From IMG/VR virus record IMGVR_UViG_3300050505_000109, positions 1 to 59,022 of that record: a DNA stretch of 59,022 bases; one strand, written 5' to 3'. The DNA is from a virus. Its lineage: Duplodnaviria > Caudoviricetes. The notes under the pieces are model-generated. The model had not been told where the DNA came from and did not search any database. It saw only the letters and a program-made list of their open reading frames with translations. Both the position numbers and the translations under genes were made by a program. Position 1 is the first letter of the stretch. Every line of letters begins with the position of its first letter. Shown here piece after piece: positions 1-59,022 of this stretch.

Positions 1-408
<408 letters not shown>

Positions 409-412
<4 letters not shown>

Positions 413-669
413 GACGCCTTCTCCCGGTGAATCTTAGCCGCCGCTTTATCTCCCCGGCGGCGCAGCTCTGCCTCAAACACGTCGTCGGGGATAATCCACT
501 CGACATTGTTCCCGAAGAGAGTGAAGTGGAACGGTGCAGCGTCGGGTCCAGAGTAGAACCTGATCTCTCGACTTAGCGCACCGTTGTAGGAGCCAGTTAT
601 AGGAGTAATCTCGACTTTGCTGGTGTGGTGAACGAAGCCGGAGACGAGGACTGGGTCAGGCTTAGACAT
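409..669 (-). CDS. hypothetical protein
   Basis: 86 aa; tightly packed in the minus-strand operon. Confidence 0.7.
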
Positions 670-885
670 TCACTCCACTCCTAGAGCTTTATAGGCTCGG
701 ATGAGGCGATAGGCAGCGTCGTAGTCAGCAGGGCTTGGGCTGTCGAAAATTGAGCCGCCGCGCTCTCGCATAATCTGTTCAGCAAGACATTCGCGGGCTC
801 GGCCCCAGCTCTCCCGCCGAAGACGATCGTTTTTAATCGCTTCAAGGATGAAAACAGTCTTCGGATCGAGAGCTTCAGTCTCCAC
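670..885 (-). CDS. hypothetical protein
   Basis: 71 aa; GGAG SD; abuts its neighbours. Confidence 0.7.
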   Translation of the reverse strand: METEALDPKTVFILEAIKNDRLRRESWGRARECLAEQIMRERGGSIFDSPSPADYDAAYRLIRAYKALGVE

Positions 886-2155
886 TGGTCATCTCCACTG
901 TCTCGCCGAAGGGCGCCACTCTGCCCTGGTCAGAGATCACCCACAGGACAGGGAAGCCGGGGCCGCCGTCGGGGCCGAAATCTCGGGCTGACATTTGGCC
1001 GTCGGTTAACACAACAGCGCAAACTGGCCTTATATCGTTCTCTTCTGCCCATTCCCAAATCGGGCACATGCTAGTGCCGCCGAAGCCATGTACCGCTACA
1101 GCAGAGGGCAGCTCTTCACCGGCTTGGAACTCGGTCACATGGTGGATGGCGGCGTCACACTCGACGAAGTGGACCTTCTCAGGTTTGACTTCGACTAGGA
1201 TAGAGTTGAGGAAGCCAAGGAAAAGAGGGACGACGGCGGCGGTAGAGCCGCTAGTGTCAATCGCCACTACCAACTCGCCGACGCCCTCTGAGTTGAGGGA
1301 GGGCAAGTAGAGGCCGCGCCAAAGCGAGCGACGAGAGCCGCGAGCCCAAGAATAATCGTCACGACGGCACATGCTGACGAAGTGCCGCAGCATGGCGTAG
1401 GGGTCGAGGTGAGGCCGGATAGGCTCGATGAGGTGTTCGGAGCCGAGAGGTAGGTGGCCTTGGGCTTTGGCGATCTGGGCGGCTTGGCGAGCAATCAGCT
1501 CCCACTTGCGGGCAAGAGCTTCGAGTTGGTCTTGGCGCTGTTGAGGAGATTGAGACGGCGAAGCCGTCGGGTCTTGTCCGGGCTGCGGTGAAGACGGGTC
1601 ACGAACATCGCCGGACATGCCAGCGCCGGCGGCAGGCTGACCTTGGACTTGGTTGCCGCTACCGGGCTGAGGCGGTGGAAGGGTGTTGTATATCTCCTCG
1701 ACAGCGCGGCCAAAATCGGCTGGATCGTTCAATGCTCCCGCAGGGAGTGTGAGGCCATTCTTGGTCAGCTCGGGGTTCAAGGCGCGGTCTGCGGCGATGT
1801 TCCAGTTGCCCGGCTCACGGCTGCCCCGACGCCAGCAATGCCCTTTAACGGCATGGCTGACCTCGTGAGCGATGACGCCCATCAGCTCATCGTCAGTCCA
1901 AGGTTCAATCTTGGTCATGGAGCCGTCGGGCTTAACGCCGACGCCGCCGTTGACGATGAAGTCCGGGTCATAATAGAGGTTGCTGCCGTCGGTGCCGATG
2001 CTGCCGCGCTCCATCATGCTCATGCCGGGATAGGGCACGAGCTTGAGGTGAAGGGCACAGGTTGCCCAGAATACGAAGCGCGGGTTAAGGAGAAGCTGGG
2101 TGCGGGCCTTCGCTATGCGACGGGCGGCCAGTCGATTGATTTCAGCTTGGGTCAT
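875..2155 (-). CDS. DUF2201-type metallopeptidase plus VWA domain protein
   Basis: HExxH (IAHEVSH), WNIAAD, Q/P-rich linker, MIDAS motifs DTSGS, GGTS and LTDG. Confidence 0.9.
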   Translation of the reverse strand: MTQAEINRLAARRIAKARTQLLLNPRFVFWATCALHLKLVPYPGMSMMERGSIGTDGSNLYYDPDFIVNGGVGVKPDGSMTKIEPWTDDELMGVIAHEVSHAVKGHCWRRGSREPGNWNIAADRALNPELTKNGLTLPAGALNDPADFGRAVEEIYNTLPPPQPGSGNQVQGQPAAGAGMSGDVRDPSSPQPGQDPTASPSQSPQQRQDQLEALARKWELIARQAAQIAKAQGHLPLGSEHLIEPIRPHLDPYAMLRHFVSMCRRDDYSWARGSRRSLWRGLYLPSLNSEGVGELVVAIDTSGSTAAVVPLFLGFLNSILVEVKPEKVHFVECDAAIHHVTEFQAGEELPSAVAVHGFGGTSMCPIWEWAEENDIRPVCAVVLTDGQMSARDFGPDGGPGFPVLWVISDQGRVAPFGETVEMTSGD

Positions 2156-2411
2156 GGATGACTCCCTTCGAGATTACCGCTTCGTCAAATGGCTTAACGA
2201 TGGCGAGGTCAGACCCGTCGGTGCCAAGACAGTCTCGGCACATTGAAATGGCCGATGATGCTGTCTCGAAAGCATCATCAATGGACATTTCATGCTCTTC
2301 CTGCCCGCAGCCGCACTCACATTGTCCGCCGGGGAATTGATCCCCGTCGGCGATGAAACTGGCAATCTGTTGAACTATGGCAAGTAGTTCCTCATAAGTT
2401 GGGGTTTTCAT
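2142..2411 (-). CDS. hypothetical protein with CECGCG motif
   Basis: 89 aa; ATGA coupling to the upstream gene. Confidence 0.65.
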   Translation of the reverse strand: MKTPTYEELLAIVQQIASFIADGDQFPGGQCECGCGQEEHEMSIDDAFETASSAISMCRDCLGTDGSDLAIVKPFDEAVISKGVIHDPS

Positions 2412-3304
2412 TCGGCAGCTTCCTTCCTGCTATAGATGCTCGACATAGCATCCATGATCCGAGCGGCCTCATCCCGGACAGATGAGCGAAGCTCATCGTC
2501 GTCTCGGAGCAGGGCTGGCTCGTAGGGGCAGAGGCTCTCTTCAAGCCGCTGCCGCATGGCTTCGATGGCAGGATCGCCGCTGAGATTGAGCCGGGAGAGC
2601 CTTGACACGAGACTGCGGAGGTTCCCGATCAGGGTGTCATGGAAGCGGCCAACGATCTTTCCGGTCTCGGGGTCTTTGCCGTAGGCGGAGAGGCGTTCAT
2701 GGATGTGGGCGACGCATTCTTGCATCTGCTCCCACAGGAAGATCTCAGCTGAGCGGAGTTCGGCCATCGAGCTTTCCTGCAATCGAGCCCGGATTTCCTC
2801 AGCTTCAGCCTCGGAGACGTTGGCGCGGAAGTCGTCACTGTCTGGGACCGGGAAGACCTCCAGGCTGACGTTGAAGCGGGTGCGGACTTCGTCGGCGGTG
2901 GGGTAGTCGTACTCTCGGGCGAGGTCGCCGAGGGCACGCTGGCCGACGGCACAGTGGATGTGCCAGCGGCGGAGGAGATGGTTGACGGCGCCGTCGAATG
3001 ATGCCCGACGGGTTCGCCAGCCATCCATGAAGGGGAGGTAGTTTTCAGTGGGGAGGAGACCGACGCCATCCCAACGCCACGGTAGGGTTTCCTGTCGGAC
3101 AAACGTGCGAAGGGAGCCGGCTTCAGTCAGGATCGGGTCGATGGCGTCCTTGGGCACTAGGAACTTGGAGGTGCGGACAGAGTGCCGATCAGCCTTGTGG
3201 CGATCGGCGGTGTCAGCAGAGGCCGCACGGTCAGTGATCTCTCCCCGCCAAACGCTGATCGAAGGGCGGACAAGGACGGCACGCTCGGATAAAAGGCTAG
3301 GCAT
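2408..3304 (-). CDS. DUF3150-like helical protein
   Basis: N-terminal LSERAVLVRPSISVW, TLPW..GVGLLP, YPT.DEVR.RF, LN...DP motifs; lies between the AAA ATPase and VWA genes; GGGGAG SD before ATG 3304. Confidence 0.7.
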   Translation of the reverse strand: MPSLLSERAVLVRPSISVWRGEITDRAASADTADRHKADRHSVRTSKFLVPKDAIDPILTEAGSLRTFVRQETLPWRWDGVGLLPTENYLPFMDGWRTRRASFDGAVNHLLRRWHIHCAVGQRALGDLAREYDYPTADEVRTRFNVSLEVFPVPDSDDFRANVSEAEAEEIRARLQESSMAELRSAEIFLWEQMQECVAHIHERLSAYGKDPETGKIVGRFHDTLIGNLRSLVSRLSRLNLSGDPAIEAMRQRLEESLCPYEPALLRDDDELRSSVRDEAARIMDAMSSIYSRKEAAE

Positions 3305-3518
3305 TGTTGTTCTCCCCATCGAAAGGCGGCATCGCCAGGAACTTCGCATGATTGTCGAGAGCAAACCGACGGAACCAGTCAGTGAACTCGATCCTGAGAA
3401 CTTCGGGACCGACGGCTTGTTGCTTCAAGGCAGCCTTTAACTGCTGGCATTGTTCCTCGAAAGGAAGGCTGTCGAGCCGTCGGAAGAACTCAGCATATTC
3501 ATGGACGAGCATAGTCAT
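3297..3518 (-). CDS. hypothetical protein
   Basis: 73 aa in operon. Confidence 0.65.
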   Translation of the reverse strand: MTMLVHEYAEFFRRLDSLPFEEQCQQLKAALKQQAVGPEVLRIEFTDWFRRFALDNHAKFLAMPPFDGENNNA

Positions 3519-3522
3519 GGTG

Positions 3523-3630
3523 TCAGTCCCCTGTCAGGAGGAGGAGGGCATAGGCCAGGAAGCCGAGGACGAAAGTGCCGAAGGCTGCTGTCACCCACTC
3601 GACTGAGGGAATATAGCGGGTCCAGTCCAT
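3523..3630 (-). CDS. 35-aa single-TM membrane peptide
   Basis: AGGAG SD; MDWTRYIPSVEWVTAAFGTFVLGFLAYALLLLTGD; fills the operon gap. Confidence 0.65.
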   Translation of the reverse strand: MDWTRYIPSVEWVTAAFGTFVLGFLAYALLLLTGD

Positions 3631-3640
3631 GAGCGGTCTC

Positions 3641-4672
3641 CTAGGAGAGAATGTCGTTGTGCTCGGCGGCGAAGGTCACGAAAGCGTGAGTGTGTTCGAT
3701 CAGCCTTGTCTTGCGGCGATCCTCTGGACTCAGCTTGGCGAGGCGGCCCTGCTGAGTGGCGAGAGCGGACTTGACACAGTAGACCTGGAACTCTGGCATC
3801 ATGCGGCGGAGATAGGTCAGGATGCGGTCAATGGTGGCAGCCGACGCCCTCGATGAGAGGGCGGTGGTGACGGCGTAGAGAGCGCCGGGGTCTTCCGGGA
3901 CCGGAGCGGTGTCTGGGGTCATCAGGATCGTGTCCGGCGACACGAGTTGAACGGCCATAGAGGCGTACATGCTGAACTCAGTGGCGGGGCCTTCGCCGAC
4001 CCATCCTTTGATTGCCTCGAATGGAGGCAGAGCGGGCTCGTAGGCACCACAGAGATCGGCCAGGGCTTCCCATGTCCGAGCTGTAGCGAAGGGGCCGGGA
4101 ATCGACGGATTGAAGGTCACGAAGAGGTCGGGCCGGGAGACGATGAACGCACGGATCAGAGTGGAGCTGTCCCGGCCCGCCATCATCAGGTTCCAGGCAT
4201 CAATGTCTGGCTCGAACTCGATCCAGCCCATCTTGGAAACGAGAGGTTTCGGCATCTGTTGGGTAGCGGCCCGGTCGCTGTCACGATTGCCGGTGGCGAC
4301 AATGAGCCAGTCGGGGCCGATAGTGTCGCGCTCCCAGATCGTGCGGTAGGCGGCAGCCTGGGATAGAGGCGGGGCGGTGGGAAGGTCATCGAAGAGGAGA
4401 AGGCCCTTGCCGGTTGTGGGAATCATGTCAACGAAGGGCAGGCGGGCAGCGTAGGGGCCATCGCCCCGGTCCAGGACGGCGGGGAGGCCGCCGAAGTCGA
4501 GCGGATCAACGATTGTCATGGGCACGGCAAGGAAGCCAATGTCGAGGTCAGAGGCGGCGGCCTTGACACAGGCCGACTTGCCCACTCCTGGAGGACCGCT
4601 GAGGTAAACGGTTTGGCGAAGGCCGGCGGCGTAGAGCTTGGTCAGGTGAGTGCGAACTTCGGCGAACTTCAT
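3641..4672 (-). CDS. MoxR-like AAA+ ATPase
   Basis: Walker A GPPGVGKS, Walker B LLLFDD, sensor ATGNR, PGPFATARTW. Confidence 0.9.
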   Translation of the reverse strand: MKFAEVRTHLTKLYAAGLRQTVYLSGPPGVGKSACVKAAASDLDIGFLAVPMTIVDPLDFGGLPAVLDRGDGPYAARLPFVDMIPTTGKGLLLFDDLPTAPPLSQAAAYRTIWERDTIGPDWLIVATGNRDSDRAATQQMPKPLVSKMGWIEFEPDIDAWNLMMAGRDSSTLIRAFIVSRPDLFVTFNPSIPGPFATARTWEALADLCGAYEPALPPFEAIKGWVGEGPATEFSMYASMAVQLVSPDTILMTPDTAPVPEDPGALYAVTTALSSRASAATIDRILTYLRRMMPEFQVYCVKSALATQQGRLAKLSPEDRRKTRLIEHTHAFVTFAAEHNDILS

Positions 4673-4703
4673 GGTTAGGTACTCCCCCTTGAGTGTTATT
4701 AGG

Positions 4704-5516
4704 CTAGGCGATAGAGCGGAGGTCTTCCTCCGCCGGCGAAGCCGGCTGGAGGCCGGTCAGCTCCCTGAGATACTCCCGGACAGCTTTACGAAGGGCGGGC
4801 TTCATCCTGTCGCTGCCGAGCTTGTGGGCAATGGCACGATGGCCGGTGCGTTGCATGGCACCTTTCAGGATGGCGGCGGTGAAAGTGCGGTCGTAGATGT
4901 AGGCTTTATACGACGGGTCATCGAACACTTCTCCGCTGAATGGGGCAGCGTAGCGATAGTGTCGCCAGAACTTGTCCTGGAGATGCTGCCTGACCCAATC
5001 TTGTGTCAGCAAGATTGTGCCTTTCTCGCCGGCTGGCGGCTGGAAGTCCAACCATTCGGCGAACTTCACGAAGCGGGTTATGTTCCGGCTGATGATGCCG
5101 TCGCGGATAGGGTTATCAGGACAGGCAGGGAGCTTGCCGCCGACGATAGAGAGAGGGCCGGTGAAGGGCTGCATATCTGTCCAGAGGCCAGAAGGCATGA
5201 TGACCCATTCGCCTTGGTAGCTGCTGATAAAGAAGCCCGGCAGGAAGCGATTGAGCCGGTCCTTGATCGCCGGGGTGAACCAGGAGCCGGGATTGACTTC
5301 GATCCGGTGGGCATGAGGGAGGTTCTTTGGCCCGACGGGCTCATTCATCTTCATGCTGGCATTGATGAAGGTCAGGATATTCGTCTGGTGGAGCCGGATG
5401 ACGTAGACATCCTTGGCCTTCCAGAAGCCGGCGGTGGACCGGCCCAGGAGGACCGGCTTCGGCATGGGCAGGTGGTCCACGCCGTCCATGATTGAGTAGA
5501 GGGCTCGTCCTGACAT
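4704..5516 (-). CDS. hypothetical protein
   Basis: 270 aa; GGAGG SD upstream. Confidence 0.75.
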   Translation of the reverse strand: MSGRALYSIMDGVDHLPMPKPVLLGRSTAGFWKAKDVYVIRLHQTNILTFINASMKMNEPVGPKNLPHAHRIEVNPGSWFTPAIKDRLNRFLPGFFISSYQGEWVIMPSGLWTDMQPFTGPLSIVGGKLPACPDNPIRDGIISRNITRFVKFAEWLDFQPPAGEKGTILLTQDWVRQHLQDKFWRHYRYAAPFSGEVFDDPSYKAYIYDRTFTAAILKGAMQRTGHRAIAHKLGSDRMKPALRKAVREYLRELTGLQPASPAEEDLRSIA

Positions 5517-5519
5517 GAC

Positions 5520-5756
5520 CTAAGCCTCCTTGGCTTTCTTGGCCCGACGGGTCTTGGCCTTAGCGGGCTTCTTGGTACAGACCGGGAGGGGCAGGGCTCT
5601 CCTGGCTTCGACTATCTCGGTTAGGCTGAACTTGCCGGTGGGATGCTCGCGCCTTCCTGCTGCGACAGCAGCGGTGGCGACAGTCAGGGATGGTGTGTAG
5701 AGAGTGCCCGTCGGGTGACTGAGTTCATAGCGGGTCTCAGTGATAGGATCAGCCAT
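5520..5756 (-). CDS. hypothetical protein with basic C-terminal tail
   Basis: Likely start MADPITETRY after GGAG; tail KKPAKAKTRRAKKAKEA. Confidence 0.65.
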   Translation of the reverse strand: MADPITETRYELSHPTGTLYTPSLTVATAAVAAGRREHPTGKFSLTEIVEARRALPLPVCTKKPAKAKTRRAKKAKEA

Positions 5757-5760
5757 GATA

Positions 5761-6003
5761 TCAGCTCTCCAGCGAACGAAGTGAGCTCTCCAGGACTGGC
5801 GTAGCCAGTCCAGCGGCGACCTGAGCGGGAGTGAAGGCAGGGTGGAGGCGGAGGTAGGTGTCACGGTGCGCGAGCGTGCGGGTGTAGTTGTCGGGACGGG
5901 CGGTATAGAACACTCGGCCGTCGATCCTACAGAGGAACCATGCGCCTGTGCGCGGTGGCCGGGTGTCGGCGGTGTAGTTGGTATCTGTGGTTGTGCGGTC
6001 CAT
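5761..6003 (-). CDS. hypothetical protein, first gene of the leftward operon
   Basis: 80 aa; GGAAGGA SD upstream. Confidence 0.6.
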   Translation of the reverse strand: MDRTTTDTNYTADTRPPRTGAWFLCRIDGRVFYTARPDNYTRTLAHRDTYLRLHPAFTPAQVAAGLATPVLESSLRSLES

Positions 6004-6029
6004 CGAGGTATCCTTCCCTATTAGGCGGT

Positions 6030-6056
6030 GTCACTTGACGGCGGGTCACTTGACGG
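6030..6056. repeat. Direct repeat GTCACTTGACGG x2 (15-bp period), candidate operator
   Basis: Copies at 6030-6041 and 6045-6056 in the divergent intergenic region. Confidence 0.6.
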
Positions 6057-6564
6057 GGCCGAGCGCCGAATTTGGCCGAAACGCTGGCGTCTTGCAAGCC
6101 GCATGACACTAACTGCGGCGATTTGTCGCGCTTCATTGATTTCATTGAGTTTTTCGGCGCGCGAGCTTTTGTGTGCGCGGGCGCTCGCGTGGGGGGGGGG
6201 CCAGCCCAGAAAAGAGGGGGAATCTCCAGGGCCAAGATGGAGAGAAGTTTTCTTGGTCAAGCTGGGCAGGGATTGTCCGGTGCGGGTCCAGGCGCGAGTG
6301 CGTGAGCGTGTAGGTGTGAGCCCGTCCACCCACGCGCGCAGCACGTGGCGGCGCGCCCGGAAGATACTACCTGCGCGCATTAGGCGGGTGCGCTGCGACC
6401 CCGTGGCGAAATGTCGCACCATGTTCAATAAGCTGCGCCGCCGGTTGACGTTTTCGCGGGAAGGTTCCGGCCTCGGTGCATTTCGCCGCTTTTGGGCATG
6501 ATAGAGCGATGGCGTCGCAGTCAACTAAGCCAGCCAACGCGACACTGGCGATAGGAGAAACACC

Positions 6565-6834
6565 ATGTCTTACAAGCTTAGCGTTGAAGGTTCGGAGCTA
6601 GTCATTCGCATCGCGCTGAATGATGCGAAGCCAGTTCTGTCCAAGTCCGGCAAGTCGCAAGTCATCGCGAGCACGGAAGGTTTCACGAATATCAGCACTC
6701 CGTTCGGCACCGTGAAGATCGGCATGAACGTCATCACTACTGATAACGATTGGACTGGCGGCGCGCGAAGCGGTCCGTTGCCAGAACAGCCCAAGCCGGC
6801 GCTGGTCAAGAACGGCGGGGCCGCCGCGCACTAA
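6565..6834 (+). CDS. Small phage protein of the 'SKSGKS.VIAST.G' type
   Basis: AGGAG SD; recognisable small beta-protein motif; followed by a terminator. Confidence 0.8.
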   Translation: MSYKLSVEGSELVIRIALNDAKPVLSKSGKSQVIASTEGFTNISTPFGTVKIGMNVITTDNDWTGGARSGPLPEQPKPALVKNGGAAAH

Positions 6835-6855
6835 GCTGCGCTCCACCGGCCTACG

Positions 6856-6885
6856 GGGAAGCCGCCTTCGGGCGGCTTTCCTTTT
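6856..6885 (+). terminator. Rho-independent terminator
   Basis: GGGAAGCCGCC-TTCG-GGCGGCTTTCC stem-loop followed by TTTT. Confidence 0.85.
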
Positions 6886-6910
6886 GCCCGACGCGGAAAC
6901 GCCACTGTAC

Positions 6911-6957
6911 CGTTGCGTTAGCTGTCGAGCGGCGCTATCCTGCCAGCTAACGCAACG
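6911..6957. repeat. Perfect 14-bp inverted repeat
   Basis: CGTTGCGTTAGCTG (6911-6924) and CAGCTAACGCAACG (6944-6957). Confidence 0.8.
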
Positions 6958-7078
6958 CCACTGGATACCATAGGATTGACGTAGGCGAGGCTGGGGCGAT
7001 CTTACTTCGATCTAGCTACCTTCCTACTTCGATCATGGTTGAGGCTATCAGAGCGCCACGGGACGCGATCTTACAGGC

Positions 7079-7363
7079 ATGTTTGCCGATCGGGTAGTCG
7101 AACAAGCGGCGGTCCAACAACGTGTTCAGCCTCGCGGTTTTGCTTTGAAGCCGTTTGCTGGCCCTGGAATGCCTCGTCGTGCACCCAGGAAAGGCGCGCG
7201 AGGTATAGCTGGCATCCGATACGATATCTTGCACGGTACTTTGACCGTGCGGGAGTTCACAATGATGGCAACAAGAGTCATAGCAAAGCGGTACAGGATA
7301 ACAAGTAGCGGTGCGAAGTATTGTCGCGCCTATATTGCGAAGCATGGTGCCAGCGTCGAATAG
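7079..7363 (+). CDS. basic hypothetical protein
   Basis: 94-aa ORF; weak SD; uncertain. Confidence 0.4.
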   Translation: MFADRVVEQAAVQQRVQPRGFALKPFAGPGMPRRAPRKGARGIAGIRYDILHGTLTVREFTMMATRVIAKRYRITSSGAKYCRAYIAKHGASVE

Positions 7364-7670
7364 TTCGACGGACACTCTCTCCGCCATCATCGGCTGAATC
7401 TCTCAATCAAATCAACACGATGGCGTAGGCTGGCTGTCGCTGTTCCCCCATCCTATCCCCTGCCACGGCCCCGCTTAGGCCCCTACGCGCACGCGCGCGC
7501 GTTCTGTTGGGGCTCCGCGCGGTGGGAGAGAGGTGGCCCCCTCTTTCCTTCTTCCGGCCAGAAAAATCCTGGATTCCCACTGGCTCAAATAGGACCTTCG
7601 TTCTTCAGCCCAACTCGTGCTATGTTCCTCCCGACCAACCACCTCACCTTATATAGAGGACCTCCATCCC

Positions 7671-7910
7671 ATGCCTTCCATGCCCGATTGGCTCAACGCG
7701 GCGCTCGAAGCTGCCGCTCAACTTCCTCCCGCCCAGCGACTCCCCTTCATCCTCCAGGCTGTCCACAATGAGATGGAGCACGGCGGCGGCACTACGGCGC
7801 CGGTCGCCGTAACTCAGGCTCTCGTCGACGGCGCCGACGCCATCCAGACCGCTCTCGCCGGCAAGGTCGCCAAGCCAGCCGCCGAGCCCGAGAAGGCTGA
7901 CGCAGCCTAG
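7671..7910 (+). CDS. hypothetical protein
   Basis: GAGGA SD; Ala-rich helical, 79 aa. Confidence 0.75.
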   Translation: MPSMPDWLNAALEAAAQLPPAQRLPFILQAVHNEMEHGGGTTAPVAVTQALVDGADAIQTALAGKVAKPAAEPEKADAA

Positions 7911-8024
7911 CCTTATAAGATGGCCCGGCGGTCTCCACCGCCACCGACAGACCGGCGGCCCCGTCCTACGCCGCCGGCCTCTTCGGCTCCGCTGAAGCCG
8001 CCCCGTCCCAGGTAGGAGACCGCC

Positions 8025-8627
8025 GTGCCCGCTATAGCCTCAGGAATCCGTGGTCAAACTCAGCTCGACGATCTCCTTGATTTCAGCGGCACAATAGCCG
8101 TCGGCGGCACCGCCCAGCTGGTCCTCCCCCAGCAGCCCCGTCGAACCTCTCTCTTCATCGCGAATACCTCAGCCACAGACACAATCACGATTGGCCTCGG
8201 CCCCGCGACTGCGACGGCCACTGTGACTAGTCAGACTGTCTCCTCTGTCGCTGTGAACAATGGCGGCACTGGCTATACGGTAGTGCCACAGGTTGTCTTC
8301 CTCGGCGGCGTCATCGCCGGCGACCTCCAGAACGCCCCACAACATCCAGCTGCCGCCCACGCCGTCCTGACCGGCACTTCAGTCAGCTCAATCGTCGTCG
8401 ACGACCCCGGCGCCGGCTACCTCGTCGTCCCTTATGTCTATCTGATGAACCCGCTGCCCCAACTCGGCGGCGGCGCCCTCACCCCTTCGGCGACCGTCGG
8501 CATCCCACTCCTTGCCGGCTGGAACTTCTCGACCAGCGGAATGCTGATCGTGCCCACCTCGGCCGTCGTTATCTACGGCCCCAATGGCACCGACACCTAC
8601 ACGGTGAAAGTCGGCGGGCTGGTCTGA
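8025..8627 (+). CDS. Putative virion decoration protein: small beta domain with inserted GxGY repeat module
   Basis: AGGAG SD; VSSVAVNNGGTGY and VSSIVVDDPGAGY repeats. Confidence 0.7.
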   Translation: MPAIASGIRGQTQLDDLLDFSGTIAVGGTAQLVLPQQPRRTSLFIANTSATDTITIGLGPATATATVTSQTVSSVAVNNGGTGYTVVPQVVFLGGVIAGDLQNAPQHPAAAHAVLTGTSVSSIVVDDPGAGYLVVPYVYLMNPLPQLGGGALTPSATVGIPLLAGWNFSTSGMLIVPTSAVVIYGPNGTDTYTVKVGGLV

Positions 8628-8701
8628 TGGATACATTCCTCTGGTGTCTCTTTGGTACTGCGCCTTGGCTCCCATTCATGTCCGCCATATGGGTGAGTTG
8701 A
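8627..8701 (+). CDS. 24-aa hydrophobic micro-ORF
   Basis: TGATG coupling at both ends; MDTFLWCLFGTAPWLPFMSAIWVS. Confidence 0.45.
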   Translation: MDTFLWCLFGTAPWLPFMSAIWVS

Positions 8702-8784
8702 TGGCTGACGACCTCTTCTACTTCTTCGTCGGCATTCTCGCCGGCCTGATCCTGCTGGACATCTTGGAGCCCCGACGGGAGTGA
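8701..8784 (+). CDS. 27-aa single-TM micro-ORF
   Basis: MADDLFYFFVGILAGLILLDILEPRRE; GTGA overlap with the next gene. Confidence 0.55.
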   Translation: MADDLFYFFVGILAGLILLDILEPRRE

Positions 8785-9086
8785 CCTCTATGCAGCTCTC
8801 TCCACTTCAGCACCGTCGTTGGGCTACTCTCAAAGACACGCTAAAAGCTTTCCGCGCCGCAGAGAACAGCGAGCAGGCTTGGCTTGAGTTGATCTTCGCG
8901 ATCTCGCTCCTTGAGCGGTTCGCCGCCGAGTTTGACCGGGAGTCTAGCCTGGGAGGGATACGGCAAGTCAGCGAGGGGCCTGGACTGAATGAGGACAGGT
9001 GGCACGACGCTTCGGCAGCTGACGAGCAGGTATCTAGTGGCGACCCAGGGGCTCCACCCACTGCTGTCTCTCTCAATTCGGAGTGA
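8781..9086 (+). CDS. hypothetical protein
   Basis: 101 aa; coupled start. Confidence 0.6.
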   Translation: MTSMQLSPLQHRRWATLKDTLKAFRAAENSEQAWLELIFAISLLERFAAEFDRESSLGGIRQVSEGPGLNEDRWHDASAADEQVSSGDPGAPPTAVSLNSE

Positions 9087-9244
9087 GAACAGTGGAGCGC
9101 GCAGCAAGCAGCTGGTGCAGACTGGAGATGCAGTGCTCTGCTAGCTCTAGTAAACGCAGCTCATCCGCTACGCGAAGTGGGCCGCAGCCGATGGTGCTTA
9201 ACAGCCTGCACCCTGTTCATTGGTTTGTGTGAGCCCAACTTGAC

Positions 9245-9385
9245 ATGACCCGACGATTGCCTGACCTCTCTCACTTCCCTCCGCTCTCAGCTCCGCTTCG
9301 AGTGAAGCCACCTCTCTGCTCTGACCGCCGGGCTCGACTCAAGATTCTGCTCACCCTCGCAGTTGTCCTCTGGCGAGGCGGCTGA
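9245..9385 (+). CDS. 46-aa hypothetical peptide
   Basis: Stop overlaps the ATG of 9385 (TGATG). Confidence 0.45.
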   Translation: MTRRLPDLSHFPPLSAPLRVKPPLCSDRRARLKILLTLAVVLWRGG

Positions 9386-9699
9386 TGTCAGCCCTCCCAG
9401 CAGCTCTACCTCTTTCTCCTCTGTCGGCGCAGCCGACAGTGTGGCTCAGCCGTGAGCAAGCCGCCGCCTACATAACTCAGCGCATCGGCGTTCTCATAAC
9501 TTCATCTGTCCTTGCCAACAAAGCCTCCGAGGGCAACGGTCCTCCATATCGCATCTGGGGTGGTAGAGGCGGCCTTGGCAGAGGTGGTCGTGGCCGCTAC
9601 GCCGTCTACAAACCCGCCGATCTCGATGCTTGGATCGAGACTCAATTCCATGAACCTCTGGCGAAGGCGTCCACTCCCAATGGCTCCGACTCCTGCTAA
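9385..9699 (+). CDS. Xis/AlpA-like winged-HTH DNA-binding protein
   Basis: WLSREQAAAYI...LANKASEGNGPPY...AVYKPADLDAWIE. Confidence 0.8.
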   Translation: MSALPAALPLSPLSAQPTVWLSREQAAAYITQRIGVLITSSVLANKASEGNGPPYRIWGGRGGLGRGGRGRYAVYKPADLDAWIETQFHEPLAKASTPNGSDSC

Positions 9700-9850
9700 C
9701 CTCTCTACTCTTCCGACAGGCTACTACCGAGTTCGTAAGAACTCGCGTTGGATCGTAGCTCACTGGAAGCCCGCTGCTGGGCACTGGAATGCCCTCCACA
9801 ATATATTCACTCCACTCTACTTCGATGAGATCGGTGAGAAGGTGGCTTGA
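9680..9850 (+). CDS. hypothetical protein
   Basis: GYYRVR..RWIVAHW..EIGEKV; overlaps the TerL start. Confidence 0.6.
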   Translation: MAPTPANLSTLPTGYYRVRKNSRWIVAHWKPAAGHWNALHNIFTPLYFDEIGEKVA

Positions 9851-11799
9851 TGGCTCGATCAACTCGCTCTCCAGCTCCCGCCAACAAGGCTCCAGCCCGC
9901 CGCCGTCGAGCCTTGTCCTCTACTCTGCCTGCCGCCTCCGCCCCGTCGGGCTCTTCTCCTGAGTGGCTCCCTCTCTTCCTCGACTTCATCTCCCACCTCA
10001 CAATTGAATCCCGCGAGACAGGTCAGACTGTCCTCGGCGACAATCTTTGGGGCTCTCAACGCCGTGCCTTGATCGGCCTCGCCGCTGGAATGGACCAAGG
10101 TATTAGAGATTTCACCTGGCTCAAGTCCCGTCAGCTCGGTGAGACCACTCTCTTCCTCGCCGTCGATCTCTTCTGGCTCTTCCTCCATCCGGGCATTCAC
10201 GGTGTCCTCCTTATTGACGATGAAGGCAACCGTGACAAGTTCCGTGTTATCATCCGTCAATATGCCCGCTCCCTCCCTCGCAACATGTCCTATCCTATCG
10301 TCGACGACAACAAGACGCTGATGTCATTCAACGTTGGCGGCAAGCTTTCCATGCTGGACTTCCTCGTTGCTGGCAAACGGCGGGGCACTCTTGGCGCCTC
10401 TCGCGCTTATCGCTTTGCCCATCTCACCGAAGTCGCGAACTACGGCGACCCCGACGGTCTCGAAAACTTCATGCAAACCCTCTCGGAGAACCACCCAGAC
10501 CGGCTCTTCCTCAAAGAGTCGACCGCTAACGGGTTCAACCACTTCCATACGATGTGCCAAGCTGCTAAGCGCGATAAGACTCAGAAGTTCGACTTCATCG
10601 GCTGGTGGGCACGGGACGACCAAAGGATCGAACGCTCCGACCCACGCTTCGCTGAATACATGGAGGAGCCTTGGACCGCCGAGGAACTTGAACTCCAGGC
10701 TGAAGTCGCCCACGCCTACGGTGTGGCAGTGGACGATGAACAGTTAGCTTGGTATAGATGGAGGTCTATCGCCCGCTCACTTGATGAAGGGATGCTTCAC
10801 CAGACCCAGCCTTGGACCGAGAAGCAAGCCTTCATTCTCTCAGGTCGCTCATTCTTCCCTCTCCGCAAGGTCGAGAAAGACCTCGACGTTGTCCTCGACG
10901 GCCATTCCGTCGAGTTCAAAGCCTACCGTTATTACCTTGGCCGAGAGCTTGTTACAACCTCTATCGAGCAGGTCTATGTCCTCGAAGACGCTGAGCTTCG
11001 TGTCTGGGAGGAGCCTGTCCCTTGGGGCCGCTATGTCATAGGATGCGACCCAGCTTATGGTCGCTCAGATTGGAACGACTCTCATGCGATCACTGTTTGT
11101 CGCTGTTACGCTGATCGCCTTGTTATGGTGGCTGAATATGGCTCAACTGAGCCCGAGACTTTCCAGGTTACTTGGGCTCTAGCCCACCTCGCTTCGATGT
11201 ATGAGGACTGCTATATCAATCTGGAGATCAGCGGTCCTGGCACTGCGATCATGACTGAGATGCGCCGGATCAAGCAAATTCTTCAATCTCAATCCCACGC
11301 CGATATTGTCAAAGCTAAAGGCTGGGAAGAGGTGCTCGATGGCGTGAAGTGGTATCTCTACCATCGCCCGGATAGTCTTGGCAAAGGCTACGCCTACGGT
11401 TGGAAGACCAATGTCGACAATAAAATCGCAATCATGAATGAGATGAGAGATAGCTATATCAACAGCTACCTTATCATTAGGTCTAGCCGAGCCCTCGAAC
11501 AGATGCAATATATTGTCCAGGAGGGAGCTGAGATTGGCCCGTCGGCCAAAGGCCGGAAGCATGACGACTTCGTATTCAGCCTTGCGTTTGCCCATCGCGC
11601 GTGGCTTGAGTGGGTCCGACCAGATATGATCTCGATGAACTACAGCTATGAGAATGCGACGATTGATGACCGCCGACGAATGACTGAAGGCCGCCCTGGT
11701 TTCGTCGCCGGCGTTGTCGGTCAGTGGTTTGAGAACAAGGAGAAGGAACGGCTGGAGGCTATCCGTAATCCATGGGCAGTACAGAGAGGCTTCAAGTGA
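9847..11799 (+). CDS. terL: Terminase large subunit
   Basis: Walker A LKSRQLGETT, Walker B AHLTEVA, coupling motif ESTANG, nuclease motifs GCDPAYG and KHDD. Confidence 0.95.
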   Translation: MMARSTRSPAPANKAPARRRRALSSTLPAASAPSGSSPEWLPLFLDFISHLTIESRETGQTVLGDNLWGSQRRALIGLAAGMDQGIRDFTWLKSRQLGETTLFLAVDLFWLFLHPGIHGVLLIDDEGNRDKFRVIIRQYARSLPRNMSYPIVDDNKTLMSFNVGGKLSMLDFLVAGKRRGTLGASRAYRFAHLTEVANYGDPDGLENFMQTLSENHPDRLFLKESTANGFNHFHTMCQAAKRDKTQKFDFIGWWARDDQRIERSDPRFAEYMEEPWTAEELELQAEVAHAYGVAVDDEQLAWYRWRSIARSLDEGMLHQTQPWTEKQAFILSGRSFFPLRKVEKDLDVVLDGHSVEFKAYRYYLGRELVTTSIEQVYVLEDAELRVWEEPVPWGRYVIGCDPAYGRSDWNDSHAITVCRCYADRLVMVAEYGSTEPETFQVTWALAHLASMYEDCYINLEISGPGTAIMTEMRRIKQILQSQSHADIVKAKGWEEVLDGVKWYLYHRPDSLGKGYAYGWKTNVDNKIAIMNEMRDSYINSYLIIRSSRALEQMQYIVQEGAEIGPSAKGRKHDDFVFSLAFAHRAWLEWVRPDMISMNYSYENATIDDRRRMTEGRPGFVAGVVGQWFENKEKERLEAIRNPWAVQRGFK

Positions 11800-12161
11800 C
11801 TTGGGTCCTTACCTCTATAGTTGATAGAATCCATGCTACTGAACGAAGCGGCCCGCTCTGCGTCTCTCCAAATGAGTACCGAGAGCTTCACTCTGATCTT
11901 GGGCTTAAACCATATCCTCCATATACTCCTATCTCTATCTATGGCTGCCCCATCCTCCTGAATCCTTTCTACCACGACCCTCGCTTCCGCACCTTTCAGT
12001 CAATGGCTTCTCTCGCTGGCACCTTCATCCACTACAAGACTCTCGGCCAGACCTATGAAGTCGTCAGCGCTTGGTATAAGACCGCCGACGGTGATACCAT
12101 CAACTACCGCCCAGAACTGGGCGTCTATATATTCAAGAATGGAGTTGAGGTGTTGTTGTGA
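11796..12161 (+). CDS. hypothetical protein
   Basis: GTGA overlaps at both ends. Confidence 0.6.
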   Translation: MTWVLTSIVDRIHATERSGPLCVSPNEYRELHSDLGLKPYPPYTPISIYGCPILLNPFYHDPRFRTFQSMASLAGTFIHYKTLGQTYEVVSAWYKTADGDTINYRPELGVYIFKNGVEVLL

Positions 12162-12634
12162 AGGTTGTCCGAGTCATTCGCTGCCTTGACTGCGGGAAGA
12201 AATACCGACGAGTCCAGGATAGTTCCGAGGACCCCGCACCTTGTCCGCAGTGCGGTGTGCCTGAGCCCGCCCTCCCTGCTCGAATTGCAGCCCCGGCTAT
12301 CATCGGGTCGAAGAGTCGCGCCGTCGATGAAGCCTGGAAGGTCGCACAGGAAGATTTTGGTCTCACCAATATGCGCGACGGCGCGAAGGAGGGCGAGACT
12401 GCTTTCATTCCGCCGCCGGCTGCTCCTCCTCCTGACCCACGCACGATCCGCTCCCCTCAGATGATCTGGGGGGGAGCCGCTCCTGCTTCAGCTGCAATGC
12501 CCGGCGTCGCCGATACCTTGAAGAATGCCAAAGGTGCCGCCGTCCTCGCCAACGCTGAAGGCCGCAACCCAATGCAGCTGCTCCACCGCACTCGCCCTAA
12601 GCTCGAAGCAATCCCTCTAAACAAGGGCGGCTAG
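12158..12634 (+). CDS. FmdB-like zinc-ribbon protein
   Basis: CLDCG...CPQCG. Confidence 0.75.
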   Translation: MKVVRVIRCLDCGKKYRRVQDSSEDPAPCPQCGVPEPALPARIAAPAIIGSKSRAVDEAWKVAQEDFGLTNMRDGAKEGETAFIPPPAAPPPDPRTIRSPQMIWGGAAPASAAMPGVADTLKNAKGAAVLANAEGRNPMQLLHRTRPKLEAIPLNKGG

Positions 12635-12638
12635 CCTT

Positions 12639-13346
12639 ATGGCTGAGCGCATCCCTCAATCAACCACGATCCGGGTCCCCTTTCAGGCCTTCCTGACGAC
12701 CACTCACTTTGCGCCCGCCACTGGTCTCACCATCGCGATCACGATCTCCAAGAACGGCGGCGCCTACGCCAACCCGTCGGGTGGTGCCACTAACGCCGTC
12801 GAGATCGGCAACGGCTCCTACTACGTCGACCTCTCCACCACTGACACCAACACTCTCGGCCCCCTCTTCGTCCTTGGCACCGCTGCCACAATGGACAACG
12901 TGAATGTGCTTTATAATGTAGTTGATGCCACCAATGCTGGCCTCTCTAATCTCGACGCTCCAATCAGTGGCCGGATGGCAACCTACACCCAGCCCGCCGG
13001 TTTCCTAGCTGCAACTTTCCCTTCTGGAACAATAGCTAACACAACTAATATCACCGCTGGCACCATCACCAATGTCGGCACTGTCACCACCGCTGTCAAT
13101 CTGACGAATGCGCCGATCGTCGGCGATCTCACCGCTGCCATGAAGTCCAGTGTCACCACTGCCGCTACTGCCGCTACTCCCACTGTCGCCGGTGTCAAAG
13201 GTGGTGTCACCGTCCAGCTGAACAATGACAAGACTGGCTACAGTCTCACTCCTGCTCAAGTAGCTGCGATCAACAGCCCGTCGGTGCAAGTCGCCAATCC
13301 TGATACCTTCCTCACTGATCTCACCAAGGCACGGCAGGGAGGTTGA
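12639..13346 (+). CDS. Thr-rich putative structural protein
   Basis: TGLTIAITISKNGGA...EIGNGSYYVDLSTTDTNTLG beta domain; TITNV repeats. Confidence 0.65.
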   Translation: MAERIPQSTTIRVPFQAFLTTTHFAPATGLTIAITISKNGGAYANPSGGATNAVEIGNGSYYVDLSTTDTNTLGPLFVLGTAATMDNVNVLYNVVDATNAGLSNLDAPISGRMATYTQPAGFLAATFPSGTIANTTNITAGTITNVGTVTTAVNLTNAPIVGDLTAAMKSSVTTAATAATPTVAGVKGGVTVQLNNDKTGYSLTPAQVAAINSPSVQVANPDTFLTDLTKARQGG

Positions 13347-13735
13347 CAGTGATCGAGCCCAATGAGCCCGACGGCCTCCGCACTCTGCGCTCGATGGCGA
13401 CTTTGGCCGGCCGTCGAATCAGCTCAGCTCGTACGCCCGATGGACTTACGACCCTTGCTGCTTTCTTCGTTATCAGCGACGGCGGGCTAGATTGTTGGCA
13501 CTGGAGTCGACGTGATGGGCTGCATCAATTCACTGCCGAGCAAATGCAGCAGAAACAATGGATCGAAGGTTACAGCTACTACTCTGATCAAGTCTGGAAT
13601 GATATCATTATCCAGAGACTTGAGGGTGAGCGCCGTCGAGTCCAGGAGCTTGTTCAGCGAGCAATGAACAGTGCTTTTCAAGCTGGCCCCGACAATCCTC
13701 TCTCCCTCCTCCAGCAAGGACTCGCCCGTCGATGA
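13343..13735 (+). CDS. hypothetical protein
   Basis: 130 aa; GGAGG SD. Confidence 0.6.
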   Translation: MTVIEPNEPDGLRTLRSMATLAGRRISSARTPDGLTTLAAFFVISDGGLDCWHWSRRDGLHQFTAEQMQQKQWIEGYSYYSDQVWNDIIIQRLEGERRRVQELVQRAMNSAFQAGPDNPLSLLQQGLARR

Positions 13736-13811
13736 ACTCCACTCCCACCCTCATCCTCTCCACTTGTGAGAGCGGCCTCCACTTCCGCTCCGTCGGAGAC
13801 GACCCGACGTT

Positions 13812-14201
13812 GTGCTGCACCGCCCATCCACCCTCAGTCCAGATGGTTCTGGTCCCAGCGCCCTCTGTTCCTGGCGGCCCCGCCGGCGGCTTCAACATGA
13901 ACAAAGTCACCTCCTTCCCCTCACCGAATGCGAACTGGACATGCGCCGAACACAGAAGCCGCCGCCAGCACTGACTCCTATCGACGAGGAGAAGCTCCAG
14001 GCTGAGCAGGCAAAGGTCCGTCGGCACGCTGAGTTGGTGATGGCTTGGCACGACCGCCTGCCGCCTGAACTTCGAGCTGTCGCGAATGGTCTCCCTGTTC
14101 CCCATCAAGACCTCCTCGCCGCTCTTGAGGCTGGCTGCCGAACTCAGGAAGAAGCCGAGGAATGGTTCCGTTCCATTGTCGGCCGAACCGTGCTAGGCTA
14201 A
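13812..14201 (+). CDS. hypothetical protein (start uncertain, probably near 13941)
   Basis: Helical C-terminal part MAWHDRLPPELRAVAN looks coding. Confidence 0.55.
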   Translation: MLHRPSTLSPDGSGPSALCSWRPRRRLQHEQSHLLPLTECELDMRRTQKPPPALTPIDEEKLQAEQAKVRRHAELVMAWHDRLPPELRAVANGLPVPHQDLLAALEAGCRTQEEAEEWFRSIVGRTVLG

Positions 14202-14229
14202 GCCCATCTTAGCTAATGGAGCGAATAGG

Positions 14230-14422
14230 ATGAAAATATCTCCCGGTCGCAGTTACTCTTTTGTTTGTGTGTAGTACACACTCCTGGAGCCAAACTCCTT
14301 TGCCGCCACCGCCAACACCAGAGGAGGCTGCGGCACATGCAGCAGCAGGGACAGACCCTCCAGGCTGGAAGTGTCATGGAGAAGGGACAAGTCGCCGATG
14401 TGCCCCAGATGTGCAGCACTAG
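14230..14422 (+). pseudogene. Frameshifted small secreted protein
   Basis: GGAG SD then ATG-AAAA-TAT; removing one A gives MKYLPVAVTLLFVCSTHSWS/QTPLPPPP...WKC...RRCAPDVQH*. Confidence 0.6.
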
Positions 14423-14455
14423 GTTGACCTGAAGCGCCTTTGAGGCTTCTACTGA

Positions 14456-15649
14456 ATGCCTTCGTCGTTCGATGACCTCATGCAATTCGGCGGCCCAGAA
14501 GCTGCCCTTCCAGCTTTACCTTCTAAGCAGGCCGTGACTGCTGGTTCGACCATCGGCTCCTATCTGACTGATGTCTTTACCGGCAAAGCTGCTATGCAGA
14601 GCCTCAGCAATCTTGGTGGTGGGCCTTCTTACGATCCCGCTAAGACTCTCTCCCAGAATGCACTCGACCCTGCTGGCCTTCAGACTGCCACCAATGTAGC
14701 TCTCTCTACCGGGCCTGGGATGATTGGTGGTCGGCAAGCCGCTAGCCGAGCTGCTGGTCATCCTGCTCAGCCTCAAGCCATCGAGGAAGCCTTCAAGCTT
14801 GAACAAGCTGGCAAGTCGCCCGACGAAATCTACGCCTACACAGGCTGGTATCGTGGTCCAGACTCACAATGGAAGTGGGTCATCCCAGACAATAATGCCA
14901 CCCTCAAGCATAGTACTGAAGGTCTCCCTATCCAACCAAACCGATTCTCAAAGGACCTCCTCTCAGTCCCTTATGGGACTGAAATCTCTCTAGGAGATGT
15001 ACTTAATCACTCTGATTTGTTCAAGCTCTACCCTTGGCTAAAGGAGATCAAGGTTGAACCAACGCCACTCTTCAGTGCGCTTACCGGCAATCAGGGCTAT
15101 TATAGCCCCAAGTCAAACACAATAGGGCTCACTGGTGGCAAACCTGAAACTATGCTCTCTACTCTTCTCCATGAGATCCAGCACGCTGTTCAATTCAAAG
15201 AAGGCTTCGGGCTCGGCGGCTCCCCCTCTGAATTCCTTTGGCCGAAGTTCCCGGAGGACTATGGCGCAGTCCTCTTAAAGTGGAAAGAAGTCGAGAAGCA
15301 ATTTCCAGATGATGTTAATTCCTATACAATTCGACATAAGCTGGAACGGGATATAGAGGGCCGAAACTCTCCTAGCTACGCTGACATCGCCTGGGATAAG
15401 CTGCCCGATAAAGTCAAGAACCAAGCTCGTCTCGTCTACAATGAACTCTACCCACTTGAGCAAGCTAAAGCTGACGCTTATCAGAAATACCGCAATCTCG
15501 CCGGCGAAGTCGAATCCCGTGCGACTGAGCAGATGCTAAAGGAGAAAGATTGGTCTAAGATGCCTTCTCAGCTTCAAGATGTAACACCGGCAGAGAGACA
15601 GCGAGTCAAGTTCAGTGTACCTGATCCTGTCATTGAGGAAAAGAGATGA
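14456..15649 (+). CDS. LPD23-like domain protein with HExxH motif
   Basis: TGWYRGPDSQWKWVIPD, LGDVLNHSDLFKLYP, LLHEIQHAVQ..EGF..GG, YRNLAGEVESR. Confidence 0.8.
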   Translation: MPSSFDDLMQFGGPEAALPALPSKQAVTAGSTIGSYLTDVFTGKAAMQSLSNLGGGPSYDPAKTLSQNALDPAGLQTATNVALSTGPGMIGGRQAASRAAGHPAQPQAIEEAFKLEQAGKSPDEIYAYTGWYRGPDSQWKWVIPDNNATLKHSTEGLPIQPNRFSKDLLSVPYGTEISLGDVLNHSDLFKLYPWLKEIKVEPTPLFSALTGNQGYYSPKSNTIGLTGGKPETMLSTLLHEIQHAVQFKEGFGLGGSPSEFLWPKFPEDYGAVLLKWKEVEKQFPDDVNSYTIRHKLERDIEGRNSPSYADIAWDKLPDKVKNQARLVYNELYPLEQAKADAYQKYRNLAGEVESRATEQMLKEKDWSKMPSQLQDVTPAERQRVKFSVPDPVIEEKR

Positions 15650-17334
15650 AGTCTAACAGCGTCGGTCGAATCCCCAAGCGACAAGTCGGTGGCTGGGCGC
15701 GTGAGGTCATCGACCAATGCACCGTCTCCCGCCAAGACCGAATCTACCAATGCGAGACCTACCGCAATTTCTACTTCACTGGCACCGCCGACGGTTCCGC
15801 CGGCGTCGACAATGAAGTCTACGCCGAGATCGACCAGCTGGCCTCTTCCCTCTTCTCGCCCGTTGATCCTCATTATGCCATCAGCTTCGACCGTACTGAG
15901 ACTGACGAAAATCGTGCGATGGCCGAAGTCGCCGCCACCTATCTCAGCCGTGACTTTCAGCGCCACGGTGTCGATGAAATCTTCGCCGAAGCCGTCAATT
16001 GGGGCCTCGTCGAAGCTTCCTGCTTCGTCAAACTCCTCTGGGATCGTCAGGGCTTCGACCCTTATCTAGTGGCACAGACCTTCATGGGAGTGTTCAACGA
16101 AGCTACGACAGACCTCGACCGTCAAGACGCCTTCGTGCATTCATCCTTTGTCACGCCGGCGTCTTTCGAGCGGTCGATTAAGGGCCATCCTGAAGAACGG
16201 GAGATCCTCCGCAAAGTAGCGCAGATGGCGACGAAGGACCTCTCGAACACCGACGGACCTAGCGGCCTCCGCCGCCTCCTGATCGGCGGCACAATCCCTG
16301 TCAACTTAACCCCACCTCAGACCTCTATCCCCGCCGGCTGGGTCCAATGGATCAGAGGCCCCTCCGCCGTTATGGCCCCTGCCACTCTAGCCTCTCTGAT
16401 CCAGGTCGACGAACTCTGGGTCCTCGACAACGAACGTGAGGACTACGCCACCTTCCAACTGGTCGATGATATCGTCATCGAAGGAAAGCTCCAGCGCCGT
16501 AATCTCTTCGGCATCAAGGGCCGCCATCCCTTCATCCAGGTCTCTCCCAACACTGTGAAGGACTACTTCTGGGGCCGGTCTGAGGTAGCCACTTTGATGA
16601 TGCCGCAGGAGGCTATCTCTGCTCAAGTCAATGGCATCAGCCGCACGATGAGAATGCAGGAGGACCCGCCACTCTCTTTCCAGGGTATCACCTCCGGCGA
16701 TATTGACCAGAAGAGGTCGGCTCTAATGAAGCCCGGTGGGCGTCTTGCTGAGATGAGCCCTCAGTTCAAGATTGAGAATCATGCACCGAAGCTCCCTGAA
16801 CAGGCTCTTCCTTGGCACAATGAGCTGAAGGATATCTTCCATCGGGCGTCAGGCTTTGAGGCACCGGTCAGTCGTGGCTTTGGCGACCAGTCAATGAGAA
16901 GTGGTCTTCAGGCCAATACGGCGGTCAGGATGGCGACGCCTCGACTGCGGGACCGGGCGCTCGCCGTCGAGCGTCGCTATGCTGCCCTCGGCGATCTCGG
17001 CTTCCAGCTCCTCCGAGCAAAGCTCCCTGTCCGCTTCACTATTCCACAGAAACCGAACCAACCGGAGCCAGCGGCATTCCTACTCGACCAAATCCCTGAT
17101 GACTATAGGCTGGAGGTCGACTCTCATTCCTCTAGCCCAGCCTTCGCCGACGACGCTCGTAGGCTTGCCTTTGACTTGGCCCGTCTCAAGGCTGTCAGTG
17201 ATGTCGATCTTATTCGCTTGACACACCCTGCTCGCGAGGACACATTGATCGCGAACGCTGAGGAGAGGCACAGGCAGCAAGCAGCTATGTTAGCCGCCCA
17301 TCCTGAACTTCTCCGCCGGGGGGCTCATCGTTGA
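15646..17334 (+). CDS. Portal protein
   Basis: 562 aa, helical; lies between TerL and scaffold/MCP; HPFIQVSPN..DYFWGRSEV motif. Confidence 0.85.
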   Translation: MKSNSVGRIPKRQVGGWAREVIDQCTVSRQDRIYQCETYRNFYFTGTADGSAGVDNEVYAEIDQLASSLFSPVDPHYAISFDRTETDENRAMAEVAATYLSRDFQRHGVDEIFAEAVNWGLVEASCFVKLLWDRQGFDPYLVAQTFMGVFNEATTDLDRQDAFVHSSFVTPASFERSIKGHPEEREILRKVAQMATKDLSNTDGPSGLRRLLIGGTIPVNLTPPQTSIPAGWVQWIRGPSAVMAPATLASLIQVDELWVLDNEREDYATFQLVDDIVIEGKLQRRNLFGIKGRHPFIQVSPNTVKDYFWGRSEVATLMMPQEAISAQVNGISRTMRMQEDPPLSFQGITSGDIDQKRSALMKPGGRLAEMSPQFKIENHAPKLPEQALPWHNELKDIFHRASGFEAPVSRGFGDQSMRSGLQANTAVRMATPRLRDRALAVERRYAALGDLGFQLLRAKLPVRFTIPQKPNQPEPAAFLLDQIPDDYRLEVDSHSSSPAFADDARRLAFDLARLKAVSDVDLIRLTHPAREDTLIANAEERHRQQAAMLAAHPELLRRGAHR

Positions 17335-17410
17335 GCTTCAAGCAGGGTTCAAACCGTCGGCTAGACAGCGGCAGTCCCTCTAGCTGACTTGTTCAACTTA
17401 GGAGGCCATC

Positions 17411-17443
17411 ATGCGGCGTAGGCACAAGCGCGGCCGGCGCTAG
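17411..17443 (+). CDS. 10-aa Arg-rich micro-peptide MRRRHKRGRR
   Basis: Perfect AGGAGG SD (17400-17405) 5 nt before ATG; TAG at 17441-17443. Confidence 0.55.
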   Translation: MRRRHKRGRR

Positions 17444-17486
17444 CCACTTTCGCCGGCTTTGCCGGCGAGGCAAGCACGTTGAGGAC

Positions 17487-17891
17487 ATGGATTCACCGCC
17501 TCTTGCATCTATAGCTCAACCACCGTTCGGCTCTTCGCCGCTGGCTCGCCCGTCGGGCAATCCCGGTGAAGCTGCCAACGGAGCCGCGATGGTGCAGGAG
17601 GCGGTGAACATGCTTGAGAAAGCCCTCTCAAATATCCCCGTCCAGCACCCCCTCCACAAAGAAGTCCTCAGCTCGATCTCTCGACTGAGCAAACACGCGC
17701 CGCCACAGGCGGCCTCTCCTGGCATCAACCTCCAAGCACTCAAGCAGCTGCTGGCAGCGAAGATGCAGGGCTCACCTCTCAATTCACTCCAGGCTGGAGC
17801 CGGCGGAGGCGCTCCTGGCGGCGCCCCTTCGATGCCTGCCGCCGGCGCCATGCCACCTCAAATGCCTTCACCTTCTCCAATGGGAGCCTAG
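17487..17891 (+). CDS. Pro/Ala/Gln-rich head-module protein
   Basis: GAGGA SD; position between portal and scaffold. Confidence 0.75.
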   Translation: MDSPPLASIAQPPFGSSPLARPSGNPGEAANGAAMVQEAVNMLEKALSNIPVQHPLHKEVLSSISRLSKHAPPQAASPGINLQALKQLLAAKMQGSPLNSLQAGAGGGAPGGAPSMPAAGAMPPQMPSPSPMGA

Positions 17892-17893
17892 TC

Positions 17894-18073
17894 ATGGCAG
17901 ACAGCTTTCCTGGCCCTTACAGAAATTCAGTCCCGCAGGATGTCGATAGCCCCGATCCGATGATCCGTCGGGTCCCGTTCAGCCGGACCGACATCGGCGC
18001 TCGCAAGTCGATCATGCCGAGTATCAAGAACTCGCAGTCGATTTCACACATCCCAAATCAGAACAGCAAGTAA
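17894..18073 (+). CDS. 59-aa hypothetical protein
   Basis: GGGAG SD; MADSFPGPYRNSVPQ...IPNQNSK (below the ORF-track cutoff). Confidence 0.65.
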   Translation: MADSFPGPYRNSVPQDVDSPDPMIRRVPFSRTDIGARKSIMPSIKNSQSISHIPNQNSK

Positions 18074-18103
18074 CCCCACAACTTCGTCGAGCGGAGTGAG
18101 ACG

Positions 18104-18727
18104 ATGCCGATGATAGAACTCAGTGATGAAGATGCGGCTCTGCTTGAGGCGGCGAAGAAGGCCGGCGGCGCTTCCGCCATCGACCTCGGCATGAGAGCCT
18201 ACGCTCTTCATCAGAAGCTCTACACCCACAAGGACACCGCCCTCGATTATCAGAAGGCGATCAAGGTCGTCGCACCCGACGCCCAGGTCGCCTCTGATGT
18301 TGCGGCTCCCTACGTCGCCAAGATCGACAGTGTCGCCGAGCGCCTCGACAAGTGGGAGGCTGATCGCGCCGCCGAGAAGAAGGCCGCCGAGGAGGCCGCC
18401 GCGCAGGGCGACTTCGACGCTGCCTGGAAGCGCACCGTCTCCGAGAACAACCTGACCGAAGAGGGCCAGGAAAAGCTCATCACCTTCATGAAGAACCGCA
18501 AGCTCGCCGATCCAGAGGCCGCCGCCGCTCTCTACTACAAGCAGAACCCAGAGCCCCCAGCGCCCGTCACGCCTTCGTCCATCGCCCCGCAAGGCTGGGC
18601 CAAGGACATCGGCATCCTTCACGCTGAAGATGATCAATCCTCCAAGCTCCTGATCACCAATCCTGAAGCTTGGGCCGACCAGGAAGCCGCCGGCGTCTTG
18701 ACCGAGATCAGGCGGCAGGCAGCATAG
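18104..18727 (+). CDS. Capsid scaffolding protein
   Basis: Charged coiled-coil immediately upstream of the MCP. Confidence 0.7.
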   Translation: MPMIELSDEDAALLEAAKKAGGASAIDLGMRAYALHQKLYTHKDTALDYQKAIKVVAPDAQVASDVAAPYVAKIDSVAERLDKWEADRAAEKKAAEEAAAQGDFDAAWKRTVSENNLTEEGQEKLITFMKNRKLADPEAAAALYYKQNPEPPAPVTPSSIAPQGWAKDIGILHAEDDQSSKLLITNPEAWADQEAAGVLTEIRRQAA

Positions 18728-18794
18728 CCGGGAAGCGTAGCACATTTCGGCTAGCGGCTCCGCCGCCTAGTCGGTAGAGAGGAGAACCTTAGAG

Positions 18795-19805
18795 ATGGCG
18801 ACGCTTGGATCAGGCATCATCCCGAGTGGCGCAATCGGCAACGAACTGGCTGCCATCACTCGGCGTGCCTTTATCCCGTCGCTGGTCGTGCAAATCTACA
18901 AAGCCCACCCTGTCCTGTCTCTTCTGCTGGGCAATTCACAGCGGGCCGCCGGCGGCGTCAGCTCTGTCACGGTCCCGACTCAAGGTGCCTCCTTCGTCGC
19001 CTACAGCTGGGCCGGGTTCGATGGCGTCTTCCCTCAGCCGACGGACCTCACTGCGATCCAGAACGCCGAATTCAACCTCAAGCTCGGCGTCGTCCCGATC
19101 CCCTTCCTTGGGATGGAAGCTCTGGTCCAGTCGACCGAAGTCGTGATTCCGCGCCTCCGCGCTGTCATGGCAGACGCCAAGGCGGTTATGACGCAACAGA
19201 TCGCGACCGCCCTCTACACCAACAACTCGGCTCTGCCGCTCCAAGTCGACAGCTTCGCTCAAGCCTTCGATGACGGCACGAACGTCTCCTCCTACGGCGG
19301 CATCAACCGCAATGCCAATCCGTTCTGGAAGTCGACGCTGAAGACTGCCGCCGGCGCCATCAGCACTCGGATCGGCCTGTCGACCAAGATCGCGAACCTG
19401 ACTCTGCTCGCCGGCGGCGAAGCGCCTGACTTCGGTGTCATGGCCTTCGGTGACTGGACGACGCTCATGCAAGACTTCATGGCCGCCGAACAGTTCCGCA
19501 CGACACCGGGCTCCCGCTACGGCGTGGACGATTCGGTCAACGCTGGCTTCCGCTGCCTGACAGTCCTGAACGTCCCGATCTTCCCTGACCCGTTCCTCCC
19601 CCAAGGAACCTCCTACCTCTTCAACTCTAAGTATGTCGGGATGTATATCAGCGAGGATGCGCCCTTCGCATTCAGCGGATTCCACTCGACCATCCCGAAC
19701 TTCCAGATCGCCAACATTGGCGTGCTGATCGTCGCCTTCGATGTGCTTTGCACGAAGCCGGTCAGCGGGATGCAGATCACTGGTATCACCGGGAACGCCT
19801 TCTAA
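18795..19805 (+). CDS. Major capsid protein
   Basis: 336 aa; GAGGAG SD; ELAAITRRAF, YGGINR..NPFW, PIFPDPFLP.GT.YLFN motifs; optimised codons. Confidence 0.88.
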   Translation: MATLGSGIIPSGAIGNELAAITRRAFIPSLVVQIYKAHPVLSLLLGNSQRAAGGVSSVTVPTQGASFVAYSWAGFDGVFPQPTDLTAIQNAEFNLKLGVVPIPFLGMEALVQSTEVVIPRLRAVMADAKAVMTQQIATALYTNNSALPLQVDSFAQAFDDGTNVSSYGGINRNANPFWKSTLKTAAGAISTRIGLSTKIANLTLLAGGEAPDFGVMAFGDWTTLMQDFMAAEQFRTTPGSRYGVDDSVNAGFRCLTVLNVPIFPDPFLPQGTSYLFNSKYVGMYISEDAPFAFSGFHSTIPNFQIANIGVLIVAFDVLCTKPVSGMQITGITGNAF

Positions 19806-19818
19806 AGGAGTATCCTCT

Positions 19819-20904
19819 ATGGCGAATATGCGCGGTTCCGGTCTCCTGCTGAGCCTTGGGTCTCTCGCGACGAACCTGGAGAGCTTCCCGGCGGGCCAAG
19901 CCCGTATCCTTCCGGCGGGCCAGCTCCTCGTCAACGTCGGGCTCTACAGCACCATTGAAGTGTGGGACCCGGTCCTGGCGAATTGGCGCATCTTGCCTCG
20001 CGCCACCGACGGCTGGGCTTTTGTCGACAGCGACGGGACCAATTGGCGAATCGCCAATCGGTCTGGCTGCGCTGTCGGCGCCATCGTGACTACAGCTGGC
20101 ACGGCCTACACTTCCAGCCCGACGATCACTCCATCGGCGGGCGGCTCGAAGTGGACTGCAATCATCGGCGGGCGCGTGGCGACCTCCCCGACGATTACCA
20201 CTGCCGGCGCCGGCTACACCTACCCGCCCCATCTCATTGTGTCGGCGCCACCGTCTCCTGGTATCCAGGCGACGATGACTTGCACGCTCTCTGCCGGCGC
20301 AGTCAACGCCGTCACCGTCACCAACCAGGGCGGCGGTTATACGACGGCGCCGACGGTCACAGTCGTTCCTGACCCGCGTGACACTCTCGCCAACATCACC
20401 TCGAACGCAGTCATCACTGCTGCTCTCACCGGCGCGGGGACGATCTCCGGCGTCCTTTGCACCGATTTCGGCACTCCTGTCACGGCGGTCCCAACCTTCA
20501 CAATCAGCGGCGGCGGCGGCTCCTCCCTTGCTATTACCGCCCTCATGTCGTTCTCAGCAACTGGCTACACTGTCAGCAATGGCGGCAGCTTCCACACTGG
20601 GACTATCATTATCAGTGGCAGTGGTATGGTCGACACTTCTGTCACGCCTGCGAATACCAATCCAGCAATCGAAAAGGGCATTATCATCCCCAGAGCGGCG
20701 AAGCTTACTCCAGCTCTCAGCGGTAACGCCATTGTCGCTTCAGCGTCAACAGCCCCTCTCACTGTGGAAGATTGGGGCTACGGCTTTCAGCTGATCCCAG
20801 CGGCAATCCCAATCGACGGAACCGGCCTCGCCACCACCGCCGTCACCACCCTCGCCTTCACCGTCGGCGGCCAGACCGACACAATCGTCATTCAGCCTCT
20901 CTAG
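19819..20904 (+). CDS. Virion structural protein with GxGY beta repeats
   Basis: AAGGAG SD; directly after MCP; TAGTAY, TAGAGY and NQGGGY repeats. Confidence 0.75.
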   Translation: MANMRGSGLLLSLGSLATNLESFPAGQARILPAGQLLVNVGLYSTIEVWDPVLANWRILPRATDGWAFVDSDGTNWRIANRSGCAVGAIVTTAGTAYTSSPTITPSAGGSKWTAIIGGRVATSPTITTAGAGYTYPPHLIVSAPPSPGIQATMTCTLSAGAVNAVTVTNQGGGYTTAPTVTVVPDPRDTLANITSNAVITAALTGAGTISGVLCTDFGTPVTAVPTFTISGGGGSSLAITALMSFSATGYTVSNGGSFHTGTIIISGSGMVDTSVTPANTNPAIEKGIIIPRAAKLTPALSGNAIVASASTAPLTVEDWGYGFQLIPAAIPIDGTGLATTAVTTLAFTVGGQTDTIVIQPL

Positions 20905-20929
20905 ACGGCTGCCTGTATGAGGACTTCGG

Positions 20930-21673
20930 ATGGCGCTCAACGCCTATATAAGCGCTGTCCGAATTCTCCTACATGACACCCTCGGGCAATTCTACTCCGA
21001 CGCCACCTTAACCGGCTTCATCAACGAAGCTCGTCAACAGGTCGCGCTCGAAGGTGAGTGCATCACTGGCATCGGCACGCTCAACACCGTCCCTGCTCAG
21101 CAGCTCTACCAAAATCTCTTGGTGGCGGTGCCTTCTGTCCCAGCAGGCATCTCGCAGCTCATCACGCCCCGGTCGATCTCATTCCCTCTTGGCTCCAATC
21201 CCAACGGCGGGCTCCTCACTTTGGAGAACCGCAATTGGGATTGGTTCAACTTCTATTGGCTTGGCTTTGCTGCGCCACCGCCGGGTCCGCCAGCAACCTG
21301 GGCTCCCCGCGTCATCGGCCAAGGCGGCAGCTTCTATATCGGCCCAGCCCCTGATCTCACCATCTACACCCTCCAGATCGACGGCGTTTGGTCCCCAGTC
21401 TCCCTTACCAGCGACTCCACTCCCGAAGCTATTGTCTATCCTTGGATCGACGCGGTTCAGTTCTACGCGGCGTTCAAGGCTTTCATGGACTCACAGAGAA
21501 AGTCTGACGCCGCCGACGTGTTCACAGTTTACGAGAACACAATGCAGAGGGCGCGGGCAATCGTCACTCCGCTGAGAGAAGAGAAGACTTTCCCCGGCGG
21601 ACTTGCTGCCAGAACACCTCCAGGCATGGCTCCTCCGACGCTGCCTTCGGGTAGGCGAGGGCCGCAGCAATGA
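20930..21673 (+). CDS. Head-tail adaptor (paralog 1)
   Basis: L..YI..VR.LL.D...INEAR..VA..GEC; FYIGP.P; YPW.DAV. Confidence 0.75.
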
Positions 21674-22590
21674 TGCTCTCTGAATATATGCAACGCCTGC
21701 AACGCATCCTCGGCGATGCCACCTTCCAGAGGTTTAATCCTTATGACTTACTGGACTATATCAACGAAGCTCGAAGCTATGTTGCGGCTCAGGGTGAGTG
21801 TGTGCGAGTTCTCTGCCCTAGTGTAGCAGGGGTTAGTTCAATCGCCGTGACAGCTGGAGGCTCTGGCTACACGACGGCGCCGACGGTTACGATCTCTCCT
21901 CCTCCACTCGGCACTGCTGCTACCGCTACTGCAAGCATCTCCGGCGGCGCCGTCGTCGTCATCACTATCTCAAATCCTGGCGATGGCTATACTGATGTGC
22001 CGAGTGTGACCTTCTCCGGTGGCGGAGGCTCTAGCGCCACTGCGGCAGCCACTCTCCTCCCCTTCGCTCATACCAACGCCGGCCAAGAGGTCTACAAATT
22101 CGCCGACTTCAACCCTCTCATTCAGAGTTCTCTGGTCACTCCCGGCGCTGAACAAATCATTGCGGTCAACTCAATCGCGATCTCTTGGGGCTCGATGAAG
22201 CCGACCCTCCGTTATCGAGCCTGGGGTGAGTTCCAAGCCTACTATCGGGCCTACAACGTAGCGGCGCAGGGCTTCTCCCGGGTCTGGTCCCAACATCAAC
22301 GCGGCGTCGGCGGCTCATTCTATCTCTGGCCGATCCCCTCTCAGCTTGCTCAGATGGACCTCGACTGCATTTGTCTGCCAGCCCCTCTCGGCTTTGAGAC
22401 GAACAGCGATGTAGATGCGATCACCTATCCTTGGACGAATGCGGTGCCTTATAAGGCCGCTGAGGTCGCTGTGCTAGGCGAGCCTGATCTCAGAGACATG
22501 GCCGAACGGTTCACTGCTCACTATGATCGCCGGATGGCCTTCGCGGCAATGGCTGGGTCTCAGACCCGGATTCCAGACCTCTACGCTTGA
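21670..22590 (+). CDS. Head-tail adaptor (paralog 2) with inserted GxGY module
   Basis: Same INEAR..VA..GEC, FYLWP.P and YPW.NAV motifs, plus an insertion of about 80 aa. Confidence 0.75.
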
Positions 22591-24851
22591 GAGCCCTAAT
22601 GGCTCAAGCCCAACGTCAGCAGGAAGGTAGTCAGGGCTCCGCTGAAGGCATCCCGCCTGCCCTTCGCCGCTATAGTCCATTCCCCTTCAAAGGAATGGAT
22701 GTTAAAGCTGCTGTTACTGCTATCGACGATGAGAGCTTCGTCTGGCTCGAAAATGTCATCCAGATCGGGCCGGGGCAGATAGCCTTCCTCGACAGCAATA
22801 CGCCGACACCGCTCTACACTGCGCCCGGCGGCCTCACTATCGTCTCATTCTATTTCTTCTATCTCTTGCCTGAGCCTAGCGCTCAGATGATTGCCTTTCT
22901 GTCGAATGGGGCAGCTGACATTGTTCGAGTGAATGATGGCACAATCATGAGTCTGGCGATCTTCTTCGACTTGACGACGCCGCCGGTCGCTGCTCAATGG
23001 GCTGAGCAATATCTCCTGATTGGGGATTCTCTCCGTTATTATATTTGGGATGGAGCTTCATTCTTCGCGCCGGGCACTTTGGCGCCACAGGTCCTCATCA
23101 CGAATGGAGGGCTGAGCTATGCGACGCCGCCGACGATCACAATCCAGGGCGGCTCCGGGATCAATGCGACAGCCACCGCCACGATCTCAAATGGGCAAGT
23201 CGTCGACATCAAGATCACGAATCCTGGCTCTGGCTACTTGCCGAGCGAGCAGGGCTACTTGAATGCTATCTTCACCGGCGGTGGTCTCACGAACAAGTCT
23301 GCTCAAGCAACCGCTACAATCGGGGGCGGCGGCGTCCTCTCAATCCAGGTGATCGACGGCGGCACTGGCTACACCACCCAGCCTACTGTCACACTCGCCG
23401 GCGGTGGTGCAGGTACTCAGGGCACCGCTGTAGCTCTAGGCCAAGCCAACTCAATTACCAGTGTCCTTGTCGTCACTCCCGGTGTCGGCTATTCCTCTAG
23501 CCCGACGGTTACATTCTCAGCGCCCGCCGGCGGCGGCAACACTGCAACCGCCCACGCTACAGTCGGCTACAACGGCATCCTCTCTATCACTGTAACCGAC
23601 GGCGGCTCTGGCTATGTGACGACGCCGACGGTCGTCATTACTGATCCGACAGGATCGGGTAGTGGCGCAACTGCTGTTGCCAACATGAGTGGGGCCGCTG
23701 TCGGCACCGTGACTGTACTCAACCCTGGCCAGAACTATGAGGCCGTCGTTGTTCGCTTCGTCGGCGGGAATCCTGGAGTCGCAGCAGCCACTCTCCAACT
23801 TATGCCCGCCGGCGGCAAGAGCCCGATCTCCGCCGTATCAATCGAGGTCTTCAAGAACCGTGTCTGGCTGGTCAACAATTCATTCCGCTATACCAGCGCT
23901 CCTGGTTCTGTCTCCGACTTCGCCGCCACCGACGGCGGCATCATCTCTCAGAACACCGACAGCTTCCTCACTGTCGCCCTCCGTGGCCTTAGACAAGCCA
24001 ACGGCTTCCTCTACGAGTGGGGTGACTCGTCCATCAATGCAATTAGCAACCCCATTACAACTGTCACCGGCAACCTCGCCTCTACCACCGTCACGATCAC
24101 CAACATCGACCCACAGATCGGGACGCTCTATCCAGGCACAATTCAGCCCTTCGGGGAGGCAATCGTCTTTGCGAATCCTCTAGGCGTCTACGAGCTATTC
24201 GGCAGCAGCGTCAAGAAGATCAGCACCAAGCTGGACAAGCTCTTCGCTCAGACCCTCGCCCAAGTAAATTCTAATCCGTCGGCCGCCATCGTCATCATCA
24301 ATGACATCAAGTTCTACGCTTTGGACTTTCTAGTCTATGATCCAATCCAACGCATCAATCGGCAGCTCATTCTGCTCTGGGATGGCTTCGAGTGGTATGT
24401 AGCAACTCAGGTCTCTAATATCATCGCGCTTCAGACCCTCAGCCTTACTGGGAGCAACTACGCTGCTTATGGCAGCGACGGCACACACATCTACCAGTGC
24501 TTCACAACTCCGTCGGGCGCTCTCCCCAAGAAGATCATCTCGAAATACTATGGGATGGATGCGCCTGAGTGGATCAAGCAATCCCTTAGGTTCTATCTAG
24601 GAGCCGAAACTCCAGTCAACTACGTCGTCACGATTCATTCGGAAAATGGGGAAGAGGTTCTGCCGACTACAGTCTTTCCTGGTCCAGCAGGCCCTAGCTC
24701 TCCTGGTCCCTATGGGACTCAGACGAACATCGAAGGGCAAGATGTTGAAGCTTACGGAAAGCTTCTGGGGTGGACGATTACATCTAGTGATGCAGTGGCG
24801 ACGATCAATTACATGGGGCTTGCTTACAGGCACTATGCGCCATATTATTGA
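22587..24851 (+). CDS. Tail nozzle / DNA-stabilisation protein (P22 gp10 / T7 gp12-like) with six GxGY repeats inserted
   Basis: N-terminal FKGMD...WLENV; beta-propeller-like segments ([25 protein letters not shown]); position after the adaptors. Confidence 0.7.
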
Positions 24852-24857
24852 GGCACC

Positions 24858-25079
24858 ATGTCTCTTGACGCCGCCGAGGTGCGCCGACGCCTCGATGCCG
24901 CCGGGTATGATGTTGCCCGGATCGAGGGCCTAGGCGAGACGCTTGGGCTTGATTTGTTTGGCTTTTTGGCAGCATGGGCTCCGATCCTAATCGAAGAGCA
25001 GGCTGCTCAACCCCAGCCTCCACCGCCGCAAGCGGCGTGGTGGCGCAGATTGTGGAGATGGATGCGTGAACAGCCATAG
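24858..25079 (+). CDS. hypothetical protein
   Basis: 73 aa; GAGG SD. Confidence 0.6.
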   Translation: MSLDAAEVRRRLDAAGYDVARIEGLGETLGLDLFGFLAAWAPILIEEQAAQPQPPPPQAAWWRRLWRWMREQP

Positions 25080-25287
25080 AGGCGGCCGAGCATGGCCGAC
25101 GGAGACTGCCGGCGACACTCACAACGTCACCGTCAACGGCACAATGCGAAGCACTGGCGACCAGCCTGAATACTCCAACGGCTACATGCCGAAGGGTCAG
25201 GCCGGGACCGGCGCCACTTCAGCCTCCTTCCGCCCCGGCAGCGCCCGCACCAATCGCACCGGCGAAGGCGGCGGTGGAGGCTATTAA
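25066..25287 (+). CDS. Gly-rich hypothetical protein
   Basis: 73 aa; GGAG upstream of GTG. Confidence 0.5.
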   Translation: MNSHRGGRAWPTETAGDTHNVTVNGTMRSTGDQPEYSNGYMPKGQAGTGATSASFRPGSARTNRTGEGGGGGY

Positions 25288-25293
25288 CTCAGT

Positions 25294-25369
25294 GCTGGTA
25301 TAGCTCAGTGGCAGAGCAGTTGCCTTGTAAGCTTCAGGTCGCCGGTTCGATTCCGGGCTGCCAGCACCA
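25294..25369 (+). tRNA. tRNA-Thr(UGU), structurally atypical
   Basis: Acceptor GCTGGTA/TGCCAGC, D arm GCTC/GAGC, loop CTTGTAA (TGT at 25326-25328), GGTTCGATTCC, encoded CCA; two U-U mismatches in the anticodon stem and an extra G in the T stem. Confidence 0.85.
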
Positions 25370-25386
25370 CTACTGAGGAAGGTTCT

Positions 25387-25722
25387 GTGCCCCTCGCTCT
25401 CATCACCACTCCCCGCTACACGGCTGAGGCCATCGCTGCCTACAGCTTTGCCCATGCCAGGGACCATGATGAGATCGACGCTGCACTCCTCCGCCGAGGC
25501 GTCAGCACTCCCACTGTCCCGCTCGACCCAATGCCGCCTCTCGATGCAGCCACTGGCTGGCTCCTTCTCCACCAAGAGAAACACAACGCCATGAATGCCG
25601 CTCTCGGTCTCGACAACACTGATATGACCGCCTTCGATCTCAGCACGGAGGCTGGCTTTGCTGCGTTCGCCGGGGAGAACTTCGCTGACCACGACTCTGT
25701 CCACCAGCAGCTGAGAATCTAA
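25387..25722 (+). CDS. His-rich hypothetical virion-module protein
   Basis: H.RDH, H.EKH and DH..H repeats; GAGGAAGG SD. Confidence 0.7.
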   Translation: MPLALITTPRYTAEAIAAYSFAHARDHDEIDAALLRRGVSTPTVPLDPMPPLDAATGWLLLHQEKHNAMNAALGLDNTDMTAFDLSTEAGFAAFAGENFADHDSVHQQLRI

Positions 25723-26171
25723 TGCGCCTGACCGCTCTTCATCCTGCGCCGCCGGAGTTGATCCCAGCTCTCATTGCTGCGATGTCATCAGCCGACCGGA
25801 CTGAGCTGATCGCACTCTCTCAAGGCGCCACAACCGCCACGATCCAGCTTGCTCTCGACCGCTCCAGCTATAGCTTCTGCTGGACACTCGCCGGCCAGCC
25901 CGCCGCTATTGGCGGCGTCGTCGCCGGCGATCCGAACTTCATCTGGATGATCGCCTCCACTCCACGGCTCGAACACTCGAAGAAGTCCTTCCTCCAGCTC
26001 AGCCGGGCAGAACTCCGACAAGTCTTGGCGCTCTATCCGCACATCGTCTCTGCTGTCGACAACCGCTGGCGAAAGTCAATCCGGTGGCTGAAGTGGCTCG
26101 GCTTCCGTGACACTGGAAAAGAGGTCAAGCTGGGCGGGCGCGGGGCGGCAGTCCTGGAGATTGGGCCATGA
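25722..26171 (+). CDS. T7 gp13-like / DUF2833 GNAT-fold protein
   Basis: M..ADR.EL; IWMIAS; VDNRWRKSIRWLKWLGF. Confidence 0.8.
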   Translation: MRLTALHPAPPELIPALIAAMSSADRTELIALSQGATTATIQLALDRSSYSFCWTLAGQPAAIGGVVAGDPNFIWMIASTPRLEHSKKSFLQLSRAELRQVLALYPHIVSAVDNRWRKSIRWLKWLGFRDTGKEVKLGGRGAAVLEIGP

Positions 26172-27535
26172 CGACTGAAATCTGGTTGTGGTGGTTGATG
26201 GGACTTCTCGCAACCGTCGGTGTAGCTCGCCCGACGTGGCCGAAGGCCACGGTGCATGACCCGATCAGTGCGCTTATCAGTGGAGTGATCGACCTATTTG
26301 CTGGTGGTGGAGGACTGCTCGGTGGGCTGTTTGGTGGAGCTGAGGCGGCGGGGGCAGGAGCAGCGGCTGGGGCGGATGCCTTTGCGGCGGGAACTGGGGC
26401 GCTTGATGCGCTGACGGCTTCACTGCCGGCGGCGGGAGGGGCGGCTGGAGGAACTGCCCTTGCTGCTGATGCAGCGCTGCCTGCTCTAGCTTCGACGGCG
26501 GCGGCAACCGACTTGGGTGGAGGGGCGCTCGCTGCGGACGTAGGACTTGCCGGCGCGGCTGGTGGTGGGGCGGCTGATGTGCTTGGGGCACTTGGGCCAG
26601 GAGTCGGCGATCTCGCTGCTGGAGGTGGTGCAGGGCTCGACTTTGGTGGAGGCGGTGTCGGTGCTGGGCTCACGACTGCAACGCCGGGCTCGACAGCACT
26701 GACCAGTGTCGCACCGCTCGGCGCTGCAACGACGCCAGCTGCTGCGGCTCCGCCCGCTGAGTTCCTGGCTGCTAGCTCCCTTGACCCTACCGCTGGGGCT
26801 GCTGGCGGCACAGCTGCGGCGACACCCTCTCTTAGTGGTCCTGTCGCCAGTAACTTCGATCCCTACCTCGGGATGAATGTCACGCCGGGCGAGAATCTCG
26901 GTGGCGCAAGCGCCACCAGTGGTGGGGCTGCTGCCGCAGGCGGTCGGGGCATCCTCGACAAAGTGCTGCCCGCCGGTGTCAGCAGCTTCATCAAGGACAA
27001 CAAAGACCTCTTGACCCTTGGCGCTGCTGGTCTCCCCCTCGCAGCAATGCTTTTCCAGGGCACTCCCTCAATTCCTGGCCTCAAGGCCGCTAAGGGCACT
27101 GCCGCCGACCTGACACAGCAGGGCCGCAATCTCTCAGCTGAGAGCCAAGCCCTCACTGGAGAGGCCCTCTCCGGCGCTCTTCCTCCAGGTTATGAGGCGG
27201 CGATTGAGCAGGCCAAGAACGCTGCCACCACACGGATCAGCAATCAATATGGTGCGCTCAACCTCTCTGGCAGCACCTCTGAAGCAGTCGACAAAGCGAA
27301 CGTGGCGGCGTCGGTCGATGCCCAGCGTGCGACGATCCTGAATGACTTCCTCACGAAAGGACTTACAGCAGCGGGAGCGGCGACTGGAGCGACTAGTGCT
27401 GCGGGCAACCAGGACCTCGAACTTGCTCGGATTCAGATTGCACAAGACCAGGAGCTTCAGAAGGCTCTCCAGTCTCTGGCGTCGAACCTTGTGCTGGCCT
27501 CGATCCCCGCTCGCGCAGTCACGGCTACAGTGTAG
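26168..27535 (+). CDS. Internal virion (ejection) protein, Gly/Ala-rich
   Basis: Follows the gp13-like gene; hydrophobic Gly/Ala segments; helical C-terminus. Confidence 0.7.
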   Translation: MTTEIWLWWLMGLLATVGVARPTWPKATVHDPISALISGVIDLFAGGGGLLGGLFGGAEAAGAGAAAGADAFAAGTGALDALTASLPAAGGAAGGTALAADAALPALASTAAATDLGGGALAADVGLAGAAGGGAADVLGALGPGVGDLAAGGGAGLDFGGGGVGAGLTTATPGSTALTSVAPLGAATTPAAAAPPAEFLAASSLDPTAGAAGGTAAATPSLSGPVASNFDPYLGMNVTPGENLGGASATSGGAAAAGGRGILDKVLPAGVSSFIKDNKDLLTLGAAGLPLAAMLFQGTPSIPGLKAAKGTAADLTQQGRNLSAESQALTGEALSGALPPGYEAAIEQAKNAATTRISNQYGALNLSGSTSEAVDKANVAASVDAQRATILNDFLTKGLTAAGAATGATSAAGNQDLELARIQIAQDQELQKALQSLASNLVLASIPARAVTATV

Positions 27536-27544
27536 GCTGCTGTC

Positions 27545-29821
27545 ATGGCTGCTGCTGACGACGCCTTGCAATACATCGAGCCGCCGGGGAAGCTTTCAGC
27601 TTCGGCAGAGCCAGCAACTACAGCGCTGATGGCTGTACCCCCAGCTCCAACACTGAAGAGTGGGCTCGTAGCACCGAAAGCACCTGACACTCCCATTGTT
27701 GGAGAGCCGACACCACTTGCGCCGTCGATCACTTCTACACCCGGCGGCACAAATGGAATTGTCCCTATCGGTGCAGCCGACGAGGCGAATAAGGAGGCTC
27801 ACCTCAATATCGCTGGGCCAGTGACGCCGGCGCTCGTTGTTCAAGCCGGGTTACCTCAGCAAGAAGCCGCTGACTGGGCCTCCCTGGCGAATTGGATGAC
27901 CGCCGGCGAGGCACATGACTTCGGTCAGCTCTATGGCACTGAGAAGTTCAGCGACTTCTCTGCTCACCCTGCCGACAAAGGCTGGAGCGGCGGCATTGGA
28001 CCTGACGGCCGCCCCACTCATGCCGCTGGGCTCTTCCAGGATGAACCGAAGACTTGGCATGACATCCAGCAAAAGTATGGTTTGAGAGACTTTGGCGCCA
28101 CTTCTCAGGTCAGCGGGAATCTCCGCTACGCTGCCGACCTCTACCAGCAGAGGACTGGCCGCAGCCTGTTGGCTGACTTCAAAGCCGGCAACACTGCTTC
28201 AATCGCCAGCACGCTGTCCGATCAGTGGCCCAGTCTCGGTGGCGGTGGTGGAGGAGCCACCGATAGCAGTGATCCGGCCTTTCAGAAGTATCGACAGGTT
28301 CAGCAGGCCGGGATTGATCGGCTGAGCCAGCGGATCGACCGACTGGCTGAAGAGGCGTCGAGAGACCCGCCGGGCTCTGCTGAACGACATGAAAAGCTTC
28401 GCCGGATGATGGAGCACTCCGAGGAGCTTCAGCGCCGGTATGAGAAGCTCAGTGAAGCGCCGCCGAAGCCGATGTCGCCCTTTGAGGCCGCCGGCGACCT
28501 GACTCCTCTCCTCATCGGCCTAGTGACACTCGCTGGCACCTTCACTCGTCAGCCTGCTCTCGGCGCCATGAATGCCCTCGGCTCTGCTCTAGGAGCCCTC
28601 AAGCAGGGCAACGACGAAGGCTACAAGCGCGCCGTTGATCTCTGGTCCAAGCAAGTCGATCATGCTTCTAAAGCCTTCGGGATGCAGAATGATGAAGTCG
28701 ACATGCTCATGCGGGATCAGCAGCTCAGTGAGCGAGAGCGGCAGGATAAGCTCCAGAACGCTTTCAGGGTTCTTGGGTTAGAGAAAGACCTTGAACTCAC
28801 CAAGAGTAATATGTGGGAGACGATCTATAAGCGGCAGGATGATCGCAGGAAGCTCGCAGCTGATCTTGAGGAGAAGGCTGCGCTAACGAAGGAGCATCTT
28901 GCTAGAGCAAGTCAGCTGAGGGCTGGCGGCAAGACTCGTGGGGCTCATGGTCGAGTTGGGACAGAGCAGGGCTTTATCGACGACGCTCTGAAAGCAGAAG
29001 CGGATAAGAGACAGGTTCCTGTGGAAGAGCTGCCGGCAAAAGTTCGACGGGACATTACACAAAAGGCGCACCAGGATTGGGCGCAGGCGGGGCAGACTGG
29101 ACGGACAGCAGGGAGTGCCGTCGGTCAAGCTCGTCACGACATTGAGAGGCTCTTTGAGGCCCAGAACACTGCTGCTGGGAAGCCTGCCGAGCTAACTCCT
29201 GAACAGAAGGTCCAAGTCGACCAGCAAGCTGCCACCTTCAATCATCGAGCAGGGATGACTGGCAACCGCGCTATCGACATCCAGGCTCAGACCGACCAGC
29301 TCGGCTACAGCCTTCAGACCATCAACGATACGTTCAAGCTGATGGACCGCTATGGGATGATTGCTGGTATCGGCGGCACTTTGTTGAGGCCGGCGGAGGC
29401 CGTCGGGAACGTGCTCGGCGCTTATGGTGACACAGCTCGGGGTGAATTCCAGAGCCACATTGAATATCTCAGGATGACTGGTGCCCGCCTTCTCGCTAAT
29501 ACCTCTGGGCGACCTCTGTCAGGTGAGGAGAAACGCATCGACACGATCATCCGAGGGCTCAATCTTGGCGACACGACGGCTCGAACCTATGAGTCCCTCA
29601 ATGAACTTCAACAGATTTACACCGATATGAGGAGGCAGAAGCTCAGTCAACTGGAAGGGACATGGAAGCCGATTGCAGTGCCGGAGGCTCCAGGGACTCA
29701 TAGCCCCTATGTACCAGGGGCAGCACCGGCTGTCGGTGGAGGTGGGGCTGCAACTCCTCCGCCGGCGCCGGTAGGCGCCGTGGCGGCTCCTGGCTTTGAT
29801 GCTTATCCAGAGGCTAGGTAA
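27545..29821 (+). CDS. Ejection protein with lambda-R-type lytic transglycosylase domain
   Basis: GEA..FGQLYG..KFSDFSAHP...HAAGLFQ...TW..IQQKYGLRDF..SQ...QWPSLGG matches the lambda lysozyme pattern. Confidence 0.82.
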   Translation: MAAADDALQYIEPPGKLSASAEPATTALMAVPPAPTLKSGLVAPKAPDTPIVGEPTPLAPSITSTPGGTNGIVPIGAADEANKEAHLNIAGPVTPALVVQAGLPQQEAADWASLANWMTAGEAHDFGQLYGTEKFSDFSAHPADKGWSGGIGPDGRPTHAAGLFQDEPKTWHDIQQKYGLRDFGATSQVSGNLRYAADLYQQRTGRSLLADFKAGNTASIASTLSDQWPSLGGGGGGATDSSDPAFQKYRQVQQAGIDRLSQRIDRLAEEASRDPPGSAERHEKLRRMMEHSEELQRRYEKLSEAPPKPMSPFEAAGDLTPLLIGLVTLAGTFTRQPALGAMNALGSALGALKQGNDEGYKRAVDLWSKQVDHASKAFGMQNDEVDMLMRDQQLSERERQDKLQNAFRVLGLEKDLELTKSNMWETIYKRQDDRRKLAADLEEKAALTKEHLARASQLRAGGKTRGAHGRVGTEQGFIDDALKAEADKRQVPVEELPAKVRRDITQKAHQDWAQAGQTGRTAGSAVGQARHDIERLFEAQNTAAGKPAELTPEQKVQVDQQAATFNHRAGMTGNRAIDIQAQTDQLGYSLQTINDTFKLMDRYGMIAGIGGTLLRPAEAVGNVLGAYGDTARGEFQSHIEYLRMTGARLLANTSGRPLSGEEKRIDTIIRGLNLGDTTARTYESLNELQQIYTDMRRQKLSQLEGTWKPIAVPEAPGTHSPYVPGAAPAVGGGGAATPPPAPVGAVAAPGFDAYPEAR

Positions 29822-32800
29822 TGTCTGATCTACCGACCTCTATTCCAGGAGCAGGGCTTGACCCATCAGGATTGGGAATGGGCGGTTCAGCACCGCCGGA
29901 GAAGCCTCTTCCTCGGCTGAAGGACCTCTCCGAAGCTCAGTCACTTGCGCCGGGCGACTTCTTCCTTGACCCGTCGGGCACCAAGCGCCAGCGCCCCTAT
30001 GACGTGAAGACACCCCTTGATGTTGAGAGGCTGGTCCCAGAAGGCTCCCACTTTCGCGACCCGACAGGCAAAGTCCGGTTGAAGCCAGAGACAGAGCCCT
30101 TGGATATCGGCGCCCAGGTCCTCTATAGCATGGCCGGCTCTGACAAGGCCCGACGACAACAGGCCCTCGAATATATCTATGGGCGCCATGCTGTAAAGGA
30201 GACGCCCGGCGGTGACTTCCTTGTCCAGGACATTGACAACAAGCGGTGGTTGAAACCAGGGAAAGGGCTGCTTGGGCCAGCAGTGGGGGCGGTAGCAGAA
30301 AGCATCGCCCCGGTAGTGGGTTCAATTGGAGTTGGGATGCTGGGCGCCAGTGTCGGCGCTACCGAGTTTGGCGTCGGTGCTCTCCCCACTGCGGTACTCG
30401 GCGCAGGCAGTGGAGCAGTCGCTGGTGAAGCCTTCAATGATATGATCCTTGGCTTGATGGGGATTAAGTCCTCTGACGATGAGACCCGCCGACGGATGAC
30501 AGAAGCGGCCACTCTTGGAATGGCTGGAGAGGGCGTCGGCCGAGCCGTCGGGGCAGTGGTTCCACCAGCTCTTAAAGCCTTCACTGGGCTCCGCAAAGGC
30601 GTGACTGAAGCCGCAACTAGCGGCGACATCCTACCTCGCGCTGCCCGCTTCGTCCTCGGCGCAGAGGGACCAGAGACCCTTCAGGCTCTAGAGATGACTC
30701 GCAGCGGGACACTGGTTCGGCCGTCGGCTTTCATGCTGGAAGCCCCCTATCTCAAGAAGGTCATCGAAGAGTTCGATCCAGTCTTTCGGCAGCAACAACC
30801 TCTCCGTCAGTCGGCCGCTGAGTTCTATGAACGCAAAGGCGGGGAGCTGGCAGGCAAGCTCGGGATCAATCGAACTACGCCGTTGCTCTCACCGACGGCC
30901 GCCGTCGAAGTTGAGCCTCTCGGGATTGCACTCAAAGAACGCCTCGGGGATGAAGTCGCCGTCGCTAACGACCGGCTGAATCAGGCTATTGCTGCTCGCA
31001 AGGCGGCGGCGCAAGCCTCAGCAGCTGAGGCCCAGACCTTTAAGTCGACCGAACTCTCCGGCCTTCACACTGCCGAGAATGAACTCAGGACGACGGCTCA
31101 ACGAATCGTCGATTCTGGATTCTCCGACGTGAGTAAGTCGGTCCAAGATGCAATGAAGGCAGCCGGGGCGGATCAGCATCCTGGGGCGCTGTGGACTGCG
31201 GCCGGCGACCAGCTCAACAAGATTCATCTCGGGATCGAGACAGTCTCAGCTCGTGGCTACAATGCAGGCCATGCCGCCGCCGGCCCGACGCCGATGGCTC
31301 TATCACCAGCGGTGACTGAAGCTCGGACCTTCCTCTCCACTCTGCCTGAAGGCTTCGAGTCACGGTTCCCCGCCTTGACCAAGGAGCTTGAGACCCTCTC
31401 TACTCCAAGAGGCACCGGCATCGTCGGTCTCGACGGCAAAGAAATCATGCGAGTGCCTGACATCACTCTCGAACAGGCCCACAATCTCCGCAACCTCGCC
31501 CGTGCTCAAACCAATCGGGACATGCCCTACAACGATCTCCTCGAAGGCCGCCGGAAGCATCTCGCCGGGATCGTCAATAAGTGGATGCACGATCCTAGTC
31601 AGCCTCCCGCTGTCAAGGCCGGCGTCGACATCATCGACCGCTGGGACACTTGGTATGCGAAGAACATCGGACGCTTCGATCAGGAAGCAGTCCAGACAAT
31701 CGCGAAGAAGATGAAGGCCGGCTTCGTCGATGATGCCCCCGCACTAGCGAAGCTAGTGCTCGACCCGAATTCCACGGTCAACCGGGAGAATGTGAAGAAG
31801 CTGCTTGGCCCGACGTTGTGGAAGGCAGTCCATGCCGCCGACGTGAGCCGAGTGATTGAATCTAGTCGGGACGCTCTCGGGAAGGTCGACTCGACAACCT
31901 TCGCTCGACAGGTCTTGGATCGAGCCAGGACTAAGCTCTGGGATGAGAGTGACTTGGGGCAACGGACTATCCAACTTGCGAAGCAAGTTGAGGCGATGGC
32001 ACCGAAGGGCCGAATCCCGCTCGACGCGATGCCTGGAGACACTGTTGCCTCACTTCTCCAGAGAGCGAACACCTTCGCTGCTGAGGCCAAGCAGGCCGCC
32101 GCCGTCGATCCAATCAAGCTTCTCAATCAAGAAACCACTAGGATTGAAGCTGAGCGAGCAGCTGCCCAGAAGGAGATGACCGCCGAGTTCAGGAAGAGCC
32201 CGCTGAACTTCCTCACCGAGCCGACTGTAGGCGCCATCGAGGCCGGCGAGCGCATCCTCAATAGCCCTGACCTTACTCTTGCTGTCGCGCATCGCTTCGG
32301 GACAGACTCGCCCGAGTTCAGGATGCTGCGGCAGGCTTATGCTGAGAAGCTGCTTCAGGTCGGCGGCGGTGAAGGCGTCGGCCGAGCCGCCAATATGCTG
32401 CATACTCTCCAGCGTATCCCTGAGTCAGTTCAGCAGATTGTCTTCCCTGGCGTCACGAAAGATGAGGCCCTCACTCTGGCGAAGAATATGTCCTTCCTGC
32501 TTGGTGGGACTGGGGAGACTTTCGGCGGCGGGATTGCAGCGGCCCAGCGGGTCCTCAATCCTGTGCCTGAGCTGCGGCACTTCAGCATGGAGGCTGCCAA
32601 GGTTCTCAGCCGGGTGCCAGGCGGCAATCTAGCCGCTCGTCTCACAATCGGCAAATACTACCAAATCATGACTTGGGCTTTCACTCATCCGAAGTTTGTC
32701 GAGTGGCTGGCGCAGGGACTAGAGAAGGGTCCAGTGGAGAGGGAGACGGCTCGGAAAGCGTTCTGGGAAGCGTCAGGGCTTGGTCGAGACATTGGGGGTG

Positions 32801-32934
32801 CAGTGGGAGCGGGGGTTGGCGTCATGAATGTCGATCAGGCTCAACCACAGGGTCGACGGACAGCTCGACCGACGCCAGCACTTAGGCCAACTGGCAGCTC
32901 GCCCGCCGATCAAACTCTTCGGAGCATCCAGTAG
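29821..32934 (+). CDS. Large internal virion (ejection) protein
   Basis: 1037 aa, helical; glycine-zipper segment; third gene of the ejection cluster. Confidence 0.7.
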   Translation: MSDLPTSIPGAGLDPSGLGMGGSAPPEKPLPRLKDLSEAQSLAPGDFFLDPSGTKRQRPYDVKTPLDVERLVPEGSHFRDPTGKVRLKPETEPLDIGAQVLYSMAGSDKARRQQALEYIYGRHAVKETPGGDFLVQDIDNKRWLKPGKGLLGPAVGAVAESIAPVVGSIGVGMLGASVGATEFGVGALPTAVLGAGSGAVAGEAFNDMILGLMGIKSSDDETRRRMTEAATLGMAGEGVGRAVGAVVPPALKAFTGLRKGVTEAATSGDILPRAARFVLGAEGPETLQALEMTRSGTLVRPSAFMLEAPYLKKVIEEFDPVFRQQQPLRQSAAEFYERKGGELAGKLGINRTTPLLSPTAAVEVEPLGIALKERLGDEVAVANDRLNQAIAARKAAAQASAAEAQTFKSTELSGLHTAENELRTTAQRIVDSGFSDVSKSVQDAMKAAGADQHPGALWTAAGDQLNKIHLGIETVSARGYNAGHAAAGPTPMALSPAVTEARTFLSTLPEGFESRFPALTKELETLSTPRGTGIVGLDGKEIMRVPDITLEQAHNLRNLARAQTNRDMPYNDLLEGRRKHLAGIVNKWMHDPSQPPAVKAGVDIIDRWDTWYAKNIGRFDQEAVQTIAKKMKAGFVDDAPALAKLVLDPNSTVNRENVKKLLGPTLWKAVHAADVSRVIESSRDALGKVDSTTFARQVLDRARTKLWDESDLGQRTIQLAKQVEAMAPKGRIPLDAMPGDTVASLLQRANTFAAEAKQAAAVDPIKLLNQETTRIEAERAAAQKEMTAEFRKSPLNFLTEPTVGAIEAGERILNSPDLTLAVAHRFGTDSPEFRMLRQAYAEKLLQVGGGEGVGRAANMLHTLQRIPESVQQIVFPGVTKDEALTLAKNMSFLLGGTGETFGGGIAAAQRVLNPVPELRHFSMEAAKVLSRVPGGNLAARLTIGKYYQIMTWAFTHPKFVEWLAQGLEKGPVERETARKAFWEASGLGRDIGGAVGAGVGVMNVDQAQPQGRRTARPTPALRPTGSSPADQTLRSIQ

Positions 32935-32938
32935 AGCG

Positions 32939-33325
32939 ATGGCAAATCCTATTGGGCAGCAAGATGATGTCGTCGGCGCTACTGATAAGCTTATGAAAGC
33001 GCTGCTGTCGAAGGCTGAAGCTGACCCGGATAATGTTGATTTCGGACTCCAGTGCGTGCAAGCTGCAACTCGCTGGGTCGCGGTCAAGAACCGCATGAAC
33101 GTGCCTGAAGAAGGGAATGCCTTTGATGGCTGGCGAAGTTCAATCACTAGTGGAGGTGGCTCGGGACCCGGACGAGAGCCCGCCGCCGCCAGTGGCTCGG
33201 CTTCAGGTGCTGAGCGAGCGGCCCCTGGTGTCAAGAAGGGCTCCCGCTCCGGCACAATCGGCGCCAGCCGTCTCCCTGCCATCGACGCCGGCCGCCCCAT
33301 CTCCCTCGGCCCCACTCCTCGCTGA
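32939..33325 (+). CDS. hypothetical protein
   Basis: Helical N-terminal half; C-terminal half overlaps 33117..33560. Confidence 0.55.
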   Translation: MANPIGQQDDVVGATDKLMKALLSKAEADPDNVDFGLQCVQAATRWVAVKNRMNVPEEGNAFDGWRSSITSGGGSGPGREPAAASGSASGAERAAPGVKKGSRSGTIGASRLPAIDAGRPISLGPTPR

Positions 33326-33560
33326 TCGACACGCTGCGCGTGTCGCGGCGGCCCTCGGAACCTTCGATGCGATAGCCAAGGTCCTCTCGACCAGGGCGAT
33401 CCTGCTGCTCAGTGTCGTCGGCGCCTGGGGCCTCGGCTTCCTTGCCGTCAACACCCATGACCTCGGAGCGCTAGGCGCCGCCGCCGGTTTCTGCATCCTT
33501 GTCGTTATTCCCCTTGTTTGGCTCGACCACACCACCAGGAGACCCACCCCAGGAGGCTAA
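33117..33560 (+). CDS. Two-TM membrane protein (holin-like candidate)
   Basis: AILLLSVVGAWGLGFLAV and LGAAAGFCILVVIPLVWL. Confidence 0.6.
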   Translation: MPLMAGEVQSLVEVARDPDESPPPPVARLQVLSERPLVSRRAPAPAQSAPAVSLPSTPAAPSPSAPLLADRHAARVAAALGTFDAIAKVLSTRAILLLSVVGAWGLGFLAVNTHDLGALGAAAGFCILVVIPLVWLDHTTRRPTPGG

Positions 33561-33564
33561 TCCC

Positions 33565-34746
33565 ATGCGTAAGCACGTTATCGGAGGTATTGCTCTAGCA
33601 GCACTCCTCGCCATCAGCTCAGTCGTCTTCCTCACTCCTCACTCAGCCGAAAGCCAAGTCACCGGCGCCTGCCCCGCTAATCAGTTCGTCAGCGTCATTG
33701 GCAGCAGCATCCCCGCCCAAGCCTGCTCTCAGCCGACGGTCTCGAATCTCTCCGGTATCCTCCCAGCAACCTCAGGCGGCACCGGCGTCAATAACGGCGC
33801 CAACACGATTACGCTTGGCGGTGCCCTAGTCACTGGCGGCGCCTTCACGCAGAGTGGCGCCTTCGCCACGACGATCACTTCGACGGCGACGACGAACTCG
33901 ACTCTGCCCTCTGGGACCCACAACCTAGCCCCCCTCGATAGCCCAAGCTTCACGACGCCGACGCTCGGCGTCGCCACTGCGACCAGCCTGAACGGCAACA
34001 CCTTCACGACCGGCACCTACACGCTGACTGGGACCGCCGGCAAGACACTGACCTTCACCAACAACTCGACGTTGTCGAGTGTTGATGGCAAGACACTCAC
34101 GTTCAACAACAACCTGACGCTCGCCGGGACTGATGGTCAGACGATGACCTTCCCGGCGACCTCAGCAACGATTGCTCGAACGGATGCTGGGCAGACCTTC
34201 ACTGGAGTCCAGACATTCTCGTCGGCGATCACTCCGACGGGCGGTGTCAGCCCCGCCGGCGGCTTCACTGTAAGCCCCCGTAACATCTCAACTTGCAACG
34301 TCACGCCGTCATCTGAGACTGTGACCGGCGCCTTCACCGCTCAGACTCCTGTCAACACTGAAGTCTACATTGCTGAAGTCACCGTGCCCTACAACGTGAC
34401 TGTGACAGGAGTGGCCGTACTCAATAGCTCGACCCTCTCGGGCAACCTCAAGGTCGGCCTCGCCAACAGTGCCGGGACTGTTGTAGCAACGTCGGCGTCG
34501 ACCGCCAATGCTGGCTCAGCCGTTTATCAGCTCGTGCCTTTCACCGGGACCTACGCCGCTGTTGGACCAGCGACCTACTATGTGCTGACCTTCTACGACA
34601 ACAACACTGTCAGGCCGAATGCTCTCACCGTCGGGAGCTGCGGCGTCGCCAAGCAGACCGGCCAGACCTATGCGACTGGCTTCACGACGATCACGCCGCC
34701 GACGACTTTCACGACGGCTCTTGGACCAGTGGCGAACCTCTACTAG
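33565..34746 (+). CDS. Tail-fibre-like protein with N-terminal signal peptide
   Basis: AGGAGG SD; MRKHVIGGIALAALLAISSVVFLTPHSAES/Q; GGTG.NNG..TITLGG, SP.FTTP.LG and GKTLTF repeats. Confidence 0.78.
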   Translation: MRKHVIGGIALAALLAISSVVFLTPHSAESQVTGACPANQFVSVIGSSIPAQACSQPTVSNLSGILPATSGGTGVNNGANTITLGGALVTGGAFTQSGAFATTITSTATTNSTLPSGTHNLAPLDSPSFTTPTLGVATATSLNGNTFTTGTYTLTGTAGKTLTFTNNSTLSSVDGKTLTFNNNLTLAGTDGQTMTFPATSATIARTDAGQTFTGVQTFSSAITPTGGVSPAGGFTVSPRNISTCNVTPSSETVTGAFTAQTPVNTEVYIAEVTVPYNVTVTGVAVLNSSTLSGNLKVGLANSAGTVVATSASTANAGSAVYQLVPFTGTYAAVGPATYYVLTFYDNNTVRPNALTVGSCGVAKQTGQTYATGFTTITPPTTFTTALGPVANLY

Positions 34747-34756
34747 AGCCACCCCT

Positions 34757-36643
34757 ATGAGGCGCTTCTGGCTGTTACTTGGGCTACTGTTGCTGCCGCT
34801 TGATGAAGTGGCGGCGCAGGGCGTTGTCAGCCAAGCCAACAGTGTTGTCGTTGGGCATCTGCCTGTCTGGGCAGTGAATCGAGTGGTGCGGGATGCCGGC
34901 TCTGCCGACGGCACTGGGCCAGGGATCACTGAACTCCTCCAAATCAATCCAATCACTCCAGCCGGGACTGGCCCCGACGGCACCCATAATTGCTTCTACG
35001 ATGGGCCAAAGACCGCCGGGTATCACTTCCTCTGCTTCGACGCAAATGCGCTCGGGGGCGGCCTGATCGACTACGGCGCCGCCAACGGGGCTCCTCTCCA
35101 GCAGCTTGCCTGCCGCATCAACGGGAACACCTACAGCTGCGTCAACACCGGCAATGGCAATGTCGTCGGGCCGAACTCCTCCACGACTGGGAACCTCGCC
35201 GCCTTCAACTCCTCCAACGGCCAGCTTCTCGCGGATTTTGCACTTCCGATCAGCACGATCACCAAAGGCAAGATCGGCTTCTGGGTGACAGATGCCTCCA
35301 CTAACCCGACGGTTCCAGGCCATGTCGTCACGCCTGATAACAGCGTGGTGAACTGCGCCGGGACGACTTCGAATTGCTTCAATGAGACTCTCGCCAAGCT
35401 CCGCACTGCCCCCAATCCGTCGATTGAATTCGCTGGCAGTGGTGAGACTCTCGCGAATATTCAAATTACGACCAGCGGCTCCATCACCGTCCCCTACCTC
35501 CGTAACCAGACTGTCCACGGTTATGGAGCTGGCATCTACAGCACCGCGAATAATTTGCCGGCACTCACCCTCGACAGCATGGCAGAGGGCTCCTTCATCA
35601 TAGAAGGCGGACAGATTGCTGGAGCTAGCGGGACCACCGCTACTGCTCCGAGTGCTGCCGTCCAGATTCATCCTCATACAACTGTCCAGCCCGAGAACAT
35701 CACCGCTGTCTTCAGCAGTATCATCCAGCTCGGTAACCTTTCTCTGAACACCAGCCTTGGTTCAGCTAATCAGACCCTCTTCCTCAACATGACCGACGGC
35801 GGCTTCATCGGGAATACGCTTTCTGCGATTGAGGTCAACTGCACTGGGAATGGCGCCGGTGGGGTAGCAGCTATTGGGGCACTGGTATCTGCACCGACGC
35901 CGACGATCAGCTTCACTCACAACAATATCCACATCGGCACAATCCATCAGTGCCCTGGAGCTGCTTGGCAGGAAGGAGTCAATGCCGGCGAAGGTGCAAA
36001 CATTTGGGGCAACATCATCACAATTGATAAGATTGCCCCAAATGGTGCCTCTTCGACTGGATTCAGCACCTATGCTAGCAACGATACAATCACGATCAAT
36101 GTGAGTGACGAGGAAGGCCCTGTCGGGACTTGTCTCACTCTACAAAGTAGCGCAACTAATAACAAGGTCCAGCTCGACTGCGCCGCCGGCGCTACCACAA
36201 TCACAAATGGAGTCACGCTCGGCGCTGGCGCCACCGGCAACACTATCGCGATGACCGGCCGTGGCACCATCACGACGTTGTTCAATGATGTCAGCGGCGG
36301 CGTGAACACCTATTCCTACAACGGGAATGTCATCCAGGAGTTCAAGGGCGTCGGCGGGACACAGCAGTTCAACTATCAGACGCCGACGAGCGCCACTAAT
36401 GGCACTCTGCTATCAGGGTCTACGAATTCAGCTGGGACAATTCAGCTCTCCGGCTCACACTCATCTGTTCAGGTCAGCTTCTCCGTCACTTTTCATGCGG
36501 CAGCTACATGCTTCTGGCAGACAAACCAACCAGGGACTTATCTCAGCACGAGCGCAAGCTCGAACACCTCAGCCACCGCCGCCTCAAATATTGCGATGCC
36601 GAATAATGCACTGGTGGCTTATCAGTGTCATGGAGGTGCCTAG
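34757..36643 (+). CDS. Tailspike/fibre-like protein (probable beta-helix) with N-terminal signal peptide
   Basis: MRRFWLLLGLLLLPLDEVAA/Q; GNVVGP.SST.GNLA.FN fibre motif; N/I/T-ladder repeats; 12 Cys. Confidence 0.75.
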   Translation: MRRFWLLLGLLLLPLDEVAAQGVVSQANSVVVGHLPVWAVNRVVRDAGSADGTGPGITELLQINPITPAGTGPDGTHNCFYDGPKTAGYHFLCFDANALGGGLIDYGAANGAPLQQLACRINGNTYSCVNTGNGNVVGPNSSTTGNLAAFNSSNGQLLADFALPISTITKGKIGFWVTDASTNPTVPGHVVTPDNSVVNCAGTTSNCFNETLAKLRTAPNPSIEFAGSGETLANIQITTSGSITVPYLRNQTVHGYGAGIYSTANNLPALTLDSMAEGSFIIEGGQIAGASGTTATAPSAAVQIHPHTTVQPENITAVFSSIIQLGNLSLNTSLGSANQTLFLNMTDGGFIGNTLSAIEVNCTGNGAGGVAAIGALVSAPTPTISFTHNNIHIGTIHQCPGAAWQEGVNAGEGANIWGNIITIDKIAPNGASSTGFSTYASNDTITINVSDEEGPVGTCLTLQSSATNNKVQLDCAAGATTITNGVTLGAGATGNTIAMTGRGTITTLFNDVSGGVNTYSYNGNVIQEFKGVGGTQQFNYQTPTSATNGTLLSGSTNSAGTIQLSGSHSSVQVSFSVTFHAAATCFWQTNQPGTYLSTSASSNTSATAASNIAMPNNALVAYQCHGGA

Positions 36644-36645
36644 CA

Positions 36646-37056
36646 GTGTCGATGCCGGATGAAGACAATGAGGTTCAAGTCCGTCCAAATGGACGGACGG
36701 TGGTGGCGCTAGCGGAGAGGCTTGCTGTTGTTGAGACGAAGGTCGATGGGCTCAAGGAGGATTCCGTTGTCATCCGAGCCACTCACCATGAGATCAATAA
36801 TCGGATGCAGGAGTTCGTCGCTGCCGAGAAGCTCTGCGCGGCGAACCTCGGCACTCTAATCTCAGCTCAAAGCACTACGAACTCTCAGATCGCTAAGCTC
36901 ACTACGACAGTCGAAGAACTCCTCTTGGTGAAGGCAAGAGTAGAAGGTGGGTGGAAGGCGATAGTGAAGGTGGGAGCCTTTGCTGGAGCTGTGGTGACAG
37001 CGATGGCTGGAGTCATAGTCTACGCGATTGAGCATCTCTCAGTCCGGCTGAATTGA
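36646..37056 (+). CDS. Coiled-coil protein with C-terminal TM (XhlA-like holin candidate)
   Basis: ERLAVVETKVD coiled coil; GGWKAIVKVGAFAGAVVTAMAGVIVY TM; upstream of the endolysin. Confidence 0.6.
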   Translation: MSMPDEDNEVQVRPNGRTVVALAERLAVVETKVDGLKEDSVVIRATHHEINNRMQEFVAAEKLCAANLGTLISAQSTTNSQIAKLTTTVEELLLVKARVEGGWKAIVKVGAFAGAVVTAMAGVIVYAIEHLSVRLN

Positions 37057-37268
37057 TGGCCGAGCCGCTCAAAGAGCACTGTCAGGCTTGCATTGGAGAG
37101 GGCATCATCCTCCATGTTAAGCGGAAGATGGCCAATGGAGAGCCTGACCCGTCGGACCTGAAGATGTTCGACCTCTGTGAGAAATGTAGCGGGAGCGGCC
37201 GAATTCTGTTAGATAAGAGCCGGATTAAAGAGCCGGGGAATATTGCGGATAAGGCGGTGGTGACATGA
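37053..37268 (+). CDS. Small DnaJ-type CxxCxGxG zinc-finger protein
   Basis: CQACIGEG and CEKCSGSG. Confidence 0.7.
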   Translation: MMAEPLKEHCQACIGEGIILHVKRKMANGEPDPSDLKMFDLCEKCSGSGRILLDKSRIKEPGNIADKAVVT

Positions 37269-37915
37269 GCGACAGGCCGTTTGATATGCCGGATGCTTCA
37301 CACAGCTTTGCTGTACGGGGGGCGTGGCTGGTACAGCGGTTTACGGAAGACCTCCAGCTTGGGGCAACGTTCAGGGGAGGTGGGATTGTTGGGAATCTGG
37401 GATTCGAGAGCGGTGGGCTCAAGATTATGCAGGAGCAGCACCCGATCTCAGGGAAAGGTGGGTGGGGGTGGGAGCAGGCGACAGGACCTCGGCGGCGCGC
37501 AATGGAGGCGTGGGCAGCCGCCAAGGGCTTCGATCTCTCAGGGGATCAGGCGAACTACGGCTTCATCCTGGTGGAGCTGCAAGGCAGCTTCGCCTTCGTC
37601 GTCACCCGGCTCCGGGCCGCGACGACGTTGGAGCAGGCCGTGCTGGCCTTCGGGATTTATGATGAGGCGCCCGCCGGCACCTCTCCAGGCCATCTCCCTG
37701 GCTACCTCGACCGGCTTACCTACGCCCGGCAGGCAATGGCCGCCCTCGACCCAGCCACCCCATCGACGCCGCCCCCTGTCGACGCCGCCATCCCCACCGC
37801 CATCCGAGAGCTTCAAACCGCCCTCCAGACACTGGGCCTCTATCATGGCGCAATCGACGGCGACTTCGGCCCTCAGACCACCGCTGCCCTCCAGGCATGG
37901 CGGGCCACCTTATAA
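37265..37915 (+). CDS. Endolysin: phage-tail-lysozyme-type domain plus C-terminal peptidoglycan-binding domain
   Basis: GIVGNLGFESGG, GWGWEQ.TGPRR, ANYGF...EL; IRELQTAL..LG.Y.GAIDGDFGPQT..AL. Confidence 0.88.
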   Translation: MSDRPFDMPDASHSFAVRGAWLVQRFTEDLQLGATFRGGGIVGNLGFESGGLKIMQEQHPISGKGGWGWEQATGPRRRAMEAWAAAKGFDLSGDQANYGFILVELQGSFAFVVTRLRAATTLEQAVLAFGIYDEAPAGTSPGHLPGYLDRLTYARQAMAALDPATPSTPPPVDAAIPTAIRELQTALQTLGLYHGAIDGDFGPQTTAALQAWRATL

Positions 37916-38043
37916 TGCAAGAGGCCCTCAACAAGCTGACCACTGTTGTCATTACTGTTGCTGTTGTCAGCCTCTTCATCTACGGTCCAGGCCGCACTCT
38001 GATTTGGCCCTGGTTTCTTTGGCAACTGATCTACGGAGGATAG
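37915..38043 (+). CDS. 42-aa membrane peptide (lysis accessory candidate)
   Basis: TAATG coupling; MQEALNKLTTVVITVAVVSLFIYGPGRTLIWPWFLWQLIYGG. Confidence 0.55.
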   Translation: MQEALNKLTTVVITVAVVSLFIYGPGRTLIWPWFLWQLIYGG

Positions 38044-38047
38044 AATT

Positions 38048-38503
38048 ATGAAGAAGTTTATCGTCGGGGCCGGGCTGGTCTTATTGCTGCTACAAGGATG
38101 CGGCGGCGTCGGTCAGTCTGAGTCGAGCCGGATCACGACGGTCTTGACCCAGCTCGGCAATACTCTGGTGGCGGACTTGGCTCAGCAGAAAGCGATTGCC
38201 TTGGCTGCGACGCCGCCAGACACCGATGGCGCGACTTGTGCCGACGGCGCAGCTACCGTGGCCGCCGCGATCCAGAAGGTCGCCGCTGTCACCGCCGGCA
38301 AGACCGTCGGCGCCTTCAGCGTAGCCGAGATCGCCTCGCTCTATCAGCCTGGAAGCGCGCAGTTCAACTGGGCCGTGAAGACGCTGGAAGCAGCCTGCAT
38401 CGCTAAAATCCACGATACTAACCAAGCTATTAACAGCACAGCTGGAATTATCACAGCTCTTCCATCGGTTCTGGTTCTAGCGGGTGCTCCAATAGGAGCC
38501 TAG
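38048..38503 (+). CDS. Lipoprotein (spanin-like candidate)
   Basis: GGAGG SD; MKKFIVGAGLVLLLLQG/C lipobox; hydrophobic C-terminus. Confidence 0.75.
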   Translation: MKKFIVGAGLVLLLLQGCGGVGQSESSRITTVLTQLGNTLVADLAQQKAIALAATPPDTDGATCADGAATVAAAIQKVAAVTAGKTVGAFSVAEIASLYQPGSAQFNWAVKTLEAACIAKIHDTNQAINSTAGIITALPSVLVLAGAPIGA

Positions 38504-38639
38504 TTCTACCTTGAACGATGGCGTGAATTGTTCCAACGTGAACGCCGAAGCGCTCAGCGGTGACACGAGCAACGATGCCATGCCCGTGATTGCTGACTTC
38601 ATAGGGCCAATTTGGTATGCTGCGCCATTCCTCTTGCAT
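38451..38639 (-). pseudogene. Internally deleted NUMOD4-HNH homing endonuclease remnant
   Basis: NUMOD4 start EEWRSIPNWPYEVSNHG joined directly to the C-terminal HTH AERFGVHVGTIHAIVQGRT; no HNH core. Confidence 0.7.
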
Positions 38640-38680
38640 CACGAGACAGTACACGACGTGAACAGCGAAAGCAACTGAAA

Positions 38681-39370
38681 ATGATTAACATCGCCCTCAT
38701 CAATCGCACAGCTCGAATCCGGGACGCTCGATTCCAGAGCATCCTGGCAGGACTTCAGGCTCAGATCACCGAGGACTTTGCGCCGGCGTGGGGCCTTGGC
38801 GAGGAGAGCATTGTCCTCCACTTTGTCGGCCGTCGGCAGCAGCCTGACCCAACGCACTGGAAGTGCTGGCTCCTCAACAACAGCGATGACGCCGGCGCCC
38901 TCGGCTACCATGAAGACGATACCGGCACTCCAGAGGCGAAAATCTTCGTCGAAGAGGACCTCCGCTACGGTGCGTCAATTAGCGTCACGATCAGCCATGA
39001 GCTGTTGGAGATGCTGGCTGACCCTCAGACGACAAGGATGGGGCCAACAATCGACGGCGCCGCTTATATCGTAGAGGTGTGCGACGCCGTCGAAGCCGAT
39101 GGGGATGGCTACATCAAGAACGGCGTCCTCGTCAGCAACTTCGTCCTGCCGACTTACTACGAGCCTAGCGCACTGAGGCCGTTCGATTTCAGGTCGCTGC
39201 TGACTGCACCGTGCCCGGCACTTCGGCCCGGCGGTTATATCATGTTCCTCAAAGATGGAACGTGGCAGTCAAAGATGGCTCGATATGAGGACGGTAGTCT
39301 GTCTCATCGAGCTATCCGGCCTTGGGGAAGAAGCTGGAAGCGGGCATCGAAGGGAGCCACTGGGCCATGA
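38681..39370 (+). CDS. Putative zinc metallopeptidase
   Basis: GALGYH, TISHELLEMLADP, EVCDAVE, VSNFVLP. Confidence 0.72.
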   Translation: MINIALINRTARIRDARFQSILAGLQAQITEDFAPAWGLGEESIVLHFVGRRQQPDPTHWKCWLLNNSDDAGALGYHEDDTGTPEAKIFVEEDLRYGASISVTISHELLEMLADPQTTRMGPTIDGAAYIVEVCDAVEADGDGYIKNGVLVSNFVLPTYYEPSALRPFDFRSLLTAPCPALRPGGYIMFLKDGTWQSKMARYEDGSLSHRAIRPWGRSWKRASKGATGP

Positions 39371-39490
39371 CGGAACGGCCTTAGTATGCCTTAGCGACTT
39401 ACTTCGACCCGAAACCGTATAGGCGAAGGCCGAAGTAGGGCTATCAGTCTTCGCCTATGGCGAAGAGAGCACATTCAGAAGGAGGCGCCG

Positions 39491-41323
39491 ATGTTTCAGC
39501 TCCTAGTGAGAGTCGCCGTTGTGATGCTGCTGCCACTTACTTGCGTGAAGGCACAAGTAGTGAGTGGGCCACCGACGGCTGCTTCAATCGTCGGTGTTGT
39601 TGCTCCAGGCAATGGCGGCACCGGCATCAACAACGGCACCTCTACAATCACACTCGGCGGAAACTTTGTCACTGGGGGAGCACTTAACCTTAGCGGCTCA
39701 TCAACAGTCGTATTTGGGAACACCCTCAATAGTACACCAGCTCTGTCATCTAACCAGCTTATTCTGCCGAATGGTGCCTGCGGAGTGCCAACTTATACCT
39801 ATTCATCCGACGCTAATACTGGTTGGTATCTTGATGCAGTCGGGTCGTTAACGGCTTGTACAAGCAGTACTCAGCGCTTACGAGTGAGGCTCGGTGTTCA
39901 GATCGGTGTACCGACTGGTGGTGACCCTGGCGTAGGTAAATTGAATCTTGCCAGTGATCTTCAAGATAACGGCACCGCGCCGACAGGAACAGCTGGCACC
40001 GGCTATGTCCGGGCGACTTCACCCGTCTTAGTAACTCCCAACCTCGGCACACCATCTACTTTAGTCGCGACAAATGCGACTGGAACGGCAGCAGGACTTA
40101 CTGCTGGGAATGTGACGACAAATGCAAATCTGACTGGTCCTATTACATCGAGCGGCAACGCAACAGCGATTGCATCGCAGACAGGCACAGGAACGAAATT
40201 TGTTGTAGATACTTCGCCTACATTTGCTACGTCATTCTCTCTTAACTCTGGCGCTTCAAAGATCGCAGTCGCGAAACAATCAGGCTGGCCGGGAAGTACC
40301 TATAATTGCTTTGCACTTAACAACGATTGCACATTCGCCAACATCATTGGCATCGTAGGTGGTGATGTGTCGGACAACACTCTCTATGTGATGTCTGGCG
40401 CAAATGCAGTAATCGTTTATGGTGGTGGTGCATCGCAAGCCATCTTCAATGGTGGCGTGCAGTTCGGCGCTCCAACAGGTGCTGCGAAAGGCGTAGGAAC
40501 ACTCAACAGCCAAGGTGCAATTTACGACAATGGCACCGCTCCAACTGGAACGGCAGGTAGTGGGTATGTCCGGGCTACTTCGCCGAGCATTGCATCGCCG
40601 ACTATTACCGGCACGGCAGCAGGTGCCGGCACCCTCCCAAACGCAATGCTTGTCACTACGCCAGTTGCTAAAGTTAGCCACCAAACCTTTACGGCTACGG
40701 GTACTTATACGCCAGCTACAGGCATTCTTTATGCTATAGGCGAGTGCGTTGGCGGCGGCGGCGGTGGTGGTGGGTCCGCAGGGTCGGCGACTGGAGGCAG
40801 TGGCGGCGGGGGCGGCGGGGCTGGTTCCTATTCGAAGGTTCGGTTGACCGCTGCGCAAATAGGAGCGAGTCAGGCTATCACCATCCCGACCGCATCGGCC
40901 GGTGCGGCGACAGGGAATAATGCTGGGACCGCTGGAGGAGATGTGAGCCTTGGGACGCTGCTAGTCTGTAAAGGTGGAGCCGCAGGCGGTGGAGCAGCAG
41001 CCAATTCTGCTGGGGCTGGTGGCGCAGGAGGGATTGCTGGAACGGGAGATGTGACAGGAACCGGCCAATCCGGGCGAAGCGGCCTAGGTGCAGCAATTAC
41101 CACTATTACGATCCCGCAGGCGCAAGGCGGGAGCACGCTTTGGGGTGGGGCAACTGTTGCTGGTACAGGTGTCGCAGGAGGAGCGCAGGATGGAAGTGCA
41201 GCTGCGGCTGGGGCGTTCGGCGCAGGGGGCAACGGCGGCATAGTGAGCGGTAGCGCTAGCACTGCTGCTGGAGGTGCTGGCGCAAAGGGCTTCCTCCTTG
41301 TGACGGAGTATTTGAGCCAATAA
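39491..41323 (+). CDS. Tail-fibre-like protein with signal peptide and C-terminal glycine-rich domain
   Basis: AAGGAGG SD; MFQLLVRVAVVMLLPLTCVKA/Q; QTFTATGTYTP...VGGGGGGG Gly-rich domain; internal duplication. Confidence 0.8.
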   Translation: MFQLLVRVAVVMLLPLTCVKAQVVSGPPTAASIVGVVAPGNGGTGINNGTSTITLGGNFVTGGALNLSGSSTVVFGNTLNSTPALSSNQLILPNGACGVPTYTYSSDANTGWYLDAVGSLTACTSSTQRLRVRLGVQIGVPTGGDPGVGKLNLASDLQDNGTAPTGTAGTGYVRATSPVLVTPNLGTPSTLVATNATGTAAGLTAGNVTTNANLTGPITSSGNATAIASQTGTGTKFVVDTSPTFATSFSLNSGASKIAVAKQSGWPGSTYNCFALNNDCTFANIIGIVGGDVSDNTLYVMSGANAVIVYGGGASQAIFNGGVQFGAPTGAAKGVGTLNSQGAIYDNGTAPTGTAGSGYVRATSPSIASPTITGTAAGAGTLPNAMLVTTPVAKVSHQTFTATGTYTPATGILYAIGECVGGGGGGGGSAGSATGGSGGGGGGAGSYSKVRLTAAQIGASQAITIPTASAGAATGNNAGTAGGDVSLGTLLVCKGGAAGGGAAANSAGAGGAGGIAGTGDVTGTGQSGRSGLGAAITTITIPQAQGGSTLWGGATVAGTGVAGGAQDGSAAAAGAFGAGGNGGIVSGSASTAAGGAGAKGFLLVTEYLSQ

Positions 41324-41509
41324 GCCCATAGATTTGTCGTCCTTTGGGCGAACAAGTCTCGACCTGACGACGGCGGAGGAGCATATGACCGCAGGGATTG
41401 GACTAAGGTGGGGTGTCTTAGCTTTCTTAGGGCTGGCGACCTTGCAGGGGTGTTCAGCACCGGCCGACCGTCGAGACTGCCCGCTGATCTTAGTTTGGCA
41501 ATGTGCAAC

Positions 41510-41797
41510 TTAAGCCCGCCGGCGAGCGGGTTCTTCATCGAACTGCGGGCCGAGGGCTTTCAGGCGCTCGACGATCTCTTCCCTCTCGGCTCGAAGAGAT
41601 TGGCTCACAGCGTTGGCGCCAAGGCCGAGCATCCCGGTCTGCCGAGTAAGGTGCTGAAAGGTCTGGTCGATCATCCACAGCCGCACCGCGTCGTCATTGA
41701 CGGTATGAGCCACAGGCAATTGCACTAGTGGCCCAGGCTTTAGGTCAAGGTCGAGGTCGTCATCAGGACGGCTGCTGCTGGCTGGCATTCTTGTCAT
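41510..41797 (-). CDS. hypothetical protein
   Basis: 95 aa; last gene of the leftward arm; ATGA coupling. Confidence 0.6.
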   Translation of the reverse strand: MTRMPASSSRPDDDLDLDLKPGPLVQLPVAHTVNDDAVRLWMIDQTFQHLTRQTGMLGLGANAVSQSLRAEREEIVERLKALGPQFDEEPARRRA

Positions 41798-42027
41798 CCT
41801 TTGGTGGGGAGAGTGGAGGCATCAAGCGGCGCAGCCGCTCCGGGAACAACCGGGCGAGGTCCGACCGCTTCAGAATCAGGGCAATCCGGTCGCTGCTGTT
41901 CATCCTTCTTCATAGCAGACCGACGGCGTACACGCCACCGTCCATTTCCCCATCTTGGATAATACCACTCGTCATTGCTGTTCATATGGGAGCCCTTCAT
42001 TGACGGCTTGTAGACGATCTGCGACAA
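41794..42027 (-). CDS. hypothetical protein (start uncertain)
   Basis: Fills the operon gap. Confidence 0.4.
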   Translation of the reverse strand: MSQIVYKPSMKGSHMNSNDEWYYPRWGNGRWRVRRRSAMKKDEQQRPDCPDSEAVGPRPVVPGAAAPLDASTLPTKG

Positions 42028-42163
42028 TCACGAGGACAGCTTTAGCCTCTTCTGTCGTGATCGGGAAGCCATCAACGGTTGTAGCGAACCTGACCTCTTC
42101 AATAAAGTCAGGGCTCGGCTCTCTCAGCAGAAGCTGGACCCGAGTTTGTTCGTCTATCAGCAT
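41972..42163 (-). CDS. hypothetical protein
   Basis: 63 aa; starts 1 nt after the DUF3987 gene stop. Confidence 0.6.
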   Translation of the reverse strand: MLIDEQTRVQLLLREPSPDFIEEVRFATTVDGFPITTEEAKAVLVIVADRLQAVNEGLPYEQQ

Positions 42164-43420
42164 TCACTCATCTCCTGCCATCATTGGAAGCTTCAGGTAG
42201 ATCACCCGCTGGCGGACTTCTTGTTTGAAGGCGCCCCGCCCGACGGCATTATCAAGCATTCTGGTAGCAGTTGAGCTGTCGACGAAGCGATTCATTCGGG
42301 TGAAGATGTCGAGTCGGGGCAGGGCGAAGCCGGGAGCTGAGCTGAGATCAGACACGACTCGGGCGATCAAGTCTCGCTCCACTCGGGCCAACGGTGAAGG
42401 GGAAAGCCTAAGAGCGAAGATTTGCGGTATCTCAGCTTCCGCTTCTTCGACCCACGCGACTGCGTCGCGGAGATCGACTTCTTCGATCACAAGGCTATCA
42501 CTTCGGGCCACGCTCAAGATCATGGCGAGCTTGTGGACATGAGCTTGCTTCCTAGCGAGGAAGTATCCGATCCAGGGATCGGGCTCTTCTCGGGCGGCAT
42601 GGGCTTCAGTCTGCTGAGAGACCTGTTCATACCAGGAGTCAGCAAAGGTGTCGGCGGCCGGCGAGAAGCTGAATGGCCCACTCAATTCAGCTATTTGCCG
42701 AAGGTCTTCCACAAGCTTGCGGGTGGAGGAATCGAACTCGCCGGCGGCCCAGAGCTTCGATGGCCGAGCGACCCGGCGGGCTTTTTTGTCGGTGTAGACA
42801 AAGATGATCCGAGAGCTAAGGCCCCACCCACCGATCTGCGCCTTGAGCTTATCTCGGACCCAATCCGGCGTCGTCCCAGCGATGAGATTGACGAAGGGGT
42901 GCTCTACTATATCTGTCCCGGAGGTCTTCGTGTCCTTGACCATGATCGGGCGGCAGTCCCACAAGTCAGTGAGACCATTGACCATATCCTCATCCTCGAC
43001 CTTGAAGAAAGTACCTAATTCACTCAGCGCCGCCGTGATCGCACATTGCCTAATCCAGAGGTCGTCCCGGCTGTCCTCCTCGACGGTCTCCTTAAGGTCA
43101 GTCGACCGACGAGCAAGATCCCGGACGAAAGCCGGGTAGGTGGTGTTGTCAGCGGCGAGATAGATATGGTCAAGCTCTCGGAGGAGGTTGATGCCGAGGG
43201 TGATTGCAGTGGACTTGGTGGAAATTCCAGGAGGAGCGACGAAGACGATGTAGAAGTTGGAGTAGAAACGGAAGGTGATCTCGTCGATCCAGACCCGACG
43301 GGTCAGGGCGCCCGCTAAGACTGAGACTGCCGTCCAACGATGTAGACGAGTGGGCGCTTCTGTCCGGCCGTCGAACAGAGCAACGTAGGCTTCGATCCAG
43401 TCAGAATACCACCGAGCCAT
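42164..43420 (-). CDS. DUF3987-family P-loop protein (putative replicative helicase)
   Basis: TEAP..LH.W..VS.LAGAL.RRVW, NFYIVFVAPPG.STKST, SELGTF, LTDLWD, GL.SRIIFV. Confidence 0.78.
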   Translation of the reverse strand: MARWYSDWIEAYVALFDGRTEAPTRLHRWTAVSVLAGALTRRVWIDEITFRFYSNFYIVFVAPPGISTKSTAITLGINLLRELDHIYLAADNTTYPAFVRDLARRSTDLKETVEEDSRDDLWIRQCAITAALSELGTFFKVEDEDMVNGLTDLWDCRPIMVKDTKTSGTDIVEHPFVNLIAGTTPDWVRDKLKAQIGGWGLSSRIIFVYTDKKARRVARPSKLWAAGEFDSSTRKLVEDLRQIAELSGPFSFSPAADTFADSWYEQVSQQTEAHAAREEPDPWIGYFLARKQAHVHKLAMILSVARSDSLVIEEVDLRDAVAWVEEAEAEIPQIFALRLSPSPLARVERDLIARVVSDLSSAPGFALPRLDIFTRMNRFVDSSTATRMLDNAVGRGAFKQEVRQRVIYLKLPMMAGDE

Positions 43421-43545
43421 CAGTAACCCCGGAGCGCTTTCATTGACTTCAGGAGCTTCTCGTCGACTGAAGAAGCCCAAGGCCAATCTCTATATTTACT
43501 CCTGTAGAGGCACGTCGTCTCCGATAGCGACGCATGTAGGCTGCA

Positions 43546-43956
43546 TTAAGAGCGGGGTAGACTGGTGAAGTCCGTCTTCTGTGTTGAGCCTGTGACTCCG
43601 ATGCTCTGACCGTCGGGTCTAGCCGACGCTTTCTCTCCTGCTCTGCGCGATACTTCTGCCATTCGCTCTGCGACTTCTCCGGCGCATCCTGCATATCCAG
43701 CCCCGTCGATGTAGTCATCCAGGTTGTGGGAGCCGCTATAACGGCGGGCGATCTTGAAAGCTTCGAGCATGTTGGCGACATCGAGCGCATCTAGAAACAA
43801 CACTGGAGCTTGATTAAATTTGCGTGCTTTTGCATTCAGGATCGCGTTCCAAATTTCAGCCGTGTTCTGGAAGTTGATCGTCTTGTCGCCATGCGTGACT
43901 TGGCGGTCGCTGCCGACGAGTTCAGAAGCGGTCTTGCAGATGTGGTGTGCGTCCAT
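43546..43956 (-). CDS. DUF6378 protein
   Basis: LV..DR...HGD...NF...A.IW; KIAR; D.YID.AGYA. Confidence 0.8.
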   Translation of the reverse strand: MDAHHICKTASELVGSDRQVTHGDKTINFQNTAEIWNAILNAKARKFNQAPVLFLDALDVANMLEAFKIARRYSGSHNLDDYIDGAGYAGCAGEVAERMAEVSRRAGEKASARPDGQSIGVTGSTQKTDFTSLPRS

Positions 43957-43963
43957 TGATTTG

Positions 43964-45142
43964 TCATCCTGTTTGAAAGACTGTCACGCTCTCACGAGCC
44001 CGAGTGATGGCGGTATAGAGCCACCGTCGGCGAAGGTCTTTGTCCCATTGAGCGAACTGGTCGTCGATCACAACAACATTAGCCCATTCACTGCCCTGCG
44101 CTTTATGAGCTGTTATTGCATAAGCATAGTCGAAGAGAGCTTCCCTACCTCTGTAAACATTATCAGTATGGGTCCTAGTGATGGTCTCAGAGATAAAATA
44201 GCCTTTGCTGATTCTAACTCCAGTTCTAGTCTCACCTTCTATGAGAAGGTCGGCGGTGAAGTAGTCGTCGTCAGGGGCGTTTTCTGTGATGCGCCACAGG
44301 ACGGCAATGTCGCCGTTGATGAGGCCCTGGTCGTAGTTGTTTCGGCAACAGAGGAGGGGCTCGCCGGGGCAGGGCAGAGGGCCGCTGAAGCCGAAGGCTT
44401 CACGCGCCCTGCGCGTGACGGTGCGGCGGGTAGTGTTCTTGCCGCAGATGACCTGGAAGTCGCGATTGAGGATGATGGGCCATGCGTCGGCGTTCAGAGG
44501 GGCGACGCGGGCTTCTGGAGGGCCGCCTGGGGTAAGGCGGCCGGCTCGGCGGGCTTGCCATGCAAGGCGCAGGATTGGGCTCCCAGCGACCGTCCTGTGA
44601 ACCTCTCTGAGGGTGAAGTCGGGCCGCTGTCGGGCGAACGCCCCAGTGCCCTCAATCGGCGGCAGCTGCCCTCCCACATCTCCCAGCACTAGGATCGGCT
44701 TCTCGAAGCTGCGGAGGTCGTCGGCAAGGTCGTCGCTGACCATGCTCACCTCGTCGACAACGATCAAGTCAGCCTTCGTGCAGGGGCTGTTCACGCCATC
44801 TCGGGTCCAGCCGACGAGCCGGCCGTTCTTGTCGGTCTGCGCCCGATAGATTAGGGAGTGCAGTGTAGAGGCTCCCTCCATTCCCTTCGACTGCATAACT
44901 CGGGCAGCTTTAGCGGTGTAGGCTCCATAGACGACATGCTTGGCGCTGACAGCTTCAGCTGCAAGAGCGGCAATAGTGGTCTTGCCGGTCCCGGCGCCGC
45001 CGTCGAGCAGAAATTCCTGTCCATCTACAGCAACCTTTCCAGCTGTAACTGTGATACAATTGGGCGCAAAGTGCTTGAACCACTCCTTGATCGCCTCTAT
45101 CGCCTCAGATTGTTCCTCTGTGGGCTCAATCTTTGGCATCAT
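43964..45142 (-). CDS. SF1B RecD/Dda-like helicase
   Basis: GGAGTGKTT, VVDEVSMV, LGD..QLPP, AYAITAHKAQGSEW, LYTAITRA. Confidence 0.92.
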   Translation of the reverse strand: MMPKIEPTEEQSEAIEAIKEWFKHFAPNCITVTAGKVAVDGQEFLLDGGAGTGKTTIAALAAEAVSAKHVVYGAYTAKAARVMQSKGMEGASTLHSLIYRAQTDKNGRLVGWTRDGVNSPCTKADLIVVDEVSMVSDDLADDLRSFEKPILVLGDVGGQLPPIEGTGAFARQRPDFTLREVHRTVAGSPILRLAWQARRAGRLTPGGPPEARVAPLNADAWPIILNRDFQVICGKNTTRRTVTRRAREAFGFSGPLPCPGEPLLCCRNNYDQGLINGDIAVLWRITENAPDDDYFTADLLIEGETRTGVRISKGYFISETITRTHTDNVYRGREALFDYAYAITAHKAQGSEWANVVVIDDQFAQWDKDLRRRWLYTAITRARESVTVFQTG

Positions 45143-45359
45143 TAACCTCTAACGGCAGGCTGTTTCGGAGAGAGCAGAGAGGACAATGGGCTATGCGTTG
45201 GTTGAGGGCGGCAAGGACGTTCAGGATGCCCTGAAGGATTATCCCTACATATCTATCATGATAACTTGTGACTATTGAAACATCTCGATGGAGTCGTTCA
45301 AGCTTCTCATAAACTTCAAATGAATCCATCAAATCAATTCCTTTTCCTGTGCCAGCCAC
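45126..45359 (-). CDS. hypothetical protein
   Basis: In operon; start probably MDSFEV. Confidence 0.55.
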   Translation of the reverse strand: MAGTGKGIDLMDSFEVYEKLERLHRDVSIVTSYHDRYVGIILQGILNVLAALNQRIAHCPLCSLRNSLPLEVNDAKD

Positions 45360-45511
45360 AGCGGCATCGTCATCGTGGAAGTATATTCATCCCATTCGAC
45401 TTGGCTCTTTGGCAGCCAGACGGTCTTGGCACCGTCGTAGAAGCGATAGGCAGCGGCGGTCTCGAAGGGCGGGACTAGCTCGCCTGTGATATCAGTCAGC
45501 TCACGCGGCAT
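45329..45511 (-). CDS. Small phage protein (VWLPKSQ type)
   Basis: ET.AA..F.DG..VWLPKSQ...MPLWLA.EK.L. Confidence 0.75.
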   Translation of the reverse strand: MPRELTDITGELVPPFETAAAYRFYDGAKTVWLPKSQVEWDEYTSTMTMPLWLAQEKELI

Positions 45512-46259
45512 CTTTCATTTCCTCTCCAGGACTCCATTTCTGCATTTCCCCCCAGCTCGTTCTACTGTATTTGAGGCTCACCGGAATGATGAGCGGGTCT
45601 TTATAAGGTACGACGATCCGCATCTTTTCCATTATGACGGGGAAGATTGCAGGACAGAGATCGGCGGGCACTTGCATAAGGAGGCTGTCGTGAATTTGGA
45701 GGAGGAGCTGGGCTTCTGGAAGCTCTCTGTATATCCGAAGCATGGCCTTGTTGATTGTGATGGCGACGCCGCTCTGCGCGATCCAAGCTAGCGCTTGAGG
45801 CAAGATGTTGTCAAGCCGGTCGAAGTAAAATCGTCGGAAGCCCCACGGATTGTAGACGGTGCGGCTAAGCTGGAGCTGGTGCTTGATTCGGTTGTGCCAG
45901 CGGCCTAGGCCACGGTGGCGGCCGATCCAACGTTCGTCGAGCCATTGCTCCATTCGAGCGACGGTGCAGCCGGCGGTCGAAGCAAGGGTTCGGGCTTTGG
46001 CAGCATAGTCGGCGGCGTGGACGACTGACTTGAGCCGTTGACGTTGGTCAGGCTTGATCTGATCGACTTGATAGAGCCATTTGGCCTCGTCGGTGTAGAT
46101 GTCGAGGCCAGATTGGAATATCTGCTTCAGCTCAGGCTCATCGCTCTCCCAGGCAACGAATTGGGCATCGGCCCGCTCGAAGTCAGCATCTACGAGAACG
46201 AAGTTCTCGTCGGGCCGGTAGAGCCGACGGATAGCGGGGAGTTCAGGGATTGGAGGCAT
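45501..46259 (-). CDS. polA: Family A DNA polymerase, C-terminal palm/fingers half (split gene)
   Basis: Motif A DADFERAD, motif B RQRLKSVVHAADY, motif C QIHDS; own GGAGG SD. Confidence 0.9.
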   Translation of the reverse strand: MPPIPELPAIRRLYRPDENFVLVDADFERADAQFVAWESDEPELKQIFQSGLDIYTDEAKWLYQVDQIKPDQRQRLKSVVHAADYAAKARTLASTAGCTVARMEQWLDERWIGRHRGLGRWHNRIKHQLQLSRTVYNPWGFRRFYFDRLDNILPQALAWIAQSGVAITINKAMLRIYRELPEAQLLLQIHDSLLMQVPADLCPAIFPVIMEKMRIVVPYKDPLIIPVSLKYSRTSWGEMQKWSPGEEMKDAA

Positions 46260-46708
46260 CAGCTTCCTCCATGCCTCTTCGCATGTCTCATGACTGTATA
46301 ACTCACAGCATGGTCGAGGGCACTGACGGATTGGCCAAGGATGTCATGCTTGTCGGCGCCCTGGAGTGTCATGACGGCGAGACGTTCGCCGGCGCACTGT
46401 AGGAGGTCGACCAGCTCTTCGTGCGCTTCTCGGCCGGAGAGCTGAAGCAGCTCGTTGATGGAGCAGTGGAGGCAATCCTTCCGTTCATGTGGGTCGGAGG
46501 GATCAGGGACGGCTGGGCTGGCTTCAGAGCCCGTCGGTCTCGCTTCGCTCGACTCCAGCTCAGCTTCAGTCTGGGTCCCTGGGAATGTTTTGCATGGAGC
46601 GGCCTTCAGCAAAGGCGGTTGAATTCGAGTTGAATCGGAAGGTCTCAATTCCGGCCACCCCAAAAGCATACCGCATCCGGCCGTCGCGAGAGAGAAGAGA
46701 GTCAACAT
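46259..46708 (-). CDS. Hypothetical CLHC-motif protein between the PolA halves (start uncertain)
   Basis: DCLHCSINELLQ helical domain; stop overlaps the PolA-C ATG; the only SD-linked ATG (GAGGAG, 46708) lies inside PolA-N. Confidence 0.5.
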   Translation of the reverse strand: MLTLFSLATAGCGMLLGWPELRPSDSTRIQPPLLKAAPCKTFPGTQTEAELESSEARPTGSEASPAVPDPSDPHERKDCLHCSINELLQLSGREAHEELVDLLQCAGERLAVMTLQGADKHDILGQSVSALDHAVSYTVMRHAKRHGGS

Positions 46709-48368
46709 AGTTCTCCTCAAAGGTGTCAATAGAGCGGAGAGCCTGGATGCGCTCTATCAGAGGGCGGAGGACAGGCTTCCTCTTCAGAAGCGTGTCAAGA
46801 GCTTTATCGTCCAGAGTTGGTGAGTGGCTCTTCCGGTGAAGGACCGGCGGGAGCTGGAAGTCTTTGTAGAAAAGGTCTCGCATTTGAGGGAAGGACTTCA
46901 CATTCAAGTCATGCCCGACGGCGGTGTTGATCCAGGCTTGCAGATGCTTAGCATCTGCTCGAAGCTGCTTAGCAAATTCAGCCCGTAGGGCTGTGTCATG
47001 GTTCACACCTCGAAACATCATGCTGAAGACCGGCTCGAACAGCTCCATCTCGAAGAGATATTGGTCCCAGAGCTTCTGGCTCTTCAGAATAATGTCAAGC
47101 TCGTCGCTGACTTCGTAAGTGCGAACACAATCCTCCATATTGTAGGAAAAATAAGTTGCTTCGTCGTTGATTGAAGAGTCCCAACCTTTGCCGTCGTCCT
47201 TCCAATAGCGGTGGTAGAGGCAATACATGCTGGAGCAGAAGGCTAGACTCAGAGAGGAGCCCTTCTTGCTGGCGTGGCCGGTCACTGGATCAAGTTTGCC
47301 GCCGAGCATTCCAGGGAAAGCGACATGCTGCTTGACTATAGTGTCATGCTCGAATCTTGGCAGGAAGCCCCAGTTCTTCGCTATAATTTGGCAATCATGT
47401 AACCCATTATGAAAGATAATGGGGCGCTCAGTAAGAGCACGGCGGCAAAAAGCCAAAACTGCTGTTTCGTCATCCGCAGATTTCCAATAATGTGGATTGT
47501 CTCCGGTTCTCCGAACAAATGGGATACACATCGCTTGATGATGCGAGGCTGCAAACCCAAGGCAGATAACTCGACCGTTGTGGACTCGATCGGTTTCATA
47601 GAAGTTCTCCACATCTGCGACTAAAGAACGATTCGATGGGCTCACTTCGTTCGCCTGCTGCCAGACATGATCTTCAAGCCATGTTTCGACTTGTTTCACT
47701 GTCGTTGGGATGGTGAAGTTCCATGCTGGGCGCCTGATCTCGGGGTAGGCACTCTCTCGCTTCGCCCGGCGGAGGTCTTGGATGACGATGGCCCGGAAGA
47801 CGTATTCTCGGAGGACGGCAGCGGGGTGGAGGGTAGGGATGAGCTTGATGTTGTGGCCGTCGACTGGCCCGCCGCTGGCGGGTAGGATTGAGCCCCGCCA
47901 CTTCAGTATGCCAGTGAGGCCGGTCAGAGCCCAGAGGGCGGTGTTGCCTAGAGCAATGATGAGGGTGGGCTGGAGGCGGTCGATGTCATGTTGAAGCTGA
48001 ACTAACCCCTGCACCACTGGAGGGCGAGGATAGCGCCCGCCGAGAGAGACAGGACTATCAACGCCAAGATTAGCCATTCCAGCAGCGGTGAGTAGTTGGT
48101 CAGCTGGAGTGCCATCGAGAACAGGGGCCTTCTTAGCCATAGACTTCTTTGCAAAGAAAGCATCAATTTCATTCCCTGGCGGACGTTGATGCACTACGTT
48201 GGTCAAGAATAGGTCGGCCCGGTTCCAGCCGGCAGCTTGAAGCTCGCTGTCCAGTTCATGCCCAGACATACCGACGAAAGGCTTTCCGATGCGATCTTCA
48301 TCAGCGCCGGGGGCCTCGCCTATAAGCATGACTCGGGCTGAAGGAGAGCCGGACTGAATCAGTCTCAC
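46566..48368 (-). CDS. polA: UDG-family domain fused to 3'-5' exonuclease and N-terminal half of PolA
   Basis: UDG motifs IGEAPG.DE...G.PFVG.SG and HPAA.LR; ExoI DVE, ExoII HNGLHD, ExoIII YNMED; thumb; ends T.RF.S...MQNIPRDPD*. Confidence 0.9.
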   Translation of the reverse strand: MRLIQSGSPSARVMLIGEAPGADEDRIGKPFVGMSGHELDSELQAAGWNRADLFLTNVVHQRPPGNEIDAFFAKKSMAKKAPVLDGTPADQLLTAAGMANLGVDSPVSLGGRYPRPPVVQGLVQLQHDIDRLQPTLIIALGNTALWALTGLTGILKWRGSILPASGGPVDGHNIKLIPTLHPAAVLREYVFRAIVIQDLRRAKRESAYPEIRRPAWNFTIPTTVKQVETWLEDHVWQQANEVSPSNRSLVADVENFYETDRVHNGRVICLGFAASHHQAMCIPFVRRTGDNPHYWKSADDETAVLAFCRRALTERPIIFHNGLHDCQIIAKNWGFLPRFEHDTIVKQHVAFPGMLGGKLDPVTGHASKKGSSLSLAFCSSMYCLYHRYWKDDGKGWDSSINDEATYFSYNMEDCVRTYEVSDELDIILKSQKLWDQYLFEMELFEPVFSMMFRGVNHDTALRAEFAKQLRADAKHLQAWINTAVGHDLNVKSFPQMRDLFYKDFQLPPVLHRKSHSPTLDDKALDTLLKRKPVLRPLIERIQALRSIDTFEENYVDSLLSRDGRMRYAFGVAGIETFRFNSNSTAFAEGRSMQNIPRDPD

Positions 48369-48574
48369 CTAAGCGCTCCAATTCCCGAATGATTGTGGGT
48401 CAAATTCACAGGTGCAATGCTGCATCTCTTCGTCACCTTCCTCTATTGGTAGGCCGTCCCAATCCATACAGTAATGGGCTAGTCGGCCTTTCAGCACGCG
48501 GCCAACGGTAGCGCATACAAACTACCGACCAAGGGGCGCCCCAAAGGGATGCCGTTGATGTCTGCCCCTGTCAC
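48369..48574 (-). pseudogene. Degenerate small Cys-containing gene
   Basis: Frame GRVLKGRLAHYCMDWDGLPIEE...CTC looks coding but is out of frame with the coupled GTG at 48574. Confidence 0.35.
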
Positions 48575-49077
48575 TGCTCCCTCCAGTCGAAGTGGTGGTT
48601 CTCGCCCTCAGCCTTGAGGCGGTCGGCGAGGGTCTTCTCGAAGGCGGTCCAGCGGCCTACCATCTCGACGGCTCGGGCGTGGAGCGACTTCAGCTCGGGA
48701 GGGGAGCCCGGTGGCCTGTGCCCGCCTCCACTCTGCAACTCGCCTTTGTCGTTCATCGTAGCGACAGTGGGCAGCCTGCCATGCTTGATGCAATACCAGA
48801 CCGGATCGTTCTCAGGCTGAGCATAGTTGATGAGACCCTCTCGCCAGCCAGCTTTGCAGCCGGGCTCTGAGCAGATAGGAGAGCCGATCACAGGCGAAGC
48901 CGACGGCGCCCAGCCCTGGTTGCCCCGGATGATGTAGAGCAGGAGGTTGAGGTCACGCTGAGTGGTCTCGACTTCAGCCGCCGTCGGAAGGTCAGCCGAA
49001 GCCAACCATTTGACGAGCTGGAGCTTGATTTTCCCAAGGTGGGCTCTGACCTGTTCGTTCACTGGGATCGTCTCCAT
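48571..49077 (-). CDS. hypothetical protein with CxxxxC...CxxH zinc site
   Basis: ICSEPGC...WYCIKH. Confidence 0.65.
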   Translation of the reverse strand: METIPVNEQVRAHLGKIKLQLVKWLASADLPTAAEVETTQRDLNLLLYIIRGNQGWAPSASPVIGSPICSEPGCKAGWREGLINYAQPENDPVWYCIKHGRLPTVATMNDKGELQSGGGHRPPGSPPELKSLHARAVEMVGRWTAFEKTLADRLKAEGENHHFDWREQ

Positions 49078-49262
49078 TTCAAGTCGTAGAATTTACTCCG
49101 CCAAGCTTCAGCGAGCGTGCGATGGGTGAAGAATGGAAATGGCGGAGGATCAAAATCATCACTGACGAAAGCTCCTCTAGGAGGCGGCTCTAGTCTAGTC
49201 TGGCGTTCCTCAGCAGTCTCATAATAGTATCTGCTCATTTTAGGTGAGTCCATGAGACGCAT
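49059..49262 (-). CDS. hypothetical protein
   Basis: 67 aa in operon. Confidence 0.5.
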   Translation of the reverse strand: MRLMDSPKMSRYYYETAEERQTRLEPPPRGAFVSDDFDPPPFPFFTHRTLAEAWRSKFYDLKWRRSQ

Positions 49263-49416
49263 CTTCCCTAGAAATGTTCACTTGAAGTTCAGCAAGAGGG
49301 GCTGCCGAGACCTTGCGCAAAGCTAAGCTACAGTGGGGGAGCCGCCCGTCGGTGACGGCTCCGAATGCTCTGCCCTCTTTGCTGCTGGCCGAGATCGCAG
49401 GGGGGAAGCGCCCCGG

Positions 49417-49929
49417 CTAGGCGGCCCGCCGGCTTCCGGCGGTGGTCGGTCGAGCGCTTACAGCAACCACGTCGCTGTAGATCGTCTCGATGTCGTTCGG
49501 GTCAGTGCGCTGCTTGATGCGAACGAAGCAAGACAGACCTTCGAGGTGGCGCAGGCTGAACTTCCGGCCCGGCTTGATGCCGACGGCCTCCTTCAGCTTG
49601 CCGAGCTTCACATTTGCATTCGGGTTGTCGTCCTTCGTCAGCAGGCGCTGGCCGCTGGCGTCGGTCTCCAGGAAGAGCCCGAGCTTGGCGACCGGCTCCT
49701 TGAGGGAGGTCGACGCTTTGACGTTCTCGTCGTCGATCACGAAGAGCACGTCGGCGGCAGTCCAACGATTGCCGTTCTTGTCGATGCCCCCTCTCATGCT
49801 GATGCCGCCCTCCTTGATGTGGGCGGAGAACTCCCCCTCTGGGATCGGGATGAGGCGGGTGTTGAAGTCGCCGTCGGTCTCAGTTTCGAGGAGGGCCGAC
49901 GGGTCAAAGGCTGAGGTTGCTGATTGCAT
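49417..49929 (-). CDS. DUF669-like ssDNA-binding protein
   Basis: PIPEGE..A.I OB-fold start; LGKLKEAVG; follows the AAA_24 gene; AGGAG SD. Confidence 0.7.
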   Translation of the reverse strand: MQSATSAFDPSALLETETDGDFNTRLIPIPEGEFSAHIKEGGISMRGGIDKNGNRWTAADVLFVIDDENVKASTSLKEPVAKLGLFLETDASGQRLLTKDDNPNANVKLGKLKEAVGIKPGRKFSLRHLEGLSCFVRIKQRTDPNDIETIYSDVVAVSARPTTAGSRRAA

Positions 49930-49982
49930 TGTTGAGGACTCCTAGTATGTGAATGACGGCAGACAGAAAGCAGCGGTTGCCG

Positions 49983-50837
49983 TCAGGGGCCGCTACCAAG
50001 GATTTGCTCGAAGCTTGGCTCAATCGCCTCACTGAAGGGCAGCTTCCTCGCTTTGAGGTCCATGTTGTTCTCGACGGTGCTCCACCAGAACCGATTTCGG
50101 TCGTCCCGGCGGGTGTAGACAATCTCGCTGAAGAGGTCTTTAGTGAGACGGGGGGCGAGTTTATTCCCGACGGTGTGCATAGTGAGCTTGAGGCCACCGA
50201 GTGGGTCAGGCTCCCGGTCGATATGGGCGATCAGGACGAAGCTCGCTCGGATGCTGATGCACTTCCTCAGCATGTTTTCAATCAGTTGCCCTACTGCGTC
50301 GTATTCGGGCCAAGTCTTGCAAGGCTTGAGGCCGAAGCTGAATTGCATTGCAGCCCGAGTGAGCCCAGTGAGCCCGTCGACTGCGACAGCAAAGCTTTCA
50401 TCAAGCTTGTCCACCGGGCCGAATACTTCTCCGCAACGGTCACACTTGAAGTTCGCCAGACAATTGTAGGTGTCTAGGAACTGAGTATAATCTCGCTTGT
50501 TCGGGTCGGTGATCTTCTGGATGTCTGTGGCTAGCTGGACACGCTCGGCTTGGTCGATGAGGGTGTCCCAATCTACATCGAGCGGAGCGATGTAGTGGAC
50601 ATGAAGGCCCTGCTCACAGGTGCAGTCGCCAAGGCTATCCTCGAAGCCGGGCTCTAGGCTGACGACGAGGACGGTGCGGCCAACGCCTTTGAGGAGGCGG
50701 CCTGACCCCACTGGGTCAGGATAGGACTTCAGCAAGGTGCGGAGGGCAGTCGTCTTGCCTGTCGCGACTGGCCCCATCAGGAGCGTGTTCGTCCGAGAGA
50801 GGACTAAAGGCAAGGATTCGATGGCAGCAAGAGTCAC
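49983..50837 (-). CDS. AAA_24 / Sak4-like RecA-fold annealase
   Basis: LMGPVATGKTT, VDGLTGL, LIAH..RE, G.KLAP.L...FSE. Confidence 0.82.
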   Translation of the reverse strand: MTLAAIESLPLVLSRTNTLLMGPVATGKTTALRTLLKSYPDPVGSGRLLKGVGRTVLVVSLEPGFEDSLGDCTCEQGLHVHYIAPLDVDWDTLIDQAERVQLATDIQKITDPNKRDYTQFLDTYNCLANFKCDRCGEVFGPVDKLDESFAVAVDGLTGLTRAAMQFSFGLKPCKTWPEYDAVGQLIENMLRKCISIRASFVLIAHIDREPDPLGGLKLTMHTVGNKLAPRLTKDLFSEIVYTRRDDRNRFWWSTVENNMDLKARKLPFSEAIEPSFEQILGSGP

Positions 50838-50918
50838 AGCACTCTCTCCTGTTGTTCTTTGATAAGATCGTCGAGGTCACTAGCATGCTTATCCGGTTTT
50901 CACCCATGAGAACTACAG

Positions 50919-51209
50919 TTAGCGTGCTGCCAACTGCCCGAATAGAGGCCGTCGTAGGTCGGTGCGGCGGCACTTCCGCTGATCCCGAGCAACAGCGGCC
51001 AGCTTGGCATCATCAAGGCTGCTATACTCGCCAACGGTCTTGTGGTTAAAGCCGTCGCCTTTGCCGAACGATTTATCAATTACGACGACGAAATTGCTGC
51101 CGTTGCGCAGAACCCATTCGGTGATTTCGTATCTGCCGAGCGTCCCGGTCATGACGTGCAAATCGCCGTCGCGGGTCCACCGCTTGCTGCGGTTGGGATG
51201 ATTGACCAC
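50919..51209 (-). CDS. Small protein of the 'M.NHPNRS' type
   Basis: GGGAGG SD; N-terminal MVNHPNRSK. Confidence 0.7.
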   Translation of the reverse strand: MVNHPNRSKRWTRDGDLHVMTGTLGRYEITEWVLRNGSNFVVVIDKSFGKGDGFNHKTVGEYSSLDDAKLAAVARDQRKCRRTDLRRPLFGQLAAR

Positions 51210-51328
51210 CGATCAAGCCTCCCGGCGCGAGAAACGGGGCGAGAAATTGCTGGTCAGTTGCCCCGTCTCTCGGTCGAGGCAGTATCGACGAAGACACCAT
51301 ACAGCTTCCTCTGACAGCACGATCTCAC

Positions 51329-52288
51329 TCATGCGTCCACCTCCCGCCGGAGAGGGTCCCATCTAACTACCTGGAAGCTATCATACCAATTCTCAGGATG
51401 CTCACTCTCACAGAGTCCGGTGAAGCCACAGCCTCCATAGGCAGAACAGGCTTGGTCAAAGGCTTGATCGAAGGCTTTGTAAGGCTCGGCGGCGAACCTG
51501 TCTCTGGCTTCTAGCCACATATCAGTGGCCCGATTGATGTCCTTAGCGAGCTGGGCGAGCCAGTTGTCGACAAGCCAGTCAGGACGGGTGAGGATGGCTT
51601 GCTCGAATTGGATTGAGCCTTTCAGCACTCCGATGCCCCGGATGACACAGCCGGTCACGTTGAGGCCGAAGCTACGTCCGCCCCAGCAATATCCTGTCAG
51701 CTGTCCACGAAGAGGCCAGTTACTGCGCCAAGTCGCTCCTAGTGCCATCGTGGTCTTCTCGTCTACGACGAAGATAGCATCATTAAATGAAGCCAGCATG
51801 TCGAAGCGGCCGGCGTAGATGATCGGCTGTCCAGTGACAGGATGCTTAGTGTCGGGGACAGGTAGGGCGAAGGTCTTCTCAACCATCGGCTCGCCGTCGA
51901 TTATGAGAGGACTGAGTTGGTCGGAGCTTAGGGGGAAGTTCTCGAAGTAGCTGTAAAGAGCGTCGAGGGCAGCGTCGAGCGTCTTGACGCTCGCTCTAGA
52001 ATTCAGGATTTCTTCTGGCGGCTCCCAGTCGCCCCACGCCGTAATTACGGCGTGGAGGCCGGCGGCGACAGACTGAACTTCGGTGAGTCCATCCTGCCAG
52101 AAGGCTTTGCGGGTCACTTCAAGACCGCGAGCAATAGCCCCTCCAAAATGAAGATGGATGGAGGTAGAAGACTTACGGAGGCTGAGCAGGGTGCCGAAGA
52201 ACCACTGACGAGGGCAAGCTACGAAGGCGCTCCTCATACTAGAATCCCAGACTTCGGGGAAGTCAGGAAGAACAGAGGTTTCGGTCAC
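51329..52288 (-). CDS. PD-(D/E)XK Cas4/RecB-like exonuclease
   Basis: SS.R.AF..CPR, GRFD, DEKTT, QL.GY, C..YGGC.F..LC Fe-S cysteines; GTGA-coupled start. Confidence 0.88.
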   Translation of the reverse strand: MTETSVLPDFPEVWDSSMRSAFVACPRQWFFGTLLSLRKSSTSIHLHFGGAIARGLEVTRKAFWQDGLTEVQSVAAGLHAVITAWGDWEPPEEILNSRASVKTLDAALDALYSYFENFPLSSDQLSPLIIDGEPMVEKTFALPVPDTKHPVTGQPIIYAGRFDMLASFNDAIFVVDEKTTMALGATWRSNWPLRGQLTGYCWGGRSFGLNVTGCVIRGIGVLKGSIQFEQAILTRPDWLVDNWLAQLAKDINRATDMWLEARDRFAAEPYKAFDQAFDQACSAYGGCGFTGLCESEHPENWYDSFQVVRWDPLRREVDA

Positions 52289-52488
52289 TGGCTGCTTCCC
52301 CGACGGTGGTTCCACCCCCGTCGCTTTGCTCCGCCAACAGAGGCCGGCAGGAGAGCCCACCTATGGCCGTCACAATAGCTGCTGAATATATGACAACGGG
52401 TGCAGACTTGATCGACCCTGCTGCTTCTAAAGAACTGCGCTATGGTGAGCCAGCGATGACCTTTAGGGTGACAACAGGGCATCATCAC
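52285..52488 (-). CDS. small Cys/His-rich protein
   Basis: CC...GH.W...CTRC; overlaps its neighbours by 4 nt. Confidence 0.55.
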   Translation of the reverse strand: MMMPCCHPKGHRWLTIAQFFRSSRVDQVCTRCHIFSSYCDGHRWALLPASVGGAKRRGWNHRRGSSQ

Positions 52489-52772
52489 AGGTCGTCCTGG
52501 TCTAAGATCGCGCGAAGGTCTTCAGTCGTGACCGGGCGAGCTTCAGTCCGGCTTCGCCGGACAGGAGTGGCTGCTGGTGTTCGGGCGGCGGCACGGCGGT
52601 CTCGGCGGATGTCGTTGACGATGAGGAGCATCTCCTCGGCGTCGATCTCTTCGCCTTCGAGAACCCTCAACCGTAAGTCTTGGGTGAGCTGGTCGCTGGT
52701 GAGGTAGCGGCGGTCCTGGTTAAGCAGGAGGTCGCGGATCCTGCCTGCTACCTCGATTGAATTCAGCTTCAT
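52485..52772 (-). CDS. hypothetical protein
   Basis: 95 aa; coupled. Confidence 0.65.
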   Translation of the reverse strand: MKLNSIEVAGRIRDLLLNQDRRYLTSDQLTQDLRLRVLEGEEIDAEEMLLIVNDIRRDRRAAARTPAATPVRRSRTEARPVTTEDLRAILDQDDL

Positions 52773-52880
52773 CGGACAGCTCCGGCAAATGGGGCCAGCA
52801 CTGAATCAGAGTGCTGGCCCTCACTCGCAGCTAGGCGCTTTAACGTCCTCAAGGGGCGACCTAGCGCTTCGCAGGGGTTC

Positions 52881-53219
52881 CTACAAGCGTCCTTGTAGTG
52901 GTGCCGGCTTACCCTGCGATTCTGAATGGGGAGGCAGTAGCTTTCCGGGCGAAGCCCGGAATCGGCCTGATCGGTGGAGGCGGTCGGAGATGTGGGCGGC
53001 GTTGAGGGCATCCTGCTCTTCCCTAGTAAGCTGGAGGGCCTCAGAAAGCCGCTGTAGGCGTGCAGCAGGGACCGGACGGTAGCCCCAGATGATTTCCCAC
53101 ATGAACCGGCGATTGATGCCTAGAGCAGCTGCTACGGCGGGCCTGGAGAGGCTGTGGCGGTGCAGGGCATCGAGGATCAGTCGACCGACGGCGCTGGGCT
53201 CTCTCTGTTCAGTTGTCAT
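52881..53219 (-). CDS. XRE-like HTH regulator
   Basis: LSRPAVAAALGINRRFMWEIIWGYRP...L..LSEAL. Confidence 0.7.
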   Translation of the reverse strand: MTTEQREPSAVGRLILDALHRHSLSRPAVAAALGINRRFMWEIIWGYRPVPAARLQRLSEALQLTREEQDALNAAHISDRLHRSGRFRASPGKLLPPHSESQGKPAPLQGRL

Positions 53220-53227
53220 CGGCAGAG

Positions 53228-53256
53228 AGCCTAGAGCACGGTCTAGCAGGATGCAA
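53228..53256 (-). promoter_or_regulatory. sigma70-like promoter, near-leaderless, for the HTH gene
   Basis: TTGCAT-N17-TAGGCT, 8 nt before ATG 53219; no SD. Confidence 0.55.
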
Positions 53257-53279
53257 GACAGAAATGTGGGGGGAGGCAG

Positions 53280-53321
53280 AAAAAATCCCCGGCGGGAGCA
53301 GAGGGCTCAACCAGCCGGGGA
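53280..53321 (-). terminator. Probable intrinsic terminator
   Basis: CCCCGGC...GCCGGGG stem followed by a T6 run on the minus strand. Confidence 0.55.
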
Positions 53322-53358
53322 GAGTCGTCGTCAGCACACAGGACAGAGCGTAGCGAGG

Positions 53359-53925
53359 CTAGACTGAGAGGTCAAGCGACTCGGCAGGGGCGCGCTTGGC
53401 GGCGGCAGCGGCCTCGGCGGCGCGCTTGGCGGTGATCTCCGCGATGACGCCGGCGATGGTCTTATGGGCGCGAAGCTGGCGCTTAGCCGGGCCGGTGTCG
53501 AGACCGTGCTTCTTGCCGTAGGCCGGCAGCCAAATCGTCTCGACCCAATCGACCGGCTTCTGGAGATGCTGGGCGAGGGCCTGCATCAGCACATCGGGCT
53601 CGGCCTCACGCCGGGGCAGCCCCGGCTTCCAATCGCCACTCTGGAGCCGTCGCGCCATCGCCCGCGCCGCCCCCACTGGATCGTCACTGGTGTTATAGGC
53701 GGTCTGCATAATGTTGACGGCACCGTAGGCAGTCACAGTGTCTTTGATCGACGGATGAATCTTAGTCCCGTCAATCTCGACGACATGGCCGCCGAGGTCA
53801 GAGCTGAATTCGATCCGGCCGACGTGACCCTCGTAGCGAGAAGTGGCGATCTTGCGCTTCTGGCGAGAGGTGGAGGCGGCGGCTCCGTTGCCGCCAGTCT
53901 GGGTGTTGGTGGTGGCGTCGCTCAT
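53359..53925 (-). CDS. hypothetical protein (probably highly expressed)
   Basis: GGAG SD; own promoter and terminator; optimised codons. Confidence 0.8.
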   Translation of the reverse strand: MSDATTNTQTGGNGAAASTSRQKRKIATSRYEGHVGRIEFSSDLGGHVVEIDGTKIHPSIKDTVTAYGAVNIMQTAYNTSDDPVGAARAMARRLQSGDWKPGLPRREAEPDVLMQALAQHLQKPVDWVETIWLPAYGKKHGLDTGPAKRQLRAHKTIAGVIAEITAKRAAEAAAAAKRAPAESLDLSV

Positions 53926-54039
53926 TGAAGTTCTCCAGCACGAGTTGAGGAAAAAGGGGCCGCCGAGGATGAAGCCGCGACGGCCCAAGTCTAGGGGAGG
54001 AATGCCTGGACGATCCGCCTAGATCGAACGGACGGGCTC

Positions 54040-54068
54040 AATATAGAGGAAGCCGGCGGCCTTATCAA
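54040..54068 (-). promoter_or_regulatory. sigma70-like promoter
   Basis: TTGATA-N17-TATATT. Confidence 0.65.
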
Positions 54069-54120
54069 GGCTTTTTCATGAGATGAGCGAGAAGAGGGCT
54101 TGAGTCGTAGAGCTGAGTCG

Positions 54121-54420
54121 TCATCCGTGGAATGAAGGCTCGCCGCAGAACGTTGGCCTCAGAAGCTCTACCGAGAAACCTATCCACTTATAGGCGCCGC
54201 GATATTCGGCCGTCGGGACTAAGAGGAGCCGGCTGCCGCTGAGAGTGCCTCGATGGTAGTACCACGTCATATCGCCAAGCTGGAGGCTGACATGGACGAT
54301 CTTGCGGTCACGTTGGCGGCGATAGATGCAGATAGAAGGAGTGTCTGGAGGCAAGAGGGCGCGGATCGCAATCAGCCGTTTGAGCGCCTGAGCGCCAGAG
54401 AGCTTCTCGGTATCAGTCAT
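54121..54420 (-). CDS. hypothetical protein
   Basis: 99 aa; ATGA coupling. Confidence 0.6.
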   Translation of the reverse strand: MTDTEKLSGAQALKRLIAIRALLPPDTPSICIYRRQRDRKIVHVSLQLGDMTWYYHRGTLSGSRLLLVPTAEYRGAYKWIGFSVELLRPTFCGEPSFHG

Positions 54421-54932
54421 CGGCGGTTGCCTGGGAGCACAAGCTTAGCCTTTCTGAAGAAGTCTTCGCCGGCTTCGGGAATGTCTGATATGCCGCAGTC
54501 ATCTGCAGCAGCCTCTTCTGGCTTTGACGACGGCGGCGACGCCGCCGTCCAAGGGTCTTGGCAGAGTTCTAGCATATAGAGGCCGTCAAGGTCGCCCGTC
54601 GGCTCGATGCTGACCATGACCTTTGTAAGGGTGTCGATCAAGTCGAGGAGGACAGGGTGGTAGTCAGCGTCGGATTTGACGCCGGCGTAGACGGCTTGGC
54701 GGAAGGCGTAGAACTTGGAGCGGGCGGCACGGGCAGCTTTGAGGGGGAAGGGGCCGATCTTGAAGGTGCCTGTCTCTTTGAAGGTCAGGAGGGCTTGCTG
54801 GTAGGCAGGGTCGAATTGGGTCCAGCGGCGGGACATTGAGAGGGCTCCTTGGCGAAGTTGGCGGGCGTGGAGATTGCGGCGCTGGCGGTAGGCGGCGAGG
54901 CGGCGAGGGTCTTTGATGGATTGGAGGCTCAT
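54417..54932 (-). CDS. hypothetical protein, paralog of 56993..57325
   Basis: W..F...Y.QAL.....G..K.GP.....AR.A...FY shared motif. Confidence 0.7.
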   Translation of the reverse strand: MSLQSIKDPRRLAAYRQRRNLHARQLRQGALSMSRRWTQFDPAYQQALLTFKETGTFKIGPFPLKAARAARSKFYAFRQAVYAGVKSDADYHPVLLDLIDTLTKVMVSIEPTGDLDGLYMLELCQDPWTAASPPSSKPEEAAADDCGISDIPEAGEDFFRKAKLVLPGNRR

Positions 54933-54938
54933 GGCGGG

Positions 54939-54967
54939 AGGATAGGCAGCGCGGGAGGGGGTGTCAA
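54939..54967 (-). promoter_or_regulatory. sigma70 promoter, leaderless
   Basis: TTGACA-N17-TATCCT, 6 nt before ATG 54932. Confidence 0.7.
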
Positions 54968-54985
54968 TTCATTTGGGCAGCCGCA

Positions 54986-55201
54986 TAGATATCTGCCTGA
55001 AACGAGACCCTCCAGGGGCCTCCAGTTTTTATGCGGGTGGAGAGATAGTAGTGTTAGTCATGATGTGTGAGTTATTAATTATATATATATATATAAATAT
55101 CTATACATACATAACACTATAATCACCTATATCCACCTCTACCACCCTTTGCACGTAAATTGGGAAGGCACCTGGAGGGTCACGATTCAGCGATACATCT
55201 A
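54986..55201. repeat. Long imperfect inverted repeat centred on (TA)8; candidate origin
   Basis: GACCCTCCAGG (55006-55016) and CCTGGAGGGTC (55171-55181), plus further matching blocks (TAGAT, CTGAA, GGGTGG, TAGTGTTA); (TA)8 at 55080-55095. Confidence 0.8.
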
Positions 55202-55227
55202 GGCAATGGTCTGGTGCAGCGACTATC

Positions 55228-55256
55228 TTGACTACAGCGGCTATGCGGTTTATAGG
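55228..55256 (+). promoter_or_regulatory. sigma70-like promoter
   Basis: TTGACT-N17-TATAGG upstream of 55294. Confidence 0.5.
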
Positions 55257-55293
55257 CTATATCGTCCTTAGCTGCTCTGTCTGGAGCCGCCCT

Positions 55294-55641
55294 ATGTCCG
55301 ATCTTGATGCCGACGCCGCCGCCGATGCTCTCCTGTTCGGCGACCTCTACGACAGGGCCATGCACAGCCGCGAGCCGAATTGCTGGCCCGAGAGCTATCG
55401 AGCTGCCCCTTATCCGCTATCGAAGTTCGCCAAGGCGAAAGTAGGCCAGAGCGCCTTCATTGACGTGAACTACGAGGAGAGTGAGGAGAGATTGAAGGAG
55501 ATCAAGAAGTTCCACCGCTGGTGGCGAAAGCAAATCGGAGTAGAGTTCCTAATCTCAATGCACGAGACCGGATATGGGGCGCGGACAAAAGCCGACGGAA
55601 CACCTGAGACCTGTGTGATTCGTATTCAGAGGATCAAATGA
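55294..55641 (+). CDS. Small putative DNA-binding protein, paralog of 55638..55895
   Basis: GGAG SD; KF.KAKVGQS.FI...G.EF...IRIQR. Confidence 0.65.
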   Translation: MSDLDADAAADALLFGDLYDRAMHSREPNCWPESYRAAPYPLSKFAKAKVGQSAFIDVNYEESEERLKEIKKFHRWWRKQIGVEFLISMHETGYGARTKADGTPETCVIRIQRIK

Positions 55642-55895
55642 TGGCCCGGACTTATATCGATTATCCACAATCAGAAATACGGAAAGAGGCCATCATCGCA
55701 AGCCCAGGACGAGGAGCTAAATACAGGTTTGCTGACTTAGATGTAGGGGAGGTCTTCTATATATATAGAGTGGAGGGGAAGGTTCAGGTAGGGGGAGTTC
55801 ATGCTTCAAAGAGATATTGGGAGGGGAAGCTGCCAGGGCGGAAGTTTAATGTAAGGACAGTGAGTGTGGGAGTTAGAGTTCAGCGGGTCGAGTAG
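55638..55895 (+). CDS. Small phage protein of the 'KY.F..L.VG..F...RKF..R...GVRV.R' type
   Basis: GRGAKYRFADLDVGEVFYI...GRKFNVRT..VGVRVQR. Confidence 0.75.
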   Translation: MMARTYIDYPQSEIRKEAIIASPGRGAKYRFADLDVGEVFYIYRVEGKVQVGGVHASKRYWEGKLPGRKFNVRTVSVGVRVQRVE

Positions 55896-55926
55896 GCTAC
55901 CCACGCTGTAAGCTGCTCCTTAACAG

Positions 55927-56169
55927 CTACTTCCATGGCTGCTGCTCCATAGCTCCTCGATGCCGCCGAGCATCAGCGGCACTGTCCCGCAGCCACACCT
56001 GGATGGGCGTCAATGGAAACAGCCGGTCGATGTCCTCCTCGGTCACCCCAGACGCCTCCAGTTCCTCAACGTCCAGCATTGCCAATCGTCTGGCCAGAGA
56101 TCCCTTGTGATAATACTTCCTCGCTCTCATCCAGCGACGAGTGATCTCTTCGTCAGATGGCTTGCTCAT
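55927..56169 (-). CDS. hypothetical protein
   Basis: 80 aa; GAGGAG SD. Confidence 0.65.
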   Translation of the reverse strand: MSKPSDEEITRRWMRARKYYHKGSLARRLAMLDVEELEASGVTEEDIDRLFPLTPIQVWLRDSAADARRHRGAMEQQPWK

Positions 56170-56336
56170 ATCCCTGACTCCTCGATGATTGAGTCGAGAT
56201 ACCTGAGGTCCTCGACTTCACCGGCTAGCGCTACATCCCACTTCGCGTCGTCCCTGATCTTCCATACCGCGTCGCGGATCAGGTCTCGGAGCACCGCGGG
56301 ATCGAGAGCGTCAAGTTCCCAGCACTCATCTCCCAT
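56166..56336 (-). CDS. 56-aa fragment resembling the C-terminus of phage TOPRIM/TopoVI-A-like proteins
   Basis: MGDECWELDALDPAVLRDLIRDAV...; ATGA coupling to 56169. Confidence 0.55.
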   Translation of the reverse strand: MGDECWELDALDPAVLRDLIRDAVWKIRDDAKWDVALAGEVEDLRYLDSIIEESGI

Positions 56337-56547
56337 TGACTAAGGTGCGTAGCTCCGGCGTTAGGCGGTCGAATGCTTTTTGATCGGCTTCCCTAAGAAC
56401 TGCGTCGTTTTGCTTATACCAGAGCATCACAAGGTCATCAGGAGATTTTGCTTTATGGTAGTTGAGTTCTGAGAGCATCAGGGCTTCCTCCTGGCAAAGA
56501 GCGCATCGAGGATAACAGCAGGGCCGACGGTCGAAGGGACAGGTCAT
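56326..56547 (-). CDS. hypothetical protein
   Basis: Likely start MTCPFDRRPCC, coupled to the upstream stop. Confidence 0.5.
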   Translation of the reverse strand: MTCPFDRRPCCYPRCALCQEEALMLSELNYHKAKSPDDLVMLWYKQNDAVLREADQKAFDRLTPELRTLVNGR

Positions 56548-56732
56548 AGGCCGTACCGCAGAACCTTGATGATGATGACAGCCACGACGGCGCTGAGGAT
56601 GGTGAGAGTGGCGAGGGTCATCCACAGGCGCCAGAGGGTAGGCTCCCAGCGGTAGCGCCGACGAGGAAGGTTGTCGGGAAGCGCCTGTGCCATGTGGACA
56701 GAAGCACGGCGGGCAGCGGGGATGGTCTTCAT
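56544..56732 (-). CDS. single-TM membrane protein
   Basis: LWMTLATLTILSAVVAVIII. Confidence 0.6.
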   Translation of the reverse strand: MKTIPAARRASVHMAQALPDNLPRRRYRWEPTLWRLWMTLATLTILSAVVAVIIIKVLRYGL

Positions 56733-56914
56733 GAGTTCAGCCCTCCAATTAAGGTGAGGTAAGCACGGCCAGTCTGGGTTAAACGTAGAGCTGTCGAGGT
56801 TGGGTTTCCGAGAGAATTATATCTCCAAGCGTAAGGCTCAACCAAAACCGGCGGCGATAAGCTCATTGATGTAAGGATTCTGGCCCCAGATATTCTGTGT
56901 GTAATCAAACTCAC
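56729..56914 (-). CDS. hypothetical protein
   Basis: 61 aa; LTQTGRAYL wHTH-like end; coupled. Confidence 0.5.
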   Translation of the reverse strand: MSLITHRISGARILTSMSLSPPVLVEPYAWRYNSLGNPTSTALRLTQTGRAYLTLIGGLNS

Positions 56915-56992
56915 TCTTGAGGATGACTGAAGGAGTTTGAGTAAAGCGGCTCTTAAGATACTGAGCCGCCGTTTTAGAGAGGGTTGCCACGG

Positions 56993-57325
56993 TCAGCGTC
57001 CTTCCATCCCTTGCACAATCGGATTCGCCTGGAGCACGAACCAATGTCGGGTGAGGTCAGCTTCGCAGCGAGGGCAGCTCACACGGAGGCGGCGGGCGAT
57101 GCTGTCGAGCCGGGCTGCCTCCTCGTCCGACGGTGCCATACGCCGGAGGACTGCGATCAGGCGGTAGAACTCACGCTGGGCGAACCGAGCGTCATTCCAG
57201 CTCATTGGGCCAAGCTTGACGGAGCCGTCGGCCCCGGCGGCGTTGAGGGCCTGGATGTATTCAGTGGGGAAGTCGCGCCAGTCTGTGCGGATAGGGCGGG
57301 CGCCGTCAGCGGCGAGATCAGTCAT
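56993..57325 (-). CDS. hypothetical protein, paralog of 54417..54932
   Basis: AAGGAG SD; shared motif. Confidence 0.7.
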   Translation of the reverse strand: MTDLAADGARPIRTDWRDFPTEYIQALNAAGADGSVKLGPMSWNDARFAQREFYRLIAVLRRMAPSDEEAARLDSIARRLRVSCPRCEADLTRHWFVLQANPIVQGMEGR

Positions 57326-57503
57326 GCTTCAGCTCTCCTTCGAGGTACTTAATCAGTACCTGGCAAGCGAAGCCTGCCATTAAGTTGATGGTGAGAGTAC
57401 GTTGGACTTCAGACAGCACTCGGGCAGCGGTAAAGCTTAGGTGTTGGTCTAAATATGGTGCGGCGTCAGAGATGATGATTGATTTCAGCTCGTCGGGGGT
57501 CAT
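57318..57503 (-). CDS. hypothetical protein
   Basis: 61 aa; coupled. Confidence 0.6.
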   Translation of the reverse strand: MTPDELKSIIISDAAPYLDQHLSFTAARVLSEVQRTLTINLMAGFACQVLIKYLEGELKHD

Positions 57504-57982
57504 TCTGCTGCTTCCTTATTGAGTAGGTCGGGTCGGCCGAAGGGAGTAGTAAGACCCCATCCATTTCCTCCCATTCCAATCCACTCTGCGCGGAACCACC
57601 CCTTCCCAAATAGATAGATGATTCCTGAGCTTATACCTAAATGCCAGCCGGCTTGAACTTCCCTATCATTGCAGAGGATATAAACTCCGTCGGCTTTAGT
57701 CAGAGCGGCGTAGGCTTTCACAGCGGCGAGTTCTTGTTTGCGTTGCTTGATGGCAGCGTTGCGACCAGCTTTGATCGCGGCGCGCTCTTTCTGCCACTCG
57801 CCGGTCTGGTCCTTGAAGCGTCGTTCGAGGCGAGCAATCTCTTTGTCGATGGCAGCAAGGCTCTTCTCGGCGGCCATGATGCGATGGAGGGCACGGTCCC
57901 GGTAGGCCAGGAGACGCTTGTAGCGCGCCCCTGGCTGGACTGGAGCCTTGCGGCGGCGTGGAGTGGGCCTGGAAGCTTGCAT
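57500..57982 (-). CDS. coiled-coil hypothetical protein
   Basis: AGGAG SD; 160 aa. Confidence 0.7.
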   Translation of the reverse strand: MQASRPTPRRRKAPVQPGARYKRLLAYRDRALHRIMAAEKSLAAIDKEIARLERRFKDQTGEWQKERAAIKAGRNAAIKQRKQELAAVKAYAALTKADGVYILCNDREVQAGWHLGISSGIIYLFGKGWFRAEWIGMGGNGWGLTTPFGRPDLLNKEAAE

Positions 57983-57988
57983 GGGCTC

Positions 57989-58888
57989 CTACTCGATCAG
58001 AGGGGCACGGAAGACCCATCGCTCGCCGCTGTCGTCTTTCGACGCCAGCTTGACGAGCCGATAGAGACTGAGCTGCTCGATCCGCCGGATCTCGACGAGG
58101 CACTTGTGCATGGCGTCGAGCGGAAGGCCGACGAGTTCGTCGACAGGAGCGGACTGGACCATTGGCGGTTTTGGTGTTGAAGGTGCCGGCCGACAATGAC
58201 CTCCTCTGCCTGTCCCAAGCGGCTGCAACTGGTCTGTTAGCAGCCTAACCATAACTTCATCGTCAACGATGAGGTATTCAGCCGGCGACGGTCCAAAGAC
58301 CGGGAGGTCTTCATAAAGCGCTAAGGGGCGGCTAGGCTCAACCTGCCACTGATTCTTGTACCAATGAATCATTGGCTCCTTGCGAGCTAGATTGGGATGG
58401 AGGCAGAGCTTCCAGCTGTCAGGGCTGAGCCGCTCGACAAGAAGGCCACGGCCTTTGAGTGCAGTGGCAGCCTTCAACGGGACGACAAACTTCACCCGGT
58501 CTTTATATCGAGCCATCTTGCCCATCAATGGCTTCGACGGCGGCTTTGCCATCAGAGTTGCTGTATCAGCAGGACTGGGATTGAGGGCTTGCAGCGGTGC
58601 GGCTGCTTGACTGAGGTCTGCTGTCATCTGTTCTAAGCTCCTTTTCTGCGCTGGCGGGCTGATTTCAGCCCGGTCTGGGGGAGTGCCGAGCAGCCTCCTC
58701 AAATCTTGTTGCTTCATGTGGACAAGATTGAGGTTGTCGGGACAGTCTCGTTGGAGTGTGGCGCTGAATCGCTTGTCGGCATAAGTGAAAACAAGCTTCG
58801 GGTGTGAGCCGCCACGATGAGTGATTGAGGCGTCGTGGATGCCGTAGGTGGTCGAGAGGTAGTCGAGGACTTGGGAGTGGTAGGTCAT
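57989..58888 (-). CDS. hypothetical protein, possible N-terminal HicA-like domain
   Basis: N-terminal ITHRGGSHPKLVFTY; 299 aa. Confidence 0.65.
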   Translation of the reverse strand: MTYHSQVLDYLSTTYGIHDASITHRGGSHPKLVFTYADKRFSATLQRDCPDNLNLVHMKQQDLRRLLGTPPDRAEISPPAQKRSLEQMTADLSQAAAPLQALNPSPADTATLMAKPPSKPLMGKMARYKDRVKFVVPLKAATALKGRGLLVERLSPDSWKLCLHPNLARKEPMIHWYKNQWQVEPSRPLALYEDLPVFGPSPAEYLIVDDEVMVRLLTDQLQPLGTGRGGHCRPAPSTPKPPMVQSAPVDELVGLPLDAMHKCLVEIRRIEQLSLYRLVKLASKDDSGERWVFRAPLIE

Positions 58889-59022
58889 GGGAGAGGTTCC
58901 ATTGAGAGGAGGTAGGAGCGCATCTTAGCGTAAGTATCTTCCCTGGCGGCGTAGGTGGCGGAGGCGGCGGAGGCGGCGGCGTAGGCGGCGTAGGCGGCGG
59001 CGTAGGCGGCGGAGGCGGCGGC
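58885..59022 (-). CDS. 3' part of the Ala-rich protein that starts at 412
   Basis: AAASAAYAAAYAAY...AREDTYAKMRSYLLSMEPLP*; TGA overlaps ATG 58888. Confidence 0.85.
   Translation of the reverse strand, partial: AAASAAYAAAYAAYAAASAASATYAAREDTYAKMRSYLLSMEPLP

Follow-up and report, generated by a model that had tools for sequence, protein, structure and literature searches.

Three fibre- or spike-like proteins of a short-tailed phage, P0001, P0002, and P0003, very likely reach their mature form in the periplasm of the host instead of the cytoplasm in which the particle is built; their export and periplasmic location are inferred from comparison. Textbook tailed-phage morphogenesis is wholly cytoplasmic, and the open-access literature that we searched (CC-licensed PMC and bioRxiv) contained no description of Sec-exported fibres in tailed phages. 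The route that we favor, with a probability of roughly 0.55, combines Sec export, disulfide formation in the periplasm, and joining to the particle at lysis, and it is inferred without experiment. What the comparisons do show is that leaders and paired cysteines on fibre-like proteins extend beyond this one genome, and that they are thus a general and not a single-phage feature.

Three leader-bearing proteins among the late genes

The stretch of DNA that was analyzed, here called the window, is the entire genome of a podovirus-like (short-tailed) phage of 59,022 bp with a GC content of 58.5%. The relevant features are:

20930..24851, plus strand: adaptor-like paralogues of 247 and 306 aa, plus a 754-aa nozzle-like protein; each of the three has Ig-like domains
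25722..32934, plus strand: internal virion (ejection) protein block of 149, 455, 758, and 1037 aa (phrog_308 at 1.6e-21)
33117..33560, plus strand: ORF with two predicted transmembrane segments, immediately 5' of P0001
33565..34746, plus strand: P0001, inferred exported fibre, 393 aa
33565-33654, plus strand: P0001 leader, 30 aa, MRKH, a 19-residue hydrophobic stretch, and TPHSAES↓Q31
34757..36643, plus strand: P0002, inferred exported spike- or fibre-like protein, 628 aa
34757-34816, plus strand: P0002 leader, 20 aa, MRR, FWLLLGLLLLPL, and DEVAA↓Q21
36625..38503, plus strand: lysis region with possible holin, CXXC protein, endolysin, and lipoprotein
37265-37915, plus strand: endolysin (Phage_lysozyme2 and PG_binding_1)
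38048-38503, plus strand: spanin-like lipoprotein (LLQGC)
39491..41323, plus strand: P0003, inferred exported fibre, 610 aa
39491-39553, plus strand: P0003 leader, 21 aa, MFQLLVR, VAVVMLLPL, and TCVKA↓Q22

P0001 and P0002 directly follow the internal virion proteins, which is where T7 has its gp17 fibre gene in the late operon, and P0003 is separated from them, downstream of the lysis genes. The nearest GenBank relative, Bacteriophage sp. MW202753, has the types of terminase, portal, capsid, adaptor, and nozzle in common with the window, and its 282-aa and 662-aa proteins are homologous to the adaptor-like and nozzle-like proteins. We presume that this adaptor/nozzle block is the fibre docking site, an inference without docking data for which the analogy to T7 and A4 was drawn from the literature (PMC12002296). 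The ORF at 33117..33560 matched no family in Pfam and PHROG scans. In the lysis region, the possible holin is a 143-aa protein with a hydrophobic segment at its C-terminal end, the CXXC protein has 71 aa, and the presence of the lipoprotein suggests a host with two membranes. A promoter and terminator scan of positions 32800-41800 gave counts at or under the shuffled expectation.

Comparison identifies all three proteins as fibre- or spike-like host-recognition proteins. In P0001, the leader is followed by a short loop between Cys36 and Cys54 and then by a fibre shaft, in which GGTGVNNG and repeat motifs are present; the tip (about residues 225-393) is modeled as a lectin/CBM-like beta-sandwich containing Cys244 and Cys359 (pLDDT >94). 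The best PDB match of the tip model was 9jwb_Z (E 5.8e-6), with lectins and CBMs next at E >= 2.5e-3. P0002 consists of its leader, a conserved N-domain (34817-35176) with Cys79 and Cys93, and a 490-aa body with 10 further cysteines. Neither P0001 nor P0002 has a Pfam or PHROG match. P0003 combines its leader with a shaft that many leaderless tail fibres also possess and, at residues 403-604, with a glycine-rich tip; it matches phrog_863 at 2e-10, and its score of 19.9 bits against Pfam Gly_rich_2 (PF21722) is under the gathering cut-off of 24.3, which is a resemblance only and no membership. The P0001 tip and the P0003 shaft are also found in proteins that have no leader and begin like classical tail fibres; precomputed collar or S74 domains (PF07484, PF13884) are present in a few of these relatives. 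A tblastn search with P0001, P0002, P0237, and P0391 against 50,697 GenBank phage records found no match to N-domain or tip, the single match of P0237 being a shaft-like stretch, and a scan of genome contigs returned matches to shaft repeats only, across many phyla.

All three leaders pass the signal peptidase I criteria of a charged n-region and an uncharged hydrophobic core of 7-20 residues, and the predicted cleavage sites, AES↓Q in P0001, VAA↓Q in P0002, and VKA↓Q in P0003, have small residues at −3 and −1 and no proline at +1. The n-region of P0003 has a single Arg only. With 19 residues, the core of P0001 is long, and such a stretch might be an uncleaved membrane anchor, which would speak against a cleaved export signal in this protein. 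AGGAGG is found 7 nt upstream of 33565 and GGAGG about 5 nt upstream of 39491; the P0002 start at 34757 has no Shine–Dalgarno (SD) sequence and begins 11 nt past the preceding stop. A crude leader rule (a 10-residue window with a Kyte-Doolittle mean >=2.0 and no charged residue, with K or R before it) was passed by 7 of the 78 non-overlapping ORFs of >=60 aa in the window, namely P0001, P0002, P0003, the lipoprotein at 38048, and three marginal cases. Three other readings were rejected: a Tat signal for P0002 (MRRFW), whose leader is short with high hydrophobicity and whose RR is not kept by family members; a lipobox in P0003 (PLTC), where the Thr at −1 is non-canonical; and an internal start past the P0002 leader, as no Met lies close to the domain start.

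The mature part of P0001 contains 4 cysteines (36, 54, 244, 359), that of P0002 contains all 12 of its cysteines, and that of P0003 contains 6 (97, 123, 273, 280, 419, 493), a further one at position 18 being within the leader. An earlier note, made from the sequence alone, had claimed Sec-type n/h/c leaders followed by Gln for the genes at 33565, 34757, and 39491, strong SD sequences at the first and the last of them, phage fibre motifs in the bodies, even mature cysteine counts of 4, 12, and 6, and the absence of a conventional leaderless tail fibre. All of this held: coordinates and sequences were confirmed, all quoted motifs are present, no leaderless fibre emerged when the remaining late proteins of the window were scanned with Pfam and PHROG, and none of the eight leaderless fibre genes of MW202753, whose products have 0-3 cysteines each, matches the window.

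Conservation of leaders and pairing of cysteines

Leader conservation among homologues was used as the test for an export signal, in place of SignalP. With the mature N-domain of P0002 only (residues 21-140) as query, an exhaustive phmmer search yielded 598 cluster representatives (clusters at 50% identity) at E <= 1e-3. The domain starts at residue 19-38 in nearly all of 150 listed representatives, and the leader as defined by the rule above is kept in 134/148, most of those that fail being 5'-truncated. The family site is A-x-A/G/S↓Q, with A at −3 in 120 and A, G, or S at −1 in 137 of 151 aligned sequences; Q occupies +1 in 141 of these, 7 others being gapped, and Q21 is invariant in a second alignment (n = 139). 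The columns of the hydrophobic core are free to vary in sequence and the site columns are conserved. The comparison shows that leader and cleavage site of the N-domain family are genuine and under selection.

The cysteines follow a similarly regular pattern. Their number is even in 120 of 130 mature parts of the N-domain family. Among 151 sequences, C79 and C93 occur together in 145, are missing together from 5, and occur singly in 1, and the corresponding numbers for C119 and C128 are 13, 137, and 1. P0002 and its 46%-identical homologue P0124 share 8 cysteines that form four neighboring pairs, and the 4 cysteines that P0002 has beyond P0124 are two neighboring pairs. In the P0001 tip family (n = 120 including the query), a Cys pair is present in 32 members, and 31 of these have a leader; the lone leaderless sequence with the pair starts with V and is hence truncated. 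A leader is found in only 15 of the 88 members without the pair (Fisher p = 2.8e-16, relatedness uncorrected). Cysteine pairing is thus shown by comparison. The even numbers, the paired gain and loss, and the link between leader and Cys pair in P0001 tips support oxidative folding, and we consider disulfides in the mature proteins likely, which remains an inference without geometry or experiment.

It could be argued that the hydrophobic N-termini do not serve export, and that the proteins fold in the cytoplasm with a helix that is used in the virion or removed by a phage protease, or that the helix is an uncleaved inner-membrane tether. Phage capsid proteins are known to yield false-positive signal-peptide predictions (PMC10367356), and the hydrophobic stretch of P0001 has transmembrane length. 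However, a core that is kept in character only, alongside an A-x-A↓Q site, is the hallmark of a signal peptide rather than a structural helix. The even cysteine numbers with paired covariation, the lack of the Cys pair in P0001-tip relatives without a leader, and the absence of cysteines from cytoplasmic virion proteins of the same phage (0 Cys in the three large internal virion proteins of 455, 758, and 1037 aa) also count against this reading, which we regard as very unlikely. The claim of the earlier note that the proteins are exported and oxidatively folded is therefore supported by comparison, with neither export nor disulfides shown experimentally, and the check for homologues beginning past the leader, which it had named as a refutation, did not refute it.

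Likeness to known fibres and exported proteins

T7 gp17 and P22 gp9 are a classical podovirus tail fibre and tailspike. The proteins described here resemble such classical proteins in the gene position after internal virion proteins, in the shaft motifs, and in the lectin/CBM-like or glycine-rich tips, and the N-domain family resembles them in its beta-helix and S74 domains (a pectate-lyase-like beta-helix in 6 and Peptidase_S74 in 3 of 65 members scanned) and in the conserved N-terminal module with swapped distal parts. Unlike classical fibres, they have a Sec-type leader, a nearly invariant A-x-A↓Q, covarying Cys pairs, and an N-domain without a match to an anchor fold. The model of the P0002 N-domain consists mostly of beta strands (pLDDT 83.6), and its fold search gave no match in PDB or BFVD at E <= 0.001 and no known fibre-anchor fold. 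PDB sequence and profile searches produced nothing meaningful, and an ESM Atlas search gave only scores <0.9 or TM <0.4. Previously unannotated, the family lacks both a Pfam model and a known fold. The missing fold match to known fibre-anchor domains is an observation that speaks against virion joining.

A similar layout is known from the MAT fibres of Bdellovibrio bacteriovorus, which have a signal peptide, a conserved beta-rich N-domain of ~130 aa without PDB homologue, a trimeric fibre, and exchangeable adhesin tips with disulphides, S74 being present in 13/21, and which are displayed on the cell surface (PMC10769870). The succession of leader, beta-rich N-domain, fibre, and swapped tips with an S74 subset is alike in architecture only; the PDB search reached only C-terminal MAT fragments, and kinship of the N-domains rests on this likeness without any sequence comparison. 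MAT fibres are chromosomally encoded in a predator that shows them on its own surface, whereas the proteins described here are encoded in tailed-phage late operons.

Analogues from cultured tailed phages are gp091-gp094 of Cellulophaga phage phi10:1 (KC821618), which GenBank lists as 'structural protein, experimental MS/MS proteomics' and which all (4/4) begin with a leader followed by Q. Together with gp082 of phi46:3 (KC821622), they share with our proteins the origin from tail-region genes, the canonical leader, and Q at +1. Unlike the podovirus-like phage studied here, phi10:1 has siphovirus-type tail genes, phi46:3 belongs to the Pachyviridae, and both have a Bacteroidota host; their leader proteins contain few or no cysteines (0-2), unlike P0001-P0003, and the records are silent on leaders. 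A blastp comparison of the Cellulophaga proteins with all collected proteins (window and families) gave no match. The phi10:1 virion MS/MS data may reflect co-purifying envelope debris, and leader cleavage is not stated in the record. The g3p of the filamentous phage M13 is also a receptor-binding protein with a signal sequence and Sec insertion (PMC8310372), but M13 particles are extruded as they assemble at the membrane, whereas those of tailed phages are built in the cytoplasm.

The conserved Gln invites another explanation, possible but rather unlikely, namely that the hosts are Bacteroidota and that the +1 Gln follows the 'Q-rule' of the host, reflecting phylum and not a function of the fibre N-terminus. 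In Bacteroidetes Q-rule substrates, Gln likewise stands right after the cleavage site and is expected to become pyroglutamate (PMC5837995; PMC10653852); Q is at +1 in ~71% of Bacteroidetes signal peptidase I substrates and in <9% in most Chlorobi (PMC5837995). In agreement with this, Q follows the leader in 3/3 window proteins and a (−3,−1)-compatible site in 128/134, 27/45, and 6/11 leader-bearing members of three families, and the Cellulophaga phage leaders obey the rule. However, the Gln of the N-domain family is conserved as a family feature, and an SD-like 4-mer precedes 16/28 window starts, versus 16% background. Bacteroidota make little use of SD sequences, and the SD-like motifs are therefore evidence against a Bacteroidota host. 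The GC content of the window is also at odds with this explanation, as is the absence of the N-domain from 401 sampled Bacteroidota genomes (0/401; positive control 5/5), which carries little weight if the phages are lytic.

Possible joining at lysis or action at the envelope

In the route that we propose, the fibres and spikes would be made as secretory pre-proteins that pass SecYEG unfolded. Signal peptidase I would cleave at A/V-x-A/S↓Q, and the new N-terminal Gln would probably cyclize to pyroglutamate, which is again inferred. Trimerization and disulfide gain would take place in the periplasm, and head, adaptor, nozzle, and ejection proteins would assemble in the cytoplasm as usual. Only when holin and endolysin break the envelope would fibres meet particles and dock on the tail. 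Free fibres and tailspikes classically attach to tails in vitro. The conserved 120-residue post-leader domain of P0002 would be a portable docking module, and the variable distal parts would bind or cut surface polysaccharide. It is likely that the exported proteins are the virion's own fibres, for which the evidence is indirect (gene position, no other fibre, and the phi10:1 analogues) and includes no virion data.

The N-domain is present in 66 IMG/VR loci, several of which are complete 56-68-kb phages, some with two copies; these relatives were found with an alignment query, as P0002 as a lone sequence matched none. In one locus (L135), the N-domain gene sits between head genes and tail genes. 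Phages with a GC content of 45 to 64% have the N-domain in common at 32-43% identity, and their tail proteins have no similarity to those of the phage described here (blastp 1e-5). Such a spread over phages with unrelated tails is unexpected for a lineage-specific docking module, and it fits a common host-envelope partner better than tail docking.

An alternative is that export and disulfide bonding do take place but that the proteins are never incorporated into the virion. They would act on the envelope of the infected cell, anchored by the N-domain as in Bdellovibrio MAT fibres, with newly made capsule, O-antigen, or slime as the target for binding or cleavage. The effect would be either destruction or masking of the receptor, so that superinfection is blocked or progeny are kept off debris, or a looser matrix at release, and adsorption of the particle would rely on the Ig-like-domain adaptor and nozzle proteins. 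The distribution just described suits a common cellular partner, and the similarly built MAT fibres are displayed on a cell surface (PMC10769870). Many P0001-tip relatives (218-245 aa) consist of leader and tip domain alone, Ig-like domains are present on the adaptor and nozzle proteins of the window, P0003 lies apart behind the lysis genes, and P. gingivalis phages encode secreted proteins that are thought to alter the host surface (PMC10367356). On the other hand, this alternative leaves a complete genome without a recognizable fibre or spike, compared to eight fibres in the relative with the same tail, MW202753, and the genes occupy the fibre position of the late operon. In a host with two membranes, Sec export alone reaches only the periplasm, and the phi10:1 analogues were reported in virions. 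Furthermore, searches for the N-domain came up empty in 401 sampled Pseudomonadota genomes (positive control 5/5), in the 401 Bacteroidota genomes mentioned above, and in 5 named genomes, and the domain is therefore not a common cellular surface protein in the two sampled phyla. On balance we lean away from the envelope alternative, which is the chief rival of joining at lysis. The earlier note had left open whether the exported proteins join virions or act on the host surface, and neither possibility is decided.

If joining at lysis is correct, a bolder reading can be considered, for which we see the arguments as almost evenly weighted, with a slight lean against it. Many tailed phages would then use a two-compartment assembly, with a DNA-filled particle from the cytoplasm and a Sec-exported, pyroglutamate-capped, disulfide-linked recognition set of fibres, spikes, and depolymerases, and the two halves would join only at lysis via an N-terminal plug of new fold. 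It is conceivable that this plug equals the module that mounts the phage-like MAT adhesins of Bdellovibrio on its own surface.

Periplasm-folded fibres would imply that the production of receptor-binding proteins for phage engineering and diagnostics needs export and Dsb enzymes, and that lysis timing and fibre attachment have to be coupled. For annotation, it matters that a signal peptide within a structural module is usually written off as a false positive or taken for a 'moron', and that the 598 clusters share a putative docking-type domain that has so far been unannotated. Cultured Cellulophaga phages with published virion proteomes make direct testing possible, and a leader-bearing pectate lyase gene adjoins the leader genes of these phages.

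Export signals and cysteines of the three proteins

The coincidence of leaders and cysteines in the three proteins is real and lies far beyond chance. That the proteins are exported and form disulfide bonds is an inference from comparison, strongly supported and, in our view, very likely. They are encoded as follows:

33565-34746, + strand: P0001, 393 residues, with a C-terminal lectin/CBM-like tip
34757-36643, + strand: P0002, 628 residues, with a conserved N-domain (residues 21-140) after the leader
39491-41323, + strand: P0003, 610 residues

The earlier note had claimed that all three begin with Sec-type signal peptides followed by Gln, and this held. P0001 starts with MRKH, a hydrophobic core of 19 residues and TPHSAES↓Q (the arrow marks the predicted cleavage site), P0002 with MRR, FWLLLGLLLLPL and DEVAA↓Q, and P0003 with MFQLLVR, VAVVMLLPL and TCVKA↓Q, Gln being at +1 in 3/3. 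Strong SD sequences lie upstream of 33565 and 39491, and the start at 34757 is coupled to the stop codon of the preceding gene. Our leader rule (a 10-residue window with a Kyte-Doolittle mean >=2.0, no charged residue, and K/R before it) was met by only 7 of the 78 ORFs of the window, which were the three proteins, a lipoprotein and three marginal cases.

For P0002, only the mature residues 21-140 were searched against 1.84 billion cluster representatives, and the leader, being excluded from the query, could not bias the family. At E <= 1e-3 the search returned 598 proteins, of which 134 also passed E <= 1e-10; among 150 of these, the match almost always begins at residue 19-38. The leader rule was met by 134 of 148 family representatives, and most failures seem to be truncated sequences that start from an internal Met; the three direct P0002 homologues all have leaders. 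An alignment of 151 members shows Ala at -3 in 120, Ala, Gly or Ser at -1 in 137 and Gln at +1 in 141 (with 7 gaps), and Gln is invariant in a second alignment (n=139). The columns of the hydrophobic core are free to vary. As a structural helix would keep its sequence, a varying core next to a retained cleavage site indicates a signal peptide, and sequence comparison thus makes it likely that the leader of the P0002 family is conserved as such, in its character and its cleavage site.

The mature parts of P0001, P0002 and P0003 contain 4, 12 and 6 Cys, respectively, and the three large internal virion proteins contain none. Even Cys numbers were found in the mature parts of 120/130 N-domain family members. 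Among the 151 aligned sequences, Cys79 and Cys93 occur together in 145, are both absent in 5 and occur singly in 1, and the corresponding numbers for Cys119 and Cys128 are 13, 137 and 1. P0002 and its homologue P0124 (46% identity) have eight Cys in common, forming four neighbouring pairs, and the four that are unique to P0002 form two further neighbouring pairs. From this comparison we infer that the cysteines of the N-domain family likely behave as disulfide partners.

The tip of P0001 links cysteines to leaders. Of 8,000 candidates scored, 1,455 were related to it at E <= 1e-3, and in the best 120 sequences, query included, both tip Cys were present together in 32, of which 31 have a leader; the sole exception begins with Val and is thus a truncated call. 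In the 88 sequences without the pair, a leader was present in 15 and absent in 73 (Fisher p = 2.8e-16, which is not a true probability, as the sequences are related). The architectures of the leader-bearing forms are very different (218 to 688 residues), and the leader is present in all of them. Among the 119 best relatives of P0003, leaders occur in 11, which are the members rich in Cys (median Cys content 0.68% vs 0.32%). In the open-access literature searched, we found no account of tailed phages that export their fibres.

Gln follows the predicted site in 128/134, 27/45 and 6/11 leader-bearing members of the P0002, P0001 and P0003 families, respectively. Together with the window proteins, this recalls the Q-rule of Bacteroidetes, in which Gln occupies +1 in about 71% of substrates, compared with below 9% in most Chlorobi (PMC5837995). 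Q-rule proteins of P. gingivalis phages were reported as likely host-surface modifiers and not as fibres (PMC10367356). However, Bacteroidota generally make little use of SD sequences, and SD-like motifs precede 16 of 28 window starts against a background of 16%. We therefore read the Gln as a likely family feature and leave the host open; by inference, it would probably cap an extracellular protein as pyroglutamate. A host with two membranes is suggested by the lipoprotein encoded behind the endolysin.

Fibre and spike identity

Domain and fold comparisons identify all three as fibre- or spike-like. Among PHROGs, P0003 hits tail-fibre families (phrog_863, 2e-10), and its match to Pfam Gly_rich_2 remained below the cut-off. 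Leaderless relatives of the P0003 shaft and the P0001 tip have N-termini like those of classical tail fibres, and a few of them have precomputed collar or S74 domains. The P0001 tip is predicted to be a beta-sandwich (pLDDT above 94). In PDB, only chain Z of the cyanophage A4 capsid (E 5.8e-6) matches it below E 0.001, followed at E >= 2.5e-3 by lectins, carbohydrate-binding modules and baseplate proteins of phages. In A4, the auxiliary cement protein gp25 joins a carbohydrate-binding module to an N-terminal anchor (PMC12002296), although the identity of chain Z with gp25 is unconfirmed. Among 65 N-domain members, we detected a pectate-lyase-like beta-helix in 6, Peptidase_S74 in 3, and Beta_helix and YadA_head in 1 each. 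The N-domain itself, modeled mostly as beta strands (pLDDT 83.6), has no Pfam model, and fold searches of PDB and BFVD gave nothing significant.

Gene order and the fate of the proteins

The earlier note had left open whether the proteins join virions at lysis or act on the host surface. We infer that virion attachment at lysis is the best-supported fate, at a rough probability of 0.55. Three indirect arguments speak for it: gene position, fibre replacement and a cultured analogue. The window is a single IMG/VR virus record of 59,022 bases, rated complete by CheckV, and its late operon runs on the + strand from head genes through tail, internal virion proteins, P0001/P0002 and lysis genes to P0003.

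Features of the window used for gene order
9847-11799, + strand: terminase large subunit (phrog_2, 6.4e-14)
15646-17334, + strand: portal (weak SU10_portal match, 22.3 bits vs cut-off 30)
18795-19805, + strand: major capsid protein (phrog_9953, 4.9e-25)
19741-24851, + strand: Ig-like-domain proteins, including two adaptor-like paralogues and a 754-residue nozzle-like protein
25294-25369: tRNA-Thr (anticodon TGT), after the nozzle gene and before the genes for internal virion proteins
25722-32934, + strand: four internal virion proteins (the first matches phrog_308, 1.6e-21)
Preceding P0003, + strand: lysis region with endolysin (Phage_lysozyme2, 5.5e-12, and PG_binding_1) and lipoprotein

P0001 and P0002, encoded after the internal virion proteins and before the lysis region, occupy the fibre slot of this operon; the arrangement agrees with the T7-type order, which has the fibre gene behind those for the internal virion proteins. 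P0003 is encoded downstream of the lysis region. The nearest annotated relative, Bacteriophage sp. MW202753, shares the terminase (37%), portal (28%), capsid (44%), adaptor and nozzle (28% over its full length). It differs in having a set of eight fibre genes right after the nozzle gene, whose products lack leaders and contain 0-3 Cys, one of them with an S74 chaperone; none of the eight matches the window, and no leaderless fibre was found there. As to the cultured analogue, gp091-gp094 of Cellulophaga phage phi10:1 are annotated in GenBank as 'structural protein, annotation based on experimental MS/MS proteomics analysis', and all four have a canonical leader followed by Gln, as have the neighbouring pectate lyase gp095 and gp082 of phi46:3. 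However, the Cellulophaga leader proteins show no sequence similarity to those of the window, and their support is therefore by analogy only.

In the rival explanation, fibre-like proteins that are exported and have depolymerase domains would remove or hide the infected cell's receptors and would not be virion fibres; we consider it clearly the less likely reading, though not excluded. In its favor, the N-domain is common to phages with unrelated tail proteins, as would be expected of a cell-binding module but hardly of a tail anchor. A pattern scan of IMG/VR placed it at 66 loci, and four loci taken whole proved to be complete phages of 56-68 kb with a GC content of 45 to 64%, two of them with two copies. 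Beyond the N-domain, their structural proteins had no blastp similarity to the window except for a P0003-like tip match in one phage (G809) and one Ig-like stretch. Also in its favor, the MAT fibres of Bdellovibrio, which have the same layout, are located on the cell surface (PMC10769870). They resemble the phage proteins in having a signal peptide, a conserved N-domain of ~130 residues without PDB homologue, a trimeric form, swapped tips, S74 (13/21) and disulphides (PMC10769870).

Complete 56-68-kb phages contain runs of three to five large, Cys-rich, leader-bearing ORFs, some of these runs with two N-domain copies (L103, 4310-13576; L131, 3870-12838; L138, 3192-11689). In locus L135, whose capsid protein matches Pfam GP7 (1.5e-103), the N-domain gene lies between head genes and tail block, with more leader-bearing ORFs beside it. 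The N-domain profile, which detected 5/5 virus records as positive control, gave no hit in 401 sampled Pseudomonadota and 401 sampled Bacteroidota genomes, and the domain is absent from the GenBank phages searched.

Further observations on the genomes

In L022, a different phage type, leader-bearing ORFs directly follow the portal gene and the capsid gene (4326-4721, about 9090-9721, and 9782-10492), and one of them is merely a leader with a P0001-type lectin tip. Four replication proteins of the window (42164-52360, - strand) have counterparts at 24-29% identity in G807 and G808, two otherwise unrelated phages with the N-domain: DUF3987, both parts of the polymerase and a PD-(D/E)XK nuclease.

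In the window, the tandem adaptor-like paralogues (20930-22590; 247 and 306 residues) have similar N-termini and Ig-like domains, and the single 282-residue adaptor of MW202753 matches both. Just upstream of the portal gene, 14456-15649 encodes a protein with LPD23 (3.9e-14) and a DUF6782 metallopeptidase-like domain. A 71-residue protein with two CXXC pairs (37053-37268) is encoded after a possible holin and before the endolysin; its DnaJ-central-domain match is under the cut-off (21.3 vs 32.7 bits). No promoter or terminator pattern was found in the 120-nt gap before P0003 (39371-39490), where an inverted repeat, GGCGAAG ... CTTCGCC, was seen by eye just upstream of the SD sequence.

The minus strand carries the replication genes (family-A polymerase, helicases, nuclease), and no integrase was found among the ten minus-strand proteins scanned. 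At the left genome end, a DUF2201 metallopeptidase/VWA protein and an AAA ATPase (875-2155 and 3641-4672, - strand) resemble a MoxR/VWA-type pair. The family-A DNA polymerase is spread over two ORFs (45501-48368, - strand), with a UDG-like domain and the first polymerase part at 46566-48368 and the last part at 45501-46259, and an ORF at 46259-46729 sits between them and overlaps both; this may reflect a frameshift, an insertion or an enzyme that is genuinely split.
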